Shown here: piece after piece, positions 1 to 64,000 of the stretch
Layout: each line of letters starts with the position of its first letter
Numbering within the stretch: the first letter of the stretch is position 1
NCBI GenBank assembly: GCA_016125135.1
Contig: WGMJ01000010.1
Coordinates: forward strand, 35,885 to 99,884
Length of the DNA stretch: 64,000 bases
DNA from: Alphaproteobacteria bacterium
GTDB lineage: Bacteria > Pseudomonadota > Alphaproteobacteria > Micavibrionales > Micavibrionaceae
Reading direction: 5' to 3'
Notes under the pieces: generated by a model
Databases searched by the model: none
Seen by the model: the letters and a program-made list of their open reading frames with translations, nothing else
Told to the model about the DNA's origin: nothing
Made by a program: the position numbers and the translations under genes

Positions 1-274
1 GCGGACGGCTTGGATCAAAGCGGCGTTTGTCTTTGGCGTAAGCTGGCTTAAAGCTCTTGGTGATATAGCCTTCATCATCAACAACTTTACCCGCTACCAG
101 CGGTGACACAAACGGCGTTAAACGTGGTTTGGATTTATCAATATCGAAGTGAATTTCTTCGCTATCTTCGGTTTGTTCCTGACCAAAAAACACGTCCAGC
201 AAAAACGAGCTTGGACGATCCAGCCGTTCGACCACCTTGGTCAGAACATGGGTGCTAAAAATATCTACAGACAT
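1..274 (-). CDS. Major capsid protein, lambda gpE-like (N-terminal fragment; runs off the window)
   Basis: My own minus-strand translation from the ATG at 272-274 gives MSVDIFSTHVLTKVVERLDRPSSFLLDVFFGQEQTEDSEEIHFDIDKSKPRLTPFVSPL... An SD (taaggaga) lies at 283-290. The gene sits directly downstream of the gpD-like gene. It is absent from the ORF track because it is truncated. Confidence 0.75.
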   Translation of the reverse strand, partial: MSVDIFSTHVLTKVVERLDRPSSFLLDVFFGQEQTEDSEEIHFDIDKSKPRLTPFVSPLVAGKVVDDEGYITKSFKPAYAKDKRRFDPSRP

Positions 275-294
275 GTGTGTGTTCTCCTTATGGG

Positions 295-669
295 TTAAGA
301 TTGATTGCTACGAAGGAAGATGCTTTTGGAACGTAAACCAGCGCGGATACTCTCCACCGTTTGGCCAGTGCCAAGCGTGAGCGCGTTTTCGTTAAACTCC
401 CCGCTGAAATACACAACGGCTTGTTTATCTTCGGCGCTTGCATCCACCGTTTCAGCGAGAATGGCATCGGGCGTTTCTGATCCATCGCTTGCACCAGCGG
501 CGCTTAAGACAAATTTACCGGATGCGGTAATGCGTCCGAGCACTGCGCCTTTGGTCAGATTGCTGCCTGATGCAATGGTGATGATGCGTTCAATGCGGGG
601 ATATTCCCCCGCCAGTAAATTACAGGGCTTATATTCACCCTGATCGGTAAAACCTGAAGCATGTGTCAT
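295..669 (-). CDS. Head decoration protein (lambda gpD-like)
   Basis: 124-aa ORF between the protease/scaffold gene and the capsid gene. Its size and position match lambda gene order C-Nu3-D-E. Confidence 0.7.
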   Translation of the reverse strand: MTHASGFTDQGEYKPCNLLAGEYPRIERIITIASGSNLTKGAVLGRITASGKFVLSAAGASDGSETPDAILAETVDASAEDKQAVVYFSGEFNENALTLGTGQTVESIRAGLRSKSIFLRSNQS

Positions 670-696
670 GGTTTTGGGTCTCCTTTATTTTTGGGG

Positions 697-1911
697 TTAG
701 CGGGTTGAGGCGATACGGTCGGCAACCGTATCGGCAGTGGCAATATGATCATCCCCATCAGGGGCAATCTCGGGATTGGGGATGGCTGACATCACACGCT
801 CAAATGAAGATGATTGCGATTTCTCCGGTTCATCCTTTGGGGCGCTCTTCATCAAATGCTGGGCATCCATCGCATTGATCTCAGTATTCAGCGCAATTTC
901 CTGCGCTAGTTTTTCTCGGCCTTCGGCAGCTTCACAGCTTAGAATATCTTTTAATCGCTGCTTTTCCTTGGCTGATCCTTCTGCGTGCAGTGATGCCACC
1001 AGATCTGGGTGATCGGTTTTGAGTTGTTCAAGGTTCATGGGCTTTTTCTCCTTTTTCGGTTGAGGTTGGGTTAAACTAAAAAAACCCTCTGGCGGAGGGC
1101 TTTGTGTTTTCGGGGATGAAAGTTCTGTAATCAGGCGTTCTAATGATCCGATGCGATCTGCCAAACCGGCACTGACGGCATTCGCGCCAATCATCACATC
1201 ACCACCGCCGTAATGCTCTAGCACATGATCAGGCGTAACAGATCGGTTGCGGGCAATGGTGGACACAAACACATCGGCCATTGCATCGATACGTGTTTGC
1301 AACTTTGCACGGCCATCATCGCTCATTGGATCAAGACGTTTGTGCGGGCTTTGCGAGGAAACAATCTCAACTGTTTCAGCAGATTCCTTAGCTGATTTTC
1401 CACGGTAAATACCCACCACACCAATTGATCCCAGCGCCGATGTTTCCGATACCACAATTTCATCGGCAGCAGAGGCAATCCAATACGCCCCAGATGCCGC
1501 ATCACCAGACGCATAAGCAATAATCGGCTTTGTGCCGCGTGCCTCAAAAATCATACTGGCCAGTTCCGACACGCCATTGACTTCACCGCCGGGGGAATCA
1601 ATATCCAGAATAATCGAGCTAATTTGCGGGTTTTCAAGGGCGCTCATAAAATCACGCGCAATCAATTCATAACTGGATGCGCCGCTGATGGCTGTGAAGA
1701 TGTTGGCATAGCGAAACAATGGCCCTGTTACAGGAATAATGGCGACACCGTCGCGCTCAGTGGCGTTATAGCTGTTTTGCAATTGACGACCGAGTTTGGC
1801 AGCAACCGCCTCGGGCGCTTCATTCTCACGTGCGGCGACTTCTAAAATTGTGTGCAAGGCTGTTTCGGTAATCGCCCACGGATCACCGGTTATGCGGTTC
1901 CAGATTCTCAT
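697..1911 (-). CDS. S49-family (SppA/ClpP-fold) prohead protease with C-terminal scaffold-like region (gpC-like)
   Basis: The translation has the S49 peptidase core (IDSPGGEV, ASGDAASGAYWIASAADE). The C-terminal third is charged and coiled. It overlaps the end of the portal gene. Confidence 0.85.
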   Translation of the reverse strand: MRIWNRITGDPWAITETALHTILEVAARENEAPEAVAAKLGRQLQNSYNATERDGVAIIPVTGPLFRYANIFTAISGASSYELIARDFMSALENPQISSIILDIDSPGGEVNGVSELASMIFEARGTKPIIAYASGDAASGAYWIASAADEIVVSETSALGSIGVVGIYRGKSAKESAETVEIVSSQSPHKRLDPMSDDGRAKLQTRIDAMADVFVSTIARNRSVTPDHVLEHYGGGDVMIGANAVSAGLADRIGSLERLITELSSPKTQSPPPEGFFSLTQPQPKKEKKPMNLEQLKTDHPDLVASLHAEGSAKEKQRLKDILSCEAAEGREKLAQEIALNTEINAMDAQHLMKSAPKDEPEKSQSSSFERVMSAIPNPEIAPDGDDHIATADTVADRIASTR

Positions 1912-3427
1912 CGTTTTCCTCTTTTTCTTGAGTGTTGGTGTTTAAGATGCTGTTCACATCATTGATTGTCAGGCCAAGTTCTGTGATCTTGGCTTTTTCA
2001 CGGGCAAGCTGTTCCAAGACTTCTTCCCAATCCAAACCTTGGCTGGCACATTCATCCTCCAGCGTGGAAAGACCAATTTGCATACGAAGGTGTGCGGCTT
2101 TAGCTTCTTTCACAGGATCAACCCATCCCCGACCTGGGCCGATCCACTTGCACCGTGTCCATGCGGCCTTGTTCTCATAAAAATCAGGGGCTTCAATCAG
2201 CCCCTTGTTAATCGCTTCTTCTAGCCATAATTCATAAACAGGTCTTGCCCAATAAGTCGCAAGCCATTGACGCTGCGCGGAGAAATATCGCCACGCCTCC
2301 AAGAGTGCCGCGCGTGCGCTTGAATAATTGGTTTTGGAAAAATCCTTCATCAATAATTCAAACGGGATATTCAGACCCGCACCAATATGGCGCAGGACAT
2401 TTTCTACAAACTGGCCGTAACCGCTATTCGGGCGGCTTGGCGTAAAGGGTGCGACTTTATCGCCGGGGAAGATCGGAATAATTGATCCACCCTGCAGGCG
2501 AATATCCCATTCATTACGGGCGGCGAGATAATCTTCAACCGATCCGCCAAACATCTCGCCAATACTTTCACCGTCCAGCGGGGTTTCAATAAATGCCGCA
2601 ATCATGGCATTCACCACCGCCGCCTGAAGCTCTGATCTCTCGTAATGATCGAGCATTTTAAACATCGGCATGATAGAGGTGAGAAGCGGTTTACCGCGAT
2701 GTTGGCCTGTGCGCTCCTTATCATGGATATGCAGAACACGGCGACGACCGAAGCTGGTTGCAAATGGAATACGCTCCCAATCGCTGATATCAACACCAAA
2801 TCCTAAATACGCATCACTGGGATGGCTTTTGCGAATATAATAGGTACGCGGCGCGCCATAGGCATCAATCTCAATCCCAGCGCGAAGATATTTACCATCC
2901 TGCTTGCCGTTGGGGTTACACAGGCGATCTGCCTCCACCAGCTGAATGGCGGTTGCGAATTTTGCGCCTCTGTTTTCAAGCCACAAGGGCAGTGCCAGCG
3001 CTTCACCATTGATAATGCTGGAGCGAAACACGAGGCATGTCATCCCTGCGAAGGTCAGGCTTTTGGCGGCATCACAATCGGTACTTTCTGCCCATGCCCG
3101 CCAGAGGGATTCCGCCCCGCGTGACCATTCATCCGCCCATTTCTTATCTTTGCCCAATGCTCGATAATCAGGCGTTGCCGATAAACGCAAACCCGTACCA
3201 ACCACATTATCGGTGAGTGTTTGCATCGCACCAGCGGCCACGCCATGATTACGGCTTAAATCTCGAGAACGTGATACCAGCGTAGGTAATTCGCCCAGCA
3301 AATCACTATCGGCAGAGCCCAAAGGCGGTAGCCAGCTGGAAAGCTCCCGCGCACGGTGGGATGCCGCGCGATGCGCCGTATCGCTGACTTTAAGCGGGTT
3401 TCCTGCGCTGTCTAAAAGTTGAACCAT
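1883..3427 (-). CDS. Phage portal protein, lambda family
   Basis: 514-aa ORF located between gpW and the protease. The sequence resembles lambda gpB-type portals. Confidence 0.9.
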   Translation of the reverse strand: MVQLLDSAGNPLKVSDTAHRAASHRARELSSWLPPLGSADSDLLGELPTLVSRSRDLSRNHGVAAGAMQTLTDNVVGTGLRLSATPDYRALGKDKKWADEWSRGAESLWRAWAESTDCDAAKSLTFAGMTCLVFRSSIINGEALALPLWLENRGAKFATAIQLVEADRLCNPNGKQDGKYLRAGIEIDAYGAPRTYYIRKSHPSDAYLGFGVDISDWERIPFATSFGRRRVLHIHDKERTGQHRGKPLLTSIMPMFKMLDHYERSELQAAVVNAMIAAFIETPLDGESIGEMFGGSVEDYLAARNEWDIRLQGGSIIPIFPGDKVAPFTPSRPNSGYGQFVENVLRHIGAGLNIPFELLMKDFSKTNYSSARAALLEAWRYFSAQRQWLATYWARPVYELWLEEAINKGLIEAPDFYENKAAWTRCKWIGPGRGWVDPVKEAKAAHLRMQIGLSTLEDECASQGLDWEEVLEQLAREKAKITELGLTINDVNSILNTNTQEKEENDENLEPHNR

Positions 3428-3439
3428 ATTTAAATATCC

Positions 3440-3670
3440 TTAAAAACTGGTGCGGATAATGCCGCGGCGGGCAGATCCGCTTTTCTTGGCGATTTCTGCT
3501 TCAAGCTCGTGAATATAACGCTCCAGTGCCTCAACATTGGCGGCGCTATAGGTGGTTGAGCCATAGCCATGCAAGCTGACGGTCACTTCCTGCGATCCTG
3601 TCAGCAGGCGATGGCGAGCTTCTTTCGCCTGCACCAAGCGACTTTGCAATTCCAGCAATGTGTCGGTCAT
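3440..3670 (-). CDS. Head-to-tail joining protein gpW-like
   Basis: 76-aa ORF between terminase and portal. The ending (...YIHELEAEIAKKSG..RRG) resembles lambda gpW. Confidence 0.65.
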   Translation of the reverse strand: MTDTLLELQSRLVQAKEARHRLLTGSQEVTVSLHGYGSTTYSAANVEALERYIHELEAEIAKKSGSARRGIIRTSF

Positions 3671-3690
3671 ACTTTGCTCCTAGTCTGTCG

Positions 3691-3719
3691 TTGACATTTC
3701 GATGATAAAAAAATATTCT
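3691..3719 (+). promoter_or_regulatory. Sigma70-like promoter for the moron gene: TTGACA, 17-nt spacer, TATTCT
   Basis: TTGACA at 3691-3696, 17-nt spacer, TATTCT at 3714-3719, in an AT-rich gap upstream of the plus-strand ORF. Confidence 0.4.
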
Positions 3720-3863
3720 TGTGTTGGTTTTTCAGAAATTCCCAGCCGCTCGCGGCCATTAGGCTACGGTGAAAATTTCTCAGATATTTTGAAAAGAAAT
3801 TCCAACTTTTTAGGACTTTCTTAATGCGAGCAAAGAAACAAAGTCCCAGAAAGTTTGAATAAA

Positions 3864-4292
3864 ATGTCTATACCTACAAAAGAAAGCCTTAAGCAAAAGG
3901 CAAAAACTGTCCGTAAATTTCTAAACGATAAATACCAAGTGGATGTTTCTCATGGTCACTGCATGGAAATCATATCGCAAGTCCTTGGTTTTAAGGACTG
4001 GAATACGGCGTCTGCCTCATTGAAACCCAAAGCCAAACAAGACCTATTACCAATTCACATCAAAACAGTTGGAGATATGAGGAAAGCATTGGCGTTATAT
4101 GATGACGACACAGCGATTTTTGACGGTGAGTACGAATTCAAAATTCAGAATTTTATCAACGACATTGATGCTGAAGATTGGGACAAGGACACCATCCTTA
4201 CCCAAGAATTCAGCCTTGTTCTCGAAGAGTTTGTTCCTGACATTGCCAGCTTTAAATTAAAAATCGAGCATGAGAGTCTCACCTTCTTTTAA
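3864..4292 (+). CDS. Hypothetical protein; AT-rich moron on the opposite strand to the packaging genes
   Basis: ORF track 3855..4292; the ATG at 3864 is preferred. The N-terminus (KQKAKTVRKFLNDKYQVDVSHGHCMEIISQVLGFKDWNTA) resembles a short helical domain seen at the N-terminus of proteins often annotated as glyoxalase-superfamily. The gene is visibly lower in GC than its flanks. Confidence 0.65.
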   Translation: MSIPTKESLKQKAKTVRKFLNDKYQVDVSHGHCMEIISQVLGFKDWNTASASLKPKAKQDLLPIHIKTVGDMRKALALYDDDTAIFDGEYEFKIQNFINDIDAEDWDKDTILTQEFSLVLEEFVPDIASFKLKIEHESLTFF

Positions 4293-4322
4293 GAAGCAAC
4301 TTTCTACATAGAAATCTCCTTT

Positions 4323-6338
4323 TTATAAATATGGATCATCGGCCCGCACGGCTTTACGTTGTGGGACGGTGATCCTTGTCTTGGTTTCAGGTTTTGAAGG
4401 TTCAAATTTGGTTTCTTCCGTCACCGGCATTTCCACACCTTTGGTTGGAATAATCACCTCTTGCCCGAGACTTTTTTCCAAAGCCCGCCATTTATAATCA
4501 GACATGCGATCCAGCCCATAAATGCTGGCTGCTGCCCGCGCATACACACGGCAGTCCAAGGCTTCGTTGTTACGGCTTGGGTCTTTTTCCCAAACTTGGC
4601 GGGGAAAACCGCGCACCACACGTGTAATACAACGCTCTGCCGTGAGCTGTTTGAAAAACTCCTCGCCATATTGCGGGAAGTGACAACTGCCGGGCGGATA
4701 CGCCACGCCATCTTCCAAATCTTTATCGGTTGGCCATTCCAATTTTAACCAGCGATAAAGCTCCATCTTCGCCACGGGGCCAGAGACGTTCCAGACCCGA
4801 AGACCTCGGCGTTTTCCGCCCGTATCGGCTTTGGATACGCTCAAGATCAGTGCGGTATTGCGCTCTTGTCCTTTGATCGCCACCACGGTACGTGGCTGGC
4901 TGGCACGAGCGCCCGAGCCACCCCAAACGGCCTGCGGGTGTTGGCGCACAAAGGCATAAACATCCTGCGTGGCATAACCGGAATCCACCGCCATCACCCG
5001 AATGGGGAGGCTGTGACCAGAGGCGTGAGGCCAGTCACGCTCTAACACCTCCGTTGAAAGGCGATCCCATGTTTCTTGGCGGGCAGTATCCCCATCTATG
5101 ATGATGTAATCCACCGACCAGTTTTGTTTGTTACGTCCCCAAGCGACCACCTCACATTCAAGACGGTCTTTTTGTACATCCACACCAGCGGTGAGGAATA
5201 AACCGCCCATCGGCACAATGCCTTGGCTGTATTTTTCACGGCGTTCATAAATGCGTTGCCATTCTGGTGCTTCGGATGATTCCTCATAAGGCTCACCCAG
5301 CACCGTATTGACAAAACCCTTCATGAGATCAGGGTTGCGTTTTGCTTCTTCAAACAGCGTTGCTGCATCCGACCAGCTAAACCACCCCACAGGGCTGTAA
5401 AGCGATGATAAATGATAGCCAACCGTGCCATCCACACTTTCCGCCGTTGCCCGCCATTCGCCTTTGGAAAGCAGTAAGGTTTTCTCATGATTATGCATGA
5501 GATGCCCGCAGGCTTCACAGGTATATTTGGCTTCGTCCGGCTCGCCTTCAGGCCAGCGTAGCTGCGTAAAGCGCAAATGCTGGTAATGACCACACTTTGT
5601 GCAAGGAACAAAAAAATAGCGCTGATCGCTTTTTTCAAACTCACGCTGTACACGGGATATTCCTTTCACTGTTGGCGTACTCACCATAAAAATCTTACGG
5701 CGCAGGCGGAATGTCGCGCTTCGGCGTTCTGCCAGCAGGATCGGATCACCTTCGCCGCCAACATCGCCTGGATACGCATCAATCTCATCCATGAACAAAT
5801 ACCGCGCAGGCATGGAACGCAGACCCGCCGCCGAATTTGCGCCAGTCATAATCAATAGACCGCCATCAAACTCTTTGCTTAGAATCGTGTTTCCGCTATC
5901 CCGCTCACGGGCAGGCTTCACACGCTCACGTAAGGCAGGCGTTTCCTGCAACAACGGTTCAATCCGCTGTTTGGAATTACGTTTGGCAAGCTCTACCGTT
6001 GGCGACACCGCCATCATCGGCCCAGGCGCCATATGGATTATATAGCCAATCCAGTTATTACCGGCTTCTGTACCGCCAACCTGTGCACCCTTCATAAACA
6101 CAATGCGCTGAGCGGGCGAGCTGGTCGAAAGCTGGTTCATTACCTCCTTGAGGTATGGCGTGCGGGCAGTTTTCCATTCACCTGGTTCTGCCGAGGATTT
6201 GCCCGATAACAGCCGATATCTATCGGCCCAATCGGCAACATCATAATGCGGTTCTGGGGTAAAACTTTTGAGGTAGACGTTTTGAACAAATGCTGCGTCA
6301 TACTCAATCGAAATTGAGTTTTCCCTCTCCAATGTCAT
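4323..6338 (-). CDS. Terminase large subunit (lambda gpA family)
   Basis: 671-aa ORF with a Walker A-like segment (KGAQVGGTE) and the gpA-type zinc motif region (CTKCGHYQ...CEACGH). Confidence 0.95.
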   Translation of the reverse strand: MTLERENSISIEYDAAFVQNVYLKSFTPEPHYDVADWADRYRLLSGKSSAEPGEWKTARTPYLKEVMNQLSTSSPAQRIVFMKGAQVGGTEAGNNWIGYIIHMAPGPMMAVSPTVELAKRNSKQRIEPLLQETPALRERVKPARERDSGNTILSKEFDGGLLIMTGANSAAGLRSMPARYLFMDEIDAYPGDVGGEGDPILLAERRSATFRLRRKIFMVSTPTVKGISRVQREFEKSDQRYFFVPCTKCGHYQHLRFTQLRWPEGEPDEAKYTCEACGHLMHNHEKTLLLSKGEWRATAESVDGTVGYHLSSLYSPVGWFSWSDAATLFEEAKRNPDLMKGFVNTVLGEPYEESSEAPEWQRIYERREKYSQGIVPMGGLFLTAGVDVQKDRLECEVVAWGRNKQNWSVDYIIIDGDTARQETWDRLSTEVLERDWPHASGHSLPIRVMAVDSGYATQDVYAFVRQHPQAVWGGSGARASQPRTVVAIKGQERNTALILSVSKADTGGKRRGLRVWNVSGPVAKMELYRWLKLEWPTDKDLEDGVAYPPGSCHFPQYGEEFFKQLTAERCITRVVRGFPRQVWEKDPSRNNEALDCRVYARAAASIYGLDRMSDYKWRALEKSLGQEVIIPTKGVEMPVTEETKFEPSKPETKTRITVPQRKAVRADDPYL

Positions 6339-6804
6339 TTAAATGCTCCCTCACATAGCGCTCTAACGCCTGATGAAGAGCGTGTTCATCAATGCCAAGT
6401 TCAGCAGCCATCAAGGCCGACACACGCGCAGGCCAATTCATCCAGCTATCCCGAACCTGCCGCCCCAGGCGATAGACTTGCGTCTTCACCATGTCTTTGT
6501 TGATGAGCTGTCCTTTCTTTTCCTGCAGGGCGAGCTGCGTTAGCTGCGCCTTGTAAAGCTCATGTGCGGTTTTGATTTTGGTAAACGATGGCTTGCCATT
6601 TGCTGCGGGCATATTTTCGGTCATCACAGGCAGGCCAGTATTGATTTTGGCTTCATCGGTGTTTTCTTTCCATTCACGATCCGCCCGTTCCACATCAATT
6701 GTGCCATCCTCATTCGGCGTGATGCGCCCAGAGCTGATGGCTTTACGCACTGCGCCCTCGGTCACACCGCGAAGCGTGGCGTATTTCCTGATTGAAAGTC
6801 CCAT
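6304..6804 (-). CDS. Terminase small subunit (HTH-containing)
   Basis: 166-aa ORF immediately upstream of TerL and overlapping it. It has an N-terminal HTH (LSIRKYATLRGVTEGAVRKAISSGRI). Confidence 0.7.
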   Translation of the reverse strand: MGLSIRKYATLRGVTEGAVRKAISSGRITPNEDGTIDVERADREWKENTDEAKINTGLPVMTENMPAANGKPSFTKIKTAHELYKAQLTQLALQEKKGQLINKDMVKTQVYRLGRQVRDSWMNWPARVSALMAAELGIDEHALHQALERYVREHLNDIGEGKLNFD

Positions 6805-6887
6805 ATTCTCTCACTTTTTAAGGATTGTTGACTTGATAAGCGTTTGAATTGAAGCGTTCATGGACATCACAACAGAAAGGAAAACCC

Positions 6888-7145
6888 ATGACAAAACAAA
6901 GCAAAAAACCAATCGAAACAACAACGGAAACCACCGCCGAGCCAGCGCCAAAAATCACCAAGAAAGCCTTGGTTGAACAACTGCTCAAATCCGATAAAGG
7001 TGCAACAATTGAGGAGCTATCCAAACAAACCGGCTGGCAAGCCCACACCGTGCGCGGGCATCTCTCCATTCTCAAAAAAGCAGGTGCAAATATCACCAGC
7101 GAACGTGTTGATAGCGTGCGGTACTATCGCATCATCACCGCCTAA
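6888..7145 (+). CDS. DUF3489-like small protein
   Basis: The C-terminal part (GATIEELSKQTGWQAHTVRGHLS.LKKAG) matches the DUF3489 signature from memory. The ATG at 6888 has the RBS gaaaggaaaa upstream. Confidence 0.6.
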   Translation: MTKQSKKPIETTTETTAEPAPKITKKALVEQLLKSDKGATIEELSKQTGWQAHTVRGHLSILKKAGANITSERVDSVRYYRIITA

Positions 7146-8404
7146 GAAGCACGCTCCTCAGCCAAAACTTCAAAGCTCTGGTCACTTTTGGCCAGAGTTG
7201 CTTTCTTACCCGTAAATTCCTCCCAGCGTTTGACGATCACATCGACATATTTTGGATCAAGCTCGATCAATCTGGCGCGACGACCTGTTTTTTCGCAAGC
7301 GATCATGGTTGATCCCGAACCGCCAAAGGCATCCAGCACAATATCCTTGGTTTTGCTGGAATTATGAATGGCACGCTCCACCAGCTCCACTGGCTTCATG
7401 GTGGGGTGCAGGTCATTCTTCACGGGCTTGTTCACAAACCAAACATCGCTTTGATCCCGCGCACCACACCAGAAATGCTCATGCCCATCTTTCCAACCAT
7501 AAAGGATCGGCTCATACTGGCGTTGATAATCGGCACGCCCCAGCGTGAAGGTGTTTTTCGCCCAGATGATAAAGGTTGACCATTTGCCACCTGCGCCGAC
7601 AAAAGCGCCGTGCAGGGTGTGAAGCTCGGACGAGCTCATGCACACATACATCGCGCCTTTGCAGACCATCATCAGGTTGGTGCAAACATCATAGAGAAAA
7701 TCGCCAAAGCCATCGCCCAGATTATCGTTTTGGATCGGGCGGGCTTTACCACGCATTTTGTCTTTCATCGAATTGGCGTAATTCACATTATAAGGCGGAT
7801 CGGTAAAGACCATGTCGGCCAGTTCTTCACCCATCAGGGCATTGTAACTGTCGATCATTGTGGAATCTCCACACAAAACTTTATGATCACCACAAATCCA
7901 TATATCGCCAAGGACACTGACAGGCGTTTCTGGCACTTCTGGCGCGGCATCTTCATCAGTCAAACCGCCAGAGGCATTGGCATCATCCAAGAACAGGTTA
8001 TCCAATTCTTCGGCATTAAAGCCCAGCAGATCGATATTGAAATCCAGATCTTCCAGCGCCGATAATTCCTCACGCAACAGGCTTTCATCCCAACCGGCAT
8101 TCTCGGCGATTTTGTTATCGGCAATCACCAGCGCGCGGCGCTGTGCCTCATTCAAATGATTAAGGCGAATGGTCGGCACGTTTTTCATGCCCAACAGTTT
8201 CGCCGCCATTAAACGCCCATGCCCTGCGATGATGATATTATCATCCCCCAGCAGAATGGGATTCACAAAACCGAATTCCGTCATCGAGGCAGCAATCTGC
8301 GACACCTGCGTATCGGAATGCGTGCGGGCATTTTTGGTATACGGGATCAGCTCATCAACCGATACATGCTCGATTTTCAATTCTTTAGATTTTGCATCAG
8401 TCAT
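7142..8404 (-). CDS. ParB-like nuclease N-terminal domain fused to an N6-adenine/N4-cytosine DNA methyltransferase (orphan)
   Basis: ParB-N motifs (PYTKNARTHS, IIAGHGR), the DPPY catalytic motif (FTDPPYNVNY) and a C-terminal SAM motif (VLDAFGGSGST). The ATG at 8404 has the SD ggagga upstream. Confidence 0.9.
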   Translation of the reverse strand: MTDAKSKELKIEHVSVDELIPYTKNARTHSDTQVSQIAASMTEFGFVNPILLGDDNIIIAGHGRLMAAKLLGMKNVPTIRLNHLNEAQRRALVIADNKIAENAGWDESLLREELSALEDLDFNIDLLGFNAEELDNLFLDDANASGGLTDEDAAPEVPETPVSVLGDIWICGDHKVLCGDSTMIDSYNALMGEELADMVFTDPPYNVNYANSMKDKMRGKARPIQNDNLGDGFGDFLYDVCTNLMMVCKGAMYVCMSSSELHTLHGAFVGAGGKWSTFIIWAKNTFTLGRADYQRQYEPILYGWKDGHEHFWCGARDQSDVWFVNKPVKNDLHPTMKPVELVERAIHNSSKTKDIVLDAFGGSGSTMIACEKTGRRARLIELDPKYVDVIVKRWEEFTGKKATLAKSDQSFEVLAEERAS

Positions 8405-8409
8405 GGTTT

Positions 8410-9606
8410 TTATTTTCCTCCATTTGCTGCAGTTGTAAGAACGCCCCACGCATGAGCGGCAGCCAATGGGACGACACCGTTTCCACAGGCGCGAATTCTG
8501 TCCACCCGATTGGCCAGCCCATCAGCCATTCGACAAATTGCGGGTTTAAGACCGGCTGGGATTCCGTCCCAATCGCCTTCGGGTCCGGGTGGGAATGGCA
8601 AACAGCTTCCACATTCAATGGCTTGGTGTTCCGCACAAACTGGCTCGGCCCCGCATTGTTTTTGGAATCCTGCGCCGTCACGGTCGGCCACATGATCTGT
8701 TCCCGTAAATTGCTTGGGCGGGATCTGCCTGCACGCTGGCCGTTTGGCCCCATCAGCTTGTCCATCGCCTCGGGCGATCTCACAGGCAGATGATCCAGCG
8801 TGTTCGGCGTTGCCCAATTGACCGATGTCTCCGCCAATCCTTTCTGCGATGAATTCGGGCCGCGTTTCTTGAAATCTTGTGCCGTCGGCGTCGGCCAATT
8901 CACCACCGATACTTCCAGACGGCATTTCGGATTGTTGTTCTGGATTTCCCTCTGGCACGGGCCGTTCGCAGAAGAGACACGGACTGTCGGCCAGAGATGC
9001 TTCACCTGATCCCGCAGGCTCAAGGGCATGCCCGCATCCATCCGTTCTTTGAATTTCTCTGAGCTCAGACAGCCACCCGTTGGCTCGGTCGCTTTCACGG
9101 TACGCCAAAATGAAGAGGCGCTCGCGTTTGTGAGTGCTACCAACTTCCGCCGCTGAGAACAGGCCTGCCTTAACGCTGTAACCCAATTCTCGAAGGTCAT
9201 CATGGACTTGTTCGAACCCCAATCGTAAATGTCCGGGGACGTTTTCAAAGAAGCAGAGCCGTGGGCGTATCTCCCGCACAATCCTGTACACATCTGGCCA
9301 GAGGTGGCGCGGGTCATCTTTGCCTTTTTGTTTTCCAGCAACGGAGAATGGCTGGCACGGATATCCCGCAGTGATGCAATCCACGATGTCACGCCACGGC
9401 TTGCCGTCAAAGGATCGTAAATCCGTCCAAACAGGCGCTTCGTCCAGGATTTTGTCTTCCATGCGCGTTGCCAGGATTTCGCACGCAAAGGCTTCGATCT
9501 CGACAAAACAGACTGCTCGAGCATTTGGCTGCGCCACTCGGATGCCGAGGTCGAGTCCGCCGACACCGGCGCACAAGGACAAAATGTTAAGGGGACAATA
9601 ATCCAC
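8410..9606 (-). CDS. DNA (cytosine-5)-methyltransferase, frame A. A second same-strand frame (8397..9614) is also fully open and carries MTase-like motifs, so a frameshift or dual coding is possible.
   Basis: Frame A carries LSLCAGVGGLDLG (motif I), GYPCQPFS (IV), ENVPG (VI), HKRERLFIL (VIII) and RVDRIRACGNGVVP (X-like). A GTG at 9606 has the RBS aaggaa. See the findings for frame B. Confidence 0.7.
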   Translation of the reverse strand: MDYCPLNILSLCAGVGGLDLGIRVAQPNARAVCFVEIEAFACEILATRMEDKILDEAPVWTDLRSFDGKPWRDIVDCITAGYPCQPFSVAGKQKGKDDPRHLWPDVYRIVREIRPRLCFFENVPGHLRLGFEQVHDDLRELGYSVKAGLFSAAEVGSTHKRERLFILAYRESDRANGWLSELREIQRTDGCGHALEPAGSGEASLADSPCLFCERPVPEGNPEQQSEMPSGSIGGELADADGTRFQETRPEFIAERIGGDIGQLGNAEHAGSSACEIARGDGQADGAKRPACRQIPPKQFTGTDHVADRDGAGFQKQCGAEPVCAEHQAIECGSCLPFPPGPEGDWDGIPAGLKPAICRMADGLANRVDRIRACGNGVVPLAAAHAWGVLTTAANGGK

Positions 9607-9807
9607 AAATTCAAATTCCTTTTTTGTAGTCAGGTACGCATGAGTACGCGCCAAGGTACGCACCTTGAACACGTTGCTCTGACTGGTTTTTTGATGAATG
9701 GCGGTGGGGCGCGTACCCAAAAAAATCTTCTGGCGCTAAAAAACTCCTGCGCCTAAGCCCGCCGCATAGGGTTCAATCGCCGGAAGTACCTTTTTTGCTA
9801 TAACAGG

Positions 9808-9856
9808 GAAGGGAAAAAGCAAAAGCCACGCCCAAAATGAATGGTTGCGTGGCTTT
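9808..9856 (-). terminator. Orphan rho-independent-type terminator on the minus strand
   Basis: 10-bp stem aaagccacgc (9822-9831) / gcgtggcttt (9847-9856). On the minus strand it is followed by TTTTGCTTTTTCCC. No minus-strand gene reads into it. Confidence 0.4.
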
Positions 9857-9918
9857 GAGATACTACTCCAGCGATTGTATTGATTAGACTAGGCTATTTT
9901 GTTCGACCTGTCCGCTCC

Positions 9919-9941
9919 AAAAATGTTCGCGAACATTTTTT
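9919..9941. other. Perfect AT-rich palindrome AAAAATGTTCG/CGAACATTTTT
   Basis: Read directly from the sequence. It lies between the MTase operon and hipB. Confidence 0.5.
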
Positions 9942-9970
9942 ACGAGGTTTTAGGATATCAGAAACTTTGC

Positions 9971-10003
9971 TTGATTTTTATTGTTAGTGATACTATAATA
10001 TCA
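9971..10003 (+). promoter_or_regulatory. hipBA promoter (TTGATT, 17-nt spacer, TATAAT) with a palindrome TGATA-N6-TATCA over the -10 element
   Basis: TTGATT at 9971-9976 and TATAAT at 9994-9999. The inverted repeat tgatactataatatca is at 9988-10003, 34 nt upstream of the hipB start. Confidence 0.55.
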
Positions 10004-10036
10004 ATATATAGAGATTAACTGAGAATTTAAGATATA

Positions 10037-10345
10037 ATGGTATCACTTATAACACCAGCGAAAGCGCAAAAAAAGCTCGCAGAACAAGCGCGAGCACGGC
10101 GTCTGCAAATGGAGTTAACGCAAGAAGGTCTTGCTGAGCGTTCTGGCGTCGCCTTGCCAACGCTTCGTAAGTTTGAGCGTACCGGCGCGCTATCTCTGGA
10201 ATCATTCCTCAAACTTCACATGGTGCTTGGTGGATTGGAGGACATCCTTAAAGCCACGCAAGTCAAAGATACGCTTTTCTCATCGATTGATGACGTGTTG
10301 GAAGCAGACAGCAATCCCACCCGCAAAAGAGGAAAACGTAAATGA
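10037..10345 (+). CDS. hipB: HipB-like XRE-family antitoxin
   Basis: HTH segment LTQEGLAERSGVALPTLRKFERTG. The 3' end overlaps the hipA start by 4 nt (ATGA). Confidence 0.8.
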   Translation: MVSLITPAKAQKKLAEQARARRLQMELTQEGLAERSGVALPTLRKFERTGALSLESFLKLHMVLGGLEDILKATQVKDTLFSSIDDVLEADSNPTRKRGKRK

Positions 10346-11571
10346 GCGAGATTAAATCAGTCAAAGAAGTGAAGGTTGGCATTAACTTTGGAAGTAGCGT
10401 TCAGCCTGTCGGGCGTTTGGCCATTCGAGATCGCCAGATCTATTTCGAGTATGATCAATCCTTCATTGAAGGCGGTCTTGAAATTTCGCCCTTATGGTTA
10501 CCGCTTAAATCTGGTGTGCAGAACTTTGATTATGATCTTTTTGAAGGCTTGCCAGGTGTGTTTAACGACAGCCTGCCTGATGGTTGGGGACGGTTGCTGT
10601 TTGATCGTTTTGCCCGCACTCAAGGAATATTGCCAGCCAACATCACACCGCTGGATCGTTTGGCACATGTGGGATCACATGCCCTGGGTGCGCTTGTGTT
10701 TGAACCTGACCATAGCGCAGACGACACACAAGGTGACATAAGCCTTGATAACCTTGCTTTACTGGCACAAGAGGTTCTGGACGGCACATCGGATGACGTA
10801 TTGGCGGAGCTGATAGCCTTGAATGGATCTTCGGCGGGCGCACGGCCAAAAGCACTGATTGGTGTAAACGACAAACGGGATCATATCATTCATGGTGTAC
10901 ATGATTTACCCGCAGGGTATGCGCCATGGATGGTTAAATTCCCGAATAGTCAGGATGGCCTTGATGCTGGTGCAATCGAATATGTGTATGCGCTGATGGC
11001 GAAAGAGGCAGGCGTTTCCATGCCCGATGTTCATCTTTTCCCAGCACAGCGCGGCGCAGGTTATTTTGCGATTAAGCGGTTTGATCGTGATGGTGACAAG
11101 CGATACCACATGCATACGGCTTGCGGATTATTGCATTCGGATTTCCGCACACCATCGCTTGATTATGAAGATTTGATCGCGTTGACTGGCATGCTGACCC
11201 GTGATGTTCGCGAGGTTGAAAAACTCTATCAACTGGCCGTGTTTAACGTGTTGGCGCATAACCGTGACGATCATTCAAAGAACTTCAGCTATTTGATGGA
11301 TAGTCAAGGCGGGTGGAAACTTTCACCGGCTTATGATCTGACATTCTCATCTGGCCCACGCGGTGAGCAAAGCACGATGGTTATGGGTGAAGGTAGAAAT
11401 CCAAATACAAGCCATCTGTTAAAACTGGCCGATGAAGCGAAAATCAAAAAAGACCGCGCCGCCGAGATTATTGAGGCCACAAAATCCAGCCTGTCCAAAT
11501 GGCCAACACTTGCAAAGCAATATGGCGTGAGCGATACGAACATTAAGCTGATTACTGATAAAATTGCATAA
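10342..11571 (+). CDS. hipA: HipA-family serine/threonine kinase toxin
   Basis: 409 aa. N-terminal coupling domain (LPGVFNDSLPDGWG) and kinase core (NRDDHSKNFS, PAYDL). Confidence 0.9.
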   Translation: MSEIKSVKEVKVGINFGSSVQPVGRLAIRDRQIYFEYDQSFIEGGLEISPLWLPLKSGVQNFDYDLFEGLPGVFNDSLPDGWGRLLFDRFARTQGILPANITPLDRLAHVGSHALGALVFEPDHSADDTQGDISLDNLALLAQEVLDGTSDDVLAELIALNGSSAGARPKALIGVNDKRDHIIHGVHDLPAGYAPWMVKFPNSQDGLDAGAIEYVYALMAKEAGVSMPDVHLFPAQRGAGYFAIKRFDRDGDKRYHMHTACGLLHSDFRTPSLDYEDLIALTGMLTRDVREVEKLYQLAVFNVLAHNRDDHSKNFSYLMDSQGGWKLSPAYDLTFSSGPRGEQSTMVMGEGRNPNTSHLLKLADEAKIKKDRAAEIIEATKSSLSKWPTLAKQYGVSDTNIKLITDKIA

Positions 11572-11607
11572 GAGCCAGCAATCATAAAAACTGAAGGCTC
11601 TTATGCA
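11565..11607. terminator. Hairpin between the convergent hipA and cop operon ends
   Basis: 12-bp stem tgcataagagcc (11565-11576) / ggctcttatgca (11596-11607) with a 19-nt loop. Confidence 0.45.
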
Positions 11608-11615
11608 TTATTGGA

Positions 11616-12041
11616 TTAATGACCCATATGTTTGTAAAGGTTTTCTTCCGTTTCAAAGTAATAAACCTTACCTGATTCATCTGCGCCGATAATTGCAGAT
11701 GCCTTATCAACCTCCGCACCACTGATAGGATCAGTTGCTTTACGGATTGAAGCATCTTGGTTCAGACGATCTTTGCACATTGGGCAGCAGCCATAGTAAG
11801 TTTTACCTTCAACCTCAACAGCAATCTGCTCGCGATCAAACACAGTGTCATTGACCATACAGACTTTCGAAGCTTCGACCTGACGTACAGATTTGGCTTC
11901 TGCCATATGCTCATGCCCTCCATGATCCATCATTTCCATTTGGTGCTGATCATGGTTCATCGCGCCATGGTGATTTTCTTCTGCCATCGCTGTTCCTGTA
12001 AAGATCAGCATAGAGATTGCGAGTATTGTAAGGGTTTTCAT
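11616..12041 (-). CDS. Secreted His/Met-rich metal-binding protein with a CMVN...GCCPMC motif (CopG / YHS-like)
   Basis: Signal peptide, then HHGAMNHDQHQMEMMDHGGHEH, then VCMVNDTVF...KTYYGCCPMCKDRL. It is the last gene of the copper operon. Confidence 0.6.
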   Translation of the reverse strand: MKTLTILAISMLIFTGTAMAEENHHGAMNHDQHQMEMMDHGGHEHMAEAKSVRQVEASKVCMVNDTVFDREQIAVEVEGKTYYGCCPMCKDRLNQDASIRKATDPISGAEVDKASAIIGADESGKVYYFETEENLYKHMGH

Positions 12042-12058
12042 TTTTTCGTCCTTTCGGT

Positions 12059-12655
12059 TTAGTGGTTATGAGTTGAATGATCGTGATCGTCATGACCATG
12101 ATCAGTTTGAGTTTCCGGATTTGGTTTTGCTGTATTTTCACCATGGTGAGGCATGGGCATTTCATGATGTTCATTGCCACCATGAGAATGAGAGCCATGC
12201 CCGCCATCGCCATGAATTTCGGGCATACGCATCACACCAGTGCCGTGGCGATAAACGACTTCCGCTCCCTTATAGCCTGTAAGAGCCAGTAAGGGACTGG
12301 CCAGCAACATAGCAATGAGGAAGACAAGAGAAACCGTTTTGGCTCCACGTTGTTTTGCCAGCGCCCATCCCGCCAGTAAAAGATACACCGCAGCCGTCGG
12401 CAGTGCCCAGTTGCGGTGATCTGTCATGGCCTGATGGGACATGCCGTCATGTGCGACCGTATTGTAGGCGTACAAACCAGCCGCCACTGTGCCGATTGTG
12501 ATCAAAGCCCCCAGCCATAAATTCCAGCGTGCCGCAATCAGCAAGTTTTCTTTTTTCAAAGCATAACCTGCAGCATACAGAGCCGTTGAGATAGCTAGAA
12601 GCCCAATGGTAAAATGCACCAAGATAGGATGCCAGTTTGGAATAATTTCAATCAT
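12059..12655 (-). CDS. DUF2231-like membrane protein with a His-rich C-terminal tail
   Basis: The N-terminus HPILVHFTIGLL is typical of DUF2231, and four TM segments are present. The tail reads HGDGGHGSHSHGGNEHHEMPMPHHGE...HGHDDHDHSTHNH. Confidence 0.65.
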   Translation of the reverse strand: MIEIIPNWHPILVHFTIGLLAISTALYAAGYALKKENLLIAARWNLWLGALITIGTVAAGLYAYNTVAHDGMSHQAMTDHRNWALPTAAVYLLLAGWALAKQRGAKTVSLVFLIAMLLASPLLALTGYKGAEVVYRHGTGVMRMPEIHGDGGHGSHSHGGNEHHEMPMPHHGENTAKPNPETQTDHGHDDHDHSTHNH

Positions 12656-12665
12656 CGCATCCTCC

Positions 12666-13382
12666 TTAAAACATCCATTTCACACCAACAGTACCGACAA
12701 CCGCATCGTTGTCTTCACCATTACTTTTGGCAATTGACGAGGTTTCACCAAATTTTCGCTCGTATTTCACATCAACATAAGGTGCAAATGCTCTGGTGAA
12801 CTCATAACGGGTTTGTAAGCCAAGTTCCGCACTGGACAACCCAGCACCCACCTCAAGCTCCGGCACATCCTGAGCAAACAGATTTGCCTCAACATAAGGC
12901 TGGGTGATCAGTTTTTGCGTGATGAGGAACTCGTTTTCCTGACGAATACGCGCACTCACATCACCATCTTCACTGACAAACAAATGGGCTTCGGTTTCAA
13001 AGAAATACGGTGCAAGCCCCTCAAAGCCGATCACCCCATAGGTTAGTGAATCAGGTTGCGTATCATGGCGAACACCAATCTGTGCATCCCAAAACGCCCC
13101 GATATTGCGGCTATACATCGCCCAGAACTCAGCTTGATTGGTGACACCGTTTTCTCGTTCGCCTTCGGATTTTAACCAGAGCTTATTTTCATCTGTACCG
13201 ATCCAGCCGTCAAAGTCCCAATCGGCAAGTCCAGCGCCGTCATCTGTGCCACCCAAACCTGTTTCCAAGCGAAAGGCGTGATAGACAGCGCCACCATGTT
13301 CGTCACCTGCAAATGCAGGCGTTGCCAGGGTTGAAAGTGTTGTGGCACATAATGCCACGAGCATAAGTTTCTTAATGAGCAT
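12666..13382 (-). CDS. copB: Copper resistance protein B (outer-membrane CopB/PcoB family)
   Basis: Signal peptide and a beta-barrel-like sequence ending in ...VGVKWMF. It overlaps the end of copA. Confidence 0.85.
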   Translation of the reverse strand: MLIKKLMLVALCATTLSTLATPAFAGDEHGGAVYHAFRLETGLGGTDDGAGLADWDFDGWIGTDENKLWLKSEGERENGVTNQAEFWAMYSRNIGAFWDAQIGVRHDTQPDSLTYGVIGFEGLAPYFFETEAHLFVSEDGDVSARIRQENEFLITQKLITQPYVEANLFAQDVPELEVGAGLSSAELGLQTRYEFTRAFAPYVDVKYERKFGETSSIAKSNGEDNDAVVGTVGVKWMF

Positions 13383-15264
13383 GATTGTGCCCTCCTTGAG
13401 TGTCTTGTTGTTTTGTGTAGGCTGAATGATCCATGGTCGGCATATCGCCGCTCATATCATGGTTGTCATGGTTCATTTGTGAATGATCCATTTTGCTGTG
13501 ATCCATCGCGCCATGATCCATATTTTCCATTGAGTGCTTTTGATGATCCATCATCTTTTGCGCTTTAGGAGAATAGGATTTAACAGGCACTTGTGATGTG
13601 TCTAACTTAGCAACGACAACCTTGTTCATCATTCCTGCCATCATGTGATAGAGCAAGTGACAGTGGAATGCCCACTCACCAGCTTCATCCGCCGTTAAGA
13701 GAACAGAATAAGTGTCACCCGGAGCCACTATCACAGTATGCTTATTAGGAAGTTTGGACATAGGCTGCCCGTTTTCAAGCTGTACAAACATGCCATGTAA
13801 ATGCATCGGATGCGCCATCATTGTGTCATTGATGAAGGTTAACCGAACACGTTCCCCGTAACTCAAGTTAATTGGTCCGGAGTCTTCATATTTCTTCCCA
13901 TTGAGCGTCCAAATATAGCGCTCCATGTTACCACCCAGACGAACTGTGATTTCACGCTCCGGCATACGTTGGTCTTTTTGAATGCCCGCATAGCGCAAAT
14001 CTTTATAGCTAAGCGCTTTCTGGCCTGCAGGTGTATTCGCATTAGCCCAACCACTGCCCGGAACACCTGTGACAAAATCTTTAGCAGGAGATCCAGTTGT
14101 GTTGGCAGTATGTGACCCATGATCCATAGAATCCATGTCATGGCCATTATGATTCATTTGACCGTGACCCATACTGGAATGATCCATTCCAGACATATCA
14201 TGATCCATGCCCATATCCGCCATTGTCAGTAAGCTCATCGGACGTTGTGCGGGCTTCTCACCACGCATACCATTCTGTGGAGCTAGTGTTGCCAAAGCAA
14301 ACCCTGTGCGATCAATAGGTTCTGCCGCAATGGTGTAGGCTTTATCCTCTTTAGGCTCGACAATCACATCATAGGTTTCAGCAACGCCAAAGCGGAATTC
14401 ATCAACTTTGACTGGTTCAACAGGCTGACCATCCGCAGCCACAACCGTCATTTTAAGTCCGGGGATACGAACATCATAAAACGACATGGCAGAAGCATTG
14501 ATAAAACGAAGACGAACCTTTTCACCGGGTTTGAATAATCCTGTCCAGTTCTGATCAGATGTTTTGCCGTTTACAAGAAAGGTGTAATTGCTGATATCTG
14601 CCAAATCCGTTGGCAGCATCCGCATTTCACCCCACATCTTCGCATTTTCCCATGCTTTGCCAAAACCATCTTTTTTGGCGCTTGAGAAGAAATCTCCTAA
14701 CGTTCTTCGAACATAGACGTAGTATTCTGATGATTTTTTCAAATTAGACATGATGGTATTCCCTTCATCGTCATGAAAATCAGAGAGAAGTACGACATAG
14801 TCGCGGTCTGTTTTGATTTTATCGCCGCCTTTGGGATGGATAATGATAGAGCCGTAATGCCCGTCTTGTTCCTGCGCCATAGAGTGGGCGTGATACCAGT
14901 ACGTACCGTCCTGACGTATTTTGAAGCGATAGGTAAAGGTTTCACCGGGTTTAATCCCGGGGAAGCCGTTAAAATTCGGTACACCATCCATTTCACCGGG
15001 GAGTAAAAGCCCATGCCAGTGAACCGAGCTATCTTCCTTCATTTTATTGGTGACATGAATAACGGCCTCATCACCATCGGTAAATTCCAGAGTTGGCCCC
15101 GGAATAGTACCGTTGATGGTAATGCGTTTGAGAGGTTTTCCTGTGATATTCACGGTCTCTTTATCGATCACCAGTGAATATTCTTGAGTTTTGGCAAAAG
15201 CAGGAGCGCTTAATCCTAATATTAGCCCCATGATTGCCAGCATTTTTGCTGTTTGTTTGATCAT
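13372..15264 (-). CDS. copA: Copper-resistance multicopper oxidase CopA/PcoA
   Basis: MCO copper ligand motifs (HWHG, WYHAH, HPMHLHG, HCHLLYHMMAGM) plus Met/His-rich MDH repeats. Confidence 0.95.
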   Translation of the reverse strand: MIKQTAKMLAIMGLILGLSAPAFAKTQEYSLVIDKETVNITGKPLKRITINGTIPGPTLEFTDGDEAVIHVTNKMKEDSSVHWHGLLLPGEMDGVPNFNGFPGIKPGETFTYRFKIRQDGTYWYHAHSMAQEQDGHYGSIIIHPKGGDKIKTDRDYVVLLSDFHDDEGNTIMSNLKKSSEYYVYVRRTLGDFFSSAKKDGFGKAWENAKMWGEMRMLPTDLADISNYTFLVNGKTSDQNWTGLFKPGEKVRLRFINASAMSFYDVRIPGLKMTVVAADGQPVEPVKVDEFRFGVAETYDVIVEPKEDKAYTIAAEPIDRTGFALATLAPQNGMRGEKPAQRPMSLLTMADMGMDHDMSGMDHSSMGHGQMNHNGHDMDSMDHGSHTANTTGSPAKDFVTGVPGSGWANANTPAGQKALSYKDLRYAGIQKDQRMPEREITVRLGGNMERYIWTLNGKKYEDSGPINLSYGERVRLTFINDTMMAHPMHLHGMFVQLENGQPMSKLPNKHTVIVAPGDTYSVLLTADEAGEWAFHCHLLYHMMAGMMNKVVVAKLDTSQVPVKSYSPKAQKMMDHQKHSMENMDHGAMDHSKMDHSQMNHDNHDMSGDMPTMDHSAYTKQQDTQGGHNHAH

Positions 15265-15353
15265 TGTTTAATCCTTTTTCTTAGTTTGAATGCATCTATT
15301 CAGCAATTCTCACGCATGAGAAACGCTTTTCAGATGATGTAGAATAAAAAGGA

Positions 15354-15761
15354 TTAGGCTTTTGGAGGGCGTTTCAGCAGATATGCAATAGAATCGTCGT
15401 GACGTTCATTACTTGTAATAAACGAAAGCTTTTTAGAAATTGCACTGAAAGCTGATGATAGCGTCTGATGGAGAGTTTGCGTTTTCGCACAGCCATTCAT
15501 CATACATTGGCAATCGCCATCACAGCATTTTTTATGGTCATCATTACCCTGATTATCGTTGGCTTGTTTGTCTTTACAGCAAGAATGATCCGCTGCCATA
15601 TCTGTCGAGGCATGGTGATGTTGACCGTCAGCATGCTCAGCCATTTTATGAGACATCATCTGGTGATCCGCCATTGATGCGGGCATAGCCATGGCAAGGC
15701 TAGGCATCGTGGACACCACGAATGCTAACAAAACCATAATATGCATCAAACGTTTCAACAT
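15354..15761 (-). CDS. Small secreted Cys/His/Met-rich protein (CopL-like)
   Basis: Signal peptide, then HQMMSHKMAEHADGQHHH and CCKDK...KKCCDGDCQC. Confidence 0.5.
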   Translation of the reverse strand: MLKRLMHIMVLLAFVVSTMPSLAMAMPASMADHQMMSHKMAEHADGQHHHASTDMAADHSCCKDKQANDNQGNDDHKKCCDGDCQCMMNGCAKTQTLHQTLSSAFSAISKKLSFITSNERHDDSIAYLLKRPPKA

Positions 15762-15806
15762 GTTCTCAATTATACGCTTTTCTTGTTAATTGTCCATAAA
15801 GGGCTG

Positions 15807-16916
15807 TTAACCATAAATATTTATGAGCCACGCCACGAGTAAAACTTGCGGCACAGTAATTAATGGCAAGAACAAAGCCAGTTTCCAGCTTTTGGCCGTG
15901 TCCTTCAAAATCATAATTTCTGTGTAGTCCGTAGCAACACCTGCCATAAGGAAAGCAAAACCATTTCCCGGGGCCTTGGCGCGGGTTAAAATATCGGCGG
16001 CAATAGGTGTAGAGCCTTCTGAGCAGACTTCCAAAACCGTTGCCACAAATACTGTTATGATAAGGCCGATAAAAGTTGGGCCAAAGAACTGCTCAAACTG
16101 TGATGGATCAAGTACGGCACGCAATACAGCGGCAAGTAAGATTCCAAACAATAACCAGCGCACAACCATTTTTGAGTCTTTAACGCCACTAATCACCATT
16201 TCTTTAAAGAAAGTCAGATTAAAACGCGTATGTTTCATGCGCGTTTTAGCCTCTTGCCAGAATTGAAAATCATCGGGCAATGACACTTCATTATGATTGG
16301 CAGGCAGCACTTTTCTGGCAACTAGCCGATCAAATATCCAACCCGTCACAAGAGCGATAATCATGGAGAGAACAATAAATGCCACTGTCCATTTAAGGCC
16401 AATTAAACCTATCAGAACCAAGGTTAGTGAAAATGAATTCCAAGGGCTTGCCAATAGAAACGCAATAACTTGTCCAGCACTTGCCCCACGCTCATATAGT
16501 TTTGTAGCGACCATCAAAATACCATGGGAACATAAATCGAGAAGCACCCCAGCGCCTGTTGCACGCAAAAGCCCAGATACAGTTCCACCCTTACCAAGCA
16601 TGGACATGATAAATTCACGTGGCACTTTAGATAAAAGACCGACAAAAATAGCGCCAATAACAACACCCCACCACATCGCATGAACCATATGATGTGCGGT
16701 ATGCGCCATTGTTTCCAACCAAGGATAAGTGGTTATTTCATTCGGGGAAAAGACTCCTAAAACAAACAGTAAGGTCACTCCCAGAAATGATCCCCAGAAA
16801 AGAACATCAAAGCGTTTTTTATGATGGCCGTGGCTTTGATGCCCGCCATCGCTATGACATGAGGGCGCTTTCGGTTTCTCTTCTTCAATGTGACAACAGC
16901 TAGGTTTATGAGCCAT
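15807..16916 (-). CDS. Permease (UPF0718/DUF318-type) with an N-terminal Cys/His metal-binding extension
   Basis: Multi-TM protein. The N-terminus reads MAHKPSCCHIEEEKPKAPSCHSDGGHQSHGHH. Confidence 0.7.
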   Translation of the reverse strand: MAHKPSCCHIEEEKPKAPSCHSDGGHQSHGHHKKRFDVLFWGSFLGVTLLFVLGVFSPNEITTYPWLETMAHTAHHMVHAMWWGVVIGAIFVGLLSKVPREFIMSMLGKGGTVSGLLRATGAGVLLDLCSHGILMVATKLYERGASAGQVIAFLLASPWNSFSLTLVLIGLIGLKWTVAFIVLSMIIALVTGWIFDRLVARKVLPANHNEVSLPDDFQFWQEAKTRMKHTRFNLTFFKEMVISGVKDSKMVVRWLLFGILLAAVLRAVLDPSQFEQFFGPTFIGLIITVFVATVLEVCSEGSTPIAADILTRAKAPGNGFAFLMAGVATDYTEIMILKDTAKSWKLALFLPLITVPQVLLVAWLINIYG

Positions 16917-16927
16917 AGCGGGCCTCC

Positions 16928-17194
16928 TTATTCATACTTTTTAAGGAGTGTGACAATCTCCTCAATTTTTTTATTTTGTTCATCTGCGCTGTGACAACAG
17001 GCCTGATCGAGACAAGACTTCATGTGCGTTTCAAGAACGGCCAGCTCTACTGCCTTCAGAGCGCTTCGAGCCGCACGTATCTGCGTCATGATATCGACGC
17101 AGTATTTTCCTTCATCAATCATTCTTTTAACCGCCTCAACCTGACCGGAAACGCGGTTTAATTTTCCTAAATGATCTTTATGTGATGGATGCAT
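16928..17194 (-). CDS. csoR: CsoR/RcnR-family metal-sensing repressor with a Cys-His-Cys (CsoR-type, Cu(I)) ligand pattern
   Basis: 88-aa DUF156-type sequence (LNRVSGQVEAVKRMI). Cys in YCVD, plus His and Cys in THMKSC. Confidence 0.85.
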   Translation of the reverse strand: MHPSHKDHLGKLNRVSGQVEAVKRMIDEGKYCVDIMTQIRAARSALKAVELAVLETHMKSCLDQACCHSADEQNKKIEEIVTLLKKYE

Positions 17195-17214
17195 CGCTTT
17201 ATACCTATCTTAAT

Positions 17215-17256
17215 ATACCCTATATAGGTATATACCCCCATAGGGTATAATGTCAA
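17215..17256 (-). promoter_or_regulatory. csoR-cop promoter with two abutting CsoR-type operators
   Basis: ATACCCTATATAGGTAT (17215-17231) abuts ATACCCCCATAGGGTAT (17232-17248; 6-bp arms, 5-nt spacer). A minus-strand TTGACA lies at 17251-17256, so the second operator falls in the promoter spacer. Confidence 0.65.
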
Positions 17257-17257
17257 G

Positions 17258-17443
17258 TTATTTGTTATGATGCTGATGACCTGCCTCATACGCCTCCTGT
17301 AAAGCCTCTTTCAAAGACCAGACGGCCACATCGTGAAAATCAAGGCTGTCGCTGTTTCGGGTTTCCAGTGTTTCAAGATTCAAATGTTTCTTAGCGATTT
17401 TGACCAAAAGCTGGTCAATGTTCTGCTGGGTGGTTTTAGGCAT
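17258..17443 (-). CDS. Small hypothetical protein (62 aa), translationally coupled to the upstream gene
   Basis: The internal ATG at 17443 gives MPKTTQQNIDQLL...AYEAGHQHHNK. This start overlaps the upstream stop by 8 nt (ATGCCTAA). Confidence 0.55.
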   Translation of the reverse strand: MPKTTQQNIDQLLVKIAKKHLNLETLETRNSDSLDFHDVAVWSLKEALQEAYEAGHQHHNK

Positions 17444-17657
17444 ATTCACCCTCCTTGAAGACTTTATCGCTGATGAGTTCGAGGTCTGCGACAATATCGG
17501 CAATAAAGCCTGTGTCGCCCCAATTGATTTCGTCAGGATGTGTTCCGAAATGGTCATCGCAAGCCCCCTGTAAACGCTTTAAAATTGCGTCAATGCGGGC
17601 TGTGTGTTCAATAAACCTATCGCAGGCTCTTTGTTGATTTTCTTGTTTTTGGGTCAT
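17436..17657 (-). CDS. Small hypothetical protein (73 aa)
   Basis: ORF track. It is co-oriented with and overlaps the downstream small gene. Confidence 0.55.
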   Translation of the reverse strand: MTQKQENQQRACDRFIEHTARIDAILKRLQGACDDHFGTHPDEINWGDTGFIADIVADLELISDKVFKEGEYA

Positions 17658-17750
17658 CGTTTTTGCTCCTTTGTTAACACCAGTAACGCTTCATTTCCGA
17701 GGGTTATCAAGTCAATTAGCATCAGTTTTTGCTTATTCTTTTTTGGTGGA

Positions 17751-18197
17751 TCAGCGCGGCATTCGCATGTTATGCACAAGGCCTGCTGTTATCTTTTCTA
17801 TTTCTTTTTTAAAGTTTTCTTTTCTTCCTTTATATGGTGTGGACGAATCTGTCGTGTCTAGAGTGGACGAATCCGTCCGGTTTAGAGTGGACAGATCTGT
17901 CGTGGTAAGTTTGGGGCTGTGGATAAGTATCGACTTATCCACATGGTAGATATTCGATTGGCCACGCCCCCGTTGTTGCGTCGTCACCAGCTTATGGCTT
18001 TCCAATTCGGCTATAAAACGCTGGACATTCCTTGATGAAAAACCGAGCTCTTCGCCGAGCGTCGCCAATTTCGGAAAAGCCTGCCCATCTTTGCCCGCAT
18101 ACTGAATAAGGCGCGCGCAGCACAATTTTGCGCCAGGACTTAAATCTGTCCGGCGCAGTATCTCATTCGGGATTGGGGCAAAGGTCAATTTGCTCAT
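17751..18197 (-). CDS. Winged-helix/HTH protein, candidate replication initiator or regulator
   Basis: The N-terminal part (LSPGAKLCCARLIQYAGKDGQAFPKLATLGEELGFSSRNVQRFIAELESHKLV) resembles HTH_36-type domains. The C-terminus carries 8-aa repeats encoded by the 24-bp repeats. Confidence 0.65.
   Translation of the reverse strand: MSKLTFAPIPNEILRRTDLSPGAKLCCARLIQYAGKDGQAFPKLATLGEELGFSSRNVQRFIAELESHKLVTTQQRGRGQSNIYHVDKSILIHSPKLTTTDLSTLNRTDSSTLDTTDSSTPYKGRKENFKKEIEKITAGLVHNMRMPR
17839..17910. repeat. Three tandem 24-bp direct repeats (iteron-like) next to a roughly 55-bp AT-rich tract (17781-17836)
   Basis: The repeats are gtggacgaatctgtcgtgtctaga, gtggacgaatccgtccggtttaga and gtggacagatctgtcgtggtaagt. 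The GTGGAC cores lie at 17839, 17863 and 17887. Identity to repeat 1 is 20/24 and 18/24. Confidence 0.8.
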
Positions 18198-18577
18198 ATG
18201 CGGGCGGCGATCTTACCCAGCGCGCATTTATACATCTCCCAGGCTTTTGTACGACCCACGCCAAACTGCGCGCAGATCAGCTTCCAACGCACACGTTCAG
18301 CCCGTTGCCAGACGAGCTTGCGCTCGTCCACCTCCAACCAGCGCAGCCAAACAAATAGGACTTCCTCCATTTGCGTGATGTCGTCCATGCTTGGCCTGAC
18401 TCGCATCGGCTCTTTCTCCATTTGCAGGATTTCCATTTCATCGCGCTTGATTTTCGGCCATGTGCTGAAATATCCCTGAACACGCTCTTCGGGTAATCGG
18501 CGGAGCGTGCGCGCCGCATCATGAATGCGCTCTTCCACGTATTTTTGTTTTACGGTAACGGTCTTGGCTTTTTTCAT
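18194..18577 (-). CDS. Hypothetical phage protein (127 aa)
   Basis: ORF track. It overlaps both neighbours by 4 nt, in operon-like packing. Confidence 0.6.
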   Translation of the reverse strand: MKKAKTVTVKQKYVEERIHDAARTLRRLPEERVQGYFSTWPKIKRDEMEILQMEKEPMRVRPSMDDITQMEEVLFVWLRWLEVDERKLVWQRAERVRWKLICAQFGVGRTKAWEMYKCALGKIAARI

Positions 18578-18816
18578 GAGCGCACCTCCACGATAGGGTT
18601 GGACGGTTTCTGATCACGCTCAATGGATTTGAGTTTGATTATGCCGTCGATCCAATGCAGTGCTCTGCCGACCTCACGGACTTCCTTGATCAGCTGCTGG
18701 CGGATCATTTCCAGATCGTCATCGCTCAAATCTTTCAGATGCCCCACTGGCGTGTGTTGCACCCATTTAAAAACGGCATCACCAAGGTCGATTTTTTCTT
18801 GTACGGACAGTGTCAT
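18574..18816 (-). CDS. Hypothetical phage protein (80 aa)
   Basis: ORF track; same operon-like packing. Confidence 0.55.
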   Translation of the reverse strand: MTLSVQEKIDLGDAVFKWVQHTPVGHLKDLSDDDLEMIRQQLIKEVREVGRALHWIDGIIKLKSIERDQKPSNPIVEVRS

Positions 18817-18905
18817 GTTTGCTCCTTTTAGGTTTTGTTGGTCCTAAAAGCGCCGGTACAAGATTGCTTCGCCGAATGACGAAGCCCTCACGATTTTTTT
18901 TAGAT

Positions 18906-19478
18906 TTATTTCTCCTCCTGTAATTTTTTGAGATATTTCCTCAAGTTTTGTGCGCGGCTGGATAATGTTGAACGGTGTATGCCCGTTAGCTTGGCGGCCT
19001 CAGATACGCTGTAATCTTTGAGAATGTGGTAGGTTTCGCGCAGGGCGTCAGGCATGTCCCGAATGATGCGTTCTTCGTCCATCGCCAATTCCAGCGCCTC
19101 AATCGATAAAGGCGCATAGCCATCAGACCAAGGTAAATGCACCTCTGTTATCGTGTCCAAAAGCTCTATATGATCCACATCATCCAGCAGCGTTTCTGAC
19201 AGGCTCCGCTCTTTTTGACCCGTCCAGTTTTTCTGCGCCTCGGCATTTATGATCAGGTTTCGGGCATGATTATTGATAATCGATTTTATAAAGGCTTTGC
19301 GGTGGCCTTTGCTGGGATCATACGAGGACTCAGCCTTGATAAAAGCCAGCATCAATTCCTGCTCTAAATCCTCGAAATCATCCCGATTAAATATGGGCAT
19401 TCGCACCATTTGCCTGACTTTGAAAGCAATAAAAAAAGCGGCGTAGGAGTCTACGCCGCCGTAGCGGTTCTTCGACAT
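18906..19478 (-). CDS. ECF-like sigma-70 family protein
   Basis: Region-2-like segment (ELMLAFIKAESSYDPSKGHRKAFIKSIINNHARNLI) and region-4 HTH (YSVSEAAKLTGIHRSTLSSRAQNLRKYL). Confidence 0.65.
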   Translation of the reverse strand: MSKNRYGGVDSYAAFFIAFKVRQMVRMPIFNRDDFEDLEQELMLAFIKAESSYDPSKGHRKAFIKSIINNHARNLIINAEAQKNWTGQKERSLSETLLDDVDHIELLDTITEVHLPWSDGYAPLSIEALELAMDEERIIRDMPDALRETYHILKDYSVSEAAKLTGIHRSTLSSRAQNLRKYLKKLQEEK

Positions 19479-19679
19479 TTTTTCTCCTCCGAGTTGTTTT
19501 GCTCAGAGAGAAAAAATGCAAAAATAAGCGCAATTAGAAGACGTTATGAACGAATTGGTACAACCATTATTTGGTCGATACCGTCTAACCCTTTAGGGGA
19601 TAATGTTTTGATATTTATGGATACTGAAAAATCCTACAGCTGTATGATGTTATTGGTCATACAAACGGATGCGTGATTA

Positions 19680-20084
19680 TCAAATACGAAAACCAAACTG
19701 TTTTTCTTGGTCATCCCATAATAACGGGAATGGTTTTTCGACATCGCACAAACCGAAACCATCGGGCTGGTTTCCATCCAAAATGGCTTTGATGATATTT
19801 GGTGAAAGGCGGTTTAAACGCAAAATCCGCAGCACATATGAGCGGTTAATATTCTCAATATCGCTGATATCTTCGGCGCTATTGCATTTGCCGATTTTGA
19901 TCCATTTCTGCCATTTATAAGCTCGCCCCAGCGCTTTCAGGAGCTTTTCATCACGCCTGTTTTCACGATCAAGCCGTCTTAAATCTTGCCCTTGCGGCCC
20001 TACAATGACTTTTTTACCGCCCCATTTTTTCATGTTAACTGGCACGTGAATGACGATTTTCTGATTATCTGTATCAAGCTGCAT
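19680..20084 (-). CDS. Recombinase-associated hypothetical protein (134 aa)
   Basis: It starts directly after the recombinase stop (TAAATG). The C-terminal motif is SYVLRILRLNRLSPNIIKAILDGNQP. Confidence 0.6.
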   Translation of the reverse strand: MQLDTDNQKIVIHVPVNMKKWGGKKVIVGPQGQDLRRLDRENRRDEKLLKALGRAYKWQKWIKIGKCNSAEDISDIENINRSYVLRILRLNRLSPNIIKAILDGNQPDGFGLCDVEKPFPLLWDDQEKQFGFRI

Positions 20085-21443
20085 TTATGATGCCTCCCTT
20101 AATTTCTCTTGTTTATTGATGGTCAGCTGAAGCTGGTGGACAACATCCTCAATCCCGCTGGCGCGATATTCAATATCGACACCATTTGATTTGACGACCA
20201 CCCGTGAAATCAATAACTGCGTGATGCGTTTTTGTTCGCCAGGATAGAGTAAATCCCAAAATGACCCCAGCCGCCTTAAACTTTCGTGCAGCTCATATTC
20301 CTGAAATGCTGGATTGTCTTTTTTGGCATGTCGCCACACCTCCACCAATATTTTCGGGCTTGCAAAGATGGCTTTGAGCTGCCCTTTGATAATGGCATCA
20401 ATTTCACCTGCAGGGATGCGGCTCACAGGACATTCACCGCAACTGTGCTGGCGATAAGAATTGGTAACGTAATAATCATAGCGCTTGTCTTTTTTCTTGG
20501 TGTAGGTCGGTGACATAGCCCCGTGACACCCACCGCAAACAATAATCCCTTTCAAGAGAGCATCAGATTTAGCGGCATAGGTACGTTTGCTTTTGACCGT
20601 CGCTTTTTCAGCAAGAACTTCCTGCGCCTTGTTAAAAAGCTCCATTGATATAATCGGTCTATGCAGACCAGGGTAATACGTGCCTTTGTGATGAACCTCG
20701 GCAATATAGAGCCTGTTTCTCAAAATGGTTTTGACTGTCGCGGTACCATATTTATGGCCTCCTCGGCGTTGACCTGTACGACTGGTGTAAGATTTTGTTT
20801 TATAGCCTTCATCATTTAACTTTTTCAAAACCAGTGAAATAGACCCGCCAAGCAGGACATAGGTCTCAAAGATATATTTTACCTGTTCGGCTTCAACAGG
20901 ATTGATGATGAGTTTACGGTCAACAACATCATAACCCAGCGGAGGCGGGCCGCCCATCCACATGCCTTTCTTTTTCGATGCGGCAAACTTATCGCGGATA
21001 CGCTCTCCGGTGACTTCACGTTCAAACTGGGCAAAGCTGAGCAGGATGTTCAGCGTTAATCGCCCCATGGAATCTTGCGTATTAAAATGCTGGGTGACAG
21101 AGACAAAGCTCGTGCCATACGCATAAAACACCTCTACCAGCTTGGCAAAGTCGGCCAGCGAGCGTGTCAAACGGTCAACCTTGTAAACCACCACAGTATC
21201 AATGCGACCGGCTTTGATATCCTCAATCAGTTTCTTCAATCCTGGGCGGTCCATATTCCCACCCGAGAACCCGCCATCATCATACAGATCAGGAATGATA
21301 CGCCAGCCTTCATGCTTCATCGCCTCGACATATTTTTCACCAGCCTCGCGCTGGGCATCCAGCGTGTTGTAATCCATATCAAGACCTTCTTCTGTGGATT
21401 TACGGGTGTAGATGGCGCAACGGACTATTTTCTTTTGCTGCAT
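20085..21443 (-). CDS. Large serine recombinase (resolvase/invertase catalytic domain + recombinase domain + zinc ribbon)
   Basis: CAIYTRKSTEEG carries the catalytic Ser. Also present are VVVYKVDRLTRS and the Cys cluster CGGCHG...CGEC. Confidence 0.9.
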   Translation of the reverse strand: MQQKKIVRCAIYTRKSTEEGLDMDYNTLDAQREAGEKYVEAMKHEGWRIIPDLYDDGGFSGGNMDRPGLKKLIEDIKAGRIDTVVVYKVDRLTRSLADFAKLVEVFYAYGTSFVSVTQHFNTQDSMGRLTLNILLSFAQFEREVTGERIRDKFAASKKKGMWMGGPPPLGYDVVDRKLIINPVEAEQVKYIFETYVLLGGSISLVLKKLNDEGYKTKSYTSRTGQRRGGHKYGTATVKTILRNRLYIAEVHHKGTYYPGLHRPIISMELFNKAQEVLAEKATVKSKRTYAAKSDALLKGIIVCGGCHGAMSPTYTKKKDKRYDYYVTNSYRQHSCGECPVSRIPAGEIDAIIKGQLKAIFASPKILVEVWRHAKKDNPAFQEYELHESLRRLGSFWDLLYPGEQKRITQLLISRVVVKSNGVDIEYRASGIEDVVHQLQLTINKQEKLREAS

Positions 21444-21931
21444 TATTTACCCCCTCCCATCTTACGAGATCGTCTATAGGGGCGAGGGTTTTCCTTTTTA
21501 CCCAGACCAAAAAATACATTGCCGTTCCAGCGCGTACCTGTGATGGCATATGCAACGCCAGACAGGCTTTTATATTTAACGCCCTGATACTCGTATCCTT
21601 CCTCCAGCACCGTGACATGATGCTCAACGCCTTTGACCTCCCGCACCAATCGTGTGCCAATGGCAAGGCGGGAGATATCGCCTTTGCGTTCTTTCAGGGA
21701 TTTGTTTTCAGCCAGCGCCTCAAGCCGATCTATTGTCTGTTTGGTCAAACCGCCAAAAGACAATTCCTGAATACGGTAAATTAATTCCCCCATCAGATAG
21801 CTTTTGTTCGATCTGCTTTTGGGAGGATCATCAAAATAGCGTGGCCATTCCGCCAACAACTCTTTTGCGCTCATATTTTCAAACTCCGCCGCCGTTTTTA
21901 CAACATTGATATTCATGTCTAACTCCTTCAT
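21443..21931 (-). CDS. DUF2924 domain protein
   Basis: The segments LIYRIQELSFGGLTKQTIDRLEAL and YKSLSGVAYAITGTRWNGNVFFGL match DUF2924 from memory. The gene overlaps the recombinase start. Confidence 0.7.
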   Translation of the reverse strand: MKELDMNINVVKTAAEFENMSAKELLAEWPRYFDDPPKSRSNKSYLMGELIYRIQELSFGGLTKQTIDRLEALAENKSLKERKGDISRLAIGTRLVREVKGVEHHVTVLEEGYEYQGVKYKSLSGVAYAITGTRWNGNVFFGLGKKENPRPYRRSRKMGGGK

Positions 21932-22143
21932 TTCCCTTGTTGTTTTGAGAATTTTTTGTTGTTAGAGCATGAATGCTTCGAAGTGACCGGAAGTCCAGTC
22001 AAACCTCTCTTATTCTCGAGGTTTTTCAATATGTTGGCATCATCCTGATTATCTCTAGATACGGCCTTGGCCAGAATGGATGCTATTTCTTTCAAACGCT
22101 CATTCGCGCTCATTTCGTCGGGCAGTTTTGTACTTAATCGCAT
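21928..22143 (-). CDS. Small hypothetical protein (71 aa), first gene of the recombinase module
   Basis: ORF track; 4-nt overlap with the DUF2924 gene. Confidence 0.5.
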   Translation of the reverse strand: MRLSTKLPDEMSANERLKEIASILAKAVSRDNQDDANILKNLENKRGLTGLPVTSKHSCSNNKKFSKQQGK

Positions 22144-22446
22144 GTGAGAACTCCATATTTGTTGTTGCTCTGATGCTGGTACAAAGTCGGATGCTGAAAT
22201 GACGAAGGTCGATGAAAAAAATTTGATAAGTTAGAAAACCACTGAAAAAGATACCATTCATAGGATGCCAACCCTCATTTTTGAAAATAATTATAAATCA
22301 AGGTGTTAAGCTGAGTACGGAAAATCAAAAAGGTGCTCAGAGAGGTGAGAGAATGAGAGGTTTGAGAGAGAATTTTGCCCTGCTATTTTTTCTAACCGTA
22401 CTCACAGGCATAGGCGAAACAGCGCAGAAACACGCTTTTTTCAGGC

Positions 22447-22472
22447 ATAAAAAAACACCCATAAAGGGCGTT
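22447..22472 (-). terminator. Terminator downstream of tRNA-Tyr
   Basis: On the minus-strand RNA the hairpin is ACGCCC-UUUAU-GGGUGU, followed by UUUUUUU. Confidence 0.5.
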
Positions 22473-22484
22473 TGTAAATTTAAA

Positions 22485-22570
22485 TGGTGGAAGGGGTAGG
22501 ATTCGAACCTACGTACGCTCACGCGGGCAGATTTACAGTCTGCTGCCATTAACCACTCGGCCACCCTTCC
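22485..22570 (-). tRNA. tRNA-Tyr (anticodon GTA), 86 nt including the encoded CCA; long variable arm
   Basis: The reverse complement is GGAAGGGTGGCCGAGTGGTTAATGGCAGCAGACTGTAAATCTGCCCGCGTGAGCGTACGTAGGTTCGAATCCTACCCCTTCCACCA. It folds with a 7-bp acceptor stem, anticodon stem GCAGA/TCTGC, loop CTGTAAA and T-arm GTAGG-TTCGAAT-CCTAC. Confidence 0.93.
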
Positions 22571-22765
22571 TTGTAGGTTTATTGCTATTTACTAACTGCC
22601 TTGGCCGTCTATTTGCCTTTTCTGCGCTTCCGCGGCTCGTGTACTTTTATGTACACTCCGCTGCGGTTCTCGAAAAAGCGGCATATCCGGACTCAAGCCA
22701 GCGTAAATTTCAACAAACCTACTGCAGGCTCTGGACAAAAAGCCAGAAACAGAAGAAAAGATATT

Positions 22766-23587
22766 ATGCGTCATAAGTCAAGCCATAATCATCGCGGGAG
22801 GCCCCAAAAAGCCCCGAACCATGACGGGAGAAAAGGGGTTATTCCGCGTATAGCCGCGAACCTTTTCGGGTTTCACGCCGTTAGCGAGGCATGGATAAAC
22901 CCGCAACGGCATTTTCATGCACTCTATATGACAGAAACTACCCGCGCCGAATTCGAACCTTTTTTGAAGGACGCACAGGCTGCCGGCTTGCGCCGCCCGC
23001 CAATACAAATCGTCAACAAGGACGTGATTGACCGCGCGCTTCCGCGCGACACTGTGCACCAAGGTATTGCTGCCGATACCGAGCCGCTTGAGGAAATTGA
23101 TTTAAGCGATGTGATGCGCGAGATAGACCAGGCGGGCAAGGGCTTACTGCTAATGCTTGACCAAGTGACGGACCCGCACAATGTAGGCGCTATTATGCGC
23201 TCGGCCTGTGCGTTTGGTGTGAAGGGCATTGTTATGCAGAGCATGAATGCACCTGAAATTGGCGGCATTATTGCCAAAACCGCTTGCGGTGCGGCCGAGC
23301 ATATCCCGCTGCTTTATGAAACGAATTTAACGCGCGCTATGGACGCGCTGAAGCGTGACGGGTTTTTTATTTACGGGCTGGATGAGCGCGGCGAGGTGGA
23401 TATTGCCAAGCTGAACCCTGCGCCCAAAAGCGTGATTGTGCTGGGGGCAGAAGGGGCGGGGCTGCGCCGCCTGTTGAAGGAAAACTGCGACCAGCTGGTC
23501 AGTTTGCCCACCACAGGGCGGATCAAAAGCCTGAATGTCTCGAATGCTGCGGCTGTGGCTGTTTTTGCCGCCATCCAGAAGCTTTAA
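22766..23587 (+). CDS. rlmB: TrmH/SpoU-family RNA 2'-O-methyltransferase, RlmB-like
   Basis: SpoU substrate-binding-like N-terminus (LFGFHAVSEAW) and SpoU motifs (DQVTDPHNVGAIMRSA, VLGAEGAGLR, SLNVSNAAAV). The ATG at 22766 is preferred over the track start. Confidence 0.8.
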   Translation: MRHKSSHNHRGRPQKAPNHDGRKGVIPRIAANLFGFHAVSEAWINPQRHFHALYMTETTRAEFEPFLKDAQAAGLRRPPIQIVNKDVIDRALPRDTVHQGIAADTEPLEEIDLSDVMREIDQAGKGLLLMLDQVTDPHNVGAIMRSACAFGVKGIVMQSMNAPEIGGIIAKTACGAAEHIPLLYETNLTRAMDALKRDGFFIYGLDERGEVDIAKLNPAPKSVIVLGAEGAGLRRLLKENCDQLVSLPTTGRIKSLNVSNAAAVAVFAAIQKL

Positions 23588-23675
23588 AAGCAAATATGTA
23601 TATTAAAAAGTTGCATTTTTAGAGCGATTCTGATTTTATTCATAAACTGTTAACCTTTTCCGCAGGTTAGGGTCA

Positions 23676-25619
23676 ATGAAGGGTCTGAAATCACTAGCAA
23701 AAAAGGCCTTTATGGCTGTTGTAGGTGCGCCGTTAATGGCGTTCGCCGTTGCTGGTGCTGCCCACGCACAGGATATTGATGGCGCACGCGGCTTTGACCC
23801 GTATAACGCCATGGCGCAACGTACCGCCAATGAAACCGGCTATGATGTTACCTCTGTTCATGGGGATGTTTTCCGCCCGCAAGGACGTGGTGTTGAGCTT
23901 GCTGCTTCTTATACATCTGCGCCGGCCCCACAAATAATTACACCGCCACCTGCTGCGCCGACACCTGCACCTTCTGTTGTAACAATAGAAGAGCCAACTG
24001 CGTTTGAAACTGCAAGTGTTGCAGATAATGGCGGCGGGCCTCTGTCACTTGCGCCAGCTGCTACACAAGTCGTAGACGCAGAGATTCCTGTTGAAGAACT
24101 TGTTATTACTATGGCGGCTTTCAACCCGCATGAAGCGCTCACAAGCTACACGACAGATACGAATGCGGATTACCAGACGATTGTTGGGTTATACCAGCGC
24201 ATCCTCGAGCTTTCGCCGTCATTGCGCAGGGAAGACCCGATGAAGGTTTTCATGTTCGCGCACGTGCTTTACGAGGAAGACCGCGATATCGTACAGCAAT
24301 TAAGTGCGCGTTCCTTGCAGCATTACCGCGGCCTTTTGATTGATGGTGGTAATATTCTGGGTGTTGCACAGGGTGGTAACCAGCCTTTGTATGATCGCCT
24401 TGTTGTGCTTTCACGGCGCGGCGATATTGCAGGCGTATTAAGAACAGGTTTTCAGGCATTCAATACAGAGTATCTTCCTGCCTTTGGTGCTGATGCATTA
24501 CTGGATAACGGACAGTATGCGCAAGCGCTGATGCTTTCGCACCTTGCGTGGAACAGAGGCCGTGGGGGTGTTCAGGCTGTGCGCGGAAGCCACGCGTCTT
24601 TCGCCGATATGTCGGCCGAACAAATACGTGAAAATGCGTGGCGCGCTTATGGCCGCACCCGCCCGATGACATTTAACGGGAATAATTTAACTGCTCGTCA
24701 GTTGGGCCAGTTCCGTGCTGCGTGGCGTGACCGTGTTGATCGTACATTTGATTTTGGTTCTGTATTCCAGACCGCCGTTCTTTCACAGCCCGCTGTTGCC
24801 AGCGTGACTTACCGCGGCGATGATGGCCGCTATTATAATGTTGATGATAACACACCTGTTGCAACCGCTACGCCGGATGCCGGAGGCTTCCAGACAGCAG
24901 GCGGTAGTTTTGTAGGTTTTGTCCCCTCAGCCGAGGCACCGGCCGAAGTTGTAACGCCTGTTGTGTTCCGCCCTGAAAATACTGCGCCTGTGGTAACGGC
25001 ACCTGTGATTGCGACGCCGCCACGGACTTTGGTTTCAGTCGGCAGCCGTGCAGAAGAATCGAGCGCGACTTTTGTCAATATGGTAGATTCACCCTCGGCA
25101 CGCTATGGCTCGGGTTACAGTCTTGCACGCGAGCATTCAATTCTACGCGATCTATTTGGCCAGGCGCTTGTAAGGCCACACCGCGGGATCGATATTCCAG
25201 CGCCTTTAAATTCACGCATTCGTCCTTATGGTGAAGGTGTTGTTGCGGCTATACGCACTGGGTGGAATGGTGGTTTCGGCAGGCAGGTATGCATCGAGCA
25301 TTCACCACAAGTGCGCACATGCTACGCCCACATGAACCGTTTTGCACGTGGCTTGCGCGTGGGGGATCGAGTAACCGCCGATCAGGTTATCGGATATGTG
25401 GGGAGTGATGGTCTTGCCGATGGAAACCATCTGCATTTCAGCGCGGAATACCGCACGTTGGCTGATGCCGAAGCAGGGCGTGATAACTGGGTTTTTGTGA
25501 ACCCGCACCGTCTGCGTCGTGAAATTTCTGCCCCCGTTGTGGCAGAAACCCAGCCGCAAATGCAGTTGGCTACAGCAGAGCCTGCCCCACAAGGCTTTAA
25601 CGCCTTCACGCTTTACTGA
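23676..25619 (+). CDS. Secreted M23-family metallopeptidase (647 aa) with a long N-terminal region
   Basis: Signal peptide ...AGAAHAQ, a Pro-rich linker, and a C-terminal M23 core (HRGIDIPAP ... GNHLHF). Confidence 0.85.
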   Translation: MKGLKSLAKKAFMAVVGAPLMAFAVAGAAHAQDIDGARGFDPYNAMAQRTANETGYDVTSVHGDVFRPQGRGVELAASYTSAPAPQIITPPPAAPTPAPSVVTIEEPTAFETASVADNGGGPLSLAPAATQVVDAEIPVEELVITMAAFNPHEALTSYTTDTNADYQTIVGLYQRILELSPSLRREDPMKVFMFAHVLYEEDRDIVQQLSARSLQHYRGLLIDGGNILGVAQGGNQPLYDRLVVLSRRGDIAGVLRTGFQAFNTEYLPAFGADALLDNGQYAQALMLSHLAWNRGRGGVQAVRGSHASFADMSAEQIRENAWRAYGRTRPMTFNGNNLTARQLGQFRAAWRDRVDRTFDFGSVFQTAVLSQPAVASVTYRGDDGRYYNVDDNTPVATATPDAGGFQTAGGSFVGFVPSAEAPAEVVTPVVFRPENTAPVVTAPVIATPPRTLVSVGSRAEESSATFVNMVDSPSARYGSGYSLAREHSILRDLFGQALVRPHRGIDIPAPLNSRIRPYGEGVVAAIRTGWNGGFGRQVCIEHSPQVRTCYAHMNRFARGLRVGDRVTADQVIGYVGSDGLADGNHLHFSAEYRTLADAEAGRDNWVFVNPHRLRREISAPVVAETQPQMQLATAEPAPQGFNAFTLY

Positions 25620-25730
25620 TAAATTCCCTATATTTCCTGCAGCTTTTATTGTTTTTTAAAGGCTTTTTCTATATTATATCAATTGTAATTATTAATAAAT
25701 TATGTAAAAAATAATTGGTAACAAGCGGTA

Positions 25731-27689
25731 ATGGCCGGAAAATCCTTTAAACGACCGACAATGAGCGCGGGGGTGCGTGCAGACTTAAGTAATTCAGCGC
25801 GTCCGCATTTCGTTGGGGATGCGGGTGTTGAATCGGATCGTGCTTACCGCACGAAGGATGATGAGAGTCCGCCAAGAGCCATGAATGATCGCGCCGACAT
25901 TCCGGCAGCGCCAAGAAGTGGTAGAAAAAGTAGAATAGCAACGCGTGGAAAAGCACGCGCGATGGGAATATGGAGCGATCTTTTTAATCCCGGTCGCGAC
26001 TACCCGCTATTTGATGCATTGCATTTATGGGGCGTAAGAACAGTTCTTCTGGACATGCCGTTTACAGTGCTTACAGGCATTCGACCGCGTGCAATACGTG
26101 ATTGGGCAAGAGCGCATAATAGCCCCTTAGGGCATCTTGCGTTGCAGGCAGTAAGGGCACTACCGTTGCCATGGAAATATTTTAGTAAAGATTTTAAAGT
26201 TGATTTGAAAGACAGTAAAAAGCGCACAGGCTTTTTAACGGGCGCTTTTCTTGCGGCATCTGTTGCTGCAGCTGCGACTGTAAATCCACATGATCACATT
26301 GCACCGTTGCCATTCGCAGATTCATTGGGAGAATGGACTCAATTGGACGGCTCGGTGATGGAAACCAATATCGCTCCCGCATTAGAGCTTGGTGGAGACA
26401 TTATGGCGGTGGGCCGCAGTCCGCTTGCTGTTTTTAATAGTCAAGCCGTAGAAAGCGCGCATCTATTGCGTAATGGCGGGGAGATTACTGTGAATAGTGT
26501 AACGGTTGATGACAAGTCGGACCTCTTCGAGCCACTTGTGCGTATGGGGCAGGGTGCAGAAATTATGCTAGAGGCAGATGCTGCTGTACCGCGGATATTC
26601 ACAGCAGAAAATCCTATAGAATTTTCATTGGAAGATCTGGAAAGAGTTCAGGAAATAGGAAACATAGCTCTTATACGGCAATATCAGGCGGCCGCGACTG
26701 TAAGGAGCTTCGATGCCGCTATATATGAGCGGCTACAAGCAGGCGGGCAGATGAGTATGCTTGATCCGCGGCAGACGATGGCGCAGTTTTATATGCAGCG
26801 CGCTATTGAAACAAACCCGAATGCGTTTGTTTCGCTCGATACAATTACATGGTCGCAGCTTCAAAGTTTGCTAGACCAGTATTATCCCGAGGGCTCCCGC
26901 AACCGCATTCAGGCGGAAACCATAGCGGCCATGTATCGTGCGGCTGCCTATGCGCAATCTGCGGCGGGCGGAGGCATTGCTTTTGATCAGGATACGATAT
27001 TGCGGCGACTGGCAAAGCTGAATAAAGAATCTGGTATCGGGGTTCTTGAGCGTTCTCCTAGAGGGGCCTTAGGGCCATATCAGTTCACTCAAGATGCATG
27101 GGTAACGGCATTCAACAGAAACAGACAGGGCGCGATTAATTATGCGCGCGATGTTTTACAGGATCAAAGAATAGTAGATATTTTAAGCGCGAGCCATGTT
27201 GGAACTGATCGTAGAGGCCTTGCCTATAGAGGAACAGAGCGCGATGCTTTTATGGCGTTAAGAACTCACAGAGGATTAAGTGCGCTTCTGAATATTTATA
27301 ATATAGAGGTCGGAAGAGATATTGCGCGGGGAGCAGGGTTTACCGAAGCGCAGATTGATCGTGGAGAGTACTTCATCCACAACGGAGGGCCTGGCACGTT
27401 TGCAAGTTTAACACGGCAATTTGCCCGCGACCCCAGAGTCAGCGTTGCAAGCGTCGTGGCCAGTGGCATTAGAGAAGAGAATGAGTCTGTATATGTAGGA
27501 ACTGTAGGGCGGACATTTGCCCTGCGACAGGCAGAAGACGCAGCTATGGCCGATCAGGCAATGGAGTGCGCATCTGCCTTATTGGGCCCGGCATTGTCAG
27601 AGAGACGCATAAGCCTTGCAACGCTCCGCAGCGCAGGGCAGGAAAATGTGGCGCAGTGTGGCGACCCGATTTTGTTAAAATTCCGCTGA
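25731..27689 (+). CDS. Protein with a hydrophobic putative anchor segment and a C-terminal SLT-like (lytic transglycosylase-type) domain (652 aa)
   Basis: Hydrophobic segment TGFLTGAFLAASVAAAATV. SLT-like motifs NKESG, GPYQFTQDAW and IHNGGPG. The N-terminal module is paralogous to the next gene. Confidence 0.65.
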   Translation: MAGKSFKRPTMSAGVRADLSNSARPHFVGDAGVESDRAYRTKDDESPPRAMNDRADIPAAPRSGRKSRIATRGKARAMGIWSDLFNPGRDYPLFDALHLWGVRTVLLDMPFTVLTGIRPRAIRDWARAHNSPLGHLALQAVRALPLPWKYFSKDFKVDLKDSKKRTGFLTGAFLAASVAAAATVNPHDHIAPLPFADSLGEWTQLDGSVMETNIAPALELGGDIMAVGRSPLAVFNSQAVESAHLLRNGGEITVNSVTVDDKSDLFEPLVRMGQGAEIMLEADAAVPRIFTAENPIEFSLEDLERVQEIGNIALIRQYQAAATVRSFDAAIYERLQAGGQMSMLDPRQTMAQFYMQRAIETNPNAFVSLDTITWSQLQSLLDQYYPEGSRNRIQAETIAAMYRAAAYAQSAAGGGIAFDQDTILRRLAKLNKESGIGVLERSPRGALGPYQFTQDAWVTAFNRNRQGAINYARDVLQDQRIVDILSASHVGTDRRGLAYRGTERDAFMALRTHRGLSALLNIYNIEVGRDIARGAGFTEAQIDRGEYFIHNGGPGTFASLTRQFARDPRVSVASVVASGIREENESVYVGTVGRTFALRQAEDAAMADQAMECASALLGPALSERRISLATLRSAGQENVAQCGDPILLKFR

Positions 27690-27802
27690 GTTCAGCCAGT
27701 TTTGGTAAAAAAATGGTTAATTTCCTTGAAATCGCCCACTGTTTTATGTAATCATTAAACCTTAAATAAATTTATGTAAATAAAAAAGGGTGTGACTCGT
27801 TA

Positions 27803-29584
27803 ATGGCGCGCAAGTCTTGGCGATATAGAGAACTCGGTAGCGGCGGGCAAAGCCTAAGCAGCGGTGGCGCTTTTGCGTCTGCAAGTTCTGCACAGGATAC
27901 TGCGCTCGAGTTAGTAGATAGTTTTACACGTATTCAAACGCCACCACCACAACGCCCGCGTCCACCAGAAACAAACCCGCGACCCAAACTAACACTTGTT
28001 GTACCACCAACGCCGCCACCTGTGCGCGTGCCGAATCCGGAGCCAGCGCCTAAACCTGTGCGCGCTGCGAAGGAAGAAAAAAGAGTCAAAGCAAAAGCAC
28101 CGCCGAAGGCAAGGCCAGTGCGTGTTGCTAACGAGAAGAGAGTTAAAGAAAAAACACCGCCGAAACCAAAAAAGAAAAAGCAGAACACGTCAAGAGCGCA
28201 TGTTAGTGTGGGTGCAGTAGGCGCATTGCACGAGCTTTATAAGGCGAAAGATTTTGCGTTTCTTGCAAATGCCTACAAAGAACCCTTTAACAGAACCGGC
28301 TGGTGGTTAAACGACTTCCTTATCTGGGGTGCCTTCAGGCTGAATGACCTTGCAGTGCGTCTGCCATTTGAAATTATAAAGCCGGTGTTCTATGTGCCGA
28401 TGGCTATGGGTAAATCCTTCGCGCGTGCTGTGGCGAACCCCCAGTACCGTAAGGCAAGGCTAAAAGCAAATGGAAGAGATTTTGTATGGAGCGCGATTGC
28501 GGCCGCAGCAGTTGCTGCTGTGCCAATGCTTGATACGCCGGTGCGCGCAAATTTGGAGTCTATTGCTGGTTATGCAGGAGCACTGAATGATGAAGGCCCT
28601 AACTTGCCAGACGTTGCCGGACTTGATGTTGTCGGCGGTGCATTGACAGCGCTTAATGCCATGCGTGAAGGCGATGTTGAACAAAATATTCAAATTCAAA
28701 ATGCGCGTTTACAAATCGGGCAAGAAAACACAATTACACTTGTAAATGATGATAGTGAATTAGCTTTAGGGCGCGACCATCCTCTTTTTGCATCTGCGCT
28801 TGAGGCCAAGCTTGGTATATCAATTGATATTAATGACGTTGCAGGGCAGGTTGTATTCACGCCCGAAAATGCAGGCGAATTTTCCCTTGATATGCTGAAC
28901 TCGCTTTTGGCATTGGGGTATGAACCGCTTGTGCAGGGTTATTTGAACAATGCGCAATATACCGAGTTCGAGGGGGAAATATTCCAGCACTTGCCGTCGA
29001 TCTTCCGTGACGATTATATTGATGGCTTGTTACGCAGTGGTGGCAGCTACAATGCGTGTGATGGCACCGTGACGCTTGTTGACAGGCTTGCAAACCAACG
29101 TGTTTCTGATTCTGTAGGATTCCGTGAGCGCCACCCTGTGACAGGTTTGCCGGCGGACCATTTCGGGACCGATATTGCAGTAAGGCGCATGCGTATTCCT
29201 ACGATGGAGAATGGTATCGTTATTTTTACAGGTAACATTCCCGGTTATGGTGGTACAGTTATTGTTGACCATGGTGAAGGTGTCCGCACGCTCTATGCGC
29301 ACTTTTCGGCCATAACGGTCCGTCGCGGGCAAGTTGTTGCTGAAGGTGACATTGTAGGGATCAGCGGTAACACAGGCCGTGGTACGGGTTGGCACCTACA
29401 CAGAGAAGTCTGGGTTGAAAACCCTGACCAGCCGGGCCAGTGGCGCGTTATTGATGGCGAGCAATATATTGGTGTTGATCTGGGCAATCCTGATACCAAA
29501 CGCGCAGCTATTGCCGAGGTGGCAGCAAAGCTAAGAGATTCGGTGATCGAGCGTGGTATGATCCAGCGCGCATCCTTCCATTAA
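27803..29584 (+). CDS. M23-family metallopeptidase with a hydrophobic putative anchor segment and a Pro/Lys-rich repeat (593 aa)
   Basis: Repeat PVRAAKEEKRVKAKAPPKAR / PVRVANEKRVKEKTPPKPKK. Hydrophobic segment FVWSAIAAAAVAAVPML. M23 core (HFGTDIAV ... GWHLHREV). Confidence 0.85.
   Translation: MARKSWRYRELGSGGQSLSSGGAFASASSAQDTALELVDSFTRIQTPPPQRPRPPETNPRPKLTLVVPPTPPPVRVPNPEPAPKPVRAAKEEKRVKAKAPPKARPVRVANEKRVKEKTPPKPKKKKQNTSRAHVSVGAVGALHELYKAKDFAFLANAYKEPFNRTGWWLNDFLIWGAFRLNDLAVRLPFEIIKPVFYVPMAMGKSFARAVANPQYRKARLKANGRDFVWSAIAAAAVAAVPMLDTPVRANLESIAGYAGALNDEGPNLPDVAGLDVVGGALTALNAMREGDVEQNIQIQNARLQIGQENTITLVNDDSELALGRDHPLFASALEAKLGISIDINDVAGQVVFTPENAGEFSLDMLNSLLALGYEPLVQGYLNNAQYTEFEGEIFQHLPSIFRDDYIDGLLRSGGSYNACDGTVTLVDRLANQRVSDSVGFRERHPVTGLPADHFGTDIAVRRMRIPTMENGIVIFTGNIPGYGGTVIVDHGEGVRTLYAHFSAITVRRGQVVAEGDIVGISGNTGRGTGWHLHREVWVENPDQPGQWRVIDGEQYIGVDLGNPDTKRAAIAEVAAKLRDSVIERGMIQRASFH
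28055..28177 (+). repeat. Imperfect tandem duplication of about 60 bp (20 aa) inside the M23 gene
   Basis: Unit 1 is about 28055-28114 and unit 2 about 28115-28174. Both encode PVR..(K/N)E(E)KRVK.K.PPK. Confidence 0.6.
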
Positions 29585-29686
29585 TGCAATAAAATTGAAA
29601 ATATCCATTTTTTTCAAATATTTAGGCCTAAATTATAGGATTTTTTAACATTTTCCCTTAAAATTATAAGTAATCAGGAGAAGAGT

Positions 29687-30898
29687 TTGAGTACAATTTC
29701 TTATGCAGGAGTAGATGAACGCATTGGGGCTGGCGGCATGCCAAGCGCCGCGCCTGCTTTTTCTGCATACGCAATAGGCATTCAAGACGAACGCGACCGC
29801 CAACAGGCTGCTAGCGGTTATGGCATGCTTTCAATGGTGGCTTATATGCAGGCCCTACAGCTTCTTGACCTGAATGAGAACAACGGATTTCTTTCAATTT
29901 ATAGCGAATATGCCGCTCTGGATATCGCAGATGAGAATATGGACATCCGCGCATGGGGGCAAAGGCAGGGTCTTTCACGTTCGCAGATTGATGCAATTAT
30001 TGCAGATCCAGATGAACGTTTAGTTGCCCTTGGCGCTGCTCGGTTGGAGCGCGGCACTTTTAGTGCAGAGCCACTGCGATTATCGCCAGATCAAGTCCAG
30101 GATCGTCAACGGGTTGTAGCAAGTACCATTGATGATGCGGCCGCAGCTGCTGGTGTTTCCCCTGATTTGATGCGTGGCATGTGGGGCGTTGAATCAGGTT
30201 TTGGTACACATAGAACGCTTGTAAGTCCAACTGGGTGCTCTGGCGATTGGCAATTCTCACGCGGTACTTTTGCTGCCGTCATGCGCACGCATATGGACGA
30301 AATTCCAACGACGCATTTAAGTGAAGCCCAGCAAAGAATTCTTGCTGATTTTGCAGCAGGTAGAATTAGTGGAAGTGACGGAGAGTTTCAGCAATTAAGA
30401 TTTGACCCGGTTGTTTCAACCTATGCAGCAGCTTTTTACATGCGTGAAGTGGCTGATCAAGTTGGCGTCAGTGCTATAGACCGTGAGAATTTTGGTGTTA
30501 TTTATGCTGGGTACAATGTAGGACCTGGTAATGCGGCGCGACTACAGAGAATGGCAGATAATGGTGATATGAGGTCTGCACGCGGCGTTTTAGGTCGGGT
30601 TGCTGCACTGAACCCGATGTTCTACCAAGGTGGTGTGAACGCTGATGGTGCACTTGATAATTATCAGGCGGCTGTTGAACGTCGCCTTGCGGATTACCAC
30701 TCAAATGGCTTAAGCACTCTAGAGAATGGCGGGACAATGGCTGCGAGCTTTGACCGTGCGGCTGGGCCGAGCGCACCACGCGCTGAGCAACGAGGAATTG
30801 TTCAGCAAGTTGCCGATGTAGCTGGGGACGCATGGAGCGCTGGCGGTCGGATACTTAATCGCGGTATGGATTTAGTACGTGATTTTATTCCAGGGTAA
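29687..30898 (+). CDS. SLT-domain lytic transglycosylase-like protein (403 aa)
   Basis: Motifs WGVESGFG (catalytic Glu-Ser), GDWQFSRGTF and YAGYNVGPGNA. It has a TTG start with the RBS aggaga. Confidence 0.75.
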   Translation: MSTISYAGVDERIGAGGMPSAAPAFSAYAIGIQDERDRQQAASGYGMLSMVAYMQALQLLDLNENNGFLSIYSEYAALDIADENMDIRAWGQRQGLSRSQIDAIIADPDERLVALGAARLERGTFSAEPLRLSPDQVQDRQRVVASTIDDAAAAAGVSPDLMRGMWGVESGFGTHRTLVSPTGCSGDWQFSRGTFAAVMRTHMDEIPTTHLSEAQQRILADFAAGRISGSDGEFQQLRFDPVVSTYAAAFYMREVADQVGVSAIDRENFGVIYAGYNVGPGNAARLQRMADNGDMRSARGVLGRVAALNPMFYQGGVNADGALDNYQAAVERRLADYHSNGLSTLENGGTMAASFDRAAGPSAPRAEQRGIVQQVADVAGDAWSAGGRILNRGMDLVRDFIPG

Positions 30899-30915
30899 AT
30901 AGGGCCAATTAAGCT

Positions 30916-30945
30916 AAAAAAGCCCCCGAACGGGGGCTTTTTTAT
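30916..30945 (+). terminator. Rho-independent terminator after the hydrolase array
   Basis: aaaaaAGCCCCCgaacGGGGGCTtttttat. Confidence 0.8.
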
Positions 30946-31033
30946 GGCCAATTTCGGGAAAGGGCCGATTTCAGGCCGGTGGACAAACCCATATTTTAAT
31001 TGCGAATGGTTATCAGAATCGGTATAAATGAAG

Positions 31034-31050
31034 TTAAGAATTATTCTTAA
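31034..31050. promoter_or_regulatory. Perfect palindrome TTAAGAA-TTA-TTCTTAA upstream of bfd (Irr/ICE-box-like)
   Basis: 7-bp arms with a 3-nt spacer, ending 14 nt upstream of the bfd ATG. Confidence 0.45.
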
Positions 31051-31064
31051 CGGGGTTTCTGCCT

Positions 31065-31349
31065 ATGGCTTATATCTGCAATTGCAATGGATTTACCGAC
31101 AACGACATGCGTGATGCTGTCGCCGAGAAGCCCGAAATCACGCTGGGCGAGCTTTACAGCCTTGCCAGCAAAGGTATGGCAACGCGGCCCAATTGCGGTA
31201 AATGCTGCATGGAGTTCCGTGACAAGGTCGCGCAGGTGACTGGCCGTGCGTTTACGAAAGAGGAATTCAAGACATTTCTTCAGTCTTCCGAAGAGGCTGA
31301 ACGCGTGCGTGCAGAAAAGGCCGAGCGCAAACCCGCTGTCGCCGCCTGA
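31065..31349 (+). CDS. bfd: Bacterioferritin-associated ferredoxin (BFD-like [2Fe-2S] protein)
   Basis: MAYICNCNGFTD...CGKCC cysteine pattern. Confidence 0.85.
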   Translation: MAYICNCNGFTDNDMRDAVAEKPEITLGELYSLASKGMATRPNCGKCCMEFRDKVAQVTGRAFTKEEFKTFLQSSEEAERVRAEKAERKPAVAA

Positions 31350-31440
31350 TTTCTTGTTTATTTTTCCTGATCACTGCCTTCGCGGGGATGACATGCTTTA
31401 GAAAAAAAGCTATTAATCCCTATTCTGAAAGGATATTCCT

Positions 31441-31971
31441 ATGAAACTTTTTCTCTCACTTTTACTTGGAGTTTTACTAATGGCGACAACACCTGCCAAA
31501 GCGGCTGATGATTTGGACAATACAATTTACCTCGACCTGAAAGATGGCCGTGTGGTGATAAAGCTTTTGCCAGAGAAAGCACCGAAACATGTCGAGCGTA
31601 TCAAAACGCTGGCGAAGCAAGGCTTCTATGATGGCATTGTGTTCCACCGTGTGATCGAGGATTTCATGGCGCAAACAGGCGACCCGACAGGCACAGGTAT
31701 GGGCGGCTCGGAATTGCCAGACCTGCCAGCAGAATTTAATGACGAGAATTTCGGCCGTGGTGCTGTAGGTATGGCGCGTAGCGGTGACCCTGATAGCGGC
31801 AACTCGCAATTCTTTATCTGCTTTGATGATTGCAGCTTCCTGAACGGCCAGTACACAGTTTGGGGAACAGTAACAGAAGGCATGGAGTTTGTTGATAAAA
31901 TTACACGCGGCGAACCACCGGCAAATCCTGACAAGATTGTGAAGATGCAAGTGGCGGCAGACGCCAAATGA
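31441..31971 (+). CDS. Periplasmic cyclophilin-type peptidyl-prolyl cis-trans isomerase
   Basis: Signal peptide plus cyclophilin motifs (FHRVIEDFMAQTGDP, GAVGMAR...NSQFFI). Confidence 0.9.
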   Translation: MKLFLSLLLGVLLMATTPAKAADDLDNTIYLDLKDGRVVIKLLPEKAPKHVERIKTLAKQGFYDGIVFHRVIEDFMAQTGDPTGTGMGGSELPDLPAEFNDENFGRGAVGMARSGDPDSGNSQFFICFDDCSFLNGQYTVWGTVTEGMEFVDKITRGEPPANPDKIVKMQVAADAK

Positions 31972-32055
31972 TGCCCTTAGGCGTCATCCCGTGCCAGTGA
32001 GGCCCCAGCGTAGGCGGGGCCGAGCGGCGGACACGGGATCCAGTAAATTAACGTG

Positions 32056-32086
32056 CGCGGGCTTTGCCCGCGCTCTTTATTTATAA
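32056..32086 (+). terminator. Rho-independent terminator after the PPIase gene
   Basis: GCGCGGGC-ttt-GCCCGCGC followed by tctttatttat. Confidence 0.7.
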
Positions 32087-32132
32087 CGCACCAGATCCCC
32101 GCTTTCGCGGGGATGACAGTGGCGGAGCTTTT

Positions 32133-32741
32133 TTATATCTTGAGAATATTCGCAGCCGTTGCGAGCTTATCCGCGATTTTCTCGATAAGTCCGTCTTCTG
32201 TCATCGGGTCGGCGGTTTCAAAGCGCAGGTAACATTCGCGCTCATCAAAAATTAGAAGCGGGTTTGCTGTTTTGGTGGCCATCAGGCTGTTCAGCACTTT
32301 CAGGCGTTCAGGCGTTAAATAGCTTTTCAGCTTCTCTTCGTCTTTGGTGCGCACGATTGTGCCTTCATGCCAGCCTTCGAATTCGGGCGTTACAGTGACG
32401 GGCAGGTCAAGCGTGTTGGCAAAAGCAATGTAAAAGGGCGCTGCAATCAAACCGCTTGTGGGCATGGTGCCGGGGAGTCTTAATTCCATGACAGTACGAT
32501 AGCGGCGGCCACGGACATCGGCTGTGGGTTGTTCTTCAGTGTAAAGCACAAAGCCATATTCTTTATACTGGCCTTTTACAGCCGCGGGCCCTAGGGCGCG
32601 GCCGGGCACATATTCCATACGGTGGTTTTCAGCAAATTTCTTCCATGCGGCTTTTTGCTGGATCGTAATACGGATTGTCCAGATATAGATGCCAACAATA
32701 AAGAAAGCTGCAAATGCCCAGAGGAAGAGCCAGATATTCAT
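32133..32741 (-). CDS. Hypothetical membrane-anchored protein
   Basis: ORF track 32133..32771; the ATG at 32741 is preferred. It has one N-terminal TM segment (IWLFLWAFAAFFIVGIYIW). Confidence 0.6.
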   Translation of the reverse strand: MNIWLFLWAFAAFFIVGIYIWTIRITIQQKAAWKKFAENHRMEYVPGRALGPAAVKGQYKEYGFVLYTEEQPTADVRGRRYRTVMELRLPGTMPTSGLIAAPFYIAFANTLDLPVTVTPEFEGWHEGTIVRTKDEEKLKSYLTPERLKVLNSLMATKTANPLLIFDERECYLRFETADPMTEDGLIEKIADKLATAANILKI

Positions 32742-32769
32742 AGGGGTAGTGTAGCATATTCGGGTAAAC

Positions 32770-32806
32770 AAAAAAGCCGCAGGCTTTATGCGCCGCGGCT
32801 TTTTTG
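32770..32806. terminator. Bidirectional-looking terminator downstream of hupB
   Basis: aaaaAAGCCGC-14 nt-GCGGCTTtttt. Confidence 0.55.
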
Positions 32807-32820
32807 TTACGAAAAGAAGC

Positions 32821-33099
32821 TTATTTCTTGTTTACAGCTTCTTTCAGTTCCTTACCGGCCTTGAATTTTGGCTGTTTTGAGGCAGGGATCTGGATTTTCT
32901 CGCCTGTACGCGGGTTACGGCCTTCAGAGGCAGCGCGTGTCGAGGTTACGAAAGTACCGAAATTTACGAGGCGGACTTCCTCACCCTGTGACAGGGCTTT
33001 TGTAATTGTTGAAAGCACGGCTTCCAGTGTGTCTTGTGCTTGCGCGCGTGGCAGGCCTGTGTCGTTTGCGATTGCATCAATCAGTTCAGCTTTATTCAC
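32821..33099 (-). CDS. hupB: HU-family DNA-binding protein
   Basis: MNKAELIDAIA...RNPRTGEKIQIPA...KAGK. Confidence 0.95.
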   Translation of the reverse strand: MNKAELIDAIANDTGLPRAQAQDTLEAVLSTITKALSQGEEVRLVNFGTFVTSTRAASEGRNPRTGEKIQIPASKQPKFKAGKELKEAVNKK

Positions 33100-33204
33100 T
33101 TATATCTCCCGTAGGTTGACGTTTGAAAAGACCCTGCTAAACCGCGGAAAAGTGCGCCTTTGCAGGAACAATATGATTATTTTTAGGCCTTTTCGGGGGA
33201 AATC

Positions 33205-35634
33205 TCAATGCCGGACGATGGTTTTTTCCGAGTTTTCGGTGGATTTTGCCGGTAAGTCACTGATTTCGCTTGGTTTCTCTGTGCTCAGCGGCGTTGGCAT
33301 AGTTACCAGAACATGGTGCAAAACCTCCTCGATTGTGCTTACGGGCACGATTTCGAGGCCTTTTTTCACGTTTGCAGGGATGTCAGCAAGGTCTTTTGCG
33401 TTATCCGCCGGAATAAGCGCCTTCTTGATGCCGCCACGCAGCGCTGCCATCAGCTTCTCTTTCAGGCCGCCTATCTCGGTGACGTAGCCGCGGAGGTTTA
33501 CCTCGCCTGTCATGGCGATGTCTTTACGGATGGGGATCTGGGTGAGGACCGAAATAATGGCGCTCACCATCGCGGCACCGGCGGAAGGGCCATCTTTTGG
33601 CGTGGCGCCCTCGGGCACGTGAACGTGGACGTTTGTTTCTTTCAGCTTCTCGTAATCAATGCCGAACTGTGCCGCACGGGATTTGATCAGCATCTCGGCA
33701 ACGGTGATGGATTCTTTCATCACGTCTTTCAGGTTACCGGTGGTGGTGACTTTACCGTCTTTACCAGGGAAGGTGACGGCTTCAATAGAAAGCAGATCGC
33801 CACCGGCTTCGGTATAGGCAAGGCCGTTCACAACGCCGATTTTATCTTGTTCGTCAATCTCACCGTATTTGTATTTGCGTACGCCGGCATATTTTTCAAG
33901 GTTGGACGGCGTAATAGACAAGCGTTTGCGGCCTGACATGAGGATCTCTTTCAACGCTTTGCGGCAGAGATTGCTAATCTCGCGCTCGAGGTTACGCACA
34001 CCGGCTTCCCGTGTGTAGTAACGGATCAGGTTCAGGATTGCTGCGTTGTTGATAGAGAATTCGCTGTCTTTCAGGCCGGTCGCTTTCATCTGCTTCTTGA
34101 GCAAATGTTTCAGCACAATCTGTAATTTCTCATCTTCGGTATAGCCGGGGATGCGGATAATCTCCATGCGGTCAAGTAACGGGCGCGGCAGGCTCAGCGA
34201 GTTTGCCGTACAGATAAACATGACTTGCGAGAGATCATAATCGAGATCAAGGTAATGATCGTTGAATGTATGGTTCTGTTCAGGGTCAAGAACTTCAAGA
34301 AGGGCCGATGACGGGTCGCCGCGCCAATCAGAACCAATCTTATCAACCTCATCAAGCAGGAAAAGAGGGTTATTGGTTTTCGCTTTTTTCATGCTCTGGA
34401 TAATTTTACCCGGCAATGCGCCAATGTAAGTGCGGCGGTGCCCGCGTATTTCGCTCTCATCACGTACGCCGCCCAAAGCGATACGCACAAAGTTACGATT
34501 TGTGGCTTTGGCAATAGATTGCCCCAGCGATGTTTTACCAACCCCTGGCGGACCAACGAGACACAGAATAGGGCCTTTAATGTGTTTTGTACGTTGTTGA
34601 ACGGCTAGAAACTCGAGAATACGCTCTTTGACCTTATCAAGGCCGTAATGGTCGGTATCAAGAATTTTCTTCGCAGCCTTGATATCGCTTTTCAGCGCGC
34701 TGTATTTTTTCCATGGCAGGCTAAGAACCCAGTCAAGGTAATTGCGGATAACGGTTGCTTCTGCCGACATGGGGGACATCTGGCGAAGCTTTTTCACTTC
34801 GCTACGGGCTTTGTCTTTCGCGTCTTTTGAAAGTTTGGTTTTCTCGATACGCTTTTCAAGCTCGAGCATTTCATTCATAAAGCCGTCATCGCCTTCTCCG
34901 GTCAGCTCTTTTTGAATGGCTTTCATTTGCTCGTTCAAATAGAAGTCGCGCTGGTTTTTCTCCATTTGCTTCTTCACGCGCGCACGAATACGGCGTTCGA
35001 CTTGCAGCACACCAATCTCGCCTTCCATCAAGGCATAGATTGTTTCCAAACGCTCGATGGGCGAAGCGGTTTCCAGCAGGCGCTGCTTTTCTTCAATCTT
35101 CAGAACCATGTGCGAGGCAATTGTATCGGCCAGTTTGTCTGTGTCATCGATCTGGTTAATTGCGACGATGACTTCCGGCGGGATTTTTTTGTTCAGCTTC
35201 ACATACTCTTCGAATTGCGAGATAACCGCACGGCCAATTGCTTTTGATTCATCATCGCTATCTTCATCAACTATCAGAATTTCGACATGGGCTTCGGCGT
35301 GGTCTGTGCTGTCATTGAAATGGGTGATGCGGGCGCGCTGCTGGCCTTCGACCAGAACTTTGACGGTGCCATCAGGCAGTTTCAAAACTTGCAGAACCGT
35401 GCCAATTGTTCCTGTTGTATGCAGGTCGCTGATTGGCGGGTCTTCCGTTACACCGGTTTTTTGTGTCACGAGTAAAACTTTTTTCTCGCCCGCCATCGCC
35501 TTATCCAGCGCCTTCACCGAACGCTCGCGGCCGACAAAGAGGGGGACAATCATGTGCGGAAACACGACAATGTCACGCAAGGGTAAGACAGGGTAGCTAT
35601 TCAAGGATGAAGGCGTCTCGGTCGTGGTTATCAT
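33205..35634 (-). CDS. lon: Lon protease (endopeptidase La)
   Basis: 809 aa. Walker A GPPGVGKTS and the catalytic Ser region PKDGPSAGAAM. Confidence 0.97.
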   Translation of the reverse strand: MITTTETPSSLNSYPVLPLRDIVVFPHMIVPLFVGRERSVKALDKAMAGEKKVLLVTQKTGVTEDPPISDLHTTGTIGTVLQVLKLPDGTVKVLVEGQQRARITHFNDSTDHAEAHVEILIVDEDSDDESKAIGRAVISQFEEYVKLNKKIPPEVIVAINQIDDTDKLADTIASHMVLKIEEKQRLLETASPIERLETIYALMEGEIGVLQVERRIRARVKKQMEKNQRDFYLNEQMKAIQKELTGEGDDGFMNEMLELEKRIEKTKLSKDAKDKARSEVKKLRQMSPMSAEATVIRNYLDWVLSLPWKKYSALKSDIKAAKKILDTDHYGLDKVKERILEFLAVQQRTKHIKGPILCLVGPPGVGKTSLGQSIAKATNRNFVRIALGGVRDESEIRGHRRTYIGALPGKIIQSMKKAKTNNPLFLLDEVDKIGSDWRGDPSSALLEVLDPEQNHTFNDHYLDLDYDLSQVMFICTANSLSLPRPLLDRMEIIRIPGYTEDEKLQIVLKHLLKKQMKATGLKDSEFSINNAAILNLIRYYTREAGVRNLEREISNLCRKALKEILMSGRKRLSITPSNLEKYAGVRKYKYGEIDEQDKIGVVNGLAYTEAGGDLLSIEAVTFPGKDGKVTTTGNLKDVMKESITVAEMLIKSRAAQFGIDYEKLKETNVHVHVPEGATPKDGPSAGAAMVSAIISVLTQIPIRKDIAMTGEVNLRGYVTEIGGLKEKLMAALRGGIKKALIPADNAKDLADIPANVKKGLEIVPVSTIEEVLHHVLVTMPTPLSTEKPSEISDLPAKSTENSEKTIVRH

Positions 35635-35699
35635 AATACTTTCCCAAGGGGTCTTTAGAGGGGCATGTGTATGCCCCCATTTTATATCACTCTAAAAGG

Positions 35700-35727
35700 A
35701 AATAGTTAAGGCTCGAATAATATCAAG
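35700..35727 (-). promoter_or_regulatory. Candidate RpoH (sigma32)-type promoter for lon: CTTG-N18-CTATTT
   Basis: On the minus strand, CTTG lies at 35727-35724 and CTATTT at 35705-35700. This fits the alphaproteobacterial CTTG-N17/18-CYTATNT pattern. Confidence 0.3.
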
Positions 35728-35745
35728 CCTTGGAAATCCTAGGTT

Positions 35746-36393
35746 TTAGGCCTTTTTATCGGGCGCAGCACCGGGGATTTCAGCACGGCTTGTGACCACA
35801 TGGTCAATCAGGCCGAATTCCTTGGACTCTTCAGCTGACATGAATTTGTCGCGCTCGAGTGCATCTTCAATCACTTTCAGCTTCTGGCCTGTGTGCTTGA
35901 CGTAGATTTCGTTCAAACGACGACGCAGGCTGAGGATTTCTTTTGCCTGAATTTCAATATCAGTTGCCTGACCACGTGCACCACCTGAAGGTTGGTGAAC
36001 CATCACGCGTGCATTTGGTAGTGCATAGCGCTTGCCAGCAGCGCCCGCTGTAAGTAGAAGTGAGCCCATAGAGCAAGCCTGACCGATACAAACTGTTGAT
36101 ACATCGGGCTTGATATATTGCATTGTGTCGTACATCGCCAAGCCTGCTGTTACAACGCCGCCCGGTGAGTTGATATACATAGAGATATCTTTGGTCGGGT
36201 TTTCTGACTCAAGGAACAGAAGCTGCGCGCAAATAAGTGTCGACATATGGTCATGCACATCGGCCGTCAAGAAGATGATGCGTTCTTTCAAAAGGCGCGA
36301 GAAAATATCGTATGAACGCTCGCCGCGGTTTGTCTGCTCGACAACCATCGGGATCAGATCCATAACAACTTCTTCGGGGTGCAGGTGACTCAT
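35746..36393 (-). CDS. clpP: ATP-dependent Clp protease proteolytic subunit
   Basis: Segments [23 protein letters not shown] and GQACSMGS (catalytic Ser), plus the downstream HQP segment. Confidence 0.97.
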
Positions 36394-36502
36394 AGTGGGT
36401 ATCCTTTTACTTTTTGATTCTTATGCCTAAATATCGCACGTAGAAGGTTAATAGACAATAACGGGAATATGAAAATAAATAGGGCGGCGCTTATTTATAT
36501 TT

Positions 36503-37228
36503 TTATATAGATGCCGAAGACAACTTATAAAGCTTATAAGGCAAGTTCGAAGGCTTTGTATTATTGGGCGTGTTCTTATCGGCAAAGCATATGCTGGTGT
36601 TGAGTGTAAATCCGGCCTCTGTAGCGATACGCTCTATGTCGTGGCTACTCCAGAAATAATCTGTTACTTCAGCGACCAGCGCATTATCGGCAGCGTATAT
36701 TTTTACTTGATAGGGTGTACCGCTTTTCACATTATTTTCAGGTGAAATACCTTCGTAATAAGCATGACGATAAAAAACATTCTCGGGGTTTGCAGTCACA
36801 ACAATAAGTAACCCATTTGGTTTCAGATGATGTTGGACATCTTTAAACGCGGCGTATAAGTCTTCTGCGGTGTTGATGGCGGGGGGAACAAAAATCATAA
36901 AGCTGATATCGAACCGCAGGCCCTCAGCTTCTTCCATCGTTGTACTGAATTGGAGGTTTTTATGTTGAAAATTCTCTTGGGCTGTTTCAATCATTTTTTC
37001 AGAAGGGTCGTAGCCGAAAGCCTTCATGGAATATTCTGTTGCTGCCTTGTAGGCCAGCCAGCCTGTTCCACAGCCATAGTCAAGTATGGAGGCGTTCTCC
37101 GGAGCTTCTGCCAGAAAGGGTTGTATAGAATGCCAGATAAGCTCTTTTTCGCCGCCTCGTTCCAAAGATAGCGTTTTAAATCCCGCAACATTCCTGTTTT
37201 GAAGATAGTCGTTCTGGTTTTTTGTCAT
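36503..37228 (-). CDS. Class I SAM-dependent methyltransferase
   Basis: Motif I ILDYGCGTGWLA. The gene is AT-rich. The start is uncertain (ATG at 37228 or GTG at 37261). Confidence 0.75.
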   Translation of the reverse strand: MTKNQNDYLQNRNVAGFKTLSLERGGEKELIWHSIQPFLAEAPENASILDYGCGTGWLAYKAATEYSMKAFGYDPSEKMIETAQENFQHKNLQFSTTMEEAEGLRFDISFMIFVPPAINTAEDLYAAFKDVQHHLKPNGLLIVVTANPENVFYRHAYYEGISPENNVKSGTPYQVKIYAADNALVAEVTDYFWSSHDIERIATEAGFTLNTSICFADKNTPNNTKPSNLPYKLYKLSSASI

Positions 37229-37286
37229 GAATGGTTTTTTATAATTGAAAAAACTGACCACTTAAAGACTAAAAAGTGAAAGATGA

Positions 37287-37922
37287 TTAAAACTCTTTCC
37301 CGTTATCCCAATGATACTGGAACTGCGTGTAATAGCTCTCGGCAAGTGTGGGGCTTTTAATTAATATAATTCTTATAGGGTCGCGCATTTTTATTAGCGC
37401 CACCTTGTCGCCGTAAATATAATAGGGCGCATGCGGCGTGACAGCGCTTTCAGGCACAAGCCGGTAATTCTTTGATGCCCATTTGCTTTCGTTTTTTGAC
37501 GGATCCGTGAGGAGCCCAAGCGTGCGGATATTCCGCTCGGTACGGCGCTTGAACATTTCCAGCATCTCTTTGGGGTAGAGTGATTTCCAGAGTTCATCAT
37601 CAACAGGGCTGATACGCACATCACCGCCTCCTTTGAGTGTTTCTTCAATGTCGCGCCAGCATTTCAGCATCGCCTCACGCCCCTGCCACAAATTCACGTT
37701 AAATGGCTCGCGTTTTATTTTAACGCCGGGGTCATCGGTAAACTCGATATCGTATTTCTCGAAAGTGAGCTGGATAATTTTCATCGTCTCGGCGCGCGGG
37801 TTACCAGCGCCTGATTCAATCTGCCCGATGGCGGCGGGTGAAATGCCACTAAGCTTTGCTAAATCCTTCTGTGTCCAGTCGAGCAGGGCGCGGGCGGCTT
37901 TCATTTGGGCGAGTGTAATCAT
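37287..37922 (-). CDS. XRE-family regulator with an uncharacterised roughly 140-aa C-terminal domain (paralog 1)
   Basis: MITLAQMKAARALLDWTQKDLAKLSGISPAAIGQIESGAGNP. Collinear similarity to 40573..41208. Confidence 0.8.
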   Translation of the reverse strand: MITLAQMKAARALLDWTQKDLAKLSGISPAAIGQIESGAGNPRAETMKIIQLTFEKYDIEFTDDPGVKIKREPFNVNLWQGREAMLKCWRDIEETLKGGGDVRISPVDDELWKSLYPKEMLEMFKRRTERNIRTLGLLTDPSKNESKWASKNYRLVPESAVTPHAPYYIYGDKVALIKMRDPIRIILIKSPTLAESYYTQFQYHWDNGKEF

Positions 37923-38055
37923 AGAAAATTCCTAGTTTCTTCACTTATAATATAGAAAAAATCTAAAATATTGTATTAAAACTATATTTTTCTTGGGTTT
38001 TGGGCGCCCCTCAGGCATAAATATTTCCATAACAAATTTAACCAAGGAGCGGGAA

Positions 38056-38445
38056 ATGAAGAAAGTAGTATCAACGGGTGTGTCGTTATCAGTGATGTCG
38101 GCAAAGGATGTGTTTAATGGCCTGTCTGAAAAAACGGCTACGACGATGCGGGAAATTGTTTTGCGAGGCGAAGCGCTGCCGGAGTTTTACAAGCTTCCGC
38201 CTATATTCAAGATAAACATTGTAAGGTCTGCAGCTGGCGCATTCGAAGCGGCGCGCGATCCTAATACGCATTTCGAGCTATACACAGAAAACGTATTTGA
38301 AACTTTTATGAACGGGGAGTTTCCACATGGCCTACGCGGTACCAAGGAGATGATTGAGGATTTGCGTGACCGTGAAGACACGCAGCGCTATGTGTTGGCC
38401 ATGCAGTGCCTGCGCAAAGCGTATGATGAATTTGTAGCGAAATAA
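38056..38445 (+). CDS. Hypothetical protein, member 1 of a three-gene tandem paralog family
   Basis: RBS aaggag. Shares the pattern E-I/M-x-x-G/N-x-x-P-x-F-Y-x-L...K...AA with the next two genes. Confidence 0.65.
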   Translation: MKKVVSTGVSLSVMSAKDVFNGLSEKTATTMREIVLRGEALPEFYKLPPIFKINIVRSAAGAFEAARDPNTHFELYTENVFETFMNGEFPHGLRGTKEMIEDLRDREDTQRYVLAMQCLRKAYDEFVAK

Positions 38446-38458
38446 GAGGGAAAGTAAA

Positions 38459-38833
38459 ATGGAGAAATTAGACGAAGAAACAGTATTGATACTGGAGGCC
38501 ATGATTAATAATCAGGCACCAAGGGCGTTTTATTCATTAAAGGCGCGCGAAACAAAACGTGCAGTTCGTGATGCGGCGAAACTCCTGCGGCAAGATGGAC
38601 GTATGCAGGCGGCCATTACCAAGCGTGATGAGGAATTGATTGCAAGATTCAACATGGTTGCGAAGGATGATTTTGGCGTGCCCATAGAGCAATATGGCAT
38701 TAGCGAGTATTTTCCCCACGCGTATCAAAGGTATTGCTTAGAGCCCCTTGCAGAAATTCAAAAAGAGGCGGCAAAGGATGCGCTTGCTAAAGCAACGGAT
38801 GCAATTATTAACCCCGTTCCCGTATACAAGTGA
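38459..38833 (+). CDS. Hypothetical protein, member 2 of the tandem paralog family
   Basis: EAMINNQAPRAFYSLKARETKRAVRDAAKLL. Confidence 0.6.
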   Translation: MEKLDEETVLILEAMINNQAPRAFYSLKARETKRAVRDAAKLLRQDGRMQAAITKRDEELIARFNMVAKDDFGVPIEQYGISEYFPHAYQRYCLEPLAEIQKEAAKDALAKATDAIINPVPVYK

Positions 38834-38841
38834 GGGCGTAA

Positions 38842-39207
38842 ATGACAGATCAACTCAAAGAAGCCTTTAAAGGGGCGTCCAAAGAGGCAGCCTTAGCCGT
38901 ACAGGAGATTGTTGTTTGTGGATACGTGCATCCGGATTTTTACTGGCTCTCTGCAAGCTCCAAACTGTATGTCATGGGAGGTGCCGCAATAAGGTTTGAT
39001 GCGGCATTGAAGCGGCAAAATGACCCGCTAGAAGATTATATGAATGGCTGCATGGCGGAGATGCTTGAAACACCTGCTCCTTTGAGCGGAGCTGATGATG
39101 CAATCGCAAGGATTGCAGAGATAAAAGAGGAGGCTACCCACTCTGCACGTGTCCTTGCATCGCGCTGTATGGATCAATCCTTCCGCGTTTACTTGGAGAA
39201 CAAATAA
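38842..39207 (+). CDS. Hypothetical protein, member 3 of the tandem paralog family
   Basis: QEIVVCGYVHPDFYWLSASSKLYVMGGAAIRFDAAL. Collinear with member 1. Confidence 0.65.
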   Translation: MTDQLKEAFKGASKEAALAVQEIVVCGYVHPDFYWLSASSKLYVMGGAAIRFDAALKRQNDPLEDYMNGCMAEMLETPAPLSGADDAIARIAEIKEEATHSARVLASRCMDQSFRVYLENK

Positions 39208-39236
39208 AAAAAGCGCCCAGATCGGGCGCTCATTTT
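39206..39236. terminator. Bidirectional terminator between the convergent units
   Basis: aaaaaaAGCGCCCagatcGGGCGCTcatttta. Confidence 0.65.
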
Positions 39237-40455
39237 AAGGCTGTTTCAATTCAGGCGCGGGCGATTTGGCAGGTAATCTCAACTTGTCAGGGTGCACCCA
39301 CTCCTGTGCTTTGAAGCCTTGTAATTGCGGTGGTGTATCATCAACCAGACGTTTGATATTCAACCCTTCCAGTGATGTTTTAGGCTTCATCTCGTCCCAT
39401 CTGCCATGCAGGCCGGCGCGCTCAATGGCTTCTTTCAAACGCTTGATGTTGTCTTCAATATTTCCACCTGTATATATTTCCGCCTCATCGCTATCTTCAA
39501 GTAGCTGTATATAAACATGAACCTGCAGATTTCCTTGTGCATCAAGCAATGTGCCATCAACATCATAAGCCACAATATCTGCAATTTCTTCTTCCGGCGC
39601 ACCTGTTTGTAGGAAGTTGGCGGGAACGGCAGATTCTCCGCCGCGTGCAATTATGAACTGCCGCAATTTCTCTACCGTTTCATCTGAATAGCGTCCTCCC
39701 TTATATACAACATCACCTGATACAAGCTTGTTGTAGAATTCTTCAGGCGTTGGTGATGAAAACATTGCGCTGCTGATGTCGCGAACGCGGCATAGAACGG
39801 CCTCGTTATTAAGTGCGGCAGGCATAAAGCGCCATGTATTCAAATGCGGGTTTTCTGCTAAGGCATCAATGTTCAGGAGTCCTATAGGGGTGAAAATTCT
39901 ATTTGAGTTAGGAACAGGGCCATTCCCGCCCAATGCTTCCAGTCGCTTTATCATTTCATTGATGAGGATTTCTGCCGCAGGATAGAAATCGGGCGCTGAA
40001 AGTAGACTATCAAATGAATGCGGAAGCGCGGCTGTACTTAACTCCTGCCCGTATTTCTCGAACAGGTGACATACTTGATGCGTCCAGTAGCCTAGTAGTT
40101 CAGATTCGTAAAGCAGGGAGCCAAATTTGCCACGCTTGGAGGCATAAAAGAATTCTTCGGCATATTTCTCTCCGTGATAATCTACATAGTGCTCCCATAT
40201 ATTGCTGCTCCTAGCTTTAAGTTCATTAAGGCTGGAATTAACAAAGCGCTTTTCAGTCATCACTTCAGCTAGCATCTTCAGTGTGTAGGATTTTTCAGCG
40301 GCGGTGAAAGTATTATCACGAAGCAGGCGGTCAATTGCTTTTTCTGCTTCAAAAATACTTTTCTTATCTGACAGCATGTTAATTGCTTCAATGTCTATAC
40401 CGCCCACAATCTGGTTGGTGCCTGCTGCTGCCTGATGTTCTTGTTTGATAGCCAT
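39235..40455 (-). CDS. Hypothetical 406-aa protein with a C-terminal HAD-like motif set (DVDGTL ... IYTGG ... LVDD)
   Basis: ORF track. IADIVAYDVDGTLLD lies at aa 291-305 and LVDDTP at aa 370-375. The N-terminal 290 aa are unrecognised. Confidence 0.6.
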   Translation of the reverse strand: MAIKQEHQAAAGTNQIVGGIDIEAINMLSDKKSIFEAEKAIDRLLRDNTFTAAEKSYTLKMLAEVMTEKRFVNSSLNELKARSSNIWEHYVDYHGEKYAEEFFYASKRGKFGSLLYESELLGYWTHQVCHLFEKYGQELSTAALPHSFDSLLSAPDFYPAAEILINEMIKRLEALGGNGPVPNSNRIFTPIGLLNIDALAENPHLNTWRFMPAALNNEAVLCRVRDISSAMFSSPTPEEFYNKLVSGDVVYKGGRYSDETVEKLRQFIIARGGESAVPANFLQTGAPEEEIADIVAYDVDGTLLDAQGNLQVHVYIQLLEDSDEAEIYTGGNIEDNIKRLKEAIERAGLHGRWDEMKPKTSLEGLNIKRLVDDTPPQLQGFKAQEWVHPDKLRLPAKSPAPELKQP

Positions 40456-40572
40456 TTGTCCCTCTCTTGCTTTTTGTTTTGTATGAAGGGGAGGCTATAG
40501 CAGCGTTTACATAGTGTCAATTTTTATGTACTATAATACATTTTAAGTGTATTATTTACGAGGAAGGTTCAT

Positions 40573-41208
40573 TTGATAGACATTTCACAAATAAAAGCAG
40601 CACGTGCGTTACTGGACTGGACGCAGGCTGACCTCGCTGAAACCAGCGGGATATCGCAGCGGGCCATTGCCAAAATCGAACTGGGTAAGGGTAATCCGCG
40701 CGAAGATACACTTGTGGCGCTACGCGGGGCTTTTGAAAATAACGGCATCAATTTTATCGGCACGCATGGCTTGGAGAAAAAACAGGAACGCTTCAACATG
40801 ACGAGCTTCACGGGGCGCGATGGTATGTTCAAGGTCTGGGCCGATATTGATAAATGTTTCCCGCGTGGTGGTGAGATTATGCTTGCAAACCTTGATGACA
40901 GGCTGTGGGACAAACATTACCGCGCCGAGCTGATAGCGGAAAACAAGAAGCGCGATAAAAGGGGAATAACATTTCGCGGGCTTTTATGCGAAGGTGACAG
41001 CCATACGCTGAATAAGCCAGAATTCTACCGCACGGTCAGTAAGGACGCGTTTGGGGATATCCAGTACTACATCTACGCTGACCGCGTTTGCTTTATGATG
41101 TTCAATCAGGAGCCGTTTCGTTTCATCCTGATACAAAGTGCGGGGCTTTCCGATATGTTTCGTGCACAGTTCGAACTGAACTGGGCGAGAGGTAAGAAAA
41201 TCAAGTAA
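40573..41208 (+). CDS. XRE-family regulator with the same uncharacterised C-terminal domain (paralog 2)
   Basis: MIDISQIKAARALLDWTQADLAETSGISQRAIAKIELGKGNP. TTG start with the RBS gaggaagg. Confidence 0.8.
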   Translation: MIDISQIKAARALLDWTQADLAETSGISQRAIAKIELGKGNPREDTLVALRGAFENNGINFIGTHGLEKKQERFNMTSFTGRDGMFKVWADIDKCFPRGGEIMLANLDDRLWDKHYRAELIAENKKRDKRGITFRGLLCEGDSHTLNKPEFYRTVSKDAFGDIQYYIYADRVCFMMFNQEPFRFILIQSAGLSDMFRAQFELNWARGKKIK

Positions 41209-41716
41209 TGCGCGCCAAACACTGCCCATTTGTATCGCAGTGAAATAGAGCTGCTTGTGCCGAGAAAGGCTCAAGGGTTATTGCGGGCAGGTCAAGGCAG
41301 GTATTCTCACGTGTGCGTGCAAGGGTTATATGCGGGAAATAGTTATCACCATGCCCTGTGAGCGGCGTTAAGCCGGTGGTTTCGATAAAGAAATTGTGTA
41401 GTTGTAAAATCTCCGGCGTTTTTTCAATCTCAAGCCCATGCCATTCATATCCTGCGTGTCTGTCACCGCCTCCATGAATATAAAGTGCCTTTGAGTTTAT
41501 ATGGATAGGTGCGTGGGCAAGCGGGTTGCTGGCTTTTCCATGTAAAAAATCCTCCGTACATTCAAACTGTGCAACGGTGATATGCGGGATCGAATGAGGG
41601 GGAACACCAAGGGCTAGATGGCCCTCGGCAATGTCTTTAAAATACAGCTTACAGTAATTTACAATGGCGTTGTTCTCACGCGGGGGCAAGGGCAACGCGA
41701 AGTTATAGCGCGGCAT
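41201..41716 (-). CDS. 2H phosphoesterase superfamily protein (LigT / 2'-5' RNA ligase-like)
   Basis: Two H-x-T motifs (PHITVAQF and PHITLART) in a 171-aa protein. It starts 3 nt after the acnA stop. Confidence 0.7.
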   Translation of the reverse strand: MPRYNFALPLPPRENNAIVNYCKLYFKDIAEGHLALGVPPHSIPHITVAQFECTEDFLHGKASNPLAHAPIHINSKALYIHGGGDRHAGYEWHGLEIEKTPEILQLHNFFIETTGLTPLTGHGDNYFPHITLARTRENTCLDLPAITLEPFSAQAALFHCDTNGQCLARIT

Positions 41717-41719
41717 AAA

Positions 41720-44392
41720 TTACGCCGCGGCGAGTGAACGCAGAACGTAGTGCAGAATGCCACCGTTTTTGAAGTATTCAATCTCGTCCAGCGTATCGAT
41801 GCGGCAAAGAACTGTTATTTCTTCGGTCTTGCCATCAGGGCGTGTGATTTTAATTGTCACATCCTGACGGGGCTTAAGGCCTGACGCGATACCGGCAATA
41901 TCAATTGTCTCTTCGCCTGTCAGCTTCAATGTTTGGCGTGTCATGCCGTCTTTGAACTGGAGCGGAAGAACGCCCATACCCACCAGATTAGAACGGTGGA
42001 TACGCTCGAAGCTTTCGGCAATAACGGCGCGAACGCCCAGCAGTACCGTACCTTTTGCAGCCCAGTCACGGCTTGAACCTGTGCCGTATTCTTTACCTGC
42101 AAAAACAACAAGCGGTGTGCCGTCTGCCTGATATTTCATCGCAGCGTCGTAAATTGGCATTTCTTCACCTGATGGTACATATTTCGTCATGCCGCCTTCA
42201 ACGCCGTTTAACATTTCGTTTTTAATACGGATGTTGGCGAACGTACCGCGCATCATGACTTCATGATTACCACGGCGTGCACCATACGAGTTGAAATCCG
42301 CGTAGGTGACGCTATGGTTCGTCAGGTATTTGCCGGCAGGTGAATCCTTCTTGATAGAACCTGCTGGCGAAATATGGTCGGTTGTAATTGAATCACCAAA
42401 AAGGGCGAGAACACGCGCGCTTGCGATATCTTTAACCGGTTTTGGCTCTTTGCTGATGCCCGCGAAGTAGGGCGGGTTTTGCACGTATGTGGAGCTATTA
42501 TCCCATGAATAGGTTTCGCTCCCTGCGGCACCGCCAATGGCTTGCCACTCTTTTGGCCCCAAGAACACGTTTGCATAGCGGCTCTTGAACATTTCAGGTG
42601 TTAAACACTGCTCGACTGTTTTGCGCACCTCTTCGTTTGAAGGCCAGATGTCTTTCAGGTAAACATCTTTTCCGTCCGCGCTCTTACCAATCGGGTCTTT
42701 TGTCAGGTCAATATTCAGCGAACCTGCGAGGGCATACGCCACACATAATGGAGGCGAAGCAAGGTAGTTTGCTTTCACGTGCGGGTTTACACGCCCTTCG
42801 AAGTTTCTGTTGCCTGAGAGAACACTGGCAACGGTGAGGTCGCCTGCTTCAACGGCTTTTGCAATATGGTCAGGCAAGGGGCCCGAGTTACCAATACATG
42901 TTGTGCAACCATAACCAACAAGGTTAAAGCCCATTGCATCAAGGTCTTTTTGCAGATCGGCTTTTTCAAGGTAGTCTGTAACAACTTGCGAGCCTGGTGC
43001 GAGGGATGTTTTCACCCATGGCTTCACTTTCATGCCCAGTGCATGGGCTTTGCGGGCCACAAGACCTGCCGCCACCATAACAGACGGGTTTGAAGTGTTT
43101 GTACAGCTTGTAATGGCGGCAATCACAACATCACCGTTTGAAAGGCTGTAATCAGTGCCTGCAACGGCGTGTGTTTTCGTTTCAGGGAACGACTCTTTAA
43201 AGGCCGGTGCTGCTTTTGAAAGCAGGACACGGTCTTGCGGGCGTTTTGGCCCTGCGAGTGATGGTTCAACTGTACCAATATCAAGTTCAAGCGTATCGGT
43301 GAAGACAGGATCAGGCGATGACGCATCACGCCACATACCTTGTTCTTTTGCGTAGGCTTCAACCAGTTTTGCGCGGTGCGGGTCACGGCCTGTGAAGTTC
43401 AAATAGCGGATTGTCTCGGCATCGATCGGGAAGAAACCACATGTTGCGCCGTATTCAGGCGCCATGTTTGCAATTGTTGCACGGTCAGCGAGCGACATAT
43501 TATCAAGGCCCGGGCCGAAGAATTCGACAAATTTATTGACCACACCTTTTTTACGAAGCATTTCAGTAACGGTAAGAACAAGGTCAGTTGCCGTTGTGCC
43601 CTCTTTTAATTTGCCGGTGAGTTTAAAGCCAATGACTTCGGGGATCAGCATCGAAACAGGTTGGCCGAGCATCGCGGCTTCAGCTTCAATACCGCCAACA
43701 CCCCAGCCAAGAACGCCGAGGCCATTCACCATTGTTGTGTGGCTGTCCGTGCCCACAAGCGTATCGGGGTAGGCAACTTGGGCGCCTGTGCGCTCGTCTT
43801 GTTCAACCCAAACAGTTTGCGCGAGATACTCTAAATTAACTTGGTGGCAAATGCCTGTGCCTGGTGGCACAACGCGGAAGTTTTTGAAAGCATTCTGGCC
43901 CCAGCGCAAGAACGCATAGCGCTCGCCGTTGCGTTGAAACTCAAGTTCAACGTTCTGTTGGAACGCACCGCCATTACCAAAAGCATCGACCATCACAGAG
44001 TGGTCAATGACAAGGTCAACAGCTGTGAGCGGGTTAATTTTTTGCGGGTTACCACCAAGCGCTTTTACGCCTTCGCGCATCGCGGCCAAATCAACTACGG
44101 CAGGAACACCTGTAAAATCCTGCATCAGCACGCGGGCAGGGCGGTAGGCAATTTCGTGGCTCGAGCGTTTATTCTTTTGCCAGTCAACAACGGCTTGGGC
44201 ATCTTCTGCCTTCACTGTGCGGTCATCTTCGAAGCGGAGCATGTTTTCGAGGAGCACTTTAAGCGAGAAAGGAAGCTTGGAAATATCACCGAGTTTTTCA
44301 GCGGCTGTTTTCAACGAGAAATAATCATAGTTTTTCCCATCAACTGTCAGCGTTTTGCGGGCTTTAAGTTGGTCGTGACCTGTAAATGTCAT
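41720..44392 (-). CDS. acnA: Aconitate hydratase A
   Basis: 890 aa, with aconitase Fe-S cluster regions ([28 protein letters not shown]). Confidence 0.97.
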
Positions 44393-44541
44393 AAGTGGCT
44401 CCGGTATGTTATTGAAAATAAAAGAAACTTTTATCGTTATTCTACAGAAGTTTTAGCGGGAAAAAAATAAGAAGCCGTTAAAAATCATGTATGGTTATAA
44501 AAATATTTTATTAACCTGACTCCGCTAAGGTTTTAGCTGAC

Positions 44542-45825
44542 ATGAATTTTATCAAGAACCTGTTTTCATCGAACAAAGGCGCCCAGAAACTCGACCGTGA
44601 CCCTGACCGTTACGAGCGCGAGAAGCGGGTTGCGCGTTCAGAAGACAGGGACGAGCGCATGGCGCTTGCCAAAAACAAATATACGCATCAGGAAATTCTT
44701 TATTATCTGGCCCAGAACGACCCTGACCCGGGTGTACGGCAGGCGGTGGCAGAAAATGAATCAACCCCCGTACAGGCGACGCCTGTTTTGGCGCGCGACA
44801 ACAACGTTGATGTGCGTATGGCACTGGCAAAGCGCTTGGTTGATCTGTTGCCCGACCTTTCGCATGATAAACATAGCCAGCTCTATGCATTTGCAGTGCA
44901 GGCATTGGGTACGCTTGCACTTGATGAGGTTTTGAAAATCCGTATGGCGCTTTCAAGCGCCTTGAAAGACCATACGCATACGCCGCCTAAGATTGCAGGG
45001 GATCTTGCACGTGACATCGAGCGCGAAGTATCGGAGCCGATTTTGCGTTTCTGTGCCGCGTTGGCTGATGCGGATTTGATCGACATTTTGCGCAACCACC
45101 CCGCAAGCTGGGCAGTACAGGCTGTTGCCGGCCGTGAACAGATTAGCGGACTTGTATCGGCAGCCGTTATAGATACGAATGATGTGCCGGCAGGGGAGAT
45201 ACTCCTGAAAAACGAGGGCGCTGAAATTACAGTTGAGACGCTCGGGTTTATTGTTGAAAAATCAAAAGAATTCCCGCAGTGGCAAAAGCCGATTGCTGTG
45301 CGTAAACAGCTTCCCCCCGAGATTGCACGTGATTTGGCCAAATTTGTTGATGATGCGGTGAAGAACCTTCTGCTTGAGCGTTCCGACTTTGATGCTGATA
45401 CAATTGAAGAAATTACAGTGATTACGCGCCGTCGCCTGAACTTCCTCGAGCAAGAGGAAAGCGGTGACCAGAGCGATGCGGCAAGCCGCGTGAAAGCCTT
45501 GTTGAAGGAAGGCAAGCTGAACGATGAGGTGGTGATGGATGCTTTGGCTGTTCGTGACCGTGAATTTGTGATGATTGCGTTGGCAGGGCTTGCTAAATGC
45601 CCGTTGGGAACAATTGAAAAGATATTTGATATGCAGGCGCCCAAGCCTGTTGTGGCGATTACATGGAAAGCAGGTCTTTCCATGCGCACGGCGCTAAAGC
45701 TGCAACAGGAAATTGCACGTATACCGCAGAAAGAATTGATTTTCCCGAAAGGCGGAACCGATTACCCGCTCGATAAAAAAGAGTTGGCATGGCAGCTCGA
45801 TTTTCTGGGTATTGAAGCGGCTTAA
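44542..45825 (+). CDS. DUF2336 domain protein
   Basis: 427-aa HEAT-like repeat protein typical of Alphaproteobacteria (recognised from memory). Confidence 0.65.
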   Translation: MNFIKNLFSSNKGAQKLDRDPDRYEREKRVARSEDRDERMALAKNKYTHQEILYYLAQNDPDPGVRQAVAENESTPVQATPVLARDNNVDVRMALAKRLVDLLPDLSHDKHSQLYAFAVQALGTLALDEVLKIRMALSSALKDHTHTPPKIAGDLARDIEREVSEPILRFCAALADADLIDILRNHPASWAVQAVAGREQISGLVSAAVIDTNDVPAGEILLKNEGAEITVETLGFIVEKSKEFPQWQKPIAVRKQLPPEIARDLAKFVDDAVKNLLLERSDFDADTIEEITVITRRRLNFLEQEESGDQSDAASRVKALLKEGKLNDEVVMDALAVRDREFVMIALAGLAKCPLGTIEKIFDMQAPKPVVAITWKAGLSMRTALKLQQEIARIPQKELIFPKGGTDYPLDKKELAWQLDFLGIEAA

Positions 45826-45833
45826 GCTTAAAT

Positions 45834-46319
45834 TTATTCGCCTTCGCCAACTGGCTCTGAATTCAACTGAACGAAATTCTGGATTCCTTGCAGTTTGATA
45901 GACTCAAGCGTTGTTTCCAGATGGTCAATATGGCCTTCTTCATCAGCGAGAATTTTCAGGAACAGGTCACGGCTCACATAATCCTGCGCTTTTTCACATA
46001 CGGCAATAGCTTCGCGGTAAGCATCGCGGCCGCCATATTCAAGCTTCAAATCATTCTCGATGATTTCCTGTACGTTTTCACCAATCAGGAGTTTATCAAG
46101 TGTTTGTAAATTCGGCAGGCCTTCAAGCAGAAGAATACGCTTGATGAATAAATCGGCATGCTGCATTTCCTCAATGCTTTCTTTGTATTCATGCTTGGCG
46201 AGCTTTGTCAGGCCCCAATCTTCCAGCATACGTGAGTGCAGGAAATACTGGTTGATCGCAGTCAGTTCCTTTTTGAGACCAATATTAAGATGCTCGATAA
46301 CTGTTTTGTCGCCCTTCAT
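45834..46319 (-). CDS. bfr: Bacterioferritin
   Basis: MKGDKTVIEHLN...LTAINQYFLHSRM..DWGL..L...EYKESIEEMQHAD. Confidence 0.95.
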   Translation of the reverse strand: MKGDKTVIEHLNIGLKKELTAINQYFLHSRMLEDWGLTKLAKHEYKESIEEMQHADLFIKRILLLEGLPNLQTLDKLLIGENVQEIIENDLKLEYGGRDAYREAIAVCEKAQDYVSRDLFLKILADEEGHIDHLETTLESIKLQGIQNFVQLNSEPVGEGE

Positions 46320-46392
46320 GTGAATTCTCCTTTGCCAATAAAATAAGACATGGCTAAAGCGGCGGCAACCCCTGATTCTACTTATTTTTGCG

Positions 46393-47577
46393 CTATTGAG
46401 AATTGATCGCAGTGTTTTTTGTGCGTAATCCTGTTTTCATGGCAAGGCGGCGAATTGGTTCCATGCCATGTGTAAAAGAAAGCCCCGCGCGGCGGATATT
46501 TTGCAGCAGGCTGTTTTTTGTTTTTACAAGTTCGTTTAGCCCCTGCGTGCCAAGTACGCGCGTTTTAATATCAGGCAGGCGCCTTCTTTCGTATTTTAAC
46601 AAAACAGCTTTTGCGCCGATATCGCTTCCGGTTTCTTTTGCTTCATCAAGACATGTAAGAAGTGCAATCACGTCTGCAAGGCTGATATTCAAACCTTGCG
46701 CGCCCGTTGGTGGTACAACATGTGCGGTTTCCGCCAATAGAACCATCCGTGGTGCAATTAATGTATTTGTATGCATGGTAACAATCGGCCACAGGCTTGT
46801 ACCTGAGACAAGTTCAATAGCCCCAAGAATATTTTCAGAGAGTATCTGGATTGTTTTTTCAATGTCTGGTTTGCGGGCCTGCTTTATTTTTTCGGGTTCA
46901 TCATGAGGCATCATCCAGACGAGGCTTGAATGATTATTTGGTAGTGGCACAAGTGTGAAGGGGCCGCCTGTGCGGTGAAACTCGGTTGAGGTGTCGTTGT
47001 GCGGCTTGCTGTGTTTTAAAAGGCAGGTTAGGGCGGATTGATGATAATCACGGTTCAGCGTTTTAATGCCTGCATTTTCACGGAGTGTAGATTTGCGTCC
47101 GTCAGCAGCGACAAGGAGCGCTGCCTCAAGCTTATGGCCGGATGAAAGCGCGGCTTCTGTATGGGCGGGGCCGCTCTGGTGGCTATTAATTTTATCTTGC
47201 AGAAGCGTGATGTTTTTATCTTTATCTGCAAGGCCCCAAAGTGTTTTGCGAAACAGCGGGAGCGGCACGTTATAGCCGTAGGCTTCAAACCCAAGCTCGG
47301 AAGCGTTGAATGATTTGGCTTCACCGCGGTCAATAATACAAAGTGTTTTTAATGTGCCGCAATGCTTCTGTATTTCTTTCCAGATGGGTAGCTCGTTTAT
47401 CAGCGCCATACCTTCTTGCATAATGGCGGCTGTACGTCCATCAGCTGGGGGCAGCACGTCTTCAGGCGGAAAAGGTTCGATAAGAGCAATGGTATAATTA
47501 CGTACAGCGGCGTGCAGCGCCAGCAAAAGAGCTGGAATGCCGCCACCACTTATAATTATATCGAACTTGCTTTTCAT
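46393..47577 (-). CDS. FAD-dependent monooxygenase, UbiH/UbiF/COQ6 family
   Basis: N-terminal dinucleotide fold (FDIIISGGGIPALLLA) and a C-terminal GD-type motif region (LLAETAHVVPPTGAQGLN). Confidence 0.8.
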   Translation of the reverse strand: MKSKFDIIISGGGIPALLLALHAAVRNYTIALIEPFPPEDVLPPADGRTAAIMQEGMALINELPIWKEIQKHCGTLKTLCIIDRGEAKSFNASELGFEAYGYNVPLPLFRKTLWGLADKDKNITLLQDKINSHQSGPAHTEAALSSGHKLEAALLVAADGRKSTLRENAGIKTLNRDYHQSALTCLLKHSKPHNDTSTEFHRTGGPFTLVPLPNNHSSLVWMMPHDEPEKIKQARKPDIEKTIQILSENILGAIELVSGTSLWPIVTMHTNTLIAPRMVLLAETAHVVPPTGAQGLNISLADVIALLTCLDEAKETGSDIGAKAVLLKYERRRLPDIKTRVLGTQGLNELVKTKNSLLQNIRRAGLSFTHGMEPIRRLAMKTGLRTKNTAINSQ

Positions 47578-47629
47578 GATCTGCGGCTTACATTATAACG
47601 GTCAAACAAAGAAGGCAAAAGGAAACAAA

Positions 47630-47887
47630 ATGGCAAAAGTAGAAATATATACATGGACTGTGTGCCCTTATTGCGTGCGTGCCAAGGACCTGATGCAGCG
47701 CAAAGGTATTGAATATACCGAACACAATATTGACGGTGATGATGATGCCCGCGCCAAAATGGTAGAGCGTGCGCAAGGCCGCCGTAGCTTGCCGCAAATT
47801 TTTATAAACGATAAGCCGATTGGCGGGTTTGATGACCTCTCGGCCCTTGATAAAAGCGGTGAGCTGGAGAAATTACTCGCGGCCTAG
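47630..47887 (+). CDS. grxC: Glutaredoxin 3
   Basis: CPYC active site, then RSLPQIFINDKPIGGFDDL. The ATG at 47630 is in frame with track ORF 47537..47887. Confidence 0.92.
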   Translation: MAKVEIYTWTVCPYCVRAKDLMQRKGIEYTEHNIDGDDDARAKMVERAQGRRSLPQIFINDKPIGGFDDLSALDKSGELEKLLAA

Positions 47888-49129
47888 ATTGAACGTATGG
47901 TCAAGCGCCCAGATGAGATCAACAAGGATCTTCTTTTTCGCATCGATAAATGCCTTGGCTTTTTCCTGAAGCTTCAGGCGTTTTTCTGCATGTGTGAGCA
48001 GGTCGGAAATCGTCGCTATGAGAGCATCTTTATTCTCTACTGCAATACAGGCATGCGCGGCATGAAGCTCATCAAAGATTGCTTGTAAGTTTTGCACGTG
48101 CGGCCCGTGAAGAATGGCACAATCAAGCTGTGCTGCTTCAAGCGGATTATGCCCACCACCCCCATCATCACTTAGTGTGCGGCCAATCATGGCAATCGGG
48201 GCAAGCTTGTAAAATAGCCCTAGGTCGCCAAGTGTATCCGCTACATAAATATCTGTATCGGCGTTTGGTAATGTTTTTTCTTGGCCACGGAAAAGGATAT
48301 TCAGGGTTTCACTTCTGAAGGCATCGGCAATAGCCTCACGTCGCTCGGGGTGGCGCGGAACCACAATCGTAAGGAGGTTGGGGAAGGTGGCTTTTAGCGT
48401 TTTATGGGTTTCTACGGCGATTTCTTCCTCGCCTTTATGCGTGCTCGCATAAACCCAAGCCGGCCTTGTGTTGATAATTACCTGTAGGGCCGCCAGCTTG
48501 GCATCATCATAGGGTAGCGGGGCAGCCGCGTATTTAATATTGCCTAGCGCGTGAATATTTTTGAGGCCAAGGGATTTGAAATTATCGGCATCTGCTTTGG
48601 TTTGCGTCAGGATAATCGAGAAAGTAGAGAGCATTTTCTGCGCGTATTTTTTGATGCGTTGCCAACGTGCAAGCGAGCGAGGTGATAGGCGGGCATTGAT
48701 AAGCGCGGCAGGAATATGACGCTTTTTAATAGCGGACAACATGGCGGGCCATAATTCTGACTCGGTCCATATCACGCGTTCAGGCTTCCAGTAATCCAGA
48801 AACTTTGAAACATAAGCAGGGTGGTCATAGGGGATGAATTGGTGGATCAGCCTGTCGCCATAACGCTGCGCAACCATTTGCGCAGACGTTTTCGTGTAGG
48901 TCGTTACAAGAATTCTGAAATGCCCTTCGGCAAGGTAATGGTCAAGAAGCGGAAAGAGGGACACAGCCTCGCCAACGCTTGCACCGTGGCAGTAAAGCAA
49001 ATTACCTTCAGGGCATACTTGTGTTGCTTTACCAAAGCGCTCGGGCTTGCGCGCGGCAATTTCTTTGCCGGCATTTACGCGGAGCGCGTAAATGATGTGC
49101 CATAAAAGCGAGTAGGGCCATGTAAACAT
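47873..49129 (-). CDS. waaA: 3-deoxy-D-manno-octulosonic acid (Kdo) transferase
   Basis: HGASVGE motif and overall WaaA/KdtA-like sequence. Confidence 0.88.
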   Translation of the reverse strand: MFTWPYSLLWHIIYALRVNAGKEIAARKPERFGKATQVCPEGNLLYCHGASVGEAVSLFPLLDHYLAEGHFRILVTTYTKTSAQMVAQRYGDRLIHQFIPYDHPAYVSKFLDYWKPERVIWTESELWPAMLSAIKKRHIPAALINARLSPRSLARWQRIKKYAQKMLSTFSIILTQTKADADNFKSLGLKNIHALGNIKYAAAPLPYDDAKLAALQVIINTRPAWVYASTHKGEEEIAVETHKTLKATFPNLLTIVVPRHPERREAIADAFRSETLNILFRGQEKTLPNADTDIYVADTLGDLGLFYKLAPIAMIGRTLSDDGGGGHNPLEAAQLDCAILHGPHVQNLQAIFDELHAAHACIAVENKDALIATISDLLTHAEKRLKLQEKAKAFIDAKKKILVDLIWALDHTFNLGRE

Positions 49130-49167
49130 GGCCCTACTATAGCTATAAATTCTGAAATGTTAATTGG

Positions 49168-49686
49168 TTAAGGCGTACCATCGGCAGGCGTTTCAGCCGC
49201 CGCACATTCGCCAAAGTCAGGGACGAAGGTCCTGATGCCGGCCTTCAGTGCATTTAACGGCGCACAAACAAAGCCTTGAATAAGGTTGATAATGCTTTCC
49301 CGTACAATACGCCCGACAATCTGGAGAACCATCTGCACAATTGCACCGCCGGGGAGCGAAGAGATAAGACCCATGGCATCATTCAAAAGTCCTTGCACCA
49401 TATCCATACCACGGCCGATAATTTCCTGTCCGCAGGAAAGTTGGCCAAGAGACTGGTTTAATTCAGGGAATTCGGAGTGCCATTGATTTTCAACGCAGCG
49501 CGCTCTTTCAATTCTGCGCTCTGCCATCTCGATACCTCTTTCTCTGAGGCGTTCCTGCACCTGTGCAAAAGTACCGCCGCGGGCATAGGACTTGCTGACA
49601 ATGTTGTAACCTAATTGTCCGCGCGTGACTTCAAACTGCCCGAACATGACCAGAAACATCAAAAATGCGCATATGATTTTGTACAT
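49168..49686 (-). CDS. Hypothetical secreted or membrane-anchored protein
   Basis: The ATG at 49686 has the RBS gggaga. N-terminal hydrophobic segment YKIICAFLMFLVMFGQF. Confidence 0.55.
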   Translation of the reverse strand: MYKIICAFLMFLVMFGQFEVTRGQLGYNIVSKSYARGGTFAQVQERLRERGIEMAERRIERARCVENQWHSEFPELNQSLGQLSCGQEIIGRGMDMVQGLLNDAMGLISSLPGGAIVQMVLQIVGRIVRESIINLIQGFVCAPLNALKAGIRTFVPDFGECAAAETPADGTP

Positions 49687-49779
49687 AATTACAGTATCTC
49701 CCACAATTCCTTAAAATTTTATTCAAATTTGCGGGATTCGGCAATTTTTTTAATAGGGGGGTCTAAGTCTTTGAAAAGA

Positions 49780-50004
49780 CTAGGCGGCTTCTTCAAGATC
49801 AATATCAAGGATTGACATGGTCAGGTTATAGGAAATGTCGCCGTCCTCGTCGTCCTTATAAATCGTACCGAGGAATTCGCCGTCTTTCAGCAATTCCAGC
49901 GAATCGGCTGCTTTCGGGCGGGTACGGACTTGCAGGGTTTTCAGGCCGAATGTGCGTTGAAAATAACCCTGTAACTTTTGAACTTCGTCATTATTCCATG
50001 TCAT
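49780..50004 (-). CDS. DUF3126 family protein
   Basis: 74-aa sequence (LQGYFQRTFG...L.VR.RPK..DS.E....GEFLG) recognised from memory. Confidence 0.7.
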   Translation of the reverse strand: MTWNNDEVQKLQGYFQRTFGLKTLQVRTRPKAADSLELLKDGEFLGTIYKDDEDGDISYNLTMSILDIDLEEAA

Positions 50005-50807
50005 AGAGAGTTATTAGCCTCTGGCGTTATTTTTGGCAATGCATTTATAGGGCCGGAGACAATATTATGGCATATCTCGGCCATTTTCTTGCGGTCTGCC
50101 CCCTCGGGAAAGGATACAGGCGCGTGGAATATGATTTTGACACTCGCGCCAGAGAGCATCGTAAAGCGGGGGAGGTGGTTCATGATATTATTATCCTCTC
50201 CCACCCAGGCATAAAGACATTGTTGCGTATAATCTGTGACGGGCTTGTTGTCGATTTCAAGCACAACAATTGTGAATGGCTGGATGACAAAGCGATGCGG
50301 GTTATTTTCTGCCAGTGTAAAAAGGCTCGATTTGAAATTCTTTACATACAGGCCATCTGTGTTTGTACCTTCGGCAAACAGGATGAGATTTTTGTTCTGC
50401 CGTATGAATTCATCAACGCCTTTTACTTCGTTAGCCGCGGCGGATCTCGTGCGGTCGATATAATATGTTTGCTGGAGTTTCGACAGGATGCCGAAGAGGA
50501 GCCAGCTCCCAACTTCCTTTTTAGCAATAAAAGAAGCGCGAAGAACTTTGCCAAGAACTGGAATATCCAGATAGGAAACATGGTTGCCGACAAAGAGAAC
50601 CGGCTTGTCACCATAGGCAGGCTGCCCCTCAACGATTATCTTCAAGCCCATCAGCCAGCAAACAAAAATATGCCAGATTTGCGGTAGCACATAAGCGGCA
50701 GGGCCCCGCGTCACCATGAGAAGAGGAGTTTGTATAACAATAAGCAGGAGTGACCACAGGACAAAAATTGTCAGGCGTATAGCGCTTCTGATGCGGCGGA
50801 AAATCAT
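50001..50807 (-). CDS. olsA: Lysophospholipid acyltransferase family protein (OlsA-like)
   Basis: H-x4-D motif (NHVSYLD). It lies directly downstream of the olsB-like gene. Confidence 0.75.
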   Translation of the reverse strand: MIFRRIRSAIRLTIFVLWSLLLIVIQTPLLMVTRGPAAYVLPQIWHIFVCWLMGLKIIVEGQPAYGDKPVLFVGNHVSYLDIPVLGKVLRASFIAKKEVGSWLLFGILSKLQQTYYIDRTRSAAANEVKGVDEFIRQNKNLILFAEGTNTDGLYVKNFKSSLFTLAENNPHRFVIQPFTIVVLEIDNKPVTDYTQQCLYAWVGEDNNIMNHLPRFTMLSGASVKIIFHAPVSFPEGADRKKMAEICHNIVSGPINALPKITPEANNSL

Positions 50808-50810
50808 GGG

Positions 50811-51623
50811 TTATTTAACGATATTCGTGTCTTTGGTGCGGTCGTAATGTTTTTTGTAGCGGCGCTCGATAGAGGAAACCGGCATCACAACGCAAATATC
50901 AACACTATTCCATTGATGGTCAATAAACGCACCGTCACCCATATAGGCACCTGCGCGGATATAACCCTTGATAAGCGGCGGTAAGCTCATCAGTGCCTGC
51001 TTCACGTTGATGTCTTCTTTTTTATGGCGGTTCATTTCCACATAGACATGTTCAAGCGCGCGGGGGCGTATTTCTTCAGGGGCCAGATGGTAATGGTACA
51101 AATAAGACAGGCCTTGCGAGACATTGTCGGGGTTTGTTTCGCTGGGGAAAGATCCGCAACCGAACATCAGGTTTATGTTGTGCGCTTCAACGTAGGAGAC
51201 AATCCCCTGCCAGAGAAGCTGCAAGACTGACATCGAGCGGTAACCTTCGATAATGCAGGAGCGGCCTAGCTCGAGTAGTTCACCACCATTCTTTTTAAGT
51301 GGCGAAATATCAAATTCGTCTTCTGTGTAGAAATTGCCAATTTTTTCGGCAGCATGTTTGCGGATCAGGCGGTAGGTGCCGATGATGCGGTCTTCAGTAT
51401 TTTTGTGGCGTGTATCTTCAAGGATCAAATGGTCGGCAACATCATCATATTTATTGATGTCACGTTGCAATGAGGCCATCTCGGCCGATGGCGTTGCGCC
51501 AAGTTCTTCATAGAATACCTTGTAGCGCAGCTTCTGGGCCGCGACGATTTCTTCTTCCGTTCTGGCCATGCGTACAACAATGCCAGCGGTTTCAGGCTCT
51601 TTTTCGAGGAGCGTGGTTGTCAT
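50811..51623 (-). CDS. olsB: GNAT-type N-acyltransferase, ornithine lipid synthase OlsB-like
   Basis: RMARTEEEIVAAQKLRYKVFYEELGA, and pairing with the acyltransferase gene. Confidence 0.75.
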   Translation of the reverse strand: MTTTLLEKEPETAGIVVRMARTEEEIVAAQKLRYKVFYEELGATPSAEMASLQRDINKYDDVADHLILEDTRHKNTEDRIIGTYRLIRKHAAEKIGNFYTEDEFDISPLKKNGGELLELGRSCIIEGYRSMSVLQLLWQGIVSYVEAHNINLMFGCGSFPSETNPDNVSQGLSYLYHYHLAPEEIRPRALEHVYVEMNRHKKEDINVKQALMSLPPLIKGYIRAGAYMGDGAFIDHQWNSVDICVVMPVSSIERRYKKHYDRTKDTNIVK

Positions 51624-51682
51624 AAATTGAAGTTAGATAACAATTTGCCTCACTTTTCAAGTATTGGTGAGGGGTAGAGTAG

Positions 51683-52615
51683 CTACTTATCCCCTGTATA
51701 AGTCTCGAGAAGCGATAAAGAGGCTTTAGAATCAGAGACTTCCAGTTTTGCACGGATGCCAACGGGCAGGCTCATCATCCGCCCGCCATGGCCGAAGGAA
51801 TGGGTCATGACCACCGGAATATCAAGATCATGCGTATATTCGTGGATCAACTCATCCAGTGAATAAGGGAAGCCCGAGGTGCCCGTATTCGAGATCATTG
51901 TGAAGTTGCCGATAATAAGCCCCGCGGCTTCCTCGAGTTTGCCGAGGCGGCGGAGCTGCATCAGCATGCGGTCGATATTCCGGATCTCTTCCATTTCATC
52001 TTCAATCAAAACAATCGCGTTCTTGAAAGAGGGGGCATATTCGGTGCCGAGCAAGTAATTCATCAGGCAGAGATTGCCACCAATCAAATGGCCTTCACCT
52101 GTGCCGTTTTTGAAAGCTTGCGGGCTTTCAAACTGAAGAGTTGCTTTCTCGCCGGAGGCAACCGAAAGGAAATCAGCAAAGTTTTTTTCCTTGTTGTCGT
52201 TCACAAAGCTGCGCACATGCGGACCATGGAGTGAAGGTACGCCGCGCTTGTGCCACAACGCATTGATAATCGCCGTATTGTCGCTAAAGCCTGAAAATAT
52301 TTTCGGCGTTTTTGCAAGCAGGTCAAAATCAAGATAATCCAGCAGGTTCAAACAGCGTAAACCACCTGTTGTGGCGATAATGGCTTTAATCTCGGGGTCG
52401 GCCCAGTATTCATGCAGTGCCGCGGCGCGCGTTTTATAATCGCCTCCCCAAAGCTCGTCATGGCACATATCATTATTCGGGTGGACTTTGACCTTGAAGC
52501 CTTTGCTTTCAAGAAAGGTTTTTCCTGCCTCGATCGTCTCGCGTTTTATAACCCACGAGGTTGCAACAATACCAATTGTGTCGCCTTGTTTAAGCGCAGC
52601 AGGTTTTGTTATCAC
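51683..52615 (-). CDS. LD-carboxypeptidase (S66 family)
   Basis: LKQGDTIGIVATS and GFSDNTAI (nucleophile Ser). The GTG at 52615 is preferred; it overlaps the pgk 3' end by 26 nt. Confidence 0.8.
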   Translation of the reverse strand: MITKPAALKQGDTIGIVATSWVIKRETIEAGKTFLESKGFKVKVHPNNDMCHDELWGGDYKTRAAALHEYWADPEIKAIIATTGGLRCLNLLDYLDFDLLAKTPKIFSGFSDNTAIINALWHKRGVPSLHGPHVRSFVNDNKEKNFADFLSVASGEKATLQFESPQAFKNGTGEGHLIGGNLCLMNYLLGTEYAPSFKNAIVLIEDEMEEIRNIDRMLMQLRRLGKLEEAAGLIIGNFTMISNTGTSGFPYSLDELIHEYTHDLDIPVVMTHSFGHGGRMMSLPVGIRAKLEVSDSKASLSLLETYTGDK

Positions 52616-53771
52616 GGCACTCGCCCTTTTCAAGAATTTTAACGCCTGGCAAGGTTTTGCCTTCAAGCCATTCAAGGAAGGCTCCGCCTGCGGTTGATAT
52701 ATAAGTGAAATCGTTTTTCACGCCCGCATGTTCTAAGGCTGAAACTGTGTCGCCGCCACCTGCAACAGAAATAATATTGTTATGCTTCGTTGCGTGCGCA
52801 ACAGCTTTTGTAAGCGCGGTGGTGCCCACGTCAAACGGTGTTTGTTCGAACACGCCTAAAGGCCCGTTCCACACAACTGTTTTCACTTCATTCAGAAGCT
52901 CGGAAATAAGGCGGACTGTTTCAGGCCCAACGTCGAATATTTTTTCAGTTGCGGGCACTTTTGTTGCGTCTACTTTATTACGCTGATCTGTAACTGCATC
53001 TAGTGGCAAAAGCAAACGGCAGCCCGCGCCCTCCGCTGTTTCAAGAATACTGAGCGCTGTATCGCACATATCTTTCTCAACTAATGAGCCGCCAACCTCA
53101 TGCCCCTGCGCAAGCAGGAAGGTGTTCGCCATGCCGCCAGCCAGAAACAGCATGTCGACTTTTTGAACAAGGTTATTGAGGAGGTCAAGCTTCGTGGAAA
53201 TTTTCGAGCCGCCGACAATTGCCATCACAGGGCGTTTTGGTGTTTCCAGCGCTTTTTGCAAAGCGTCCAATTCTTCCATCATCAGCAGGCCTGCATAAGA
53301 AGGCAGATAATGGCCAATACCTTCTGTTGATGCGTGCGCGCGGTGTGCGGCAGAAAAAGCATCATTCACAAAAATATCACCAAGCCCTGCAAGTTGTTTG
53401 GCAAAGGCGGGGTCGTTCTTCTCTTCGCCTGTGTGAAAGCGTGTGTTTTCCAGCAATATGATTTTATCTTCAGCAAGTACGTTATAGTCTGTGGCAATAA
53501 TCACCTCATGGCCCCAATGTTTTGCAAGCGGGGGCAATAGGAAATCGAGTGAAAAAGCAGGGTCGGGCGCGCCCTTGGGCCTGCCGAAATGTGAAAGGAT
53601 AATAATTTGCTTTACATGATGCTTGAGCAGGTAATCGATCGTTGGCTTTAAACGGTCAATACGCGTGAAGTCCGTCACTGTCTTCTGGTCATCAACGGGT
53701 ACATTCAAATCAGCACGCAGCACTACGCGCTTATGGGCAAGGTCACAGTCTTTGATTGAATTATAAGTCAT
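52590..53771 (-). CDS. pgk: Phosphoglycerate kinase
   Basis: RADLNVPV, ILSHFGRPKG, GGGDT. Confidence 0.97.
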   Translation of the reverse strand: MTYNSIKDCDLAHKRVVLRADLNVPVDDQKTVTDFTRIDRLKPTIDYLLKHHVKQIIILSHFGRPKGAPDPAFSLDFLLPPLAKHWGHEVIIATDYNVLAEDKIILLENTRFHTGEEKNDPAFAKQLAGLGDIFVNDAFSAAHRAHASTEGIGHYLPSYAGLLMMEELDALQKALETPKRPVMAIVGGSKISTKLDLLNNLVQKVDMLFLAGGMANTFLLAQGHEVGGSLVEKDMCDTALSILETAEGAGCRLLLPLDAVTDQRNKVDATKVPATEKIFDVGPETVRLISELLNEVKTVVWNGPLGVFEQTPFDVGTTALTKAVAHATKHNNIISVAGGGDTVSALEHAGVKNDFTYISTAGGAFLEWLEGKTLPGVKILEKGECRDNKTCCA

Positions 53772-53780
53772 GGCGTTTCC

Positions 53781-54728
53781 TTATCTGATAGTTTTCGCAC
53801 GCTCGGTGGCCTGAAGCAAGCGTCTAGCAATTGCGGGGTCCATAGCGCTATGGCCGCCATCGGGTACGATCACATAATCGGCCTCAGGCCATACTTTATG
53901 GAGCCTGTGCGCAGTTTCGAGCGGGCATATAACATCATAGCGTCCGTGAACGATAACAGCAGGAATATGACGTATGCGGTCAATATCATTCAGCAGGCTC
54001 TTCTTTGGTGCGATGACTTCATGAATAAAGTAATGGCACTCCAGCCGCGACACAGCGAGGTTATACTGTATCTCCTCTTCCGTGATCGTTTTTTCGATTG
54101 CGGGAATAAGGCGGGAGCAGCGGCCTTCAAACATAGCCCAGGCCATGCCTGCTTCGCGCTGGGTTTGTGGATCGTTCGAGCAAAGGCGCTTATAATAGGA
54201 GGGTAAAATGTTTTTGCGTTCTTTCTCGGTGAGGGGTGCAATAAATTCGTCATAGGCTTCGGGGTATGTTTTTTTCATGCCGCTGATAAACCAATCGACT
54301 TCGTTTTGCTCGAGTAAAAAGATGCCGCGTAAAATCAAACTGATGCAGCGCGCTGGCTGAGCGATTGCATATGAAAGCGCAAGCGTGCTGCCCCATGAGC
54401 CGCCAAACACATGCCATTGGTCGATGCGCAAATGTTCCCGTAATTTTTCAATGTCACTTACAAGATGCGCACGGGTGTTGTTTTTCAACTCTCCTAACGG
54501 AACAGACCGGCCCGCTCCGCGTTGGTCATATATGATAATCCTGTAATGTTCGGGGTCGAAAAAACACCGATGCAGCGGGCTGGCGCCAGCGCCGGGGCCG
54601 CCATGCAGGAATACAACCGGTACGCCGTCTGGGTTGCCCGATTGCTCCCAGTAAAGCGTATGGGTGCCGTCAACCGACAAAAACCCCGTGGAATAGGGCG
54701 TAATAGGAGGAAAAAGCTTCATTTGCAT
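53781..54728 (-). CDS. pip: Prolyl aminopeptidase (proline iminopeptidase)
   Basis: GNPDGVPVVFLHGGPGAG and GGSWGSTL (nucleophile). Confidence 0.92.
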   Translation of the reverse strand: MQMKLFPPITPYSTGFLSVDGTHTLYWEQSGNPDGVPVVFLHGGPGAGASPLHRCFFDPEHYRIIIYDQRGAGRSVPLGELKNNTRAHLVSDIEKLREHLRIDQWHVFGGSWGSTLALSYAIAQPARCISLILRGIFLLEQNEVDWFISGMKKTYPEAYDEFIAPLTEKERKNILPSYYKRLCSNDPQTQREAGMAWAMFEGRCSRLIPAIEKTITEEEIQYNLAVSRLECHYFIHEVIAPKKSLLNDIDRIRHIPAVIVHGRYDVICPLETAHRLHKVWPEADYVIVPDGGHSAMDPAIARRLLQATERAKTIR

Positions 54729-54783
54729 AAAATTCTAACCAAAATTCAGACTATTTATAGCATTTTTCTGGGATCATAGAAGT

Positions 54784-55548
54784 ATGGGGCTGGAAAACCC
54801 GCTTATCAACGAAGATTTTCTTTTAAATTCTATCAGCAGCATTCTTACCGATGCGGCTTACCTTGGCCTGTTAATAAATATAAAGGGTGAAACCTTGCGG
54901 GAAAAAGACCCTGAGTCTTTCGCGTTTGCGCAAGGGGAAATCAAAAAAATCCTTGCCGATGCAAGTGACAGCCGTGCAACCAAATCAAAAAAATATAACC
55001 AATTGCTCAATTTTGTTACAGCATATCCGGCGCTCTGCTTCCGTAGTGAAACTGTGGCGCTGATAAATGTCGCGCCAGAGTTTGCTTTGAATATGGCGCT
55101 TCTTATTCCAAGCCTGCCAGCGGTTTTCCCAAACCTTGTTGCGGTAAACGAAAAGCAGAATGGAATTATTACATCATCTATAGCGCGTAAAGCCATTCGC
55201 AAGAGAACGGGAACGGATCGTGTTCATTACACATTGACATCCAACGCGATTAACAGGCTTGCGCTTGATGCAATTATTACAGCAGCCAATATTACACGCG
55301 AAGGCGGAACGGTGATCCATGTCGTGAACAGGGATGATGGCGCTCATCTGATCGGGCTTGATAATGAAGGGTTCGATACGCTTGTGGAAGTTGCCAAACA
55401 TATGGAGCAAGAGGTTATTGTCAGGAATGACCGCTATTTTGTTCTCAGGCAGAACTCGGCAACCGCTATGTCGCTTGAGGATATCGAGGAAATGCTCTCG
55501 TTTAATGTGGAGAATCTTCTAAAAGTTCCATCTGCTGGAAGTGCGTAA
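54784..55548 (+). CDS. Hypothetical protein (254 aa)
   Basis: ORF track only; no recognisable motif. Confidence 0.5.
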   Translation: MGLENPLINEDFLLNSISSILTDAAYLGLLINIKGETLREKDPESFAFAQGEIKKILADASDSRATKSKKYNQLLNFVTAYPALCFRSETVALINVAPEFALNMALLIPSLPAVFPNLVAVNEKQNGIITSSIARKAIRKRTGTDRVHYTLTSNAINRLALDAIITAANITREGGTVIHVVNRDDGAHLIGLDNEGFDTLVEVAKHMEQEVIVRNDRYFVLRQNSATAMSLEDIEEMLSFNVENLLKVPSAGSA

Positions 55549-56347
55549 GCGTAATAGAAGGGCCGTTTTTACTCTCGATAAATCCGCGTATGCGGATTTT
55601 TTTATCCTTGAATGAAAGTAAATCAATATTGGCGCGGGATAATTTCTGCCGTAATGCAGCCGGTACAACGATTGTGAAATCCTTACGCCAATCATCACCG
55701 AAATTCAGATAGACAATATTATTGTTGATTGCGGCTGATTTTACTGTGCCTTCAACAATGTAAATATCATTCCGCACGGTTAAGGACTCTTCGGGCGAAA
55801 GTATTTTGAACTGTGCATCGGCCCATAGGTTTTTATTTGCTTCGCGTGCTTTGCGTTCAGCAACGAGCATGGGGATTGCCATCTCTGTCATGCTCTCGCT
55901 TGTTAGTACGCGTGCAAGGCCTTCTTCAATCATTGCGCCCTGAAGCCATGTGTTGTCGAATTTACGCACCGCATGAACGGGGAAATGCCCCATACGGTTT
56001 TGGCGCGCCGTAAGATCACGTGATTGATATATATAAAGCGTTTGGCCTGCGACGGCTTTTTCAAGCCATTCTTTTGCCTGTGTCGCGATATTACTTTCGG
56101 TAAATGACGTAACGCCGGGAACATCAAGCCCTGCCAGCCTGTATATATGATTGTCGTTCCCGAGAAAGGTGAGGGGGTCTATAACCTTTTCAGCCGTTAT
56201 AGTAAGCGGGTTTGAAGAAAGTTCCGCAGAAAAATTGATTTCTGAAGGCTTTTCTTCTGCATGCGGCTTTTGTATAAAAAGGCAACAGACAAGAAGGATA
56301 AAAATACCAATGATAGGTCTCATAAAACTCGGCGTTCTCACTCTCAT
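55502..56347 (-). CDS. Secreted thermonuclease (SNase)-like protein with a degenerate active-site motif
   Basis: Signal peptide. YRLAGLDVPG occupies the place of the RLxGIDAPE-type motif. An alternative start lies at 56323. Confidence 0.55.
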   Translation of the reverse strand: MRVRTPSFMRPIIGIFILLVCCLFIQKPHAEEKPSEINFSAELSSNPLTITAEKVIDPLTFLGNDNHIYRLAGLDVPGVTSFTESNIATQAKEWLEKAVAGQTLYIYQSRDLTARQNRMGHFPVHAVRKFDNTWLQGAMIEEGLARVLTSESMTEMAIPMLVAERKAREANKNLWADAQFKILSPEESLTVRNDIYIVEGTVKSAAINNNIVYLNFGDDWRKDFTIVVPAALRQKLSRANIDLLSFKDKKIRIRGFIESKNGPSITLTHFQQMELLEDSPH

Positions 56348-57773
56348 GCTCGGCGTGGCCTTCCTGACAGAAGGATGTACTACAAACCCGGCAACAGGGG
56401 AACAGCAATTCTCTGTTATTTCGCAGAGTCAGGAAAAGAGTATCGGTGCGTCTAACCATCAGGCCATTCTCGATGAATATGGCGGGCTTTATAATGACAG
56501 CAAGATACAGAGCTATGTTTCGGATATCGGGCAGCGGCTCGTAAAAGTTTCGGAAACGCCAAACGAGCAATTCCGCTTCTTTGTTGTGGACAGCCCCGAG
56601 TTCAATGCGTTTGCTGTACCGGGTGGCTATATTTATATGACGCGCGGCGCGCTCACTGTGGCAACCAGTGAAGCCGAAGTTGCGTCTATCCTCGCGCACG
56701 AGATTGGCCACATCACAGCACGTCATGGCGCTTCACGCCAGACAACAGGCGTATTGACAGGGATTGGTGCCGCAATTTTGCAAAATGTTGTGAATGCCCC
56801 GGGGCTGGGTGATGCGCTGAATTTAGGGTCAAACCTTTATATGAGTTCCTATTCCCGCGATCAGGAGCGCGAGGCCGATACACTTGGTATCCGCTACCTC
56901 CACCGCGCGGGGTATGACCCCTATGCCGCGGCGCGTATGTTTGGCCAGCTTTATGCGCTCGAGCAATATGAAAGCGCAACAAACCCTGATAAAGCCAATT
57001 CATCGGCTTATTTCTTCCGCTCTCACCCACTTTCGCAAGAGCGTATCGGGAATACACGTCAGGAAGCGGCTAAGTATGCAAAAAATGACAGCGTGAATAA
57101 CCACGATAGTTATTTGCGGACAATTAGCGGGCTTGAGTATGGCGATAGCAGTGCGCAAGGCTTTGTGCGTGATGGCAAGTTTATTCACCCCTCGCTTGGC
57201 TTCTCCTTTATGGTGCCAAGTGGCTATGACGTTGTGAACAAACCGCAGCAAGTTGTCATTGCACGCAAGAGCGGCCCGATGGCTATTTTTGATGGTACAA
57301 GACAGCCGGGCGGGATCGACCCTGTGACGTATGTGCGTGACTTCTGGCTGAAGGGCAAAAATGCAGACCCTGTTGAAGCAGTTACAGTCAACGGTATGGC
57401 GGCGGCAACTTCGACTGTGCGCGGCACAGTTAACGGTGCGCCCACAAGCGTCCGCGTGATGGCAATTGCTTATTCACCACAGGATATATTCCGCTTCCAA
57501 GTGGCAGTGCCCAGTAGCATCAGTGCTGGCGAGCTGGACCAGCTGAAACGCATGACCTATAGCCTGCAACCTTTAACCGCTGCTGATAAAGCGCAGATCA
57601 AACCAATGCGCATTGCGATTGTTACGGCTAAGGCTGGCGATACGGTGAATAGCCTTGGCGCTTCCATGAGCGTCTCTGCCAAACATAACAAGCCGGCACT
57701 GTTCCGCGTTATCAACGGTTTGAATAATGGCGAATCCGTGGTAACAGGTCAGCAGTACAAGGTTATCTATTAA
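56310..57773 (+). CDS. M48-family zinc metalloprotease, exported
   Basis: HEIGH motif. The internal ATG at 56310 gives the signal-like MIGLIKLGVLTLMLGVAFLTEGC. Confidence 0.85.
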   Translation: MIGLIKLGVLTLMLGVAFLTEGCTTNPATGEQQFSVISQSQEKSIGASNHQAILDEYGGLYNDSKIQSYVSDIGQRLVKVSETPNEQFRFFVVDSPEFNAFAVPGGYIYMTRGALTVATSEAEVASILAHEIGHITARHGASRQTTGVLTGIGAAILQNVVNAPGLGDALNLGSNLYMSSYSRDQEREADTLGIRYLHRAGYDPYAAARMFGQLYALEQYESATNPDKANSSAYFFRSHPLSQERIGNTRQEAAKYAKNDSVNNHDSYLRTISGLEYGDSSAQGFVRDGKFIHPSLGFSFMVPSGYDVVNKPQQVVIARKSGPMAIFDGTRQPGGIDPVTYVRDFWLKGKNADPVEAVTVNGMAAATSTVRGTVNGAPTSVRVMAIAYSPQDIFRFQVAVPSSISAGELDQLKRMTYSLQPLTAADKAQIKPMRIAIVTAKAGDTVNSLGASMSVSAKHNKPALFRVINGLNNGESVVTGQQYKVIY

Positions 57774-58414
57774 TGGCATTCTACATTTTGAATCCGCGTA
57801 GCGGCGCACCGCCGCAATCGCTCGTTATTTTGCTCCATGGGTATGGTGCAAACGGGCAGGACCTTCTTTCACTGGGTGAGGCATGGGCCGACCAATTACG
57901 CAATACAGCCTTCGTTGCAACAGACGCGCCCGAAAATTGTGAAGGTATGCCTGACGGCTTTGAAGGTTATTACCAATGGTTCTCGTTGCGTGACTGGAGC
58001 ATTGATGCAATGCGTGCGGGTGCGCGAAAGGTGCTGCCATGGCTTCAGCAATTTTTAAAGGAACAATCGGAAACGCATAACGTGCCGATGGAAAAGATTG
58101 CGCTTGTCGGTTTCTCGCAAGGGACGATGATGGCGCTTTTTTATGGCCTGCAAGCTAGCCCGCATATTGCAGGGGTGCTCGGCTATTCGGGCGCGCTTTT
58201 AAACGAAAAGCTGGAAATGACGGCCGATATACCCCTCTGCCTTGTCCATGGGGATGCCGATGACGTAGTGCCCGTCGCGGCCCTGCATGAGGCCAAAACC
58301 GTGCTGGAAAAAGGCGGCTATAAGCTGGAAACACAAGTAATTCCGCGGCTTGCCCACGGGATTGACCCGAATGGCCTCCAAACCGGCCTGACCTTCTTGA
58401 AGACGGTATTATAA
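57773..58414 (+). CDS. Alpha/beta hydrolase, phospholipase/carboxylesterase family
   Basis: GFSQGTMMA nucleophile elbow, plus an HG.aD segment and a His near the C-terminus. Confidence 0.85.
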   Translation: MAFYILNPRSGAPPQSLVILLHGYGANGQDLLSLGEAWADQLRNTAFVATDAPENCEGMPDGFEGYYQWFSLRDWSIDAMRAGARKVLPWLQQFLKEQSETHNVPMEKIALVGFSQGTMMALFYGLQASPHIAGVLGYSGALLNEKLEMTADIPLCLVHGDADDVVPVAALHEAKTVLEKGGYKLETQVIPRLAHGIDPNGLQTGLTFLKTVL

Positions 58415-58506
58415 TACCACATACAAAAAACGCTGATTTTTCTTGACTTCACGGGGCCTGATGCGCTTTATAGGCGCATAACTTTTTCAAAAAGAAGTAG
58501 AAACAA

Positions 58507-58986
58507 ATGAAAAGACAACTGACAGCAACAACGTTTACGGCCAAACCAGCCGATATAAACAAAAAATGGTACATCATCGATGCCAAAGGCCTCGTGCTTG
58601 GCCGCCTTGCAAGCCTGATTGCAATGCGTCTGCGTGGCAAGCATCTCGCAACTTTCACACCGCATATGGACACAGGCGATAACATTGTTGTTATCAATGC
58701 CGACAAAGTGGCGCTGACAGGCGATAAAGCAAAAGGCGATATCTTTTACTGGCACACAGGTTACCCGGGCGGTATCAAAGGCCGTTCAAAAGGTGAAATT
58801 CTTGCTGGCCGTTTCCCTGGCCGTGTTCTTGAAAAAGCGGTCGAGCGTATGTTGCCAAAAGGTCCGCTGGGCAGAAAGGTTCTGAAGAACCTGAAAGTCT
58901 ATGCCGGTACAGAGCACCCGCACGAGGCACAACAGCCTGAAGCAATTGATGTTGCTTCTTTGAACAAGAAAAACAAAAGAGCTTAA
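58507..58986 (+). CDS. rplM: 50S ribosomal protein L13
   Basis: [24 protein letters not shown]. Confidence 0.97.
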
Positions 58987-58997
58987 GGAACTGACCC

Positions 58998-59468
58998 ATG
59001 TTGAATGAACAACTCAAAACACTTAGCGAAACAACAGCTGCGGCACCAGAAGCGCCAAAGCGCGAACCAAAGCGTGACCAATTCGGCCGCAGCTACGGTA
59101 CAGGTCGTCGTAAGGAATCAACAGCACGCGTTTGGGTTAAACCAGGCTCGGGCAAAGTTGTTGTGAACGGCAAAGAGCAAGAGAAATACTTTGGCCGTAA
59201 AACACACCTGCTTGTTATCAACCAGCCATTTTTGGTCTCTGGCCGCGTTAACCAGTTCGACGTTATGTGCACAGTTAAAGGCGGCGGTCTGTCAGGCCAA
59301 GCCGGTGCGGTACGTCACGGTATCTCACGCGCACTCGAGCAATACGAGCCTTCGCTACGTCCGGCCCTGAAAAAAGCAGGCCTGCTGACACGTGACTCAC
59401 GTGCGGTTGAGCGTAAAAAGGCTGGTCTCCACGGTGCGCGCCGTGCGAAACAGTGGGTCAAGCGTTAA
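58998..59468 (+). CDS. rpsI: 30S ribosomal protein S9
   Basis: [12 protein letters not shown] ... [18 protein letters not shown] ... RKK.GL..ARR..Q..KR. Confidence 0.97.
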
Positions 59469-59490
59469 GCTTTTACTCTTTTATTTTCCA

Positions 59491-59527
59491 AAAAGAGCGT
59501 TTCCTGTTGCGGAACGCTCTTTTTTTG
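59491..59527 (+). terminator. Rho-independent terminator after rplM-rpsI
   Basis: aaaaAGAGCGTTtCCtgttgcGGAACGCTCTtttttt. Confidence 0.8.
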
Positions 59528-59543
59528 TTGTAAGAATAGGGCC

Positions 59544-59912
59544 ATGATTACGTTAAGTAAAACATTCACCATTGAAGCGGCGCATTATTTGCCAGAGCGT
59601 CCTAACCCGCATGGTCACTCATATGAGGTAGAAGTATGGGTCAAGGGTGATGAAAATAGCGACTACGTGATAGGCGAGGCAAAATTCGACCAAAAAGCGT
59701 CGGCAGTAGTTTCACAGCTTGATCATAGAGTTTTGAATGACGTTATACCTGTACCAACGACAGAAAACATTGCCCGCTGGATTTGGAACAATCTAGAAAG
59801 TGAGCTATCCTTGTTTAAAGTTGTCGTGCGCCGCCCAACAATTAAAATGGCTTGTGAATATTATGGAGGGAATTACGGTATACGTGGCTATGCTTTTACA
59901 CAGCCTAAATAA
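59544..59912 (+). CDS. queD: 6-carboxytetrahydropterin synthase / 6-pyruvoyl-tetrahydropterin synthase family
   Basis: FTIEAAHYLP...HGHSYEVEV. Confidence 0.8.
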   Translation: MITLSKTFTIEAAHYLPERPNPHGHSYEVEVWVKGDENSDYVIGEAKFDQKASAVVSQLDHRVLNDVIPVPTTENIARWIWNNLESELSLFKVVVRRPTIKMACEYYGGNYGIRGYAFTQPK

Positions 59913-59938
59913 TTCACCCTATAAATACTCAATAGTCT

Positions 59939-60448
59939 ATGCCCATTATTCTGCCCTTTAAAGACAAGCTCCCGCAAATTCACCCCTCGGCTTTTATTGC
60001 CGAGAATGCCGTTATTATCGGTGATGTTGTTATTGGCGCTGAAAGCAGCGTGTGGTTTGGCTGCGTCATACGGGGTGATGTAAATAATATCATTATCGGC
60101 GAACGGACAAATATTCAGGACGGCACGGTTATTCATGTCTCTTCAACGACTCAAGGCACTTATATTGGTGATGATGTAACAGTTGGCCATATGGCGCTTG
60201 TGCATGCCTGCACAATTGGCAACAAAGTGCTGGTGGGCATGAAGGCGTGCATTATGGATGATACACAAGTGGAAGACGAAGTGATTATCGGCGCAGGTGC
60301 ACTCGTCACCAGTAACAAGCGTGTAGGCAAGGGCCAACTTTGGGCGGGCAGCCCTGCAAAATACATGCGTGATTTACGTGAAGACGATTATAAGTTCCTT
60401 GATATTTCCACATCACGCTACGTGAAGCTACGCGAACATTACCAATAG
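59939..60448 (+). CDS. Gamma-carbonic-anhydrase-like hexapeptide-repeat protein
   Basis: Left-handed beta-helix repeats (IHPSAFIAENAVIIGDVVIGAESSVWFGCVIRGD). Confidence 0.88.
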   Translation: MPIILPFKDKLPQIHPSAFIAENAVIIGDVVIGAESSVWFGCVIRGDVNNIIIGERTNIQDGTVIHVSSTTQGTYIGDDVTVGHMALVHACTIGNKVLVGMKACIMDDTQVEDEVIIGAGALVTSNKRVGKGQLWAGSPAKYMRDLREDDYKFLDISTSRYVKLREHYQ

Positions 60449-60457
60449 GAGATTTGC

Positions 60458-60880
60458 GTGGAGCAAAGATTAAGCATTATTACACTCGGCGTTCGTGATA
60501 TTGAAAAATCAAAGCACTTTTACAATGCGTTGGGGTGGAAGCCGCATAGCGAAGAAGGCGTTATTGCCTATAATCTCAACTCAATGGCTTTTGCGCTTTA
60601 TCCGCTTGAGGCTTTGCAAGAGGATGCAACAGTTGAAATGGCTGCTACATCACACCCGCCGTTCTCAATGGCGTATAATGTTAATAGCAAAGAAGATGTT
60701 TCTGCGGTGTTGGAGGAAGCTGTTCGTGCTGGCGGGAAAATGGTTAAACCTGCACAGGATGTTTTTTGGGGCGGTTATTCAGGGTATTTTTCTGATCCTG
60801 ACGGGTATCTTTGGGAAGTTGCCTATAATCCGTTTTCACCGTTGGGAACAAAAAATGATTTTCAATGGGGCGGTGCGTAG
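60458..60880 (+). CDS. VOC (glyoxalase/bleomycin resistance) family protein
   Basis: LSIITLGVRDIEKSKHFY ... FSDPDGYLWEV. Confidence 0.85.
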   Translation: MEQRLSIITLGVRDIEKSKHFYNALGWKPHSEEGVIAYNLNSMAFALYPLEALQEDATVEMAATSHPPFSMAYNVNSKEDVSAVLEEAVRAGGKMVKPAQDVFWGGYSGYFSDPDGYLWEVAYNPFSPLGTKNDFQWGGA

Positions 60881-60883
60881 CGA

Positions 60884-62692
60884 TTACCGCACGTAAGTGC
60901 CGGGTGCTTTGCAAAGTGGTTTAAGCGAACCTTCTTGCGGCGTTTCTTTTTTACCGCTAAAGCCTTTCAGCCAGTCTGTCCAGTCAGTCCACCATGAGCC
61001 TTCATGGTATTTTGCCTCTTCAAGCCATTTGTCGGGTTTTTGTTCTTTGGCAGGGTTTTTCCAATAGCCATATTTACCTGATGTTGGCGGGTTTACAACG
61101 CCTGCCACATGGCCGGAAGCGGCGAGCGTAAACTGTACATCATCACCACCCAGTAAATGCGCCCCGTTAAAGGTTGCACGCCACGGCGCGATATGGTCTT
61201 CCTTCGTTGAAAGGAAATAAGCGGGGATATTGATGTCAGTTACATCCAGCAACTCGCCCTTCACACACAGTTTTTTATGCTGGGCCAAGAAGTTCCGCAA
61301 GTACATATTGCGCAGATAATAACTATGCATAGCGGCGGGCATGTTCGTTGAATCATCGTTCCAGTAAAGAATATCGAACGGGAATGGCTCACGCCCCAGC
61401 ATGTAATTATTGACGATGTATGACCATACAAGGTCATTCGCACGTAGCATGCTGAAGGTGGTTTGCAATACGTTGGAATCAAGTATGCCTGTTTCCTGCA
61501 TTTGCTGTTCAAGCCATTGGATCTGTGCTTCGTCGGTAAAGAGCGCGAGGTCTCCGGCATTTTTAAAATCAATCAACGTTGTCAGGAAGGTGGCGCTAAT
61601 GAAAGGGCTTTCTTTCTTCGCGGCCGCTAAATAAGCAAGGGTCAGTGTTAGCAACGTGCCGCCAATACAGTAACCAACAACATTCATTTTCTCGGTGCCT
61701 GTATGTTTGGTAATTGTTTCGGCTGCCTTTAATAGGCCATCATCCATATAGTCGCTAAAATTCTTGTTGGCGTGTTTTGGCCCCGGGTTCACCCACGATA
61801 TAACAAATACGCGATAGCCTTGCTGCACAGCCCAGTTGATAAAGGAATTTTGCGGGCGCAGATCAAGAATATAATATTTGTTGATCCATGGCGGGCAGAT
61901 GAGAAGCGGGACGCTGTAAACGCTCTCGGTTTGCGGTGCGTATTCAATCAGCTCCATCATGTCGTTGCGGTAAATAACGTTGCCTTTTGTCAGGGCAAGG
62001 TTTTCACCGATCTTGAAGGCTGCATAATCTGTTTTGCTAATCTTGAGTTTGCCTTTGCCGCGCTGCAAATCTTCCAGCAAATTCTTAAGTCCGTTGATAA
62101 TATTCTCGCCGCCTGTTTCCAGTGTTGTGCGCAATACTTCGGGGTTCGTCATAAAGAAATTGCTGGGCGAAAATGCATCAACGAATTGCTTGGTGTAAAA
62201 TTCGACCTTTGCTTTTTCGTGCGGGTCAGTGAAGCTGGTTTCATGCACGGCGCGTTGTACGGCGCTGGCTGTGAGCAGGTATGATTGTTTGAGAAAATCA
62301 AACACAGCGCTTTGTTGCCATGCGGGGTCTTTAAAGCGCTTGTCGCCTTTTTCGGGCTCGATAATATCGGCGGCGTCCTTGCCCATAAATTTCAGCGCGC
62401 TGTTATGGCACAGCGTCATAAATTGCTGCCAGTATTCCACGCCCCAATCAACAAGCTGGAGCGGATTATCAGCCCATGTTTTCCACAAGCTCATATAAGC
62501 GGGTTTGATATTCAGCGGGTCAAAAGATTTATCGTGGAAAGCTTCTTGCGAGCGCACCTGTTCGAGAATCTCTTGGATCAGCGGTTGCGCGCGCTGCATA
62601 ACGCTGGCCCAGTTATGGCTGAAAGCCATGGGATCAAGCTTTGAGGGCCGGCCCTTGCCAGCGGGGGGATTCTGGGGCACAGTTTGAACCAT
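60884..62692 (-). CDS. phaC: Class I poly(R)-hydroxyalkanoate synthase
   Basis: Lipase-box GYCIGG. The ATG at 62692 (MVQTVPQNPP) is preferred over the track start at 62806. Confidence 0.92.
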   Translation of the reverse strand: MVQTVPQNPPAGKGRPSKLDPMAFSHNWASVMQRAQPLIQEILEQVRSQEAFHDKSFDPLNIKPAYMSLWKTWADNPLQLVDWGVEYWQQFMTLCHNSALKFMGKDAADIIEPEKGDKRFKDPAWQQSAVFDFLKQSYLLTASAVQRAVHETSFTDPHEKAKVEFYTKQFVDAFSPSNFFMTNPEVLRTTLETGGENIINGLKNLLEDLQRGKGKLKISKTDYAAFKIGENLALTKGNVIYRNDMMELIEYAPQTESVYSVPLLICPPWINKYYILDLRPQNSFINWAVQQGYRVFVISWVNPGPKHANKNFSDYMDDGLLKAAETITKHTGTEKMNVVGYCIGGTLLTLTLAYLAAAKKESPFISATFLTTLIDFKNAGDLALFTDEAQIQWLEQQMQETGILDSNVLQTTFSMLRANDLVWSYIVNNYMLGREPFPFDILYWNDDSTNMPAAMHSYYLRNMYLRNFLAQHKKLCVKGELLDVTDINIPAYFLSTKEDHIAPWRATFNGAHLLGGDDVQFTLAASGHVAGVVNPPTSGKYGYWKNPAKEQKPDKWLEEAKYHEGSWWTDWTDWLKGFSGKKETPQEGSLKPLCKAPGTYVR

Positions 62693-62969
62693 GAAAAAGA
62701 TCGCCGTTTTGCTATCTCTATTTGTACTTTGTAGCTGTGCTGAAATGCAAGGGGCTAATAACAGGCCCATGCATTCACAAGCCATGAGTGTGTCTGAAAT
62801 GGGCAAGGTGCTCTCTGACGGGCAAGTGCGTCTTTATGACATTAGCGGTGAACTACCGGCAGAAGCCATGGTGCATAATGTGGACCCGCTGGAAAAATTC
62901 CCGAAAAGCGCCGAGTTTCCAACCACTGATGAACGCGTTGATATCTACGCGCTAACCCCGGGCCAATGA
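62691..62969 (+). CDS. Small putative lipoprotein (92 aa)
   Basis: MKKIAVLLSLFVLCSC signal/lipobox-like N-terminus. Confidence 0.6.
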   Translation: MKKIAVLLSLFVLCSCAEMQGANNRPMHSQAMSVSEMGKVLSDGQVRLYDISGELPAEAMVHNVDPLEKFPKSAEFPTTDERVDIYALTPGQ

Positions 62970-64000
62970 ACGCCAAGCCCCTCCGTTTCGGCATTGCTGG
63001 CCTCGGCGCAGTCGGTGGCGGGGTTTTGCGTATTCTACAGAATCATCCCGTGCATCTTGAACGTCGCGGCGGGTGCCCACTTGTGATCAGTGCTGTTTCA
63101 GGGCGTGACCGCTCAAAAGATCGCGGTGTAAGCATATCCGCGTATGCGTGGGAGGATGATGCCATCAAACTCGCCAGCCGTGATGATGTTGATATTGTTG
63201 TCGAACTGATCGGCGGCGATGAAGGCGTTGCCCGCACGCTCGTAGAAACCGCACTCAAGAACGGCAAGCCCGTGATTACGGCGAATAAGGCGTTGCTTGC
63301 CAAACATGGTTTGGCGTTGGCGCAACTGGCCGAGAAAAACGAATTACCGCTGTGCTATGAAGCGGCAGTTGGTGGTGGTACACCGATGATCAAGATGATG
63401 CGCGAGGCACTGACAGCCAACGCGATTTTGAAATTCCGTGGTATTTTAAACGGCAGTACAAATTTTATTCTGAGTGAAATACGCGATAGCGGCAGAAGCT
63501 ATGATGCAGTCATTGCCGAAGCAAAAGAAAAGGGTTTTCTCGAGGCTGACCCATCGCTTGATATTGACGGGCATGATGCTGGCCACAAGCTTTGTATTTT
63601 GGGCAGTATTGCTTTTGGGATCAAACCCGCGCTGGATAAATTGCCACGTACAGGTATTGGAAAAATTAAACTGGAAGATATCCAGAACGCCGAAAGTAAT
63701 GGCTACCGCTTTAAACTTGTTTGCTGGGCCGAGCGCCATGAAAAGGGCGTGGTTACGCTTGCTGTTGAGGCTGGTTTGGTACCGCGTGACTCTATTATGG
63801 CCCGTGTTGAAAAGGGCAAGAATATATTGATGGTGCAGGGTGACTCCGTTGGCTCCAGCCTTTGTGAAGGCATGGGGGCTGGCCCGGGGCCTACAGCGTC
63901 TGCGGTTGTTGCGGATATGGTTGATATTGCGCGTGGCGGGCGCACAGATTCAGTTTTTGGTGTTGCAGCGAATGACTTGCTGGACGGTAATTTTGTATCA
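62966..64000 (+). CDS. hom: Homoserine dehydrogenase (partial; runs off the window)
   Basis: My own translation from the ATG at 62966 gives MNAKPLRFGIAGLGAVGGGV...VITANKALLA...YEAAVGGGTPMI...GILNGSTNFIL...EADPSLDIDGHDAGHKL. It is absent from the ORF track because there is no stop in the window. It has an ATGA overlap with the upstream gene. Confidence 0.93.
   Translation, partial: MNAKPLRFGIAGLGAVGGGVLRILQNHPVHLERRGGCPLVISAVSGRDRSKDRGVSISAYAWEDDAIKLASRDDVDIVVELIGGDEGVARTLVETALKNGKPVITANKALLAKHGLALAQLAEKNELPLCYEAAVGGGTPMIKMMREALTANAILKFRGILNGSTNFILSEIRDSGRSYDAVIAEAKEKGFLEADPSLDIDGHDAGHKLCILGSIAFGIKPALDKLPRTGIGKIKLEDIQNAESNGYRFKLVCWAERHEKGVVTLAVEAGLVPRDSIMARVEKGKNILMVQGDSVGSSLCEGMGAGPGPTASAVVADMVDIARGGRTDSVFGVAANDLLDGNFVS

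What the first reader, a model, noticed from the sequence alone, without database searches (positions are those of the whole stretch)
8397..9614. C5-methyltransferase locus open in two same-strand frames for about 1.2 kb, with MTase-like motifs in both
- **Frame A (8410..9606):** carries motifs I, IV, VI and VIII (LSLCAGVGG, GYPCQPFS, ENVPG, HKRERLFIL) and a C-terminal motif X-like segment, ADGLANRVDRIRACGNGVVP (8467-8526).
- **Frame B (8397..9614, offset by 1 nt):** looks meaningless for its first roughly 165 codons. It then reads LWPTVRVSSANGP, NWPTPTAQDFKKRGP, NWATPNTLDH, MWPTVTAQDSKNNAGP and LNPQFVEWLMGWPIGWTE (8496-8549). These WPTPxAxD repeats and the NPxFxEWLMGxPxGWT ending are ones I recognise from phage-type C5-MTases.
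- **Same nucleotides, two readings:** 8881-8903 encode ELADADG in frame A and NWPTPTA in frame B.
- **Why this is unusual:** out-of-frame readings normally hit a stop within a few dozen codons, yet neither frame has one across the gene. In the middle of the gene, frame B codons (CCG, ACG, GAT, AAT, TTG) look more like the neighbouring phage genes than frame A codons (GCC, GAC).
- **Possible explanations:** a frameshifted pseudogene or assembly error (A to B near 9090, possibly back to A near 8500), programmed frameshifting, or genuinely dual-coding DNA.
Basis: seen in the sequence. Interest (0 to 1): 0.66.

Follow-up and report, generated by a model that had tools for sequence, protein, structure and literature searches.

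The report
Two-frame, two-subunit phage cytosine methyltransferase gene
One 1.2-kb stretch of prophage DNA is read in two overlapping frames that each encode part of a single DNA cytosine methyltransferase, an arrangement kept by selection in at least 123 related loci and known experimentally from only one enzyme, M.EcoHK31I.

Summary
On the minus strand, frame A (9606..8410) and frame B (9608/9614..8397, shifted +1 nt) are both open for about 400 codons.

It is not an error of this window. Of 161 homologous loci, 123 show the same complete two-frame layout. Among 541 other long ORFs from the same DNA, only 0.7% have an open +1 frame.

Substitution patterns show that selection follows A, then B, then A:
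- **Frame A** is constrained over motifs I-VIII (9606-9094).
- **Frame B** is constrained over the WPTP-repeat region and motif IX (about 9107-8496).
- **Frame A** is constrained again over the 'PPGP' segment and motif X (8595-8413).
- **Both frames** are constrained in the last ~60 codons.

Frame A therefore encodes the large catalytic domain with an unconstrained but stop-free linker. Frame B encodes the target-recognition (small) domain behind a long leader.

The best reading is two polypeptides (alpha and beta) started from adjacent start codons (TTGTG, 9608-9604), as shown experimentally for M.EcoHK31I. Pseudogene and assembly error are refuted. A doubly frameshifted single chain is unlikely. 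No protein-level evidence was obtainable, and two structure predictions failed.

The parts
9617..9621 (-). Shine-Dalgarno-like AAGGA. It lies 8 nt upstream of the frame-B TTG (9608) and 10 nt upstream of the frame-A GTG (9606).
   Evidence: Read directly from the sequence. Comparable SD-like motifs sit ahead of the paired starts in homologs and in E. coli PT62, where GGAGG precedes GTGAATG.
9604..9608 (-). Twin start codons TTGTG. The frame-B TTG is at 9608-9606 and the frame-A GTG at 9606-9604, sharing G9606.
   Evidence: The 'NTGTGG' form (B start, then A start 2 nt later) occurs in the window's relatives. The 'NTGNATG' form (A start, then B ATG 4 nt later) occurs in Rhodobacterales-type, E. 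coli and metagenomic loci. In every distinct sequence context printed for the 125 loci that carry the conserved frame-B W motif, a frame-B start lies 1-2 codons upstream. Use as a start site is inferred, not shown.
8410..9606 (-). Frame A ORF (putative alpha subunit, 398 aa). It holds motifs I-VIII, a linker, a 'PPGP' segment and motif X. Stop TAA is at 8412-8410.
   Evidence: More than 7000 database relatives; full-length relatives at 42-92% identity.
8397..9608 (-). Frame B ORF (putative beta subunit, 403 aa from TTG 9608; the ORF listing gives TTG 9614). It holds a leader, WPTP-repeat target-recognition region, motif IX and a tail helix. Stop TGA is at 8399-8397.
   Evidence: Zero frame-B stops over the N-terminal region in 127 of 129 loci, against 3.3% of control ORFs.
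9094..9606 (-). Segment under frame-A selection: the catalytic large-domain core with motif I (9582-9556), IV PCQ (9366-9343), VI ENV (9246-9232) and VIII (9132-9106).
   Evidence: Aligns to M.HhaI residues 12-173 at E = 1.3e-17 and stops there. In the window-versus-L001 comparison, differences in codons 61-180 fall mostly at frame-A third positions (14 of 18; 3 amino-acid changes in A, 15 in B). The same pattern appears in 65 homologs.
9108..9608 (-). Frame-B leader, the '+1 shadow' of the catalytic domain. It is kept stop-free and its sequence is largely dictated by frame A, but it is partly constrained.
   Evidence: openness; 35% of frame-A fourfold sites are invariant here, against 3% of frame-B fourfold sites in the middle (p = 0.002); 31% of B residues are invariant, against 72% for A.
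8550..9107 (-). Segment under frame-B selection: the target-recognition region with W(P/A/R)T repeats. W codons start at 9107 (WRT), 8993, 8897, 8816 and 8690.
   Evidence: Window versus L001: 35 of 41 differences in codons 181-360 fall at frame-B third positions (5 amino-acid changes in B, 36 in A). In 65 homologs the frame-B third position has pi of 0.2-0.3, against 0.01-0.11 for the other two positions. The same repeats are in frame with the rest of the enzyme in single-frame relatives such as P0287.
8596..9093 (-). Frame-A linker. It is free to vary in sequence (13% invariant residues) but is kept free of stops.
   Evidence: Shuffles expect 3.05 stops on average (5.9 in this window), with a mean P of none of 0.058; the loci that were tested had been selected for an intact frame A and show none. 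The unselected figure is 123 of 161 loci with the full layout. Three variant loci (L023, L130, L141) show 4-14 stops here, which is what absence of selection looks like.
8496..8549 (-). Frame-B motif IX, LNPQFVEWLMGWPIGWTE, followed by a tail helix (8495-8400) with conserved W..WL..MR..L spacing.
   Evidence: Invariant in frame B across 65 homologs. A profile of the IX-to-X stretch from single-frame relatives finds only the DRM cytosine methyltransferase (4onj, 4onq) in the PDB, aligning to its motifs IX and X. That hit is weak, E = 0.3.
8413..8595 (-). Frame-A C-terminal module: FPPGP..W..LKPAICRMADGLANRVDRIRACGNGVVPLAAAHAW (motif X at 8526-8467).
   Evidence: Near-invariant in 17 diverse relatives. 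Homologous to the in-frame C-termini of P0228, P0200, P0298, P0302 and P0308.
8400..8595 (-). True dual-coding zone. The same nucleotides carry selected residues in both frames.
   Evidence: In the 65-sequence set, all 15 nt of frame-A WPPGP (codons 314-318) are invariant although the stretch lies inside the frame-B-selected region. Frame B stays invariant to codon 350. Frame-A synonymous sites are frozen at frame-B tail-helix positions 359, 362, 363, 366, 367, 370 and 373. About half of the fourfold sites of both frames are invariant here.
8402..8404 (-). ATG of the downstream ParB_N/N6_N4 methyltransferase gene (8404-7142). It lies 5 nt after the frame-A stop and overlaps the end of frame B (ATGACTGA).

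Best explanation
This is a phage or prophage DNA (cytosine-5) methyltransferase whose parts are encoded in two co-extensive reading frames of one stretch of DNA. It is most likely made as two polypeptides that assemble into one enzyme.

**Frame A (alpha).** It supplies the large catalytic domain. Motifs I-VIII lie at the N-terminus and the motif X helix at the C-terminus. They are joined by a linker of about 165 residues whose sequence does not matter but which must stay free of stops.

**Frame B (beta, +1).** It supplies the small domain: the WPTP-repeat target-recognition region and motif IX. This follows a leader of about 165 residues that overlaps the catalytic domain.

**Initiation.** One ribosome-binding site appears to serve two start codons 2 nt apart (TTGTG, 9608-9604), so both chains would come from the same mRNA.

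**Shown:** both ORFs and their family-wide conservation; the A-to-B-to-A switch of purifying selection; dual constraint in the last ~60 codons; conservation of a frame-B start next to the frame-A start.

**Inferred:** that two separate proteins are made; that they start at the twin starts; that they form a heterodimer; that the enzyme protects phage DNA from restriction.
For: 1. **Conserved architecture.** 123 of 161 loci have frame A open from motif I to X and frame B open through motif IX. They come from many Alphaproteobacteria, viral contigs and other lineages. The same layout occurs in E. coli prophages and Paenibacillus phages.

2. **Control.** Only 0.7% of 541 other long ORFs from the same DNA have an open +1 frame. 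Only 3.3% are open over the first 170 codons, against 127 of 129 for this family.

3. **Selection by codon position.** In 65 gapless homologs the most variable position is A3 in codons 1-180, then B3 in codons 181-320, then A3 again from codon 341. The window versus L001 shows the same.

4. **The frame-A linker is kept open without amino-acid constraint.** Shuffles expect 3-6 stops. Only 13% of its residues are invariant, against 72% in frame B.

5. **Interleaved constraint.** Frame-A WPPGP (codons 314-318) lies upstream of frame-B motif IX (334-350), and the frame-B tail helix lies inside frame-A motif X. No single chain could contain all of these.

[quoted passage not shown] That is exactly the A/B split seen here. 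Frame-A homology to M.HhaI ends at motif VIII.

7. **Start codons.** Frame-B starts are conserved beside frame-A starts across distant lineages.

8. **Experimental precedent.** In M.EcoHK31I the beta chain lies in another frame inside the alpha gene and both chains are needed for activity. Removing the beta start codons with changes silent in alpha abolishes methylation. The first 42 or more beta residues are dispensable (PMC2836561).
Against: - There is no protein-level evidence for either product here.
- Both AlphaFold attempts on an A/B/A chimera gave poor models (pLDDT 53 and 56). The claim that the three selected segments form a canonical fold rests on motifs and on homology to single-frame relatives.
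- The motif IX assignment has only a weak PDB hit behind it (E = 0.3). Pfam, NCBIfam and PADLOC do not recognise frame B.
- The order of selected segments, A then B then A, is also what a single frameshifted chain would need.
- Three loci have a closed frame-A linker and a separate small ORF for motif X, so covalent continuity of alpha is not essential.
- Rare in-frame fusions of the frame-A N-terminus with frame B exist (P0174, P0253, P0269, L153).
- In Firmicutes phages and actinophages frame B starts internally, so the twin start may not be the site used. Why a 165-residue leader is kept remains unexplained.
Confidence: 0.7

Rival explanations
1. One polypeptide is made by two programmed ribosomal frameshifts, +1 near 9090 and -1 near 8500. 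This would give a canonical single-chain methyltransferase with motifs I-VIII, target-recognition domain, IX and X.
For: - The selected segments follow the canonical order.
- Single-frame relatives with this order exist, for example P0287.
- In some relatives (L023, L130, L141, L161 and the actinophages) frame A ends soon after motif VIII while frame B continues.
Against: - A frameshifted chain needs neither the frame-B leader nor the frame-A linker to be open, yet both are kept stop-free far beyond chance.
- Frame-A and frame-B constraints interleave over about 60 codons, so one chain cannot hold them all.
- No slippery heptamer or shift-prone stop is conserved at the first junction. In this window frame A runs on for about 225 codons past it. 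Where frame A does stop, the contexts differ and the first WPT repeat lies upstream of the stop.
- The large 2016 review of frameshifting does not mention DNA methyltransferases.
Confidence: 0.1
2. Two polypeptides are made, but beta starts at an internal frame-B start codon rather than at the twin start. Candidates are ATG 9317, 9293 and 9203/9200. The upstream openness of frame B would then have another cause.
For: - Frame B starts internally in Paenibacillus phage Shelly gp56, in the actinophages and in L167.
- The beta N-terminus of M.EcoHK31I is dispensable, and internal Met codons can serve as starts.
- Frame-B conservation is stronger from about codon 120 onward.
Against: - Frame B is open from the twin start in 127 of 129 proteobacterial-type loci, against 3.3% of control ORFs.
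- In several loci an in-frame stop lies directly before the frame-B ATG, so the ORF begins exactly there.
- The NTGNATG pattern is shared by E. coli, metagenomic and alphaproteobacterial loci.
- Frame-A synonymous sites are constrained in all three thirds of the N-terminal region.
Confidence: 0.15
3. The locus is a frameshifted pseudogene or a sequencing or assembly error in this window.
For: Isolated family members do look damaged. L029 comes from a nanopore MAG, L153 is another, and the E. coli PCP07014 copy is flagged 'internal stop'.
Against: - The same two-frame layout occurs in 123 of 161 independent loci, including isolate genomes such as Paracoccus and E. coli PT62.
- Each frame is under purifying selection in its own segment.
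- No close homolog carries all motifs in one frame.
Confidence: 0.01
4. Only frame A is functional. Frame B is an untranslated relic whose motifs persist by chance or through frame-A constraint.
For: Gene callers and curated models recognise only frame A.
Against: - In the middle 140 or more codons the variable position is the frame-B third position.
- There, 72% of frame-B residues are invariant against 13% of frame-A residues.
- Frame A lacks any target-recognition domain or motif IX under selection.
- The frame-B domain is homologous to in-frame domains of other methyltransferases.
Confidence: 0.03

Closest known systems
M.EcoHK31I (E. coli HK31, YGGCCR), a heterodimeric C5 methyltransferase with overlapping alpha and beta genes
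   Same: - The alpha chain carries motifs I-VIII and X.
[quoted passage not shown]
- Both chains are needed for activity, and beta has its own start codons.
- The beta N-terminus is dispensable (PMC2836561; PMC3404938).
   Different: - As described, its target-recognition domain is on alpha and beta is a short chain nested inside alpha.
- Here the region under selection between motifs VIII and X is read in frame B, so beta carries the recognition region.
- Here beta is co-extensive with alpha, starting 2 nt before it and ending 13 nt after it.
- Sequence relatedness to M.EcoHK31I could not be tested, because its sequence was not on hand and the 1995 paper is not held.
M.AquI (CYCGRG), a two-subunit C5 methyltransferase
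   Same: The enzyme is split between motif VIII and motif IX into two polypeptides (PMC3404938). Relatives of this locus such as L161/P0302, P0308 and Arthrobacter phage KHumphrey gp42/gp43 have this division, with I-VIII on one chain and recognition region, IX and X on the other.
   Different: In the window, motif X stays with frame A. The two ORFs overlap over their whole length instead of being consecutive.
Monomeric bacterial C5 methyltransferases (M.HhaI, M.HaeIII; Pfam PF00145, TIGR00675)
   Same: Frame-A residues 6-171 align to M.HhaI 12-173, covering motifs I-VIII including the catalytic PCQ.
   Different: The second half of these profiles (variable region, IX, X) is never matched in frame A. 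Motif IX is in another frame.
Long overlapping genes shown by purifying selection, such as the 957- and 1536-nt antisense ORFs of Pseudomonas aeruginosa (PMC8850804)
   Same: A long alternative-frame ORF is conserved and under purifying selection inside an annotated gene.
   Different: - Here the overlap is on the same strand (+1) and the two ORFs are co-extensive.
- Both products appear to be parts of one enzyme.
- Constraint is mostly partitioned: where one frame is selected, the other serves as a spacer.
Programmed frameshift genes (prfB +1; dnaX and phage tail chaperone G/GT -1)
   Same: Two frames of one mRNA contribute to the protein output.
   Different: There is no conserved shift site. 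The zero frame does not end at the junction. The alternative frame is open from the 5' end.

Membership tests
Heterodimeric C5 methyltransferase with an alternative-frame beta chain (M.EcoHK31I type) | The alpha ORF carries motifs I-VIII and X but no motif IX. | tested here: met
   Motifs I, IV, VI and VIII align to M.HhaI and PF00145. Motif X (RIRACGNGVVP) is invariant in relatives. No motif IX-like segment under selection lies in frame A.
Heterodimeric C5 methyltransferase with an alternative-frame beta chain (M.EcoHK31I type) | A second ORF in another frame of the same DNA carries motif IX. | tested here: met
   Frame B (+1) carries LNPQFVEWLMGWPIGWT, which is invariant in homologs. Its assignment as motif IX rests on in-frame relatives and on a weak PDB match to motifs IX and X of DRM (E = 0.3).
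Heterodimeric C5 methyltransferase with an alternative-frame beta chain (M.EcoHK31I type) | Beta is translated from its own start codon. | not testable with these tools
   Indirect only: the frame-B start is conserved beside the frame-A start and frame B is open from there.
Heterodimeric C5 methyltransferase with an alternative-frame beta chain (M.EcoHK31I type) | Both polypeptides are required for methylation. | not testable with these tools
   Needs expression and methylation assays.
Heterodimeric C5 methyltransferase with an alternative-frame beta chain (M.EcoHK31I type) | Sequence homology to M.EcoHK31I alpha and beta. | not tested
The original paper, PMC306636, is not held.
Single-chain C5 methyltransferase (PF00145 / TIGR00675) | Motifs I-X and the variable region lie in one polypeptide. 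| tested here: not met
   Curated profiles match only their first half in frame A. The variable region and motif IX under selection are in frame B.
Programmed ribosomal frameshift gene | A conserved slippery sequence or shift-prone stop lies at the frame junction. | tested here: not met
   Junction sequences differ between subfamilies and frame A has no stop there. Where stops do occur in variant loci, their contexts are not conserved.
Programmed ribosomal frameshift gene | The product uses each nucleotide in one frame only. | tested here: not met
   Residue-specific constraint in both frames spans about 60 shared codons.
Pseudogene or assembly artefact | The disruption is private to this sequence, and intact homologs are in one frame. 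| tested here: not met
   123 of 161 loci share the layout.
Overlapping protein-coding genes (dual coding) | Both ORFs are conserved, and synonymous variation is reduced where both are functional. | tested here: met

The most novel reading that the evidence does not exclude
The whole 1.2 kb is translated twice from twin start codons served by one ribosome-binding site. Two co-extensive chains of about 400 residues result, and each uses the other's functional segment as a stop-free spacer. The frame-B 'shadow' of the catalytic domain would itself be functional, at least over motifs IV-VIII, where its reading is conserved between distant phages. If so, nearly the entire gene is dual-coding. With 6859 representative clusters at 50% identity, this would be one of the longest and most widespread same-strand overlapping gene pairs known in bacteria and their viruses. 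It is largely hidden in databases as 'hypothetical protein', 'internal gene' or 'pseudogene'.
Probability: 0.35. Interest if true: 0.85.

Novelty: new variant of a known kind. Interest (0 to 1): 0.68.

Why it matters
**Overlapping genes.** Same-strand overlaps of more than a kilobase under demonstrable selection are very rare in prokaryotes and phages. This one comes with hundreds of natural replicates and with natural 'unpicked' variants: a closed linker with a separate motif X ORF, motif X moved into frame B, single-frame enzymes, and in-frame fusions. That makes it a good system for asking how overlapping genes arise and how constraint is shared between frames.

**Annotation.** Curated models see only half an enzyme in frame A. 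Frame B is called 'hypothetical', 'internal gene' or a second 'DNA methylase'. Damaged-looking copies are called pseudogenes. As a result, methyltransferase catalogues for prophages are systematically incomplete.

**Enzymology.** M.EcoHK31I may be the one characterised member of a very large class of two-chain phage cytosine methyltransferases. In that class the recognition module, with 2-6 WPTP repeats and many indels, can vary on a separate chain.

**Testability.** Intact copies exist in complete E. coli genomes (PT62, LP5-1), so the model can be tested directly.

Tried and rejected
- **Structure, first attempt.** AlphaFold2 on a window chimera (frame-A N-terminus, frame-B middle, frame-A C-terminus) with a 24-row alignment gave pLDDT 53 and a wrong all-helical catalytic domain.
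- **Structure, second attempt.** A 74-row mixed alpha and beta alignment gave pLDDT 56, equally unusable. No fold search was run on these models.
- **Curated libraries.** Pfam and PDB sequence searches with single-frame beta-type proteins found nothing. NCBIfam and PADLOC do not know frame B.
- **Context look-ups.** P0228 was not on record. P0200 looked like a non-overlapping split gene pair, but its frame is open about 115 codons upstream into the alpha gene, so it is not a clean unoverlapped case.
- **Computations.** The first shuffle script timed out. Per-codon diversity around the start codons was confounded by indels. The count of '140 of 143 loci with paired starts within 8 nt' discriminates poorly, because NTG codons are common. 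I rely on the position-specific pattern instead.
- **Nucleotide searches.** Searches of phage, E. coli and plasmid records found only the ~70-nt dual-coded stretch.
- **Literature.** Searches found no description of this family beyond M.EcoHK31I and M.AquI. The 1995 M.EcoHK31I paper is not held.


Full report
**1. The observation**

On the minus strand, the ORF listing gives two overlapping ORFs, 8410..9720 and 8397..9614.
- Frame A most likely starts at GTG 9606, giving 398 aa.
- Frame B is frame A shifted by +1 nt. It ends 13 nt after frame A, overlapping the ATG (8404) of the next gene.

Frame A matches PF00145, TIGR00675 and PADLOC cytosine-methylase models, but only over its first ~175 residues and only the first half of each profile. 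It aligns to M.HhaI residues 12-173 (E = 1.3e-17), and the alignment stops at motif VIII.

Frame B matches no curated model. It does match phrog_1008 'DNA methyltransferase' at 3.8e-26. It has 1292 relatives in the large protein set and 6859 representative clusters in the 1.84-billion-protein library.

**2. Not an accident of this window**

I fetched 160 homologous loci, 80 from genomes and 80 from viral contigs. They share 39-88% identity in frame A and come mostly from Alphaproteobacteria and their prophages.
- In most loci the +1 frame has no stop over the whole gene of about 380 codons, while the +2 frame typically has 7-25.
- 123 of 161 loci, counting the window, meet the full definition: frame A open from motif I to motif X, frame B open through motif IX, and the two stops close together.
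- As an empirical control I took 541 other ORFs of at least 300 codons from the same loci and the window. Only 0.7% have an open +1 frame, and 3.3% are open over the first 170 codons. The mean is 2.8 stops per 100 codons.
- Synonymous-codon shuffles of the window expect 2.6 frame-B stops in the N-terminal part and 5.9 frame-A stops in the middle.

**3. Which frame is under selection where**

Sixty-five unique homologs of equal length (85-92% nucleotide identity) align without gaps.
- **Codons 1-180:** nucleotide diversity is highest at the frame-A third position.
- **Codons 181-320:** it is highest at the frame-A first position, which is the frame-B third position (0.20-0.32, against 0.01-0.11 for the other two).
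- **Codons 321-340:** it is equal at all three positions.
- **Codons 341-360:** it is low at all three positions.
- **Codons 361-380:** the frame-A third position is again the most variable.

At single-codon resolution the first switch is sharp, at codons 172-175, just after motif VIII.

The window's own lineage shows the same pattern. Against L001 (94.6% identical):
- 14 of 18 differences in codons 61-180 are at frame-A third positions, with 3 amino-acid changes in A and 15 in B.
- 35 of 41 differences in codons 181-360 are at frame-B third positions, with 36 changes in A and 5 in B.

Invariant residues are 72% (A) against 31% (B) in the N-terminal part, and 13% (A) against 72% (B) in the middle.

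**4. Both 'unused' stretches are still kept open, and the end is truly dual-coding**

The frame-A linker changes freely in sequence and length yet lacks the 3-6 stops expected. Three loci (L023, L130, L141) show what relaxed selection looks like.
- Frame A has 4-14 stops in the middle.
- Frame B remains intact.
- A small frame-A ORF with its own SD and ATG encodes only the 'PPGP..RVDRLRLCGNGVVP' module.

In the last ~60 codons, constraints from the two frames interleave.
- All 15 nt of frame-A WPPGP (codons 314-318) are invariant, although they lie inside the frame-B-selected region.
- Frame-B motif IX (codons 334-350) is invariant.
- Frame-A synonymous sites are frozen exactly at the frame-B tail-helix positions W359, W362, L363, M366, R367, L370 and L373.
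- About half of the fourfold sites of either frame are invariant there, against 3% for frame-B fourfold sites in the middle.

A single chain cannot contain both readings of the same nucleotides. This argues against a doubly frameshifted product.

**5. What the two frames encode**

In solved C5 methyltransferases the large domain holds motifs I-VIII and X. The small domain holds the variable (target-recognition) region and motif IX (PMC3404938).

The selected parts of frame A are exactly the large-domain elements. The selected part of frame B is a repeat-built variable region (W-P/A-T-P-x-A-x-D, 2-6 copies among homologs) followed by LNPxFVEWLMGWPxGWT.

Relatives that carry these pieces in one frame confirm what they are.
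- P0287 has motifs VI-VIII (a PF00145 hit), WPTP repeats, the IX-like segment and 'LMALGNSVCP', all in one frame.
- P0228, P0200, P0298, P0294, P0273, P0302 and P0308 have repeats, then IX, then a 'P..PRV' segment, then 'R.R.LGN..VP' in tandem.
- A profile of that IX-to-X stretch finds only the DRM cytosine methyltransferase structures in the PDB. It aligns to their motif IX (PLEPDEVEMLLGFPKNHT) and motif X (RTDRYKSLGNS). The E-value of 0.3 is weak, so this is supportive only.

**6. Start codons**

In the window an AAGGA (9621-9617) precedes TTGTG (9608-9604). That pentamer contains the frame-B TTG and the frame-A GTG, sharing one base. Relatives of the window have GTGTGG, TTGTGG or ATGTGG at this spot.

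The Rhodobacterales-type loci, an E. coli prophage and a metagenomic phage instead have NTGNATG, with the frame-A start first and a frame-B ATG 4 nt later. In several loci a stop lies directly in front of the frame-B ATG. One ribosome-binding site serving two starts is therefore the simplest reading. This is an inference.

In Paenibacillus phages (gp56, annotated 'g55 internal gene'), in the actinophages (two adjacent 'DNA methyltransferase' CDSs, the second in the +1 frame) and in L167, frame B begins inside frame A. An internal start therefore cannot be excluded for the window.

**7. The frame-B leader is not quite free**

- 35% of frame-A fourfold sites in codons 9-170 are invariant, against 3% of frame-B fourfold sites in the middle (Mann-Whitney p = 0.002).
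- The frame-B reading across frame-A motifs IV-VIII is conserved between a metagenomic phage (L167) and phage Shelly (LTLFP..PGS..MTVTSG.K..GSLVRMLL..LFRLVPS.PRT.GTE).
- Even the 'normal-looking' N-terminus of P0302 (MSWLYSQALVE...) is the +1 reading of a complete catalytic domain.

Whether this leader has a function is unexplained.

**8. Mechanism and rivals**

I judge two polypeptides the most likely mechanism (0.7). Alpha is the large domain with a linker, and beta is the small domain with a leader. They would assemble as in M.EcoHK31I.

For that enzyme, the literature shows the following (PMC2836561):
- The beta chain lies in another frame within the alpha gene.
- Both chains are required for activity.
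- Removing the beta start codons with changes silent in alpha abolishes methylation.
- The beta N-terminus is dispensable.

The rivals fare as follows.
- **Single chain made by +1 and -1 frameshifts (0.1).** It would explain the A-B-A order. It would not explain the open spacers, the interleaved constraints, the conserved frame-B start or the lack of any conserved shift site.
- **Pseudogene or assembly error.** Refuted.
- **Frame B as an untranslated relic.** Refuted.

**9. Context**

The gene heads a minus-strand block of phage genes:
- the C5 methyltransferase;
- a ParB_N/N6_N4 methyltransferase (8404-7142);
- small and large terminase subunits;
- portal protein;
- head protease.

A role in protecting phage DNA from host restriction is the usual one for such orphan phage methyltransferases. 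That is my inference from general knowledge and was not tested.

**10. Known or new**

The principle, a C5 methyltransferase with motif IX on a second chain read from another frame of the same DNA, has been known since M.EcoHK31I. Annotators of some phages have marked an 'internal gene' or two 'DNA methylase' genes. E. coli copies are annotated as frame A only or as a pseudogene.

I found no paper that describes any of the following:
- the family as a whole;
- the co-extensive overlap;
- the placement of the recognition region on the frame-B chain;
- the partition of selection between the frames;
- the twin starts.

I therefore class it as a new variant of a known kind.

**Limits**

- No protein-level data were available.
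- Both structure predictions failed.
- The fine selection map comes from a subfamily about 45% identical to the window, backed by one close pair for the window itself.
- Homology to M.EcoHK31I itself is untested.

Noticed in passing
window 7142-8404 (-): The gene directly downstream is a fusion of a ParB N-terminal domain with an N6/N4 DNA methyltransferase (PADLOC MTase_II at 9e-176). Its ATG at 8404 overlaps the end of frame B (ATGACTGA). The phage therefore carries two methyltransferases in tandem just before its terminase genes.
   Followed up: partly
window 10037-11571 (+): A HipB-like HTH gene (10037-10345) and a HipA kinase toxin gene (10342-11571; HipA_C at 2e-48) lie divergently, right next to the methyltransferase operon at the edge of the phage block.
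   Followed up: partly
window 6849-7145 (+): A DUF3489/HTH ORF lies on the opposite strand, between the minus-strand ParB-methyltransferase gene and the small terminase gene.
   Followed up: no
window 13372-16916 (-) and 20085-21443 (-): A multicopper oxidase, an ArsP-type permease and, further on, a large serine integrase lie here. The phage genes at 697-9606 may be one end of a larger integrated element.
   Followed up: no
L158 (IMGVR_UViG_3300027852_000079), about nt 2970-4278: An HNH-endonuclease-like ORF is inserted in frame B right after motif IX, and the end of motif IX is duplicated. Frame A nevertheless stays open across the whole ~170-codon insertion and still ends in motif X.
   Followed up: partly
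L023, L130, L141: This is a variant architecture. Frame A has 4-14 stops after motif VIII and frame B is intact. A small frame-A ORF of about 90 aa, with its own SD and ATG ('MGN...'), encodes only the PPGP and motif X module.
   Followed up: yes
L161 (P0302 locus), nt 813-2289: A 491-aa 'hypothetical protein' has an ordinary-looking N-terminus (MSWLYSQALVE...). That N-terminus turns out to be the +1 reading of a complete, uncalled catalytic domain (motifs I-VIII, about 180 aa) that starts 4 nt upstream of it. Here motif X is in frame B.
   Followed up: yes
L153 (IMGVR_UViG_3300049784_000010): The frame-A N-terminus is fused in frame to the frame-B region. The sequence contains a THTHTHTH run (a CA-type simple repeat), and motif X lies in the third frame. 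This could be an error or a slippage-prone variant.
   Followed up: no
L166 (E. coli PCP07014) and L170 (E. coli PT62): E. coli prophages carry a short version of the same two-frame gene. PGAP calls the PCP07014 copy a pseudogene ('internal stop'). It annotates only frame A (WP_230069165) in PT62, where frame B (258 aa, MSWLFSQALAEEY...LNPQWVEWFMGWPIGWT) is fully open.
   Followed up: partly
L165 (Paenibacillus phage Shelly), L163 (Arthrobacter phage KHumphrey), L164 (Mycobacterium phage Twister): Public phage records already hint at the arrangement. Shelly gp56 is noted as 'g55 internal gene'. The actinophages have two adjacent 'DNA methyltransferase' CDSs, the second in the +1 frame and carrying the recognition region, motif IX and motif X.
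   Followed up: partly

Follow-up and report, generated by a model that had tools for sequence, protein, structure and literature searches.

The roughly 5.2-kb interval between clpP and acnA of a Micavibrio-like alphaproteobacterium is native, lineage-specific chromosome and not one module. It contains two paralogous regulators, XRE1 and XRE2, which join an XRE/Cro-type HTH to a TrmBL2-type, PLD-fold C-domain devoid of the HKD catalytic motif. XRE2 and the divergent 406-aa gene P406 probably form the one pair in the block whose functional link is conserved. We hold this reading as a whole with moderate confidence.

The window is the whole 64-kb stretch of DNA that was analysed. Verification of the ORFs bore out the gene layout given by an earlier sequence-only reading, all of them being found on the strands and at the coordinates listed here:

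36503..37261, minus strand: MTase, class I SAM-dependent methyltransferase, 252 aa from a GTG or 241 aa from an ATG at 37228
37287..37922, minus strand: XRE1, 211 aa, XRE-type HTH (residues 1-55) and TrmB-type PLD-fold C-domain
37923..38055, no strand: XRE1/P1 control region, divergent intergenic
38056..38445, plus strand: P1, 129 aa, orphan, paralog of P3
38459..38833, plus strand: P2, 124 aa, orphan, starting 13 nt after P1 behind a GAGG Shine-Dalgarno of its own
38842..39207, plus strand: P3, 121 aa, orphan, paralog of P1, last gene of the P1-P2-P3 operon
39211..39231, no strand: G+C-rich hairpin, 9-bp stem and 3-nt loop, separating P3 from P406
39235..40455, minus strand: P406, 406 aa, three parts
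40456..40572, no strand: P406/XRE2 control region, divergent intergenic
40573..41208, plus strand: XRE2, 211 aa, TTG start, XRE-type HTH and TrmB-type PLD-fold C-domain
41201..41716, minus strand: 2H protein, 171 aa, starting 4 nt after acnA

XRE1 and P1-P2-P3 are divergently oriented across a 133-bp gap, XRE2 and P406 across one of 117 bp. P3 and P406 converge on one hairpin, which takes up the 27 nt between them. A strong T-run on its minus-strand side terminates P406; on the plus-strand side there is a weak one (CATTTT). Of the bidirectional terminator proposed earlier, the single hairpin between convergent units is retained, with a strong T-run on the minus-strand side only.

As had been noted, the two 211-aa regulators are collinear over their full length (40% identity, E 3e-53). 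Their HTH_3 scores exceed the Pfam cut-off (45 bits for XRE1, 46.6 bits for XRE2), and the family HMM gives XRE1 258 bits. The TTG start of XRE2 agrees with the N-terminus across the whole family in the alignment. No Pfam model covering the C-domain was found. With the AF2 model of XRE2 (pLDDT 94.6), Foldseek places TrmBL2 (5bpi, E 6.6e-7) and TrmB on top, then the PLD-fold proteins Nuc, NucT, Zucchini and FAM83. In the family alignment, R153, F200 and W204 are invariant in the C-domain, and neither an H-x-K (HKD) motif nor a conserved histidine or lysine is present there. These XRE–TrmB_C regulators are an unnamed, undescribed one-component family, in which an XRE/Cro HTH replaces the TrmB winged helix.

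The family comprises 38 clusters in a search of 5.8 billion proteins and at least 367 confirmed matches in GTDB species representative genomes, the best 80 of which are all from Micavibrio, Rhodospirillaceae or Alphaproteobacteria MAGs. One MAG holds at least 17 copies, and tandem arrays reach nine genes at one locus. Two or more copies lie within ±8 kb in 18 of 93 loci; hence, two nearby regulators, as in the block, are typical of the family. Their neighbours are highly variable. The commonest arrangement is divergence from an SBP_bac_3 gene, found in 21 of 84 loci: of 25 such neighbours, 22 are divergent and lie about 110-170 bp upstream.

P406 starts with a lineage-specific part (residues 1-115), followed by a conserved helical core (residues ~118-250; W124-x-H126-x-x-C129-H130-L-F-E133, R186, N195) and by a capless (C0) HAD phosphatase domain (residues ~290-390; D298-V-D300-G-T302, T329-G-G, K359, D372-D373). 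All four HAD motifs are present, and the absence of a cap insertion follows from the spacing of only ~30 residues each between motifs I and II and motifs II and III. P406 alone stays below every Pfam threshold, and its AF2 model has a pLDDT of 37. An exhaustive search yielded 71 relatives with a common W-x-H-x-x-C-H…E helical core and capless HAD domain; 20 of 61 match PF08282, and the family profile retrieves HAD phosphatases from the PDB (4qjb, E 3.5e-6), the sequence matches spanning motifs I-II. The HAD-like motif pointed out earlier is therefore real, resting on conserved columns, PF08282 and the PDB profile match. The companion statement that the cargo proteins resemble no nameable family is true of P1-P3 but not of P406. 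From these motifs, P406 is predicted to be a phosphatase, and its helical core might form an H/C/H/E metal site. The sole close homolog (P0040, 43%) is carried by a 7-kb contig without a regulator (L010). This contig ends 40 bp upstream of an SBP_bac_3 gene, the usual partner of family regulators.

In other phyla, P406-family genes are divergent from a ~250-aa TrmB regulator in 6 of 15 other contexts, and the XRE family aligns with these TrmB neighbours (hhalign: 96.5%, E 7.5e-10, 192 columns). Because of this recurrence, we regard XRE2–P406 as a likely genuine pair in which the DNA-binding domain has been swapped. Local pairing of the regulators with divergent neighbours, part of the earlier description, is reasonable and backed by comparative data for XRE2–P406. 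The same does not apply to a duplicated regulator/cargo unit: the cargo genes are absent from the 94 loci with a family regulator, and the XRE1 ortholog (69%, L097/L098) lies in a different context, between argB and citrate synthase and beside an unrelated orphan.

Both control regions contain palindromes. In the P406/XRE2 region, a promoter-like TTTACA-17-TACTAT (40506-40534) is accompanied by a palindrome TACATA-N11-TATGTA (40508-40530) and by a 21-bp palindrome TAATACA-N7-TGTATTA (40534-40554) beginning 39 nt before the XRE2 start codon; no promoter-like site was found for P406 on the minus strand. XRE2-clade orthologs at three loci (L001, L011, L015) have related palindromes 37-47 nt upstream. 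The TAATACA-type motif occurs at 0.04 per kb over all loci and twice in the window. In the XRE1/P1 region, a sigma-70-like P1 promoter is predicted (TAGAAA-18-TATAAT, 37922-37951), and a palindrome AAATAT-N12-ATATTT (37966-37989), including a TAATACA half-site, is a candidate operator; a Shine-Dalgarno AAGGAG precedes P1.

We infer that the XRE proteins oligomerise and bind DNA, as a dimer or higher oligomer via the PLD-like domain, at palindromes in the short divergent gaps. Each regulator would control its own promoter and that of its divergent neighbour. The likely XRE2 site is TAATACA-N7-TGTATTA; its position just downstream of the -10 element would imply autorepression and control of P406. 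XRE1 probably governs P1-P2-P3 and its own XRE1-MTase transcript. The XRE2 C-domain would probably sense or contact something tied to the phosphatase, be it a phosphorylated substrate, a product or P406 itself, since the P406 family adjoins TrmB regulators with the same C-domain in other phyla. A signal perceived in this way would turn the XRE2–P406 pair on or off. Ligand sensing by the regulator C-domain is a putative function; the domain may instead only oligomerise, because the TrmBL2 type has, to our knowledge, no ligand and the sugar-holding second subdomain of TrmB is absent.

The remaining genes are of other kinds. P1 and P3 are weak paralogs (28% identity, E 2e-11), and P2 is unrelated to either. 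In a 5.8 billion-cluster search, P1 and P3 matched only themselves. P1 has no match in Pfam, NCBIfam, PADLOC, PHROG, PDB or phage sets; the orphan status of P2 covers Pfam, NCBIfam, PADLOC, PHROGs, PDB, phages and fetched loci. The MTase gene follows XRE1 in the same direction after 25 nt and lies upstream of clpP. Its product matches Methyltransf_23/25/31/11 (Pfam, E 1e-11 to 1e-15), its best PDB relatives are ToxA-type N-methyltransferases (5jdz, 8rdl, E 2.5e-9), and a PADLOC mad2 match is confined to the MTase core. Among the 94 regulator loci, it has one match, distant and non-adjacent (L045). These similarities suggest that it is probably a small-molecule methyltransferase. The 171-aa protein is a probable 2H phosphoesterase, judging from the motifs H45-I-T and H128-I-T with LigT-like spacing and from a PF13563 score of 23.9 bits, under the cut-off of 27; a PDB sequence search gave no match. 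Its gene overlaps XRE2 by 8 nt at the 3′ ends, is absent at a syntenic acnA locus (L092), and is probably co-transcribed with acnA since it starts 4 nt after it. The MTase and the acnA-linked 2H gene are neighbours unrelated to the regulators. The earlier picture of nucleic-acid-end enzymes at the edges of the block is not sustained: the MTase is generic, with ToxA-type small-molecule relatives, and the 2H assignment relies on HxT motifs and a sub-threshold Pfam score.

The block had also been described as visibly AT-rich. Its GC content is 46.05%, and windows of its size across the 64 kb have 48.3 ± 1.6%; 13% of them match or exceed its AT-richness. Its tetranucleotide distance is average (at least as large a deviation in 43% of windows), and no block gene departs by more than 2 SD from the other 54 genes in GC or GC3. 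Comparison of GC and codon usage with the flanks thus leaves the block within the ordinary range of the window. No tRNA, integrase, transposase or flanking direct repeat was found around it. It is from this ordinary composition and GC3 and from the lack of these four marks that native origin is concluded. Full-length relatives were found neither in 72,556 plasmids and 50,697 phage records nor in IMG/VR. The gene set of the block recurs nowhere else among the 94 loci, where MTase, P1, P2, P3, P406 and 2H are none of them linked to a family regulator; the suggestion that regulators, small paralogs and the 406-aa gene might co-occur in other genomes found no support.

These data bear on whether the block was acquired horizontally as a small module serving defence, effector-immunity or RNA repair/modification under duplicated XRE controllers, as first proposed. 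In favour of this, the cargo is orphan or lineage-restricted, controllers of the XRE type often occur at defence and restriction-modification loci, the HTH is similar to the controller protein C.Kpn2I and to PADLOC 'control protein' models, and the combination of MTase, HAD-type phosphatase and 2H enzyme is reminiscent of RNA-end repair chemistry. We nevertheless find this origin improbable, given the composition, the lack of mobility marks and the absence of the genes from plasmids, phages and IMG/VR. The cargo has no defence, phage or plasmid match, and PADLOC, PHROGs, Pfam and NCBIfam returned nothing for it; in relatives the genes are dispersed over native loci and nowhere together; the MTase resembles a small-molecule enzyme, the 2H gene belongs with acnA, and the usual regulator partner is a periplasmic solute-binding protein. 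A toxin-antitoxin-like arrangement, with the XRE proteins as antitoxins or repressors and P1-P3 and/or P406 as toxins, is hardly credible: the weak matches of the HTH region to HipB, Y4mF, MqsA and HigA-type antitoxin models span the generic HTH only and lie far under family cut-offs, the genes are divergent and not co-transcribed, the regulators have a 140-aa TrmB-type domain and mostly partner SBP_bac_3, and the cargo matches no toxin family.

A patchwork without functional pairing, in which the regulators, two of many family copies set among unrelated lineage-specific genes, only autoregulate or act elsewhere, deserves more weight, although we consider it rather unlikely. Coincidental adjacency of XRE2 and P406, roughly 1% given the many copies per genome, is not negligible. 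The family is multicopy and clustered, its neighbours vary widely, that of the XRE1 ortholog differs, and an XRE-family gene beside a P406-family gene is seen only in this window. Moreover, SBP_bac_3, not P406, accompanies the closest XRE2 relatives, and no regulator is visible beside the close P406 homolog. However, a divergent TrmB regulator with a C-domain homologous to that of XRE2 in 6 of 15 independent contexts from other phyla means that the same domain stands again beside the same family, which is unlikely by chance, and the shared 117-bp control region contains a conserved palindrome. We retain the native stretch with one probable conserved pair, XRE2–P406.

Among known systems, the closest is TrmBL2 of Pyrococcus/Thermococcus (5bpi, 5bpd, 5bqt; PMC4158304), whose C-domain has the fold of the C-terminal ~140 aa of the regulators. 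In TrmB, the equivalent of this part is the first, PLD-like effector subdomain, and it is mostly the second that holds the sugar (PMC4158304). XRE1 and XRE2 lack that second subdomain, and the XRE family is like TrmBL2 in this respect. The bacterial ~250-aa TrmB regulators and the XRE family have a common C-terminal I-x-N…F-E-x-L-W helix. In contrast, the N-terminal domain is an XRE/Cro-type HTH (PF01381) instead of the TrmB winged helix (PF01978), and no coiled-coil linker is evident. Unlike TrmBL2, the XRE family is bacterial (Micavibrio-like lineage) and highly multicopy, and nothing points to the chromatin-like DNA coating that is described for TrmBL2. XRE-cupin and other XRE one-component regulators (PsdR, PuuR; PMC10965056) likewise combine an N-terminal XRE HTH with a C-terminal non-DNA-binding domain, which is a cupin in the former and a PLD-fold TrmB-type domain here. 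Their genes are often divergent from the target, with a palindromic operator and autoregulation (PMC10965056), the same logic as proposed for the XRE family. Both by sequence and by structure, the HTH is matched best by C.Kpn2I (4yba; family-profile E 1e-11, target TM 0.8). Restriction-modification C proteins are about 80-100 aa long, have no extra domain and are found in R-M operons, a setting to which nothing in the block is comparable. KdsC, the T4 PNK phosphatase domain and FCP/SCP phosphatases are reportedly capless (C0) HAD enzymes in the 2006 classification of Burroughs et al.; P406 is an ortholog of no named HAD enzyme, and its HAD domain is fused to the conserved W-x-H-x-x-C-H-L-F-E helical core. 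Finally, the regulator C-domain has the fold of the PLD superfamily members Nuc, NucT, Zucchini and the pseudo-PLD DUF1669 of FAM83 (Foldseek E 8e-5 to 2e-3); the HxK(x)4D motif of PLD nucleases and phospholipases is missing, and the regulators thereby resemble FAM83, in which the PLD fold is likewise non-catalytic.

The block between clpP and acnA comprises about 5.2 kb (36503-41716). Its ORF layout, as described by the sequence-only reading, agrees with the ORF map of the sequence, in which the block genes carry the locus tags GC136_053xx/054xx of the metagenome-assembled genome (MAG):

32821-33099, minus strand, hupB
33205-35634, minus strand, lon
35746-36393, minus strand, clpP
36503-37261, minus strand, MTase (class I SAM methyltransferase)
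37287-37922, minus strand, XRE1 (XRE-headed regulator)
38056-38445, plus strand, P1 (small orphan gene)
38459-38833, plus strand, P2 (small orphan gene)
38842-39207, plus strand, P3 (small orphan gene)
39211-39231, hairpin between P3 and P406
39235-40455, minus strand, P406 (406 aa)
40573-41208, plus strand, XRE2 (XRE-headed regulator, TTG start)
41201-41716, minus strand, 171-aa gene (candidate 2H phosphoesterase)
41720-44392, minus strand, acnA

The two regulators are full-length paralogs, as had been claimed, with 40% identity across all 211 residues (E 3e-53). P1 and P3 are also related to each other (28% identity, E 2e-11), and P2 is related to neither. The three genes are spaced by 8-13 nt, each is preceded by a Shine-Dalgarno sequence, and their products are compact and helix-rich by eye. 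A single bidirectional terminator had been proposed where the two units converge; there is indeed one hairpin, but a strong T-run is found on the P406 side only. The Lon, ClpP, and AcnA proteins of the window share 73-78% identity with proteins encoded either on contigs under the label uncultured Micavibrio or on metagenome contigs without a label. In the flanks, clpP is directly followed by lon and hupB, without clpX in between (32821-36393). On the other side, a gene for a 427-aa DUF2336/HEAT-repeat protein (44542-45825) is divergent from acnA and is followed by a bacterioferritin-like gene (45834-46319), both being ordinary flank.

The block is native, lineage-specific DNA. It had been read as an AT-rich, horizontally acquired module, and neither half of this claim survives. 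The GC content is 46.05%, vs. a mean of 48.3% (sd 1.6) for equal-sized windows of the same 64 kb, of which 13% equal or exceed the block in AT content. In tetranucleotide distance from the window average, the block is unremarkable, with 43% of windows deviating to the same or a greater extent. Gene by gene, GC (0.433-0.497) and GC3 (0.425-0.599) never deviate by more than 2 SD from the other 54 genes, the minimum being that of MTase (z = -1.65). No integrase or transposase is found at the block, which housekeeping genes flank on both sides; its borders carry no meaningful direct or inverted repeats, only short chance-level matches, and the only tRNA of the window lies 14 kb away. This ordinary composition and the missing integrase, transposase, tRNA, or repeat borders argue against a genomic island or mobile element. 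An Rfam scan of the block at E ≤ 1 returned nothing. Elsewhere in the window, two short ORFs (3864-4292 and 59544-59912) are more AT-rich than the block, with GC of 0.392 and 0.425 (z = -2.9 and -1.9).

Defence, effector-immunity, and RNA repair had been put forward as functions; no positive evidence was found for any of them, and the same holds for toxin-antitoxin. With PADLOC-DB v2, P2, P3, P406, and the 171-aa protein have no matches, P1 has only chance-level ones (E 0.01-0.04), and those of MTase and of the helix-turn-helix (HTH) region correspond to generic domains only. A known anti-phage defence system is rejected, since the cargo has no system-model matches and shows no co-occurrence in 94 regulator loci. 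Likewise, a type II toxin-antitoxin pair is rejected because the genes are divergent and not in an operon, and because no toxin family is matched in Pfam, NCBIfam, or PADLOC. Antitoxin models match the HTH part only, far below their cut-offs.

The regulators combine an XRE-type HTH with a C-terminal domain of the TrmB type. At the N-terminus, HTH_3 (PF01381) scores 45.0 bits for XRE1 and 46.6 bits for XRE2, vs. a Pfam gathering cut-off of 23, and is matched by all 39 aligned family members. Model matches from Pfam, NCBIfam, PADLOC, and PHROG are confined to the N-terminal 55 residues, which form a generic XRE HTH. A search with XRE2 gave 38 clusters of 210-240-aa proteins that are collinear through the last residue. 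Residues invariant in 39/39 sequences include K8, A9, A10, R11, W16, and E36 in the HTH part and R153, F200, and W204 in the C-terminal part, where D91, R135, and Y168 are near-invariant. A model of XRE2 computed with AF2 from the family alignment (pLDDT 94.6) was compared with the PDB using Foldseek. The best matches are archaeal TrmBL2 (5bpi and others, E 6.6e-7) and TrmB (3qph, 2f5t), followed by the PLD-fold proteins Nuc, NucT, Zucchini, and FAM83 DUF1669; the HTH alone matches the controller protein C.Kpn2I. Even with a threshold of E ≤ 1, the TrmB winged helix (PF01978) has no match among the 39 proteins, whose N-terminus is HTH_3. The second, sugar-binding beta-barrel subdomain of TrmB proper is also absent, the protein ending at residue 211, right behind the PLD-like domain. 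The HxK(x)4D (HKD) motif was not found in the C-domain, and an active PLD nuclease is therefore rejected. As no histidine or lysine of this domain is conserved among the 39 sequences, it corresponds to a PLD fold lacking the HKD active site. No Pfam model covers this combination of an XRE HTH with a TrmB-type dead-PLD domain, hereafter XRE–TrmB_C.

The family is abundant. One peptide pattern, followed by tblastn confirmation, yielded at least 367 copies among the species representatives of GTDB. Each of the best 80 of the 367 stems from a MAG labelled Micavibrio, Rhodospirillaceae, Alphaproteobacteria, Rickettsiales, Bdellovibrionales, or Pseudobdellovibrionaceae, the last two being labels under which the NCBI taxonomy files Micavibrio. 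These 80 loci hold 110 copies in 63 assemblies, with at least 17 copies in one MAG. In plasmids and IMG/VR, no full-length relatives of XRE2 were found, only the 60-70-aa HTH being matched. At least two copies lie within ±8 kb in 18/93 loci, and tandem arrays of nine paralogs in 6.4 kb (L063:7255-13632, JAQUYN010000002.1, in MAG STD2_238, which has at least 17 copies in total) and of five paralogs (L089:631-5714) occur. Hence, two paralogs 2.6 kb apart follow the habit of the family, and what had been taken for a duplicated regulator/cargo module does not need to be seen as such. Both arrays are interspersed with truncated HTH-only copies and with two recurrent families of 80-150-aa unknown proteins.

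The neighbours of the family regulators differ from those seen here. None of the 94 regulator loci encodes MTase, P1, P2, P3, P406, or the 171-aa protein. The commonest neighbour, SBP_bac_3 (a periplasmic solute-binding protein gene), is present in 21 of the 84 non-redundant loci and is divergent, 110-170 bp upstream of the regulator, in 22 of 25 instances; the loci paired in this way include the closest relatives of XRE2 (L001, L015-L017). The members of another clade consistently follow infC, two glycosyltransferase genes, and an alpha/beta-hydrolase gene. In a “Rhodospirillales” MAG (L097/L098), the XRE1 ortholog with 69% identity lies between argB and citrate synthase, its divergent neighbour being a 134-aa orphan that is not related to P1. 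The XRE2 ortholog of L011 (55% identity) has a divergent 114-aa orphan as its neighbour.

On related contigs, family regulators are found near clpP/lon/hupB (L011, L044) and near acnA (L092), with a different arrangement each time. The regulator lies 2.3 kb from hupB-lon-clpP-tig in L011:743-7347 and, in L044:2265-4306, right after clpP together with a gene for a 161-aa membrane protein; the clp/lon association thus recurs in varying arrangements. TCA-cycle genes stand beside family regulators three times: in the window (XRE2 and acnA, 40573-44392), in L092:4654-8666, where a paralog is 670 bp upstream of a 78%-identical acnA, and in L097:1411-2609, where the XRE1 ortholog is convergent with citrate synthase. 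This proximity may be leftover synteny or chance. Finally, a tyrosine-integrase island (integrase, AAA_15 ATPase with UvrD-like helicase, AlpA) starts 290 bp after the regulator gene in L004:8936-14182 and in L005 and is missing in the syntenic L007, revealing a hot spot of integration beside a conserved member of the family.

The cargo had been described as resembling no nameable family. This description stands for P1-P3 but not for P406, which has 71 relatives and a HAD domain. A word-indexed search with P406 gave a single homolog, P0040 (43% identity), and an exhaustive HMMER search retrieved the 71 relatives at E ≤ 1e-3. In a 61-sequence alignment, R186, D298, T302, L340, K359, D372, and D373 are invariant, near-invariant residues include W124, H126, C129, H130, E133, Y135, N195, and P212, and positions 300 and 329 are D or E and T or S, respectively. 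The C-terminal 100 residues of P406 carry all four HAD motifs: I (DxDGT), II (T/S), III (K), and IV (DD). P406 itself has no Pfam match; PF08282 is matched by 20/61 relatives (best E 3e-14), and the family profile finds the HAD phosphatase 4qjb in the PDB (E 3.5e-6, over motifs I-II only). Only about 30 residues separate motifs I and II, as well as motifs II and III, so that there is no cap insertion and the domain is presumably of the capless (C0) class. The helical core, with its W-x-H-x-x-C-H-L-F-E motif, matches nothing known, and an AF2 model of P406 made from two sequences (pLDDT 36.6) is unusable for fold comparison. Searches for the P406 family in IMG/VR and plasmids gave nothing.

Fifteen independent contexts of P406-family genes outside the window were read. 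In six of them (P0049/L095-96, P0046, L108, L110, P0054, P0117), a gene for a 248-264-aa TrmB-family regulator is immediately upstream and divergent; the sole other recurrent neighbour is a second family member or HAD paralog. Three of these TrmB regulators, compared with the XRE family by hhalign, match it with 96.5% probability (E 7.5e-10) over 192 columns, the whole C-domain included. The window therefore repeats, under another DNA-binding head, a pairing that also occurs in unrelated bacteria. One of the relatives belongs to a Patescibacteria MAG, and SLH-domain or type IV pilin-like genes are present on other contigs. A 306-aa paralog lies downstream of the P406-family gene in L095:5134-6054, and a second family member often accompanies such genes. 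In one further context of a P406-family gene (L100:1781-3019 and L114:2045-3283), a Fic/DOC protein with a C-terminal winged helix replaces TrmB as the product of the divergent upstream gene, and a phage-type integrase is nearby.

From these sequence comparisons, XRE2–P406 emerges as the part of the block with comparative support: a regulator and a putative capless HAD phosphatase with a common 117-bp control region. This gap contains a 21-bp palindrome, TAATACA-N7-TGTATTA (40534-40554), whose first base is also the last one of a promoter-like -10 element, 39 nt ahead of the XRE2 start codon, and a second palindrome that overlaps the -35 element. Related palindromes (GTGCA-N7-TGCAT, GTACA-N7-TGTAC) are located 37-47 nt upstream of XRE2 orthologs in L001, L011, and L015. 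Over all fetched loci, the density of the degenerate motif is 0.04 per kb, and the 64-kb window has just two instances. TAATACA-N7-TGTATTA is likely an autoregulatory operator of XRE2. XRE2 would bind the palindromes as an oligomer and control the XRE2 and P406 promoters, and its tail probably reads a signal connected to the P406 phosphatase. Alternatively, since we know of no ligand for TrmBL2-type domains, the tail may only oligomerise.

A serious rival to a functional XRE2–P406 pair is chance adjacency. It is favored by the multicopy nature of the regulator family and by the single close P406 homolog, P0040, whose short contig shows no regulator. On this 7-kb contig (L010), P0040 comes after carD and a gene for a 156-aa protein matching the P406 C-terminus only, and is followed by two SBP_bac_3 genes, the contig ending 40 bp upstream of the second. 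The six divergent TrmB pairings and the palindromes shared with XRE2 orthologs are consistent with a functional pair. The 156-aa protein of L010 (3471-3941) is a stand-alone HAD-only protein in which the second motif-I aspartate is replaced by glycine (F-D-I-G-G-T).

XRE1 probably acts likewise on P1-P3 and on the XRE1-MTase transcript, as its position suggests; its side contains just a weaker AT-rich palindrome. A P1/P3 profile found nothing beyond this MAG in a 5.8 billion-cluster search, P1, P2, and P3 have no match in the PDB, phage records, or PHROGs, and an HMM search of about 110 fetched loci gave no relatives. With hhalign, P1/P3 and P2 are not linked to the two small-protein families recurring near other family regulators (probabilities below 1%). 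MTase is a class I enzyme closest to ToxA-type small-molecule N-methyltransferases. The 171-aa protein has two HxT motifs (H45-I-T and H128-I-T) about 80 residues apart, a LigT-like spacing; it scores 23.9 bits with PF13563 (cut-off 27) and 15.6 with TIGR02258 (cut-off 65.7) and has no PDB sequence match. Its gene begins 4 nt past acnA, and the syntenic acnA locus L092 lacks it.

A wider scenario, which we consider unlikely as a whole, joins an old cross-phylum switch made of a TrmBL2-type domain and a P406-family protein to a radiation of XRE-headed regulators sensing prey-derived nutrients in Micavibrio-like bacteria. The regulator C-domain would read the phosphatase substrate, its product, or the phosphatase itself, and the DNA-binding head would be exchangeable, Patescibacteria-like and other lineages using a winged helix and the present genome an XRE HTH. 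A radiation of the XRE-headed version in Micavibrio-like epibiotic predators would have produced tens of paralogs, mostly controlling periplasmic solute-binding proteins. If so, these paralogs would be a lineage-specific sensory repertoire for prey-derived nutrients.

The analysis removes a false lead, the block being neither a defence nor a horizontally transferred island, and defines a new regulator architecture, an XRE HTH joined to a TrmB-type dead-PLD domain. The XRE–TrmB_C architecture and the P406 family appear to be undescribed in the libraries and literature searched, where absence is no proof of nonexistence. Through its recurrent pairing with TrmB-type regulators in different phyla, the P406 family gives experimental access to the signal, if any, that TrmBL2-type C-domains read. 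The Micavibrio lineage consists of obligate bacterial predators about whose regulation next to nothing is known (PMC3189940), and the findings provide a useful entry point to regulation in these predatory Micavibrio-like bacteria.

The XRE–TrmB_C regulators and the P406 family, whose biochemical roles we infer, fall within known kinds, a one-component regulator and a HAD phosphatase, and no new type of system is at hand. TrmBL2, a protein of 264 aa, keeps the first effector subdomain and misses the approximately 70 residues that hold the sugar-binding part; the C-terminal part of the XRE family has a likewise truncated layout and a TrmBL2-like length (PMC4158304). Thus, XRE–TrmB_C regulators share the PLD-like first effector subdomain with the TrmB family, whereas they differ from it in their XRE HTH head.
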